Position numbers and translations under genes: made by a program. The notes beneath the pieces were generated by a model. It searched no databases. It had not been told where the DNA came from and was given only the letters and a program-made list of their open reading frames with translations. A DNA stretch of 63,081 nucleotides, the filler included, from Reclinomonas americana ATCC 50394 (lineage: Eukaryota): assembly GCA_048213135.1 (NCBI GenBank). It is 7 parts of 3 records of this genome, joined end to end, with 100 filler letters (N's around TTAATTAATTAA, not from the genome) between each part and the next. Parts side by side here need not be neighbours in the genome. Positions count along the whole stretch, not along the records: positions 44,391 to 54,940 come from PS015425.1; positions 55,041 to 57,111 come from PS015425.1; 5 more parts are not named here. The stretch is one strand, 5' to 3'. Every line of letters starts with the position of its first letter. Positions within the stretch are counted from its first letter, which is position 1. Below are positions 1-63,081 of this stretch, one piece after another.

Positions 1-18921: not shown

Positions 18922-21482
18922 GCCGCCGATTACCAAGCGCTGATGGACCGCAACTGGCGACGCAGGTACGCGCCCACCCATCGCGCCTCTTTCTCCTTTA
19001 CGCGCTCACTCTCTCTCACTCTCTCTCCTCCTCTCCTCTCCTCTCCTCTCCTCTCCTCTCCTCTCCTCTCCTCTCCTCTCCTCTCCTCTCCTCTCCTCTC
19101 CTCTCTNNNNNNNNNNNNNNNNNNNNNNNNNNNNNNNNNNNNNNNNNNNNNNNNNNNNNNNNNNNNNNNNNNNNNNNNNNNNNNNNNNNNNNNNNNNNNN
19201 NNNNNNNNNNNNNNNNNNNNNNNNNNNNNNNNNNNNNNNNNNNNNNNNNNNNNNNNNNNNNNNNNNNNNNNNNNNNNNNNNNNNNNNNNNNNNNNNNNNN
19301 NNNNNNNNNNNNNNNNNNNNNNNNNNNNNNNNNNNNNNNNNNNNNNNNNNNNNNNNNNNNNNNNNNNNNNNNNNNNNNNNNNNNNNNNNNNNNNNNNNNN
19401 NNNNNNNNNNNNNNNNNNNNNNNNNNNNNNNNNNNNNNNNNNNNNNNNNNNNNNNNNNNNNNNNNNNNNNNNNNNNNNNNNNNNNNNNNNNNNNNNNNNN
19501 NNNNNNNNAGCGTATGTGCGTCAACTCGATGCGCAATCGCTGGCAGCGGCAATCGCCGCTCGCGTGCAATACCCGGCGGCGGTGCGTGTCACACGAAGCC
19601 TGAAAGTGGACATTGGTGACGACCAGCTCACCCCTTGACCATTCACACACAGACGTTGGTGGCTGACTCGGGCTTCCTGCTGGCCACCTTTGTCGACGAG
19701 GAGAATCGCGCGGCGGTGGAATCGGCGGCGGCCGACTGGCGTCTCTCGCTTCCCGCCGACATGGAGGCCGATGTGCCGCCGGTGGCGGCGGCGGCGGCGG
19801 CGGCGGCGAATCGCAGCTGCGGTCGACCGCACGAGTTCACAATGACGGTGGAGCGGTCGGAGTGCACGACGGAGATTTTCGCGCTGTTTGACCGCTACCA
19901 GGTGGCCGTGCATCACGATGAGCCCGGTAAGAACTCGGTGAAGGGGTTCTCCAGGTTCCTGTGCACCAGCCCGATTGCAGTTGCGATATTTGGGGAAGGC
20001 GGAGAAGGGAGACGGGAGAGGGGAGGGGAGAGCGGAGGGAAGAGGGGAAGGAGTTGTTGCTGCCAAGAGCGGCCAGGCTTGTCGTCGGCCATTCCCGTCG
20101 CATGGAGTTGTTTTTTGTTGCGATGCTGGAGGAGGTGGTTGTTGCCATTCCACACGCGCTGTCACGAAGCGAAGAGAGAGGGGAGGAGTGAGAGAAATAC
20201 AGGTTGTTGTTCTTGAGTGGAGGATGATTAGGAGGACAGGAGGCCTTTAGAAAGCGTCTTTGTTGTTTGCCGTTTCATACGATCTGTGAGTCACGAAACG
20301 AAGAGTAAGGGAGAGAATTGGTGTTGGGAATGAGAGATCTCTTCCTTCTTTTGCTCTCCTCTTGCTCACTGGTTACTTTTTGTTGCCGTTTATACATGCT
20401 GTGAAGAGAAAGGGAGAGAGATGGTGTTGGAAATGAGAGAGAGATCCCTTCTTTTGCTCTCTGTCTGCCTCTCTCTTATGTGACTTCCTGTTCCTCACTC
20501 TTCCATGCATTCCCACCTCCATCTCTATTGTTCTTGTACCGAGGGGGCAGTGGTGAAAGTGAGTCATGCAAGTCTAACCTTTCTCAATTCGCGCTACAGA
20601 CGACTCCCGGACCGCTGCAGGGCTACGGCTCGTTCCACATTCACTATCGGTGAGTCTTCATCTTCTCCTTTCCCTCTCTCTTTCTCTATCTCCCTCTCCT
20701 CCTCCTCCTCTCCTCCTCCTCCTCTCCTTCTCCCTCTCTCTCGCTCCTCCTTTTCCTTTTGTCCCCTGACGCCCTGCATCCTCCCCAGTATCGATGGACA
20801 CCTGTTCGCCGTCAGCGTGGTCGACGTGCTACCGAAGAGCCTGAGCTCGGTGTACGTGTTCTACGATCCGGACTACAGCTTCCTGTACCCGGGCGTGCTG
20901 ACCGCCATCAAGGAGCTGGAGTTGTTGAAGGGCGCGGGTGGTCCGGGAACCGAGTTTCCGCATTTCGAGTACTACTACATGGGTTTGTTGGCGTGTGCGA
21001 ACCGCCGTGTATTTCTGCTGGCGACTGACCGCAGAGGCGAGCACAGGATTCTACGTGCACCGGTGTCCCAAGATGCGCTACAAGGCCGACTACGCCCCGT
21101 GTGAGCTCATGTGCTGGGAGACGCGGCAGTGGATTCCGTTTGAGCAGTGCGTGACTCGGCTCGACGCCAATCCCAATGCACGGTTCGCTCCGGCCGGCGT
21201 CGAAGCAGCGGTGGAGGTGCTGCCAAAGGCGTCGGAGTTGGTGGCGTTCCTGGAGGGATCGGTGACGCCGCTGGCGGTGAGTGAAGGGAGGGTGAGGGTG
21301 AGGGAGAGGGAGAGGGTGTGAGAGAGACTCAACTTTTGCATGTGCAGATGATTATCACCATCATGGGCGCGCTGGGAGTGCTGATCGAGTCCGACGTGGA
21401 AGAGTACGGCAAGGCAGTGGGAGCGGAGGTGGCGAGGCGTGCGATCTATTATGTGCATTTACAGAAGTTCTTGGAGCAGTGA
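18922..21482 (+). CDS. ATE1: Arginyl-tRNA--protein transferase (5' partial)
   Basis: DYQALMDRNWRRS, LFDRYQVAVHHD, FSRFLCTSPI, GYGSFHIHYRIDG.LFAVSVVDVLP..LSSVY.FYDPDY, YYYMGFYVHRCPKMRYKADY.P; TGA at 21480-21482. Confidence 0.95.
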
Positions 21483-21893
21483 AACAAACTGGAAGCAGAT
21501 TGCAGGAGGGACGAGGGTGGAGATACGACAGCAACGACAACTTGAAGCAACACAGATGCTGGCGTTTCTCCAAGAGAAACCACGACTCGTGCCAAGCATG
21601 GATTTGACGCCGAGAATGCAGATAGCAAGTGGTGTTGGTATAACGAAGTATCAATCGCGAACGTCACAGAAACCGAACACGCTGGTTTCACATCTCTTCT
21701 GCGGCTGCTACTGCGGTCCGGATGGGAGACGCAAGAGATGATTGTGCCTGATATGCATTTCGCTTTGCATTGCCATGCAAAGCCGGCCATGATTGTGGTG
21801 TCCGTTTGTCATGCATTGAACGTCGCGTCCGTTTCGAAACCTTTCAGTGAGGAGTGAGAGAGAGGAGAGTGGAGAGAGTGTGTGTCTGTGACA

Positions 21894-25251
<3,358 letters not shown>

Positions 25252-25351
25252 NNNNNNNNNNNNNNNNNNNNNNNNNNNNNNNNNNNNNNNNNNNNTTAAT
25301 TAATTAANNNNNNNNNNNNNNNNNNNNNNNNNNNNNNNNNNNNNNNNNNNN

Positions 25352-25437
<86 letters not shown>

Positions 25438-25492
25438 CCTCCCTCCTTCCCTCCTCCTCCTCCTCTCTCTCTCTCTCCCTCTCTCTCTCTCA

Positions 25493-25968
25493 CCCCTCCA
25501 CTCCATCATGACTCACCGCAACCGACGACGACGACGACGACGACCCAGTCACCACCGGAGGCACAGCAGCAGAAGCAGAAGCAGGAGGCCTTCTCTGCTC
25601 CTGCTGCTCGTGTCGTTGCCTCATGGCGCGCAACCGCTCCGCATACTCACTCCGCACAACTGACGATGATGACGCATCAACACTCGGCACTGCTGCTGGT
25701 TGCGCTGGTGAAGAAGGCGCAGCAGAGGGAGGAGGAGGTGCTTGTGCTGTTGTGGGCGGGCGTGTGGGTGCTGGTGGTGGTGATGATGGTGGGGATGGCG
25801 ACACGGGGTCCACCACTTCGCCGACTGTCTCTGTTGGAGTGTGCGTGTGGATGTGGATGTGAAGGGAAGAGAGAAAGAGAGAGAGAGTGTGTGTGTGTGT
25901 GAGTATGTCAGTTTTCTGGCAAAGACCGTGAGTGTGTGGTTTGTGTGCGCAACGCAACTCTCTCGCAT
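25493..25968 (-). CDS. Pro/Ser-rich hypothetical protein, 5' exons only
   Basis: Exon ~25831-25494 (TVGEVVDPVSPSPP...EYAERLRAMRQRHEQQEQ) lies between a CAG acceptor and a GTGAG donor. Possible ATG mini-exon at 25968. Confidence 0.45.
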
Positions 25969-26299
25969 GGGGCGTGTGCGTGTGTGTGCGAGAGAAGAAG
26001 TAGAAGAAGAGAGACAGCGAGGTGTGTGACGGAGTGAGAGTGTGAGTGTGAACTGTAGACCATCTGTAAAGTCGGTTTCATACCACTACGTACATAAACT
26101 GCACACTTGTTCTTTCATTCACTTATCACAATATTTTTGTGACAGACAAAGAAAAAGGAAGAGAGGCACTACCATCAACAGTCAGCAGAGCAAGCTTGCT
26201 TCATGCGATGTGTCCACCACCTCCACCACCACACAAGCGCGCATAGGTTGAATCCAAACGAAATGAAAAGGCACTCATGCGCCTAGGCCTGCAGTGACA

Positions 26300-28582
26300 T
26301 TACTGACTGTTGATGTCCTCCGAGAACATATCCTGCACCTCCATCGCGGTGTAGTTGGCGCTCGGCGAGCCGAACAGGTGATAGGTGGCCTTCAGACCGA
26401 CCAGCGTGCTGCAATTGTAATCACAGTGTGAGGTTGTGCATGTACACACGATAACACGACTGGAATGGAATGGTACTCACGCTCGCAGATCCTGCTGCAC
26501 CACACCGCCAGTGAACTGGCTGCGGAGGAGGGCAATCAGGAAGTCGGCGCTGGCCGAATTCAGAGAGTTGACCAGGGGGTTGGCGAACGAAGTGGTCACC
26601 GTGTAGATCTGCACGCAAACAGCAATCAGCAAGTGCACAGTAACAAACAACAACAACAATTCTTTCCCCAACAAACGAGCAACAGCTGTGAATTCGAAGT
26701 TCAACCATAACCAAATCATCTCTCTCTCTCGTCTTCACCCTGTTCCCCCTCAACGCAACTGGGTTGATCTTATCATTGAAGGTCATGGTGACGGTCCAAC
26801 GAAGAGAGTTCTTCTCGGCGACCGTCAACTGCGCGACATTGGCCGACGGATAGTAAATGTCGAACATGATGGCGCTCGTGGTGGACAGCGACAAGTTGAT
26901 GCGGACCGAGGCCGGTGCCGCCAGCTCTGTGCACAGGCGAAGAAGCGGAGTGAGTGAGTTGCAAGACTCCTCGGAAGCACAGCGCACTGATGAGAAGGCA
27001 CTCAACGAGGCAGCTGTCCCATGGGAATGTAAGCAGTGCCGATATCGATAGGGTTCGTGCTTGCGTTGTTCATAATTTGCACCTGACAAGGGACGCAGTG
27101 AGAAGCCTGACATAACCACAAGTGACACTGCCCCCCCTCCGCACCATGACAAACGGAATCTTCTGTACGGCCGACGACGGCTGGAAGAAGAACTCGGTGT
27201 AGTTGACGCCGACGGGTCCGACGCTCGAAGAGTAGTTGATAGTCTTGCACGAGTTGGTGTCGGACGGGAGGCACGGTCCCGGAGGGAGATATGGGTCCGG
27301 CGGAATGAGCGAGAAGGCAATGTTGTACTTGAGATCAGTGCCCACTGGTGGCGTCCAGCTGACCTTGATGCGCGAAGCACCGTTGCTGTTGACAGAAATG
27401 GCTGTGTACGTGCATGGGGGTGTAAGAGTGCGCCAAGCACTTGCATGCGATGTTTGATGCGACGAAACTGATGAAGCGGCATGGATCCGGAGGGAAGAGG
27501 AAGCCGGTGGGAGTCGAGAAGCACAGCTTGTACTGGCCCACCGTCGACGATTGCAGCTGCGCAACAGGGTGAGCATCCAAGCCACCACTGCATACAAGTG
27601 CAGTTGTAAACAAACCCGAATGACAGCCACTCCATTGTCGGCACTGACCATGCTGGTCGTGATCGTGGTCACCGGCGGTGACGAGCAATCGCCACTCAGC
27701 GGGTGCAGCGACGGCACAAAGTCGGGGCAGCTCTGGTTGTAGCAGCTGGTGTTGGAGCGGTAGAAGACGTTGCCCTTCAGCTGCGCCGTCAGGTAGTAGC
27801 CGACAGGGAAGAATGAAATCGGTCCGTTCGGGTTGCCGCCAGTGAACGGCACGTTGGTGCTCTCGATGGCCACAGCACCGCCGACCGACGCTGGATACAG
27901 AGTGAGCCAAGGTACATGTTACACGTCTTGTGTGTATGTGTGTGGTGGGTGTGTGTATCTCACCGGTGACAATGGTGTACTTGGCAATTGGCACAGCCGG
28001 CACCGTCTTGCCAGCGGCGCGGTAGCAGATGGAGAACTGCGTGCCGGCAGGTGCAAGGCTGTCCGTGACGATGGCGATGCGCGCAGTGGTGAAGCCAGCG
28101 TAGACGACCTCCAGGTGAGCGCTGATGCCGGGGACGTCAGGTGCCGGCGTGCAAGCCGCCAGACGGTCGGGGTCCGACTGGTACGATCCGTCGGCAAACG
28201 GGTCGCCGGAGAGTGGGTTGCTGGCGAATGTGGTGCCAACGAACCAGGCGTCAGCAGTGTTGAGGCCGACGCCAGTGAACCTGTGGTGTGAGCGAAGGAT
28301 GAGCATTTTCTGCCTCGATGTGGGGAAGGAGCGAAGAACAACAACAACAACGCAACAGGTAGGAGACGAGGAAGTTGTAGGGCACCGAATCGACGCCCGG
28401 CGGAGGCACGGGCAGGGGCGATGCTTGCGCTGATATGTAGAAAGAGGGAGTAGGAGAGTACGAGTGAGTGCAAGAGTGTCGGCTAGCCTGTTTGTGTGTT
28501 GCGCGCTCGCACCTTGCGCAGCCAGTATCGTGGCCAGCAGCAGTGTGGAGAGCACCACGTACACAGTGGAGGACGCACGCAT
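26300..28582 (-). CDS. Secreted orphan protein, copy 1 (10 exons)
   Basis: Signal peptide MRASSTVYVVLSTLLLATILAAQ; nine GT-AG introns give an uninterrupted frame to TAA at 26302-26300; paralog directly upstream. Confidence 0.85.
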
Positions 28583-29795
28583 GGCGTTGTTGTTGTTGTT
28601 GTTGAAGATGATTTGGGGGTTGCCTGTTCTCCCGAGGCAAGTGCGAAAACTGTGATATGATATTCGCCTCTCACTCGAGGAAAGATACTGTCCGGTGGTG
28701 GTGATGATCGTCATCAAGTTCGGTGTCCGGAAATGCGTTCGCGACCTTCATGATGACCAACCGCTGCGAGGGAGAGGAAAGCGGAAATGCAAACCAGTAC
28801 AGAGATGCCAGCGGTGTGCTGCATGCCGCGCAGATGAAGGCGCGCTCAAACGGAAAGAAGAGATCGGAATCTGGAATGCTAGCTATAGATGCGAAACAAG
28901 CAATCATGTGATGGAACGAGCAGGCAATGTCGCAGCGCGCTAGCGGGTCACACAACAATGCAATGCAGTAAAGTGATCAAATGCATGTGGTGGCATTCGA
29001 TGCGCTTCGATATCCTGGTTGAACAAGAGAACAGTTTTTATTGGCGGATTCTGGATTCCAAATTCGGCATACAAGAAAATCTGCATGCAAAGTGTCGACG
29101 TGTCTGCATCGTCCAGTGAGACATGGTGGAGGGGAATGATGAGGGTTCAGAGACAATCTTTCACCAATAAACGAGCAACAGCAGTTGCTTTGATGACGGA
29201 AAACCATATGTCTAAAACTTCTTCGATATCTCACTTCTGTTTCTCTTTCTTTCTTTCTCTCTGTCTCTCTCTCTCTCCGTTTCTCTCTCTCTCTCTGCAA
29301 TTCTTCATGTTGCTTGCGCAGCGCTTCCCACTGCGAGTCCATGACCTCTTGCAGTGCAACGTGTCTGCACACGTTTTATCACTCTCTCGATGGGGTGACT
29401 CGGCTGTCATGGGGTACGAGGGGCCTGGCCGGCGCATGTGTGCTGGTAATCCGTTTCTCATCCTCTTCTTCTTCTCCTTCTGCATCCGCACTTCATTCTT
29501 ATCATTTCGTCTCTCTCTCTCACTCTTTCTCTCTCTTCCAATCTTTTCTCCTCCTCCATCGTTGCCTCATTCTTCTTCTCCTTCTAGCAGTCGTGCGATC
29601 TCAGTCTTGAGTGCTTCCACCAATGTTCTCTTGGAGAATCACCACAGCAGTGATGAGTCGACCATCGCCACACAGAAGCACACTGGAGAGTCCACGTTCA
29701 CTGACTTGACGCACGAGAAGAACGCCTGTGATCTCTGCGCCAACAAGCTCCGAGTGCTTGGGAGGGAAGGAAGAAAAAACAAGAAAAGAGGAAGG

Positions 29796-32095
29796 TCACT
29801 GCTTCTCGACTGCGTCGCTGAACAACTCCTTCACTGCCATCGCAGTGTAGTTGGCACTCGGCGCGCCAAAGAGCTGGTACACGCCCTTGAGACCAATCAG
29901 CGTGCTGTGTTGACAATGCAGCAATCAGTGCCAGGCCCTCTCTCGTACAGCCAACAGAGCAGTTACTCACGATCGCAAGTCCTGCGGCACCACACCGCCA
30001 GTGAACTGCGTGCGCAGGAGGCCAATCAGGAAGTGCGCATCGGCCGAGTTGGTGTAATCGATGGCGGGGTTGGCAAATGCGGCCGACACGGAGTACACCT
30101 GTGAGAAGAGGGTGATACATGAATTTAGTGAGGAGAGCTAGCTTCACAAACATGCACACCCTTGCTTATCTTTGACGATCTCTCTCTCTCCCGTTCACCA
30201 CGCAACTGGGTTAATCATGTCGTTGAAAGTCATGGTGACCATCCAGCGCAGCGAGTTCTTCTCCGCCTTGGACAGCTGTGTTTTCGGGTAGTAAATGTCG
30301 AACATGATGGTGTCCATGTCGGAGAGCGTCAAGTTGATGCGGACCGAGGCCGGTGCGAGCAGCTCTGTGCACAGTTGGCATGTGAGTCGCAGGACGTGGC
30401 AGACTGTCGAGACAAGGCACTCAACGTGGCATCTTGCCCATGGGAATGTAAGCAGTGCCAATGTCGGTGGGATTCGAGCTAGCGTTGTTCATGATTTGCA
30501 CCTATGCACACATATTCGCTGTGAGAAGACTGACACAAAAATACGGCGTGAGAAACCACCCTCCCTCACCATGACGAACGGAATTGATTGCGTGGCCGAC
30601 GACGGCTGAATGAAGAACTCGGTGTAGTTGACGCCCACGGGTCCGACACTCGTGGAGTAGTTGACAGTGCGGCACGAGTTGGTGTCGGACGGAATGCATG
30701 GTCCGGGGGGAAGATCGAGGCACGGTCCCGGGGGCAGGCATGGATCCGGCGGGAGGTAGGGGTCCGGCGGGAAGAGTGAGAAGGCAATGTTGTACTTCAG
30801 ATCAGTGCCCACTGGCGGTGTCCAACCGACCTTGATACGCGAAGCACCAAGAGTGATGACCGACATGCCTGCATGAGAGAGTGAGCCGGGTGAGAGAGAA
30901 AAGAGAAGAGAGAGAGAGAAAGGCAACAGGCAACAAAGAAAGGTAATCACACGCAACTGACAAAGCGGCATGGACCCGGAGGGAACAGGAAGCCGGTGGG
31001 AGTCGAGAAGCACAGCTTGTACTGGCCCACTGTCGACGATTGCAGCTGCACAACACAGGGTGAGCATCCATGCCACCATTGCATACAAGTGCCACGCGCA
31101 GTTGTAGACAAACCCGAATGACAGCCACTCCATTGTCGGCGCTGACCATGCTGGTCGCCACCGTGGTCACCGGCGGCGACGAGCAATCGCCACTCAGCGG
31201 GTGCAGCGACGGCACAAAGTCGGGGCAGCTCTGGTTGTAGCAGCTGGTGTTGGCGCGGTAGAACACGTTGCCCTTCAGCTGCGCCGTCAGGTAGTAGCCG
31301 ACAGGGAAGAATGAAATCGGTCCGTTCGGGTTGCCGGCAGTGAACGACACGTTGGTGCTCTCGATGGCCACGGCATCGCCGACCGAGGCTGGATACAGAG
31401 TGAGCCAACGCACGTGCATATATTACAGTCTGCTGTGTGGTGTGTGTATGTGCGTGCGTGTGTGTGCGTATTAGTTTGTGTGTATGTGTGGTGGTTAGTT
31501 TCTCTCACCGGTGACAATGGTGTACTTGGCAATCGGCACAGCCGGCACCGTCCTGCCAGCGGCGCGGTAGCAGATGGAGAACTGTGTGCCGGCAGGCGCC
31601 AGGCTGTTGGTGATGATGGCGACGCGCGCAGTCGTAAAGCTGGCGTAGACGACTTCCAGGTGAGCGCTGATGCCGGGGACGTCAGGTGCCGGCGTGCAAG
31701 CCGCCAGACGGTCGGGGTCCGACTGGTACGATCCGTCGGCAAACGGGTCGCCGGAGAGTGGGCTGCTGGCGAATGTGGTGCCGACGAACCAGGCGTCAGC
31801 GGTGTTCAGGCCGACGCCAGTGAACCTGTGGTGTGAGCGAAGGATGAGCATTTCTTGTCAGGAAGTGGGGAAGGAGAAAAGCACAACAACGCAACAGGTA
31901 GGAGACGAGGAAGTTGTAGGGCACCGAATCGACGCCCGGCGGAGGCACGGGCAGGGGCGACGCTTGAGCTACAGGAGAAAGCGCACTGAGGATACACGGG
32001 TAAACAGAAATTGTATGCAATCCTGACATACCGTGCGCAACAAGCGCGGCCAACACGACAAGTGCAACGAGCACAGTCGACAGCGACTTGCTCAT
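29796..32095 (-). CDS. Secreted orphan protein, copy 2 (10 exons)
   Basis: Signal peptide MSKSLSTVLVALVVLAALVAH; same intron positions as copy 1; extra PPDPC/PPGPC units; TGA at 29798-29796. Confidence 0.85.
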
Positions 32096-32550
32096 CCTAC
32101 GCAGAAAAAGCTGGTTGTCTTCGCTCTCACAGACAACAAAGAAAAAGGTGTTGCACGAATGAACACGGATGATGCGAGAGGTTTTCACGAGTCGAACAAC
32201 TTGGGTCGAACAATGTCATCAACAGATATCGAACAGAAACAGGATTGCACCGCGGGAGGAGTCAGGGTCGATTGGCTACGCTTCACACGCATGCGGGCAA
32301 GAGGAAGTGAGAGGAAGAGCGCCGAGAACGAGACAATGGACAGAAAAATGTAAATACGGTTGATGACTAACCGACACAGGGGGGCGGGGATCAGGGCAGG
32401 GAGATCAAAAGCAATGAAATCAAAGAGAGAGAGAGAGAATGAGAAAGAAAAAGCAGAGGGAGAGAGAGAAAGCAGACGTAAAAAATCAGACCAAATATTC
32501 GCAGCTACATCAGTCACCATAAGAAGGAGAGAAGGGCAGAGGCAGAAGAA

Positions 32551-32598
<48 letters not shown>

Positions 32599-32930
32599 AA
32601 GAGGCAGAAGAAGCAGAGCACAAGAGAAAGAGAAGAGGAGGCAGAGGAAGCAGAGGGAGGGAGAGAGAAAGCACCGGAAAAAGTCAGACCAAAGATTCGC
32701 AGCCACATCATGGACCAGAAGAAACAAAGCAAAGAAAGCAGGGAGAGAGAGCGTGAGAAAGAAAGCAAAGAAAGCAGAGAGAGAGAGAGAGAGAGAGCGA
32801 GAACAGACGAAAACTATCAGACCAAAGATTCGCAGCTACAGCATTCACCGTTTCCTCACACAACTTTCACTACCCAAACAAACAGCAGGCACGGCACGCA
32901 ACACACACACACACACCACATGCATGTCTC

Positions 32931-37167
<4,237 letters not shown>

Positions 37168-38169
37168 GAGGAGAACGCGCGCGCGCAACACAAAACGAAA
37201 GGAAATAACAAGTCCCATCGTCCCATGAACATAAAGTGTGCCATTCTTGTCGCCCAATCAACTGTGCAGCGAACAGAAGCACGCGATGTGCGTTGGCATT
37301 GCGCCGCACGACGTGCAATAGATGAGCAGCTATCATGAAATCGAATTCTGACCATGGGTCTTATTTGCTGTTTTCTGACCCTTCCTGAGCTCTCTCTACG
37401 TGCTTGCCATGATCAGGCAGCTGTGGCGCTGATTGGAGACGGGAGATTACCAGAATTGCTGTGCAGGCTGATATGCTCGAGATATCGCGATTGACGTCGA
37501 CGTCGAAAAGTTCGGCAATTGCGAGACTCTCACTGCGTCGAACGCGCAGCCAGCGCAGACTAAGAAGTATGCAGACTCAGGCATGCAGCTTCTCTTTCCG
37601 GATACGAAGGGCAGAGCCGACAAACTACTCTTGCAGCTGCAATATTGGCCACCGATATCGAATTGCACAGGCAGCACTTGCCACTTTGCCGTGAGACCTT
37701 GGCACACCAACAATATGCAAAGCACACACAGTTATCCTTCTCCAACAGTCATCTTCCCTTTCAGGAGGCAAAGCCAATCAATTGCAAACGCGCGCGTGTT
37801 GGCCTCGAGAGGATTTCGTGGCGCAAGTAGTGTCAGCGGCCTACGTAGACGCTGAACTCATTGAAACTGGGTGTGCGCATGCTGCAGTAGCGACGCGATG
37901 GTTCTAGGTTCCCTGAGGCTGCGGTGCAGCTGCTACGGGTGGCCATGGGAGATTGTTTGCCTGCAGCTGAAGTCGATTTTCATGGCTGGGTCCGGAAATA
38001 CCCGGGCCCTGCGCATGCGAGGTCTGCAGCTGAACACCATACGGTAGTTCTGGACCAGTCTCCTCATAATACTCTGTAACAAGCCCCAGGTTGTACCAAG
38101 CAGGCGTCCCACAGACCTTTCCCATCACACACACACACACACATTCACACATTTACACCTGGAAGAGAG

Positions 38170-40099
<1,930 letters not shown>

Positions 40100-40247
40100 T
40101 CGAAAGCAAGTAGCGATAGTTTTTTTCCCATGCTCTCTCTCCTTTTCCTCGGCTCCCCACGTCGAGAGTAACCAACCCCTCCCAAACAAGACACTCAATA
40201 ATACATTTCTATTACAACCTATTGTTTTCTTAGTTAGTTGGGCTGGC

Positions 40248-43200
40248 TCACAAGTGATGCCGATGCAGGCGCACGGCAAAGCCGGTCGTGTGCGACGACG
40301 ACAATGGCCGCGGTGAGTTGGCGGTGAGCGGGGGCTTGCCGGTCGTCGAGGTGCCAGTGGAGGTGAACTGTGCGACAGGAGGGAGAAAGTGCGTTGTGAG
40401 CTCACCGGGAATAGGGAAAGAGAGACATAAATTTCTGCAATTGTTGTGACAGCGCACAAAAAGAACAAAAGGAAGGAGAAGTTTAACGGAGGAGCAGGAG
40501 AATGAACGGGACCGTTCCTTCTGTCTCTTGTTGACGCGCTTACTTTCGCCAATCAATGGAAACCCAGAGCCACCGCATCGCAACGGCAACGAAGAAGAAC
40601 AGATGATGCACAATATAGAAGAGAAAGAAAGAAGCACGAGAGCAAGACCATATGAAGGAGAAAGGAAGAAGATGAGTCAGCATTCGCGAGGGTGTTGGCA
40701 TCTCTGATGTCTCCCTCTGTTTGTCAAAAAGCAATCTGCTGCACCGATGCTGATGATGTCGTTGATGACGATTGACAAGAAGATGAAGAAGTTCAAGTGC
40801 CAAGGCCAAAAGTAATCGCAAGAAACTTTTCACCGAAGGCGAAAGAAGAAGACAAACCGCCAGCGAGGGCACATTGGCGCCTTCTGCAGAAAGATCTCTC
40901 TCTGTGACTGGCGATGACGATCAGAAAGAAAAAAAGAGAAAGGACAACAGCAACAACAGCAAGATGAACAAGACCAGCAATAGAAGCAGAAAACAATCAA
41001 GCAATGGCGGAGAACGAGAAGTATGGCGTCGGATGCAAAGCACAGCAAAGATCTTAATGTCTCTCACTCTAGGTTAAAATGCACGCGCTACACCGACTGC
41101 TGATGATTCCGGGAGACAATCAAGAGAAAGAATAATAGGAAGGAGAACAGCAACACCAGCGGCAAAATAGCAATCCAGCAGTTGCAGAAGGAGCAGCTCT
41201 CTAAATCAACAAGACAAAACAGCAACAGCACACAGGAATCAAGAACAAACCAGAAAATGGAACAAGAAACAATCACTCTTTCCCACTCCCTCCCCCTTCC
41301 CTCTTCACGCACCTCCTGCCCCTCCACTCCCTCCCTCCTCGGCGACGGCAACCGCGGCAACGACTTGCGCTGCTCATCCGTGCTAAACGTACGCGGCCTC
41401 GCCCCGACGTGATGCGTCGCCGGTCGCGCCTGCCCATGCTGGTCGCCCTGATCGTACGAGTCCGTGGCGTGCGAAAGCAGCGCTGGATCCCCGACTGACT
41501 GCGGTCGCGGACTCGGCAGTGGCGGTCGTCGGGCACCACTGCCGCTTCCGTGAGCAATCGACGGCAGCGAGTCGTACCGACTGCTGCTGGTGGAGCGCGA
41601 CGATTGCGGTCGTGGGGACGCTTCCGCATCACCGTCACCCTGCGTATCCCTACGTCGCACTCGCAGACAGAACGACGGCTTGTGAGGTGGTGGTTCTTCG
41701 TGGGTCTTGCGTCGTCGTGTTTGCTGGGCGAAGAATTCAGCATTGGAATAGAGAGAGATTTTTTGCCACAAGACTCACCTTGCGCGACGTGAGGAATCCC
41801 GACGACACCGTTCCGGGTGCGATATCCTGATCGGCGGCTGCGGCAGTGGCGGCCACGGCGGCCGACGAGGACGCCTGGAATCGTCGACTTCGAGCACTAC
41901 ACGAACAACACATGAGCGCTCCTCAACCCCCATCACTCGCCTGCTTCTGCGATTTTCCTCACCTCCTCGGCATCTCCAGTGGCGTTCCGTCATTGTAACG
42001 CTCCCTCGGCCGGTGCGGGTTCACCGCCAGCGGCACACCGTCGCCAGTGTACGGCAGCGACACTTGCACGGCCGAGTCGACGTTACTGCTCGCGGCGGTC
42101 GGCTCCTTCGGCGCTCGCGGCAACGCACTGCCTACCAGTCGCAACGCCGTGGGATCGTCGTCGTGGTCCATCATGGAGTCGCCGAAATCCCAGTCTGCAG
42201 CCTCCGTCACGGGCACATTGACGAACTGCATCGCCGCTGTGGTGGCCTTCATCACCACTGAAACGACAAACAAGAAGAAAATAAGCTCAAGTGCACCATG
42301 CACCACTGAGTATCAAAATGGCGGAGGCACGCAACTGGGCACCAACTTGCGCCCCACCACGGGCGACAGTGGGTGGGCGGGATCGCCAGCCCACGAGTAC
42401 GCTGTACCATTCTGGTTCACCGCCGTCAGATCCAAGTGCAGATCCTGTTGTCGCAGCAGCAGTGCGCTACCGATCCGTGAACTCCGCTTCCCCACCTCCT
42501 CATCCTCCTCGTCCCCGGGGAACAGATCGTCGTCGTCATCATCATCATCATCGTCCTCACCCTCATCGTCGTCGATATTGTCGTCATGCTCCTCCGCCTC
42601 GTCGTCGTCAAACACAAAGTGCTGCTCGACATTGAGGTCGTCCATGTCGGGGAACGCGTCCAGTGCATCGGCTGCTGCCGAGTTGAAGGGTGGCATGGAG
42701 GCCGCAATGGAGGCCGCCGCCGCCTCCTCCGCCGACAAGCGCGTTTGCGAGGCCGTCACTGCGCGCGGTCGCGGTGTGCTCTGCGCCACGAGTGGTGCCG
42801 GTCGCGACTGCTGCTGCTCAAAGTTGTGCGCCGGCCGCTGATTACCGGTGCCGACGGTCGCTGGGCGCTTTGCGGCCGCTGGTAGCAGCGGAACACCCAC
42901 AATCGCCTCTTCCTCGCCACCCTTCAGTGTCGGCTGCATCGAGCGTCGCAACGGCGCGGGTGGGAAGAGGCGACCGAGGGCCTTCAAATCGTGGTACGGC
43001 TTCACGGTCTGCTGGTCGAACGGCAGGAAGGTCGAGAAGGTGCCGGGCGGCACGTAACCAGCGACGCCCTCCAGTCCATCAACAAACGGGCGTGTGCTGG
43101 CCGGGCTCATCAACGCAGCACCAGCCACCGTCATGGTCGCGTGCTGCGACACAAAGGCGGTCTTGTTGGTCGTGTCCACCAGCAGTGCCGGCGAGTGCGC

Positions 43201-46057
43201 AGCTGGCTTCCCTCCGCCAGCACCACCGGCGCCGTGGTGTGCTCCTCCGTCGCCTGCCGAGGTGGCCGACGAGGTTTGCACGCGAACCGAGGCTGGCAGT
43301 GATTGCTGAGGGTCGGCTTGCGAGGAGGTAGCCGACGCGGCACTCGACAGGTGAGCGCTGTGAGTGCCCGACAGAGCCGCACTACCGCGATACTGGCGGG
43401 TGGGTGAATTGCGTGCCGAGGCGGGCTCGCTCATGCTGATCCAGTGGTCGCGATCCTCAGTGTCGGCAAGCGACGTGGCCTGCGACGAAGCGGTGGCCCA
43501 CGGAGCGCGCTGCTGCTTGCGATCCATGACGGCAAAGTATGCGTCGAGTGGCACAGCCGCTTGCGACATGGGCGAGCGTGGTGATGGTGGATCCGAGTGA
43601 GTCGGCGATCCGGGCGCCGAGGCCGACGATTGGCCAAAGTGTCCAAATCTCCTCTCTCCTCGCGCCCCTGCAGTCTGTGACAGCGCACCCGCTTCACCAT
43701 CGTCCTCTGCGCCGTCGGTGTTCGCGGCGGTGCCTTGCCCTGCTGCAGCTGCGCCAGTCAGTGGTCTCTTGAGCACGAAATTGTCCACCATTTGCGCAGG
43801 GTCGGCGGGTCGTCGAATGTCGCTGGCGTGCACGCGTTGACGCTCCTGCAGGAGGCGCGCGAGGGTTATTATCTTTGCGCAAGGGAAGAGGAAGCTCTCT
43901 TCAGGTAACTCACCCCGGTGGAGACCGAAATGGAGGGGGCGCGTTGGCGGACAACCGAGTCCTCATGAGGCACCAGCGAAGAGGTCTGCCCAAGTGATTC
44001 GGGTTCAGGGTCTGGCTCGGCGGCAGCAAGCGGCGAGGATGGACTCGGTGGTCGGAGCATCGGCACTGGCGGTGTCTGTGGAACACCAGCGCTCTCCAGT
44101 TCGGCCGTCGCCGCCTCGGCGGCAGCAATTGCCGACTGTGGATCGTGCAACTCTACAGCGAGTCACCGTGAGTGGCGCAGATAAATCGATGATGATTGGT
44201 TGTGTCAACTCACTGGGAATGGTGAGAATGCTGTCGACGGCACTCAGTTCCGGCATGTCACTCGGCAGATACTGTGAGCATGCGGAGATTNNNNNNNNNN
44301 NNNNNNNNNNNNNNNNNNNNNNNNNNNNNNNNNNTTAATTAATTAANNNNNNNNNNNNNNNNNNNNNNNNNNNNNNNNNNNNNNNNNNNNACGCACGTGT
44401 GTGAGAGGCTACAAATTGGTACTGCACGAATGATGGCGCGCAACTGCCACGTATTTGGAGTCGCCAGCAGGTGCCGGCACATGCGGCGTCTCGTTCGGTT
44501 CAGCGAGGCACAGTAGTCGTCGAGCATAACGGCACAGGTCCTCGGAGACCTCTCGCAGCGCACGCGAAACAGAGACGCGCATCGATGGGTCGATGGGTTT
44601 CGACATGGCCTCCTCCATCAGCGCCAGCAGTCCGGCCTCCGCAAAGTGCTTCTCTGCCAGCAGCATCGGGTGCTCCGGTGACGGTGGCGCTTCTCGTGCC
44701 TCACCCTCGCGGGAGGCAACACTCACTGAGCCGCGGGAGGCTACATCGCGGAAAATGTAAGGAACTGACTCGATTCGCAGGTGAGCACTCAAACAGTACC
44801 TTTTCTGCGCTTGTCTCCTTTCCGTGGTCCTTCGACTCGGATGGTGGCCGGCGCAGTGCGCGGTCTCTCTGGCGCATCAGAAGCGGCAACTTTCAGTAAT
44901 GATGATGGTGGCGCTGCTGCTGCTGCTGCTGAAGGCGGAATAGAGAGCATTGGCGCGACGCTCGGCTGCGGTCCTCTCGGCGTCTTGACACTGGCGGGTG
45001 CGATTCCACTCCACTGCGTCTGCTGAGGCTGCGCGTCACGCCACGGCGAGTGGCGCAGTCGATCGATGAGTGCCTCGCGCTGCAGTCCCTCTCGCCTCCG
45101 CTCGGCACTGTCCGGTCGCGGCGAACCAACGTGCATGGGTGCGGTGGGGGTGGTGGAGGCGAGGCTGGCGGAGAGCGGGCGGTTGTTGAAGGGTGGATGG
45201 TCCGGGAGGAAGGGACTCACTGGGGTGGTGGGAGAGGGGAGGAGGTGAGGAGAGGTGAGGAGAAGCGAGAGGGAGAGGAGAGGAGAGGAGAGGAGAGGAG
45301 AGAGAGGAGAGGAGAGGAGAGGAGAGGAGAGGAGAGGAGAAGCGAGATGGAGAGGAGAGGAGAGGAGAGGAGAGGGAAGAAATCGGCAGGAGAATGGAGG
45401 AGAGCAGAGGAGAGGGAGGAGAGGTAGAGAAGGAGAGAGAGAAGACTGGGCGAGTACACACGCGAGACAGTTCACTCAAATGAGGAAGGAAAGGAAAGAA
45501 GGAGAGGAAGGTGAGGAGAGGGAGGAGAGAGGAGGCACATGCGAAGCATAAGACGCACACGAGCACTGTGCTTCCAGTCGTCCTCACAACCACTCGCACA
45601 AACAAACGCATCTCAAAGAGAGAAAGAGAGAGAGAGAGGGAAGAGTGGGAGAAGAGGAGCTTTCCATACACCATGCGCTGTGCTTCTAGCCATCCTCACA
45701 ACCACTCGCGCACACACGCATTACACAAAGAGAGAGAGGCAGTCTCCTCTTGTCTCTCCACGAGTGACACCTTGGGTGTCGCACTCTCTGTGCGTGTGCT
45801 CATGTTCGGATTCATCTTCTCTCACCTCTCGACATCTCGCCCTCATCCTGATCCGCGCCCACCACTCCGCTGACGCCCACCACACTCAACGCCGGCACCT
45901 CCTCCCTCTGCACCCCAACAATCGATCCTGCTCGCGCCTGAGTCAGTGCCTGCACCTGGCGCCTTCGTGCCAACTCGCGCAGCTCTTCACGCGACGAGCT
46001 GCCACTCCCTGTGCGTCCTGCGGGCGCCGTGGTCTCAGCGCCGACTGTGTCACCCAT
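40248..46057 (-). CDS. Large low-complexity Ser/Pro/Ala-rich hypothetical protein spanning a spacer
   Basis: Chain of in-frame GT-AG exons, including a ~1.5-kb open exon at 42336-43846. Treating it as one gene across the 44335 spacer is inference. Confidence 0.6.
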
Positions 46058-46556
46058 GTCGCTGATGTTCTCTCGTCAAACACCCCAAAATCAACGGCCT
46101 TGAAATTCCAACTGGTTGCTTGTATCTCACCAATTTGCGAGAAATAGTCAAGTGAAGAGAAGGAGGAGAAGAGAGAGAGAAAGAGAGAGAGTAGGAAGAG
46201 AAGGAGGGTATGAAGAAAAGGCGAGAAGAGGGGAGTGTGTGAGTGATGAGATCGGTGATGTGTCTTGTGGTAGAGAGTGTGGAGAGAAGAGTGATGTCAT
46301 CAGCGAGTGGACGTGATGGGCGAGTGANNNNNNNNNNNNNNNNNNNNNNNNNNNNNNNNNNNNNNNNNNNNNNNNNNNNNNNNNNNNNNNNNNNNNNNNN
46401 NNNNNNNNNNNNNNNNNNNNNNNNNNNNNNNNNNNNNNNNNNNNNNNNNNNNNNNNNNNNNNNNNNNNNNNNNNNNNNNNNNNNNNNNNNNNNNNNNNNN
46501 NNNNNNNNNNNNNNNNNNNNNNNNNNNNNNNNNNNNNNNNNNNNNNNNNNNNNNNN

Positions 46557-46676
<120 letters not shown>

Positions 46677-46973
46677 CTTGATGATGTTGTCATCGTTGGC
46701 GAGCTGTGTCCAATGACAAGGACGGTGCGAGTCATAGGTTCTGTGGTGTGCAAGGTGCAAGGTGTGAGGCATCAAGCCGAGATATGTCAACACGTCGGTG
46801 GAGATCTGATCAGCTCGAGAAGAAAGAGACGGATCGACAGATTCATTCCAGCTGCAGTGTATGGGCGAGGACAGTGGGCAGCCGAATGGCAGTCGAGGTT
46901 GGTGACTGGAATGATGTTGCGAGTGGATCCGTGAGTTAACTGTTGCTTGTGTGCTTCTTCTGTCAATGTGCAG

Positions 46974-48040
46974 ATCGGCGAGTGCGTTTCGATGAAAGTG
47001 CGCTGGCACTGGTTGTCAGTGCGGGCGACTCGAGCCTGCGCACACGACGGCAACGTGCGCGACGAACTCACCCACGTGTTTGTCGCTCTCGGCGTGCACA
47101 GGCATCGTCGGTGGTGAGTGTGAGTGTGCAGAGAGAGCGTTATGTAAATCCTGTTGCGTGTGTGCGTTTCTTGGGAGCTTCTCCAAGTTTTCTTTGTATG
47201 TGTTGTTGTTGTTGCTGACCTGTCTCTCTGGTGGCCTGTGTGGTGTGTACATTCGCACAGTCGGAGGTGAGTGGTGGTGCGCTGTGTGTCGAGTGTGTTG
47301 AATTGATTGAAATCAACGTTGTGTGTGTTTTTTTGTTTGTGTGGCTGCGTGTTTGTGCTTGGTGCACAGTTGTCCGACGAGGCGGGCGACTTGAAGGTGC
47401 GTAGAGGCAGACGTTGCTCGTGTTTGCTCTCTTCAGTCGACTTACATTGTGTCGTTGTTACACTGTGGATGCGCGCAGCTGGTGAGTTGTTCTCTGTTTG
47501 TGTGTGCGCGTGTGTGTTGTGCTTTGAACCTGACCCACGTTTCACGTGCAGGCGCTGGAGGAGTCGCGGATGGAGTTACAGAAGAAGGAGGCAGAGTACG
47601 TCGAAGCACTGAAGAAGAAGGATGTGGAGGTGGAGGAAAAGCTGCGCGCGAAGGACGCAGAGGCCGAGGTGCGAGTGCTGCAAGCGGCGCTGCGTGAGAA
47701 GAACGCGGAGGCCGAGGCGCGAGCGCTGCAAGCGGCGCTGCGTGAGCAGATCATGGTTTGTGATCGGGTGTTTCATCCCTTGTGTTTGGTCGAACTGTTG
47801 ACTGATCGCCCTCTCCTCTCCTTCCCCTTGTTCTTGAAACGGTAGTGCTTGTTTCTCAGCGAGCAAATGCTGGAGATGATGGCGCGCGTTTCCGAGCGTC
47901 GCTTGCAGGCTGCAGTCTTGGTGTCGCGCACGGAAGAGTGGGCGGCGGCTGAGCTGGTTCGCGTCGAGCGGGAGCTCCAGCAGGACGAGGCCACGCTGGA
48001 GCGCTTGCGTGCTGAGCTCGACAAGCTCAAGCGTGCTTGA
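46974..48040 (+). CDS. Coiled-coil protein with micro-exons, copy A (start uncertain)
   Basis: Phase-0 exons splice to ASSV|SE|LSDEAGDLK|L|ALEESRMELQKKEAEYVEALKKK...ELDKLKRA*. Confidence 0.7.
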
Positions 48041-49064
48041 GTTGGTCTTCGGCAGCGAGGACCATGAATGCACAAGCACATAACTGTGCTTGTTGTCGTT
48101 ATCTGTCGATGACGACACACCCTTTCTCTGTTGTATTCTCCCTCTTTCTGGAGATCTCTGTGTTGTGTTATTTTCTTTCACGTCTCGTCAGCTCACATGT
48201 TTTCACGGGAGTGTATCTGTGCACTGTCGACGCACAACTGCAGAGAGTAACTCTTGTTGTTTTTGTGTCTGCGGCTGGCAACTGACGTCGACCGCGTACG
48301 CATCATTGGTAGCAATTTACTTTCGGTTTGGTTGTGCCCGTTGGTGGTGCTGCACACGACAAGTGGTTGGTGGAGAGACTCGAAACCCATTGTCCAGATC
48401 GCAGCGCGCGCGATCGATATCATGATCATTCCCCAGTCGTAGTCGCTTGTTGACGTACTCATGTGCCTCGCCGACTAGGATCACGAGACTGAATAAAAGC
48501 AACGCTTCTCAAGAAACTTGGAATCAATGTACAGTAACTGCGATCGAATTCACTTTTTGCAAACAATTGCGCTGCTGCTGCAGTTGCTGGAAGGATGGTA
48601 TGTAAACAACAAGAAGCACGACAACCGCCGCATACAAATAAACCAAACAGGTGAACGACCGGCGAACTGCTTTCGTCCTGGGTGGTTGGTGTCCCATGAA
48701 AAGTTTGTCTCTGTCTTCGTACTCGAATAGTGAGCGTGAACTCGCTCGCACGCCTGTGTCTCCTTCCGTGCTCCCTGTGTGTTGCTGTGAGTCACCAGCT
48801 GTTGGGAATGTCAGTCGCTGTCCACTCTCTCGGTGGTGGCAATTGTTGCACACAAAGGATAGTGATTGGAGAAGGGAGAAGAGAAGGAGGAGGAGGAGGN
48901 NNNNNNNNNNNNNNNNNNNNNNNNNNNNNNNNNNNNNNNNNNNNNNNNNNNNNNNNNNNNNNNNNNNNNNNNNNNNNNNNNNNNNNNNNNNNNNNNNNNN
49001 NNNNNNNNNTGCTCGCCTTTCACGACGAACTCACCCACGTGTTTGTCGCTCTCGGCGTGCACAG

Positions 49065-50072
49065 GCATCGTCGGCGGTGAGTGTGAGTGTGCAGAGAGAG
49101 CGTTATGTAAATCCTGTTGCGTGTGTGCGTTTCTTGGGAGCTTCTTCAATTTTTCTTTGTTTGTGTTGTTGTTGTTGTTGTTGCTGACGTGTCTCTCTGG
49201 TGACCTGTGTGGTGTGTACACACGCACAGTCGGAGGTGAGTGGTGGTGCGCTGTGTGCAGTGTGTTGGATTGATTGAAATCAACTTTGTGTGTGTATTTT
49301 TGTTTGTGTGTTTGCGTGTTTGTGTTTGGTGCACAGTTGTCCGACGAGGCGGGCGACTTGAAGGCGCGTAGAGGCAGACTTTGGCACGTGTTTGCACTCT
49401 CCAGTTGACTCACATTGTGTCGTTGTTGCACTGTGGATGCACGCAGCTGGTGAGTTGTTCTCTGCTTGTTTGCGCGTGTATGTTGTGCTTTGATACCTGT
49501 ATTGTTCCTGACCCACGTTTCACGTGCAGGCGCTGGAGGAGTCGCGGATGGAGTTGCAGAAGAAGGAGGCAGAGTACGTCGAAGCACTGAAGAAGAAGGA
49601 TGTGGAGGTGGAGGAAAAGCTGCGCGCGAAGGACGCAGAGGCCGAGGTGCGAGTGCTGCAAGCGGCGCTGCGTGAGAAGAACGCGGAGGCCGAGGTGCGA
49701 GTGCTGCAAGCGGCGCTGCGTGAGAAGAACGCGGAGGCCGAGGCGCGAGCGCTGCAAGCGGCGCTGCGTGAGCAGAAGCAGATCATGGTTTGTGATCGGG
49801 TGTTTCATCCCTTGTGTTTGGTCGAACTGTTGACTGATCGCCGTCTCGTCTCCTTCCCCTTGTTCTTGAAACGGTAGTGCTTGTTTCTCGGCGAGCAAAT
49901 GATGGAGATGATGGCGCGCATCTCCGAGCGTCGCTTGCAGGCTGCAGTCTTGGTGTCGCGCACGGACGAGTTGGTGGCGGCTGAGCTGGTCCGCGTCGAG
50001 CGAGAGCTCCAGCAGGACGAGGCCACACTGGAGCGCTTGCGTGCTGAGCTCGACAAGCACAAGCGTGCTTGA
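49065..50072 (+). CDS. Coiled-coil protein with micro-exons, copy B (5' end in gap)
   Basis: Near-identical tandem duplicate of copy A, introns included, with one extra 48-nt (16-aa EAEVRVLQAALREKNA) unit. Confidence 0.7.
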
Positions 50073-51369
50073 GATGGTCTTCGGCAGCGAGGACCATGAA
50101 TGCACAAGCACACAACTGTGCTTGTTGTCGCTATCTGTCGATGACGACGCACTCTTTTTTTGTTTTTACATATTCTCCCTCTTTCATTGCGACGTTTTTT
50201 TTCTCTCTATTCTTATGACTTGAGTTTCAGGGACGTGCGACGGTACTCCTCTTCAGCTACGCACACGCGAGTATAACTGTTGAACCCTGCTCTCAATGTT
50301 CATCTGTGAGATTTAGAGGTAGTGGAACAATTTCAGTCTTTGTTTGTGATACTACACAAGGATGATTCGGAAAGCATTCATCTGTGCACCGTTGGCCTCT
50401 CAACTCACAGACTGTGATCGATGTTCATCAAGCGTCTACAACAACCAGCAAACAAGCAACATGTAATATACAGTTATGTGAGCGCCGAGGAGCAGCAGCA
50501 GCAGCAACATGGAGGAGAAGGACGAGGTCAACAAGGAGGAGGAGACGAGTCGTTGGCACTGAGAAAGACACGCACCACTCTGCTGAGTCTGCACAAGGCA
50601 ATATCACCATTCGCGGAATTTCACACCATATACCTGTACCACCACCGCACTGATTGGAAGAGAGCGANNNNNNNNNNNNNNNNNNNNNNNNNNNNNNNNN
50701 NNNNNNNNNNNNNNNNNNNNNNNNNNNNNNNNNNNNNNNNNNNNNNNNNNNNNNNNNNNNNNNNNNNNNNNNNNNNNNNNNNNNNNNNNNNNNNNNNNNN
50801 NNNNNNNNNNNNNNNNNNNNNNNNNNNNNNNNNNNNNNNNNNNNNNNNNNNNNNNNNNNNNNNNNNNNNNNNNNNNNNNNNNNNNNNNNNNNNNNNNNNN
50901 NNNNNNNNNNNNNNNNNNNNNNNNNNNNNNNNNNNNNNNNNNNNNNNNNNNNNNNNNNNNNNNNNNNNNNNNNNNNNNNNNNNNNNNNNNNNNNNNNNNN
51001 NNNNNNNNNNNNNNNNNNNNNNNNNNNNNNNNNNNNNNNNNNNNNNNNNNNNNNNNNNNNNNNNNNNNNNNNNNNNNNNNNNNNNNNNNNNNNNNNNNNN
51101 NNNNNNNNNNNNNNNNNNNNNNNNNNNNNNNNNNNNNNNNNNNNNNNNNNNNNNNNNNNNNNNNNNNNNNNNNNNNNNNNNNNNNNNNNNNNNNNNNNNN
51201 NNNNNNNNNNNNNNNNNNNNNNNNNNNNNNNNNNNNNNNNNNNNNNNNNNNNNNNNNNNNNNNNNNNNNNNNNNNNNNNNNNNNNGAGGCACATCTCCCC
51301 TCTCCCTCTCTCTATTCTCACCGCGTCACCATCGGCAATCAACAGACCACCAGTCGATCGCGAGGAAGG

Positions 51370-51600
51370 ATGAGCGCCGAGGAGCAGCAGCAACAGCAGC
51401 AACAAGGAGGAGGAGGTCAACAAGGAGGAGGAGATGAGTCGTCGGCATTGGGAAGGCGTGCGTCGTTGGTGTTTCAGAACCCGTTGCGCGCGGGTGGAAC
51501 GGGCAGTGGAGAGCTGGGCGTCGATCAGCTGTTTGAGATGTGGTTGGTGAGTGAGTGTGTGTGTGTGTGCGAAATTGATGTGTGGAGTCGCTGTGCATGA

Positions 51601-51654
<54 letters not shown>

Positions 51655-52205
51655 CGCGCGACTGTGTGCGTGTTTGTGTTCGTGCGAGTGATTGTTGTGC
51701 GGAGTAATTGGCGTGTTTTCATGGTGTTATCCCTCACTCTCTCTCTCTCACACACATACTTTCTCTCTTACACACACACACACACACACTCTCTCTCTCT
51801 CTGTGATGCGTTTGCACGAGTGTGATTGTGAGAACGACCGGGAACACATTGCATATGTGTGTATTGCGAGTCTCTCTCTCTCTGTCTCTCACTCTTTCTC
51901 TCACACTTCTCTCTGTCTCTTTCTCACACACACACTCTCTCCCTCTTTGTCTGTGTGCTCACGCGCATGTAACTGTGAGCGACGTTGAATATCGCGCTCA
52001 CTCTGTTCCTCTCATGTTGTGCTGTTATCGCCTTCTCCTCTCCCTTTTCCTCTCTCTCTCTCTCCCTCCCTCTTCTCTTTGTGGCGTGTGGAAGTGTGAG
52101 AATGAATGCATGTGAAGAGCGCATGGCGTGTGTTCTTTGTTGTCAGTGAGACCTTTTGGCGTGAGTGAGCGATGATGTGTACGTGTGTGCGTGCGTGAGA
52201 ATGAG

Positions 52206-52246
<41 letters not shown>

Positions 52247-55200
52247 ACGAGAGACACGAGCTGAATGCATCGCAGCACAGAGTTCTTTCGGCCAATCTTT
52301 GCATGTTCGATCATCCTCACCCTCTCCTTCCTCGTCATCTGATCGCAGGAGGAGCAAGGCTTCCCTGGCCCCGCCCGCGACCGCCTTCGTGAGCTCGACC
52401 AGCCGAAGAAGATCCAAATGATGCAGCTGTCAGAGGCGCGCGCGTCGGTGGCCAAGACCGCCGCCTACTTCCTCAGTGCGTTGCGCGAGCGACCGGTCAA
52501 GCTGCAGACTGTGGACAATCTCGTGCAGGAACTGCGGTGAGTGGGGGATAGAGGGAATGCGAGGGAAAGGGGGGTGGAGAGAGACAGGAGAGAATTCGCT
52601 ATGCTCTGTCCCCGAAAGTCGCTGTCACATCGTTGAGCTGCCGCATGCACATGCACATAACTGGACACGGCCTCGTCACCAGGGCCAGCAAGCTGAGCGT
52701 GTTGTCGCACTATCTTTCCTTGTGTCTCAAGTCTCCTCATCCAGCTATTATCTCTCTATTCTCTATCTCTCTCTCCTCCTATTCCTGTAGGGCCTCGTGT
52801 TCCTGCTCCGCTTCCTGTTCATGCTCTGTTTTCTGTTCCTCTTCTGCCTCCTGTTCCGTCTCCTGTTCCTCCTGTTCCTCCTCCTCCATCTCCCTCTGTT
52901 TTGGAAGTCCAGCAGTCGCAGTAACGAGCGCGGCTCTATCGTTAAAGCACAATCGTTAAAACACCTCTGTGTGTAGTATAGTAGCGATAGGCCCTTTTGT
53001 CATTCACCACTCACTCATCTCTTGTGCACAGCTCGCAGCCCGTCAAGTGGGTAAAGGAGTTTGTCGACGCCGAAGGTGTGACTGTCCTGTTTGATCTGCT
53101 CGGCGCCGGTGTCAAGTTACGCACGCTGGCCTCGCGCTCCTGTGTGTAGTGCGTGTATTCATATTTCGTCGTTGCGCCGACCGCAGAGACCTGCCCGACA
53201 TGATTCCGTCGGTGCTCGATGCCTTCCGTGCGCTCACCAACAGCGATGTCGGCCTCGCGGCGTTCCTCAGCCGCAGCGAATCGCTGCGACGCGTGTTTGA
53301 GCTGATGAACTCGAGGAGTCCGCGCATCAAGACGCAGGTGCGAGACTCGTCGGGCAGTGTCCTCCGTCCAACCATGGCTAATCACTTTCGCTGCGCAGGT
53401 GATGCAACTGATGTCGACCGTCATCTGGAAGCAAGACGCGCAAGATGATGGCTCGGGCATTTTCTGGCTGGCCCTGGATGCTGTCGACCACTTTGCATTT
53501 GTGCAGCGGGAGCACACTCGCTTCGAGACCTTGGTCCGCTCGCTGACCACGGTGGACGATGTGGCGTTCAAGGTGAGACTCCGATGTGTTTGTCTTACCT
53601 TCAAGCACAAATCCACCACACTCACTCTTTTGTTTTTTCCTGCACGCAGATGGCCGCCGTCACGTTCCTCAACGTGCTGCTGAGTGTCTCGGACGACCTG
53701 CGCCCGAAGCTGAAGCGCGAGTTCAACCGGCTGAACCTGTTGCGCGTGCTGCAAGCTCTGCGTGAGGTGCAGTACCCGGACGAAGGCTTCATGAGCCATC
53801 TCGACACGCTCGAGGAGGAACTCACCGCGCCTGAAGAGGTGCAGTGCAACTTGCATTCTCTGTGTGATATGCGTGCAACTCACGTGCGATACTTGCTGCG
53901 GCGTAGGAGGGCGGAGTGGACTCGGAATATCCTTCTTGTCACTGCTTCCGTGTCCATATTTGCACGTATTGCTCATCGTCGTTCTGTCCTTGACTCGTAT
54001 CTCGTTTTTAGCACGGATCCGCATGCGCTGGTGTCTTCGATTGCACAGCTCCTGGATGACGCACGTGAGGCTCGCGGTCTCTTCATCGAGGCGCTGCAGG
54101 CGATGCACTCTATCGCCAAGGTCTCCTCTCAGTTGCGTCTCACAAACTCGATTGCACCTTGCAGTTCTTGATGCTTACTCTCGCTCTCCTCCTCGTACAG
54201 GGGCATTGATCGACGCGCCAACACACTGCGCACAGTGGCTCGCTTTGCGGATCGTGCTCGTGCCGAGCTCGACCACGGTGTGGTGGAGGATGATCGAGGT
54301 ACGACGCTTGATAATTGCTGTCCCTTTTGCCGTGCACTCAGCCGCGCTACAGATTTTGTTGGCATGCGACTGCGCATGGAGCAACTGCAGGCCGAGTTGG
54401 CCAATGCGCGAAAGCGAGTGCAAGAGCTGGAACTCGACACTGGCCGTGATCGCGTGCTCATCAATCGTGAGCGACAGACGCTCGAGTTCGCCAGGTGCGC
54501 ACAGAACCGCTCGTCGGGCGATTGTGTTGAAGCTGACGCACACCTCTCTGCCACCTTTGCAGGCAGGGTCTGACGGAGGAGCTGACCACGGTCATGTCGC
54601 TGGTGCGCGAGACATCGCTTCCCGGCATTCTCAACAAGCTCACCAGCATGGCGCCGACGACGGAGGTTCGTGTCATGCTTCTCGTTGCGATTCTTCGTCG
54701 CCTCTCATGCATTGCTGCAGTTTGGCTCCGCTGCGCGCCAATCCTTGTTGCACGTGGTCCGTCTGGCCCAGAGTGGAGGTGCTGGCAATGTGCGTTCGCT
54801 TTCGAGAGAAACTTGCACTCACTTTTCAATTTCTCGCTCGCAGGTCCTCTGCCTCCCGCACCCGCCGCCCCTGGTGCTCCCCCGGCGCCTCCGGTGCCCG
54901 GTGCACCACCAGCGCCACCTGTTCCCGGAGCGCCCCCGGCNNNNNNNNNNNNNNNNNNNNNNNNNNNNNNNNNNNNNNNNNNNNTTAATTAATTAANNNN
55001 NNNNNNNNNNNNNNNNNNNNNNNNNNNNNNNNNNNNNNNNCATGTGAGAGGAGCGTGTCATCTTCTCCTCCAGCCACTGACTCTCCTTCGACGTGTGGCG
55101 CACAGGCATTGTGCTGAACAGCGTGTTCGCCAAGGCCGACTACCAGGAGTTGCGACGCAACATTCTTCGCATGGAGAATCTGTCGGAGCGCATGGTGCAG

Positions 55201-57111
55201 GCGCTTGGTGGACTGGTGCCCACCAATGATGAGGTGCGGTAAAAGGGGAAGGAGGGGGAAGGAGAGGGATGGGGAGGGAAGGAGAGGGAAGGGGAAGGAG
55301 AGGGAAGGATAGGGAAAGAGAGATGACAGGACTGACGCACTTGCCCTGCAGATTGAACTCGTGATGAGCTACGACGGTCCGGGTGAGCTGGGCCAGCCGG
55401 AGCGCTTCATTCGTGCGGTACGTGTGAGGCGCAGAATGAGCAGCAAGCTGGGGAGATTTTCTTACACCAGTGATGCAGGTGGCGGATATTCCGCGCCTCT
55501 CTGCGCGCATTGGATGCTGGCAGTTCACCAACCAGTGGCGTGATCGCGTGGAAGCTCTGCAGCCAGTTCCGTGTTGCAGAAGGAGTGACACCGAGATATT
55601 CAGTGAGCTGACAAACATGCACTGAGTAACGCACGTGCTGACTGGTTTATATGAGGAACGACATGCAGTGCTCACCGAGATGTACAGTGAGCATACAACC
55701 ATGTTTTGAGAGACGCACATACTGCCCGATTGTAGAGGACAGACATGCAGTGAGCCGAGTTACACGCATGAATTGAGAAACATGCAGAGAGAGATGGACA
55801 TACTGCCCGGTTGTAGAGGACAGACATGTAGTGAGCCGAGTTACACGCGTGAATTGAGAAACATGCACAGAGAGATGGACATGCAGACTGGTATTCGAGG
55901 AAAGACATGCAGTGCACACTCAGGTAAATAGTGAGTTGAGAAACATGCACAGAGAGATGGACATGCAGACTGGTATTCGAGGAAAGACATGCAGTGCACA
56001 CTCAGGTAAATAGTGAGTTGAGAAACATGCACAGAGAGATGCACATCGATCTGAAGTCGCTGACTACCGCACACTGAAGTCTTGTGAGAGAGAGAGAGAA
56101 GAAAGGGAGCAAGGAGAGCGAGGTATGTGCGACGCAGAGAGTGTGAGTGAGAGAGCGAGCTGAGGCACATGCTGTGAGACCTGCCACGAGCTGTGAGATC
56201 CGCTGTAATGCTCTACTCGCACTGTGGCACATTTTGTGAGGGACAAGCAGTCCGCGACTGGAGAGGACCTTCCTCTCTTACCACCCTCATCCTCCTCCTC
56301 CTCCTCCTCCCCCACGCGCGACTGTGGCACATTTTGTGAGGGACAAGCAGTCCGCGACTGGAGAGGACCTTCCTCTCTTACCACCCTCACCCTCATCCTC
56401 CTCCTCCTCCCCCACGCGCGCAGCAAATCGCCACCGTGCAATTCGCCTGCGAGGAACTGCGCCGATCGCAAAAGTTCCACCACCTGCTGCAGGTGGTGCT
56501 CGCCGTCTCCAACGCGATGAACGGCAGTGGATTCCGCGGCAATGCGTACGGATTCAAGATGGACAGCTTGCAGGAGGTATATTCTTTCACCTGACCGCGA
56601 CGCCGTGAATCGCTTTGCATTCTCACGCTCTGTGCACGCAGCTGCGAAACACCAAGGGCGCCAACGGAGTCTCTCTCCTCACCTTCTTTGTCGAGCACCT
56701 GCTCCGACACAAGCGCGACACGCTGGATGTGCACGCCGATTTGGCGCATGTTGCCGACGCCAGTCGCAGTTGAGTGCACACTCTCCCCCCGTGCTTCTGT
56801 TGGCTCCATACAGTGCACTCACTCACTCTGCCGACAGTCAATATGCCCGCCGTGCGCGAGGACATGGGTGTGCTGACAAAGAACTTCAACATTATCCAGT
56901 CGCAGCTAAAGGCGGCGTCGGACGACCCGAACGACGGATTCAAGGCCCGCATGACGCGCTTCCTGCAACAGCACGAGGCCAAGTACCAGGAGCTGGTCAC
57001 GCGTATGGCACAGCTCGAGGAGGATGTGCAGACGACTGCCAAGTTCTTTGGCGAGGATCCCAGAAAGTTCGACTCGGAGGCCTTTTTCCGCAACATTGAG
57101 CAGTTTTTGCG
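51370..57111 (+). CDS. Diaphanous-related formin (GBD-FH3-coiled coil-FH1-FH2), 3' partial
   Basis: GBD (LRSQPVKWVKEFVDAEGV), FH3 (RFETLVRSL, FLNVLL), poly-Pro FH1 at 54845-54940, FH2 (LGQPERF, IPRLSARI, NAMNG..RGNAYGFKMDSL..LRNTK, FFGEDP...FF). Confidence 0.93.
53927..54014 (+). other. U12-type (minor spliceosome) intron in formin
   Basis: Donor ATATCCTT at 53927, branch point TCCTTGAC at 53987-53994, 3' end AC at 54014 (or AG at 54011); both ends keep the frame. Confidence 0.85.
55600..56045. repeat. Intronic minisatellite, ~81-82-bp unit, about 5 copies
   Basis: gagaaacatgca.agagagatg recurs at 55775, 55856, 55938 and 56020. Confidence 0.85.
56221..56420. repeat. 100-bp tandem duplication at the 3' end of a formin intron
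   Basis: actgtggcacattttgtgagggacaagcag... at 56221 and 56321; only the second copy is followed by the CAG acceptor. Confidence 0.9.
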
Positions 57112-57261
57112 NNNNNNNNNNNNNNNNNNNNNNNNNNNNNNNNNNNNNNNNNNNNTTAATTAATTAANNNNNNNNNNNNNNNNNNNNNNNNNNNNNNNNN
57201 NNNNNNNNNNNCGGTGAACAAGAAAACTTGTGTGGCGCTGACAAAGACAATACGTACACAG

Positions 57262-57477
57262 TGACTTCTACAACTGCCCGGTCTACAAGATCAACACAAG
57301 GCAGTACACGCAGCATGTGTTTGACGTGTTGTTGCACGCCGGTGGCAAGCCTGGTGCGTTGATTTGTGATGTAGTCAAGAAACCATGTTGGCGGAGACTG
57401 ACCCTTTTACCTCTTTCCCTCCTCCAGAATATCACTGGATTCTCCGTGGCGTCGCTCTGTTGTGCGCCAAGGATTAA
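57262..57477 (+). CDS. Dynein heavy chain, last two exons, on a flipped contig
   Basis: Exons 57262-57353 and 57428-57477 give DFYNCPVYKINTR...KPEYHWILRGVALLCAKD*, the canonical axonemal dynein C-terminus. Confidence 0.9.
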
Positions 57478-57604
57478 GTGCGGCGGGTGCCTGTGTGTGA
57501 TTGTGTGTATACTTGTTTTGCGTTTTTTCGCTTGCTTCCTTTAATGAACATGGTTCGTAATGCACAACAAAATGCCCGCGCGACTGCGCCACCCACCCCA
57601 TCCA

Positions 57605-58240
57605 TCACACATCTTCGGGAGCGTACTCCAGCATCTCTTCTTGACGCTCGTGGCCCGGATCGGTGACAGACGCCATCATGCCGCCAATGGTGGCCTGCCC
57701 CATGAGATTGACCGCCAAGGCCTTGCTGACCTGATGTGTGCTGCAGCACGGGAAGAAGCAACCGCAGCAGCAATCAGCACAGCATGCACCTCGGTACCAC
57801 ACGCCACCCTCCGGGCGCGGTGCCTGCGACTCGATGAGACCGAGATGAAGCGCGGGAAACACACACACACACTCAACTCGTCGCAATCGCCTTCTCTCGT
57901 ACATGCCCCAGCACGGCAAGCAGAACAACCTGTGCACACCAACGTGAGACAACGCACACACACAGAGTCGCGCACGTGCATACCCAGCACAGCAACCTGC
58001 ACAACACAATCATCATCAGTGATCACGCACACAAACACAGTCAGCAGCTTCGCGACTGTGAACCTCCCCAGAAGCTGCTCCCTCGGTTGGGTGGGTTCGA
58101 GGCCAGAGCCACCAGTGTCACTCGCGAGTAGGCCTCGACAGTGGTCTCGGAGCCGGGTGCACTCGACACAGTCGGCAACGCGTCCAGAATGATCTTGTTG
58201 GCGCCCATGGTCAGGCACGGGAGGCAGTAGGATCGCAAGC
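57605..58240 (-). CDS. PLAC8/cornifelin-family Cys-rich protein (5' partial)
   Basis: RSYCLPCLTMGAN...LFCLPCWGMYERRRLRR...CCADCCCGCFFPCCSTHQ fits the PLAC8 pattern. Confidence 0.75.
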
Positions 58241-58503
58241 NNNNNNNNNNNNNNNNNNNNNNNNNNNNNNNNNNNNNNNNNNNNNNNNNNNNNNNNNNNN
58301 NNNNNNNNNNNNNNNNNNNNNNNNNNNNNNNNNNNNNNNNNNNNNNNNNNNNNNNNNNNNNNNNNNNNNNNNNNNNNNNNNNNNNNNNNNNNNNNNNNNN
58401 NNNNNNNNNNNNNNNNNNNNNNNNNNNNNNNNNNNNNNNNNNNNNNNNNNNNNNNNNNNNNNNNNNNNNNNNNNNNNNNCAAAAACACTCAAGAAACACG
58501 CAC

Positions 58504-61500
58504 CGTGCTCGACCCAGTTGTTCATCTGGTCAAAGCGCTGCATGAGTGCCTCGAACCAGTTACCGAGAGACGGCGCCGGCCATGAGATCTTGAGCCACTT
58601 GGGCGGCACACGACCATCGTAGATCTGGCAAACAAACACACCAACACTCAAGTCAGCACAAGAAACCACTCTGCCAGGCACCCAAAACACACTGAAACAT
58701 AAAACGCACCGAGTTCAGCGCCGACTGCAGATCCACACTCATGATAATGGTGCCGGCAATGGCCAGCTTGAGATCCGACAGCGTGCGGCGTACCAACGTA
58801 ATCACCATCTGCAAGCGATCGATCTCTTGCAGGATGAAAATGTTGAGTGGCTCGCTCGGCGGGTGAATGCGCTCGCGGCAGTGGTCCTTGTCAAAGTCAC
58901 GCGGCAGCTTGCTCAACATGTCGTCGGCAGAGCGCTCCACTTCCTCCTCGCGTGTCAAACCCGAGCCACCACCACCCTCCTTGGGTTGAATGTCCAGCGC
59001 AGTCGACAACACCTGGCAATCCACAAAACAAGAGAAAAAGTCAGCGATCAATGGAATACTCGCTCACGGTGGGCAGAAGAGGCACGCACCGCTCCCGACT
59101 CCTTCATGCGGAATGTGAGATCGGCGTTGGGGTGCAGACCGTACACCTCCGGTGACTCCACGTCGGGCAACAGGGACACCGCCTGGCGGAAGAACGTAAT
59201 CTCGTTCGCCTCGCCGCTGCCTTCGGCAACTGGCGGGCGCGACGGGACGCGGTAACCCGGATAGAATTCGTAGGCATTGGTCAGCACGTAGTCGGCCAGG
59301 TAACGCTCGGCGTACGTGTTGAAGAGGCGGCGATCCTTGTCGTCGGTGATACGACCGCCGTAGTGAATCTCGGACACCATGTACCGAATGGTCTCGTACG
59401 ACGGTTGCTTCTTGCGAGGATCGTCGCCAATCTGGAACATGTGCTTCTCCAGGAAGGACACGGAAGCTGCATAGTGCATGCACAATGAGAGTGTGAGAAA
59501 ACAGTGCGCGGAGGGAACAACCAACACCGACGACCAACCTTCCAAGTCCGACTGGTTAAACTCGTACGGAATGTTCCATCCGAGCGGACCAAACTTGCGG
59601 CGCTCCTGCACCACCGAGTGCAAGAAGCAGGTGGTGTACAGCAGCGGCTTCCACTCCGGGCGTGTGACACGCTCCAACATATCCAGCGACACCCACTGGA
59701 ACGAGCGCTCCAGGCCAGCGCGAATGCCGCGCGGCGGCTCGTTGGTGAGCTTGATGGACATTTGCAGCAGGCCAATGGGGAAGTTCGGGTGCGGCTCCGA
59801 GGTGACCCACAGGCGGAAGTTCTCGTGAATCTCCGTCGTCTTCATCAGCGTGTCTTCGATTTCACCCATGAAGCCCAGACCCAGATGGCAGTTCTGCAGC
59901 ATCAGCCACGTGCCCTTCTGGAATCCGTTCTGCATCAGGGCGCGAGCGCGCGGCTCCTGACCACGGCCGAGCGAGATTGTGTCGATTGACGTCTGCACAC
60001 AAAAGAGCATGAAAGAGAGGTTAGCCATGTCCTGTCGGCGTGCGTGCGTGCGTGTGTGTGACTGTTTTCTCGCCTTCTTCTTCTTGGCCAGGGCATAGAT
60101 CGAGCCGGTCGGATCGGAGCCTGGTGACAGCACGTACAGAATCGGGCAGCGAGCATTGCTCTCCTCATAAGCGTCCTCCAAGTTCGGCACAATGCCTGTC
60201 ACATACTCCTTGCGTTCCAGCGTCGGCGTGTCGGCGATAAAGTCGGCGGCAGCCAACATGGTACGATCCTGGCGGAGCGAGCGCACCAGCAGGAGGCGAT
60301 CAAATGACGACAGCCTGTGAAGGAATTCCGTGTGAGTCTCACGAAGCGAGGAACAGGAGAGGTGCTAGCAGAGTACGCAACTTGTCGTGCAAGTCTGGCA
60401 CCTTTTGCGCCTCGGGATTCTCAGAGTCGTACCACAGACCCCACGCGTTGAACTCGTTGCGCTGGATCATGTCGCACAGCTCGCGGAACACCGGAACCGA
60501 GTTCGACAACTGCACCACATTGAGCCAGGCCGAATCGGTGATCCACTCGTACGGCTTGCGACGCGAGTCCTTCAGCGACAGCGTGGCACCGCCCTTCAGC
60601 AGCGTGTTGAAGGCGCTGCGACCGATGGTGCCAGAGTGCAAGTTGATTTCGCAAGCCAGCAGCAGCGAGTACAGTGGCTTGTGAATCTCAAACAGGCCGC
60701 GAGACACGAACACAAAGACAATGAATGTCAGCGTCTCGATAATGTTGCGCACACGCTTGCCAATCAGCGGGTCCTGCAGGCGAGGTGGATGAGTCCAATA
60801 AAACGAAAAAGTAATACTGAGTGAAAGGNNNNNNNNNNNNNNNNNNNNNNNNNNNNNNNNNNNNNNNNNNNNNNNNNNNNNNNNNNNNNNNNNNNNNNNN
60901 NNNNNNNNNNNNNNNNNNNNNNNNNNNNNNNNNNNNNNNNNNNNNNNNNNNNNNNNNNNNNNNNNNNNNNNNNNNNNNNNNNNNNNNNNNNNNNNNNNNN
61001 NNNNNNNNNNNNNNNNNNNNNNNNNNNNNNNNNNNNNNNNNNNNNNNNNNNNNNNNNNNNNNNNNNNNNNNNNNNNNNNNNNNNNNNNNNNNNNNNNNNN
61101 NNNNNNNNNNNNNNNNNNNNNNNNNNNNNNNNNNNNNNNNNNNNNNNNNNNNNNNNNNNNNNNNNNNNNNNNNNNNNNNNNNNNNNNNNNNNNNNNNNNN
61201 NNNNNNNNNNNNNNNNNNNNNNNNNNNNNNNNNNNNNNNNNNNNNNNNNNNNNNNNNNNNNNNNNNNNNNNNNNNNNNNNNNNNNNNNNNNNNNNNNNNN
61301 NNNNNNNNNNNNNNNNNNNNNNNNNNNNNNNNNNNNNNNNNNNNNNNNNNNNNNNNNNNNNNNNNNNNNNNNNNNNNNNNNNNNNNNNNNNNNNNNNNNN
61401 NNNNNNNNNNNNNNNNNNNNNNNNNNNNNNNNNNNNNNNNNNNNNNNNNNNNNNNNNNNNNNNNNNNNNNNNNNNNNNNNNNNNNNNNNNNNNNNNNNNN

Positions 61501-63081
61501 NNNNNNNNNNNNNNNNNNNNNNNNNNNNNNNNNNNNNNNNNNNNNNNNNNNNNNNNNNNNNNNNNNNNNNNNNNNNNNNNNNNNNNNNNNNNNNNNNNNN
61601 NNNNNNNNNNNNNNNNNNNNNNNNNNNNNNNNNNNNNNNNNNNNNNNNNNNNNNNNNNNNNNNNNNNNNNNNNNNNNNNNNNNNNNNNNNNNNNNNNNNN
61701 NNNNNNNNNNNNNNNNNNNNNNNNNNNNNNNCGGAAGTTCTGGTGGTAATCCAGAGCCTGAGAGAGATTGGAGAGAGAAAGAGAGAGTGGGGGTGAGCAG
61801 ATAACATAACATGATGCAAGGTCACCAGCGAGGGGGGCACGAAACTTGCTTGTCACCCATAATGACTTGGAGCATCTGACCCGTCTTCGTAATCTCCTTG
61901 TCGAGCAGAGGATCCATGTAGGGATCAATCTCCTCGCCGACATTCTCAATAATGAGCGGCCAGCCCTGCAATTTGTCACGTGTGTCAGCCACCCGCTCGT
62001 CGATATGCTCAACAGTGGCATAAAAAACGCACCTCACGGCAAGCCTCCTCCAGGCAGAACTTGAAGTGTCGGTCGGAGAACTGCACGACTTGCAGCTTCT
62101 CGTCCGGTCGCTTCGGCTCAAAGTTGCGCAGCCAGGAGAGACCCTGGCCCTGCGGGTCGACAAGCATCGGCCACTTGGTCGACATGGTGACCATGATACC
62201 GTTCTGTGTCGAGTGGTCGTCCTTCGGCAGACCCTGAATGTTCCACTCGCCGGCCTCGCGCTCATCCACCATGAAGCGCGTAATATTGAGGCTGGCAGTG
62301 GTCGGCACTCGTCGCTCATGCAGATCCTTCTGGAAGTGCTCCGAGAGCATCTGGCGGAATTGGGCATTGTACGGGCCGCAGTACGACATAAAGGCCGTGG
62401 CCACGGCCACGTCGCCGACCATGCGGTTGATGGTCTCCTGGAAGGCGTGGCTCTGTCGGCGCCACGAGTCACGCTCACCCGACAATGCACCAATCAGGTT
62501 GTTGGCGCTCTCCATCTTGTGGCGCAGACTGTCGGCCTTCTCTTGCAGCAACTGCTTGTTGCGCACGGCGCGCTCAAACTGCTCCTCAATGGCACGCAGA
62601 TCCGACTCGACAACAGCGAGCTCGGCCTGCTTCGCACGCAGCTTGCCCATGGCCACACGCTGGTTGTCCTCGGCCTCGCGCAACGCAGCACGCTTCGGCT
62701 CGACGACCTTGGCCACCTGTTGTTCATCATCAACGGGTCAGTGACAATGCAGCAATAAATAAAAAAGAAAAACACACGACACTCACATCGTGATACTCAG
62801 CCATGGCGCGCACCCACACGCACAGACCGGAGACTTCCTTGGCCTTCTTGCCGGCAATCTCCTCGGTGAAGTCGAACATGGTGACGTACGGCTGCAGCAG
62901 CTCCACCATCTCGTCATCGATTTCGTCCTTCGGATAGCCCTCCAGATCCTTGGTCAAGTTCGGTCGGCTCAACATGGTGGCCTTCGAGATATCGAACGAA
63001 TCCTGAATCATGATGCGCTCGGCCGTCAGGCTATAGTAGGAGACCGGCACCAGCGGCATGCGGTTGAGAATCAGCACGCCA
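58504..63081 (-). CDS. Axonemal dynein heavy chain, stalk to AAA6/C-terminal region (probably outer-arm gamma, DNAH5/8-like)
   Basis: GLPKDDHSTQNG, WPMLVDPQGQG, LSPGSDPT, GTWLMLQNCHL, FRLWVTSEPHP.FPI.LLQ, QERRKFGPLGWNIPYEFNQSD, YGGRITDD.DRR, LDIQPKEGGGGSG.TREE. Confidence 0.96.

Follow-up and report, generated by a model that had tools for sequence, protein, structure and literature searches.

A very probable U12-type AT-AC intron of very early eukaryotic origin in the Diaphanous-type formin gene of a flagellate placed in Discoba and probably a jakobid

The closest described counterparts of the intron reported here are the minor introns of the human Diaphanous formins DIAPH1, DIAPH2 and DIAPH3, which are included in Table S6 of PMC11347168 and are typed AT_AC, with their flanks printed, in the supplement of PMC8280824. 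Hand translation of the flanks in these supplementary rows gave M-E-M-D/D-F for DIAPH1, A-E-M-D/D-M for DIAPH2 and A-E-L-D/E-A for DIAPH3 (the slash marks the junction), and the N-terminal minor intron of all three proteins lies in phase 2 behind an exon ending in GA. More widely, PMC10639083 and PMC3584512 describe A-type U12 introns from animals, plants, early fungi, Amoebozoa, oomycetes and Blastocystis. The intron studied here shares with them the consensus of the 5' splice site and of the branch point, a non-zero phase, and the situation of one U12-type intron among many U2-type introns. It differs from them in that its genome groups with Discoba, its branch distance lies at the limit of what is usual, and it is known from sequence alone.

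The surveyed Discoba are reported to be without minor introns or a minor spliceosome, in contrast to the locus described below. PMC10639083, whose tree includes Andalucia and three Naegleria, found nothing to indicate minor introns in Discoba, and PMC11347168, with three Discoba covered, describes Excavata as being without strong evidence of minor splicing. The tables of the latter list one minor intron and two high-scoring U6atac hits for Naegleria gruberi, none of which its text counts as strong evidence. Complete loss of the minor spliceosome in Discoba is inferred in PMC9887622, PMC10161547 and PMC12621601 report no U12 snRNAs in diplonemids, and the 134 introns of Andalucia are all given as GT-AG in PMC7050145. 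Nothing bearing on jakobids is contained in the available portions of PMC1874599, PMC3488318, PMC2846911 and bioRxiv 10.1101/2021.09.28.462139. The literature searched, consisting mostly of papers open without subscription, yielded no report of minor splicing in jakobids, and novelty is unproven.

The window analysed here, that is, the whole stretch of 63,081 nucleotides, contains an intron-rich GBD/FH3-FH1-FH2 (Diaphanous-type) formin gene on the plus strand (51370..57111), which was recognised by Pfam, profile score and open frames. The FH1 region of this gene is interrupted by the gap at 54941-55040, and its 3' end is lost in the gap at 57112. When single exons were compared with Pfam, Drf_FH3 (weakly) and FH2 were found, and the spliced N-terminal model reached 138 bits against a profile built from 11 GBD/FH3 formins. 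In searches with other material, an unspliced frame gave one match against PDB, due to chance, and the 52-aa FH2 exon, searched by word index, returned 11 candidates, none of them significant. The domains GBD, FH3, proline-rich FH1 and FH2 are present in this order, with the C-terminal DAD beyond the gap, and by domain order the predicted protein is a Diaphanous-related formin (GBD/FH3-FH1-FH2). This assignment is to the domain class and not to the DIAPH subfamily.

Within this gene, positions 53927..54014 very probably form a U12-type AT-AC intron of very early eukaryotic origin. All features of the region are on the plus strand. The upstream exon (53650..53838), which carries the end of the FH3/DID region, terminates in phase 0 and is followed by an ordinary U2-type GT-AG intron of 68 nt (53839..53906). 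The donor of this intron scored 7.3; its acceptor is a TAG-GAG tandem, in which the TAG with last base 53906 (score 3.4) is favoured over 53909 (score -0.8). Behind it lies a micro-exon of 20 nt (53907..53926), which encodes E-G-G-V-D-S and two bases of a split codon. The U12-type 5' splice site ATATCCTT (53927..53934) is in phase 2, and ATATCCTTC at 53927 agrees with eight of the nine positions of RTATCCTT(T), the exception being C at +9 where the consensus, as taken from PMC8199999, has T. The U12-type branch point TCCTTGAC occupies 53987..53994, with the branch A at 53993. Two in-frame 3' ends follow: an AG at 54010..54011, 18 nt from the branch A, and an AC at 54013..54014, 21 nt from it, by which the intron measures 85 or 88 nt, respectively. 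According to PMC8199999, the distance from the branch A to the 3' end ranges from 10 to 20 nt with an optimum of 11-13, and the 21 nt to the AC falls just outside this range, which is a point against the AC end. The downstream exon (54015..54131) starts with a D-P motif, at which the helical region behind FH3 begins, and the next intron (54132..54200) has the donor GTTGCG. The coordinates that the first-pass annotation had given for the micro-exon, AG 54011 and AC 54014 were all exact on re-reading, and the acceptor, donor and branch point are as it described them.

The exact word RTATCCTT is present as a single copy when both strands of the whole window are searched, and allowing up to one mismatch gave 43 matches in the window against 29.6 expected. 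The joint pattern of donor, branch point and end was found once in the window and in none of 100 shuffles. From a Markov model of the organism's own introns, the chance of both U12 words occurring in usable places was about 3e-7 per site, or about 1e-5 when summed across 43 introns. Ordinary introns were annotated by hand for comparison (n=42; CHD 14, ATE1 3, formin 16, dynein 9); none is shorter than 54 nt, and the acceptor is CAG in 39 of them and TAG in three. None of the 42 contains the branch word TCCTTRAC at fewer than two mismatches or matches the U12 donor positions +3 to +8 at fewer than three, and 29 of 38 have CTCAC or CTGAC as the branch word. A U2-type AT-AC intron was also considered as a candidate. 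Introns of that class have the same AT and AC ends, but they match the U2 donor in all but the first base (PMC1557818), whereas the AT donor here scored -7.0 on the organism's U2 matrix; this score and the presence of both U12 words ruled the candidate out. The proposal that 53927-54014 is a U12-type intron is strongly supported by the motifs, by the composition tests and by a position common to the human DIAPH1-3 AT-AC intron, as described below.

It had also been argued that, without the micro-exon, the phase-0 donor upstream and the phase-2 acceptor downstream are incompatible. Joining 53838 to 54012 does give a stop, but the frame is also kept by 23 single GT-AG introns, by seven two-intron GT-AG solutions and by full retention of 53839-54011. 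Phase incompatibility is therefore not proof of the U12 model, and it was dropped as such. Because retention and several GT-AG paths are in frame, gene finders limited to GT-AG introns would misread this formin. The same open frames allow an explanation by the major spliceosome only, in which GT 53966, 53862-54011, a skip to 54048 or retention would be used and the U12 words would be a relic or chance. When 12 splice models were scored with a formin HMM built from 16 distant sequences, GT 53966 came out highest at 65.3 bits, a point in favour of this explanation, followed by AT-AC (59.8), 53862-54011 (59.1, level with the U12 models), AT-AG (59.0), retention (52.8) and the skip to 54048 (50.4). 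The homology score was rejected as an arbiter of splice models, being too weak: the advantage of GT 53966 was 5.5 bits, and AC and AG differed by less than 1 bit.

The rival paths were also examined with a Markov model trained on 7409 coding and 2294 intron bases of the organism. The micro-exon is coding-like in this model (+6.7 bits; 4 of 492 intron chunks score as high), and the opening 39 nt of the U12-type intron, by which the GT 53966 path would extend the exon, are non-coding (-17.9 bits; none of 187 coding chunks is so low). The donor at GT 53966 scored -1.8, under all 41 leave-one-out donor scores, and the path would leave an intron of 46 nt, below the minimum of 54 nt among the 42 introns. 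Retention of both introns gave -39.6 bits, and the extension to 53862 gave -4.0 bits (8 of 304 coding chunks are equally low). The acceptor score of AG 54048 is high (6.7), but skipping to it removes the conserved start of the D-P helix. The GT-AG rivals and retention fail the organism-trained tests and are rejected. Moreover, none of the major-spliceosome paths accounts for the presence of both U12 words, in perfect form, where DIAPH has its intron, and we regard an explanation by the major spliceosome only as extremely unlikely. Removal of the U12-type intron restores the conserved reading frame that gave 138 bits on the GBD/FH3 profile, a frame that the rivals keep as well.

Comparison with other formins, which the first-pass annotation had suggested as a check, placed the U12-type intron at the position of the human DIAPH1-3 AT-AC intron, with the same codon and phase 2. 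The mapping from the window to DIAPH is transitive, through the formin P0106 and two formin profiles. Mouse mDia1 R-M-E-M-D-D-F-G-E-V-F aligns with P0106 M-Q-D-M-T-D-P-E-E-V-F (E 3e-14). The D-P of the window and the 29 residues after it give an ungapped alignment to this D-P of P0106, identical at 10 of 31 residues, which scores 41 where the next-best place scores 20, and the D-P of the window and that of P0106 fall in the same columns of both formin profiles. This ungapped anchor was recovered in one of ten formins, the other nine being too distant. The AT-AC junction of the window reads V-D-S-E/D-P, in phase 2, with an exon end of GA and in the codon preceding D-P. By the transitive alignment, the junction at AC 54014 is equivalent in codon and phase to the minor intron of human DIAPH1-3. 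The chance of such a coincidence of position was estimated at about 1e-3, taking two DIAPH minor introns and about 3300 coding bases.

Like the intron of the window, the human DIAPH1-3 intron is of the AT-AC type with a ATATCCTT donor, and it lies in phase 2 behind an exon end of GA, in the codon before D-F where the window has D-P. The intron of the window is much shorter (88 nt, against 633-1914 nt in DIAPH), and only the window has a 20-nt micro-exon upstream and a competing in-frame AG 3 nt before the AC. In the human DIAPH1 intron (chr5:141577592-141578224), the branch distance is likewise long, 19 nt by our own count against 21 nt here, which speaks for the AC end. A counterpart of the second DIAPH AT-AC intron (in FH2, K-M-T/S-F) was not found in the window, in which R-M-T-R-F at 56948 is uninterrupted. 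DAAM1, FMNL, INF2 and FHOD have no occurrences in the human minor-intron file of PMC8280824.

With regard to the 3' end, both choices leave an open frame, reading V-D-S-E-D-P with the AC and V-D-S-D-T-D-P with the AG, which replaces E by D-T. Since the DIAPH position is matched at AC 54014, AT-AC is likely to be the main form, and the AC is probably the end mostly used. The segment S-G-G-V-D-M-S-S-H of human INF2 shares profile columns with E-G-G-V-D-S-E-D-P, and does so without gaps only under AT-AC. Protein profiles were neutral between AC and AG (0.7-1.0 bit); a six-residue profile before D-P separated the two by 1.0 bit, in 58% of 1000 resamplings, and so weak a split counts as a counterpoint to the choice of AC. 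The same minor intron may instead have AG 54011 as its main or equal end, through AT-AG splicing or a regulated alternation, with one residue added to the protein. The AG is nearer to the branch A, within the range of 10-20 nt, and is preceded by a T run, and AT-AG minor introns do exist: they make up 20 of 66 non-canonical cases in Table 2 of PMC1557818 and several human rows in the supplement of PMC8280824. PMC3584512 describes the choice of 3' end in U12 introns as error-prone, a point in favour of the AG; the same text calls AT-AG disfavoured and regards alternative ends as perhaps errors and not regulation. The AG end would also lie one codon off the DIAPH position and break the register with INF2. 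Taken together, a main or equal role of the AG seems somewhat unlikely. As to the separate outcomes, real use of both ends appears rather unlikely and predominant use of the AG distinctly so. The alternation between AT-AC and AT-AG that had been suggested earlier is possible as a regulated process but unsupported.

In splicing, the branch A attacks the 5' end of the intron. For this gene, we propose that the major spliceosome would remove the 68-nt GT-AG intron (53839-53906) ahead of the micro-exon, while the U11/U12 particle would recognise ATATCCTT and TCCTTGAC, with U6atac then displacing U11, in the order of minor-spliceosome steps given in PMC3584512. The branch A at 53993 would attack the 5' end, and the exons would be joined mainly at AC 54014 to give V-D-S-E/D-P, with the in-frame AG 3 nt upstream of the AC possibly serving as a minor end. 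Each spliceosome may thus define its own short intron, and the exon of 20 nt would be what is left between them.

To place the organism, part of a dynein gamma heavy chain gene on the minus strand (58503..63081), outside the intron feature, was used. A first dynein tree put the window with Keelungia and Euglena. In a tree of full-length sequences (57 rows, 934 columns), the window lay in a clade with Andalucia, Stygiella, Naegleria, Percolomonas and euglenozoans, with a FastTree support of 0.999. This alignment was then reduced to 35 rows with the same 934 columns by dropping 22 of the 57, and SH-aLRT was calculated on a fixed interim IQ-TREE topology, together with 68 FastTree bootstraps. In the 35-row tree, a Discoba clade of 14 sequences, five of them without a name, that includes the window dynein was recovered in 68 of 68 bootstraps, with SH-aLRT 100, and the grouping of the window with Andalucia and Stygiella was weak, being recovered in 15 of 68 (SH-aLRT 66, aBayes 0.98). 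Andalucia, which has two dynein gamma paralogues, gave the top-scoring named dynein. Judged from this one gene, the window dynein is inside Discoba, the supergroup of the surveyed Andalucia, Naegleria, kinetoplastids and diplonemids. The organism is probably a jakobid. The sequence collections searched contained no close relative of the dynein exon (best 68% over most of its length), nor was one found in metagenomes, in which 80 loci were kept with a best full-length identity of 63%; for this reason, no related gene structure is at hand for comparison.

Should the organism or this contig lie outside Discoba, the intron, though genuine, would count as one more minor intron from a protist of uncertain placement. 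The placement comes from a one-gene tree, the formin and the dynein are separated by linker gaps, Andalucia has its two paralogues, and the labelled rows of the tree are without malawimonads, hemimastigotes and Tsukubamonas. On the other side stand the unanimous bootstraps for the Discoba clade, the top score of Andalucia, and the donor GTTGCG, which occurs alike in the formin, CHD and dynein genes (7 of 42 introns, among them the one that directly follows the minor intron). This common donor argues for formin and dynein being in one genome, and a placement away from Discoba is in our judgement highly improbable.

Retention of U11, U12, U4atac and U6atac by this organism, as the first-pass annotation had proposed, is a reasonable inference from the intron itself, and we infer likewise that the intron is spliced and that minor snRNPs are encoded elsewhere in the genome. 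A search of Rfam against the window gave no match at the gathering score, and at E values up to 1 it gave 31 weak matches to simple repeats, with no spliceosomal family among them. An ancestral U12 intron could also be removed today by a hybrid spliceosome or an altered major one, if the minor snRNPs have disappeared here as in other Discoba. The loss is what the three surveys describe (PMC10639083, PMC11347168, PMC9887622). However, the donor and the branch word keep the U12 consensus, the donor scores -7.0 as a U2 site, and the branch differs from the ordinary CTCAC or CTGAC words of 29 in 38 introns. A U12 consensus kept in this way would normally need pairing with U11, U12 and U6atac, and removal by a modified spliceosome is considered very unlikely.

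On balance, we lean towards the view that an intron-rich discoban, probably a jakobid, retains a functional minor spliceosome together with one or more AT-AC introns that stand at the same codon in humans, a combination unpublished so far. The intron class itself is already known; what sets this member apart is its occurrence in a lineage reported to be without it, and the DIAPH1-3 position. Discoba have been counted as free of the minor spliceosome from intron-poor or derived samples in the three surveys. A discoban with minor introns would alter the map of losses and provide a deep branch for the reconstruction of ancestral minor introns and snRNAs, and the loss in Discoba would become several later losses, in the line of Andalucia, in Heterolobosea and in Euglenozoa. 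Animals and Discoba stand on opposite sides of the eukaryote root in most proposals, and near the root in the rest. The age estimate of the formin intron depends on this root position: if the reading is true, the intron would go back to the ancestor that animals and Discoba share, which is the last eukaryotic common ancestor or one close to it. The formin gene would also offer a named, testable intron in common with humans.

As to the surroundings of the intron, its site lies in the loop after FH3, directly before the D-P motif of the next helix, and the loop preceding D-P is about seven residues shorter than in the 11-formin profile, which counts against the model. The U12-type intron is one of the 43 introns mapped in the window.

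In the motif scan of the whole window, no exact U12 donor was found besides the one at the minor intron of the formin gene (53927-54014, +). The ordinary introns annotated by hand in the window, 42 in number (for example, those at 54132, 12233 and 60381), included 14 with donors starting with GTT. Seven of the 42 had the donor GTTGCG, and the preceding exon base was other than G in every one of these seven. Annotation of the dynein gene also gave a GC-AG intron of 81 nt (60073-59993, -).

At the formin locus, an open frame of 240 codons (53449-54171, +) runs without a stop through the GT-AG intron, the micro-exon and the minor intron, a pitfall for gene prediction. The acceptor upstream of the micro-exon is a tandem TAG/GAG (53904-53909, +), in which the TAG scored 3.4 versus -0.8 for the GAG; use of the second site would remove one Glu. 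Further downstream, a formin intron of 858 nt (55566-56423, +) contains near-copies in tandem at about 55710-56050, and a second repeat in it is a duplicated block at about 56220-56420.

Neighbouring genes encode a CHD-type remodeller, an arginyl-tRNA transferase, a UDP-glucose dehydrogenase and a cytidine deaminase (10400-21500, 32900-35450 and 39480-40100). Two pairs of duplicated gene-like blocks were also present, one for a predicted secreted protein (26400-31800, -), for which the ORF searched against Pfam gave no match, and the other for a coiled-coil repeat protein (47500-50200).

Because the N run of each of the six 100-base gaps (at 18393, 25252, 34803, 44291, 54941 and 57112) includes a stop-codon linker, the order and orientation of the contigs across them are uncertain. 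Between two gaps, the sequence at 57212-57478 (+) reads as the final exons of a dynein heavy chain, while the rest of that gene lies on the opposite (-) strand; this piece is probably a mis-oriented contig. Two paralogues of the dynein gamma heavy chain occur in Andalucia (P0278 and P0301), and they took separate positions in the dynein trees, one grouping with Discoba and the other lying close to metamonads.
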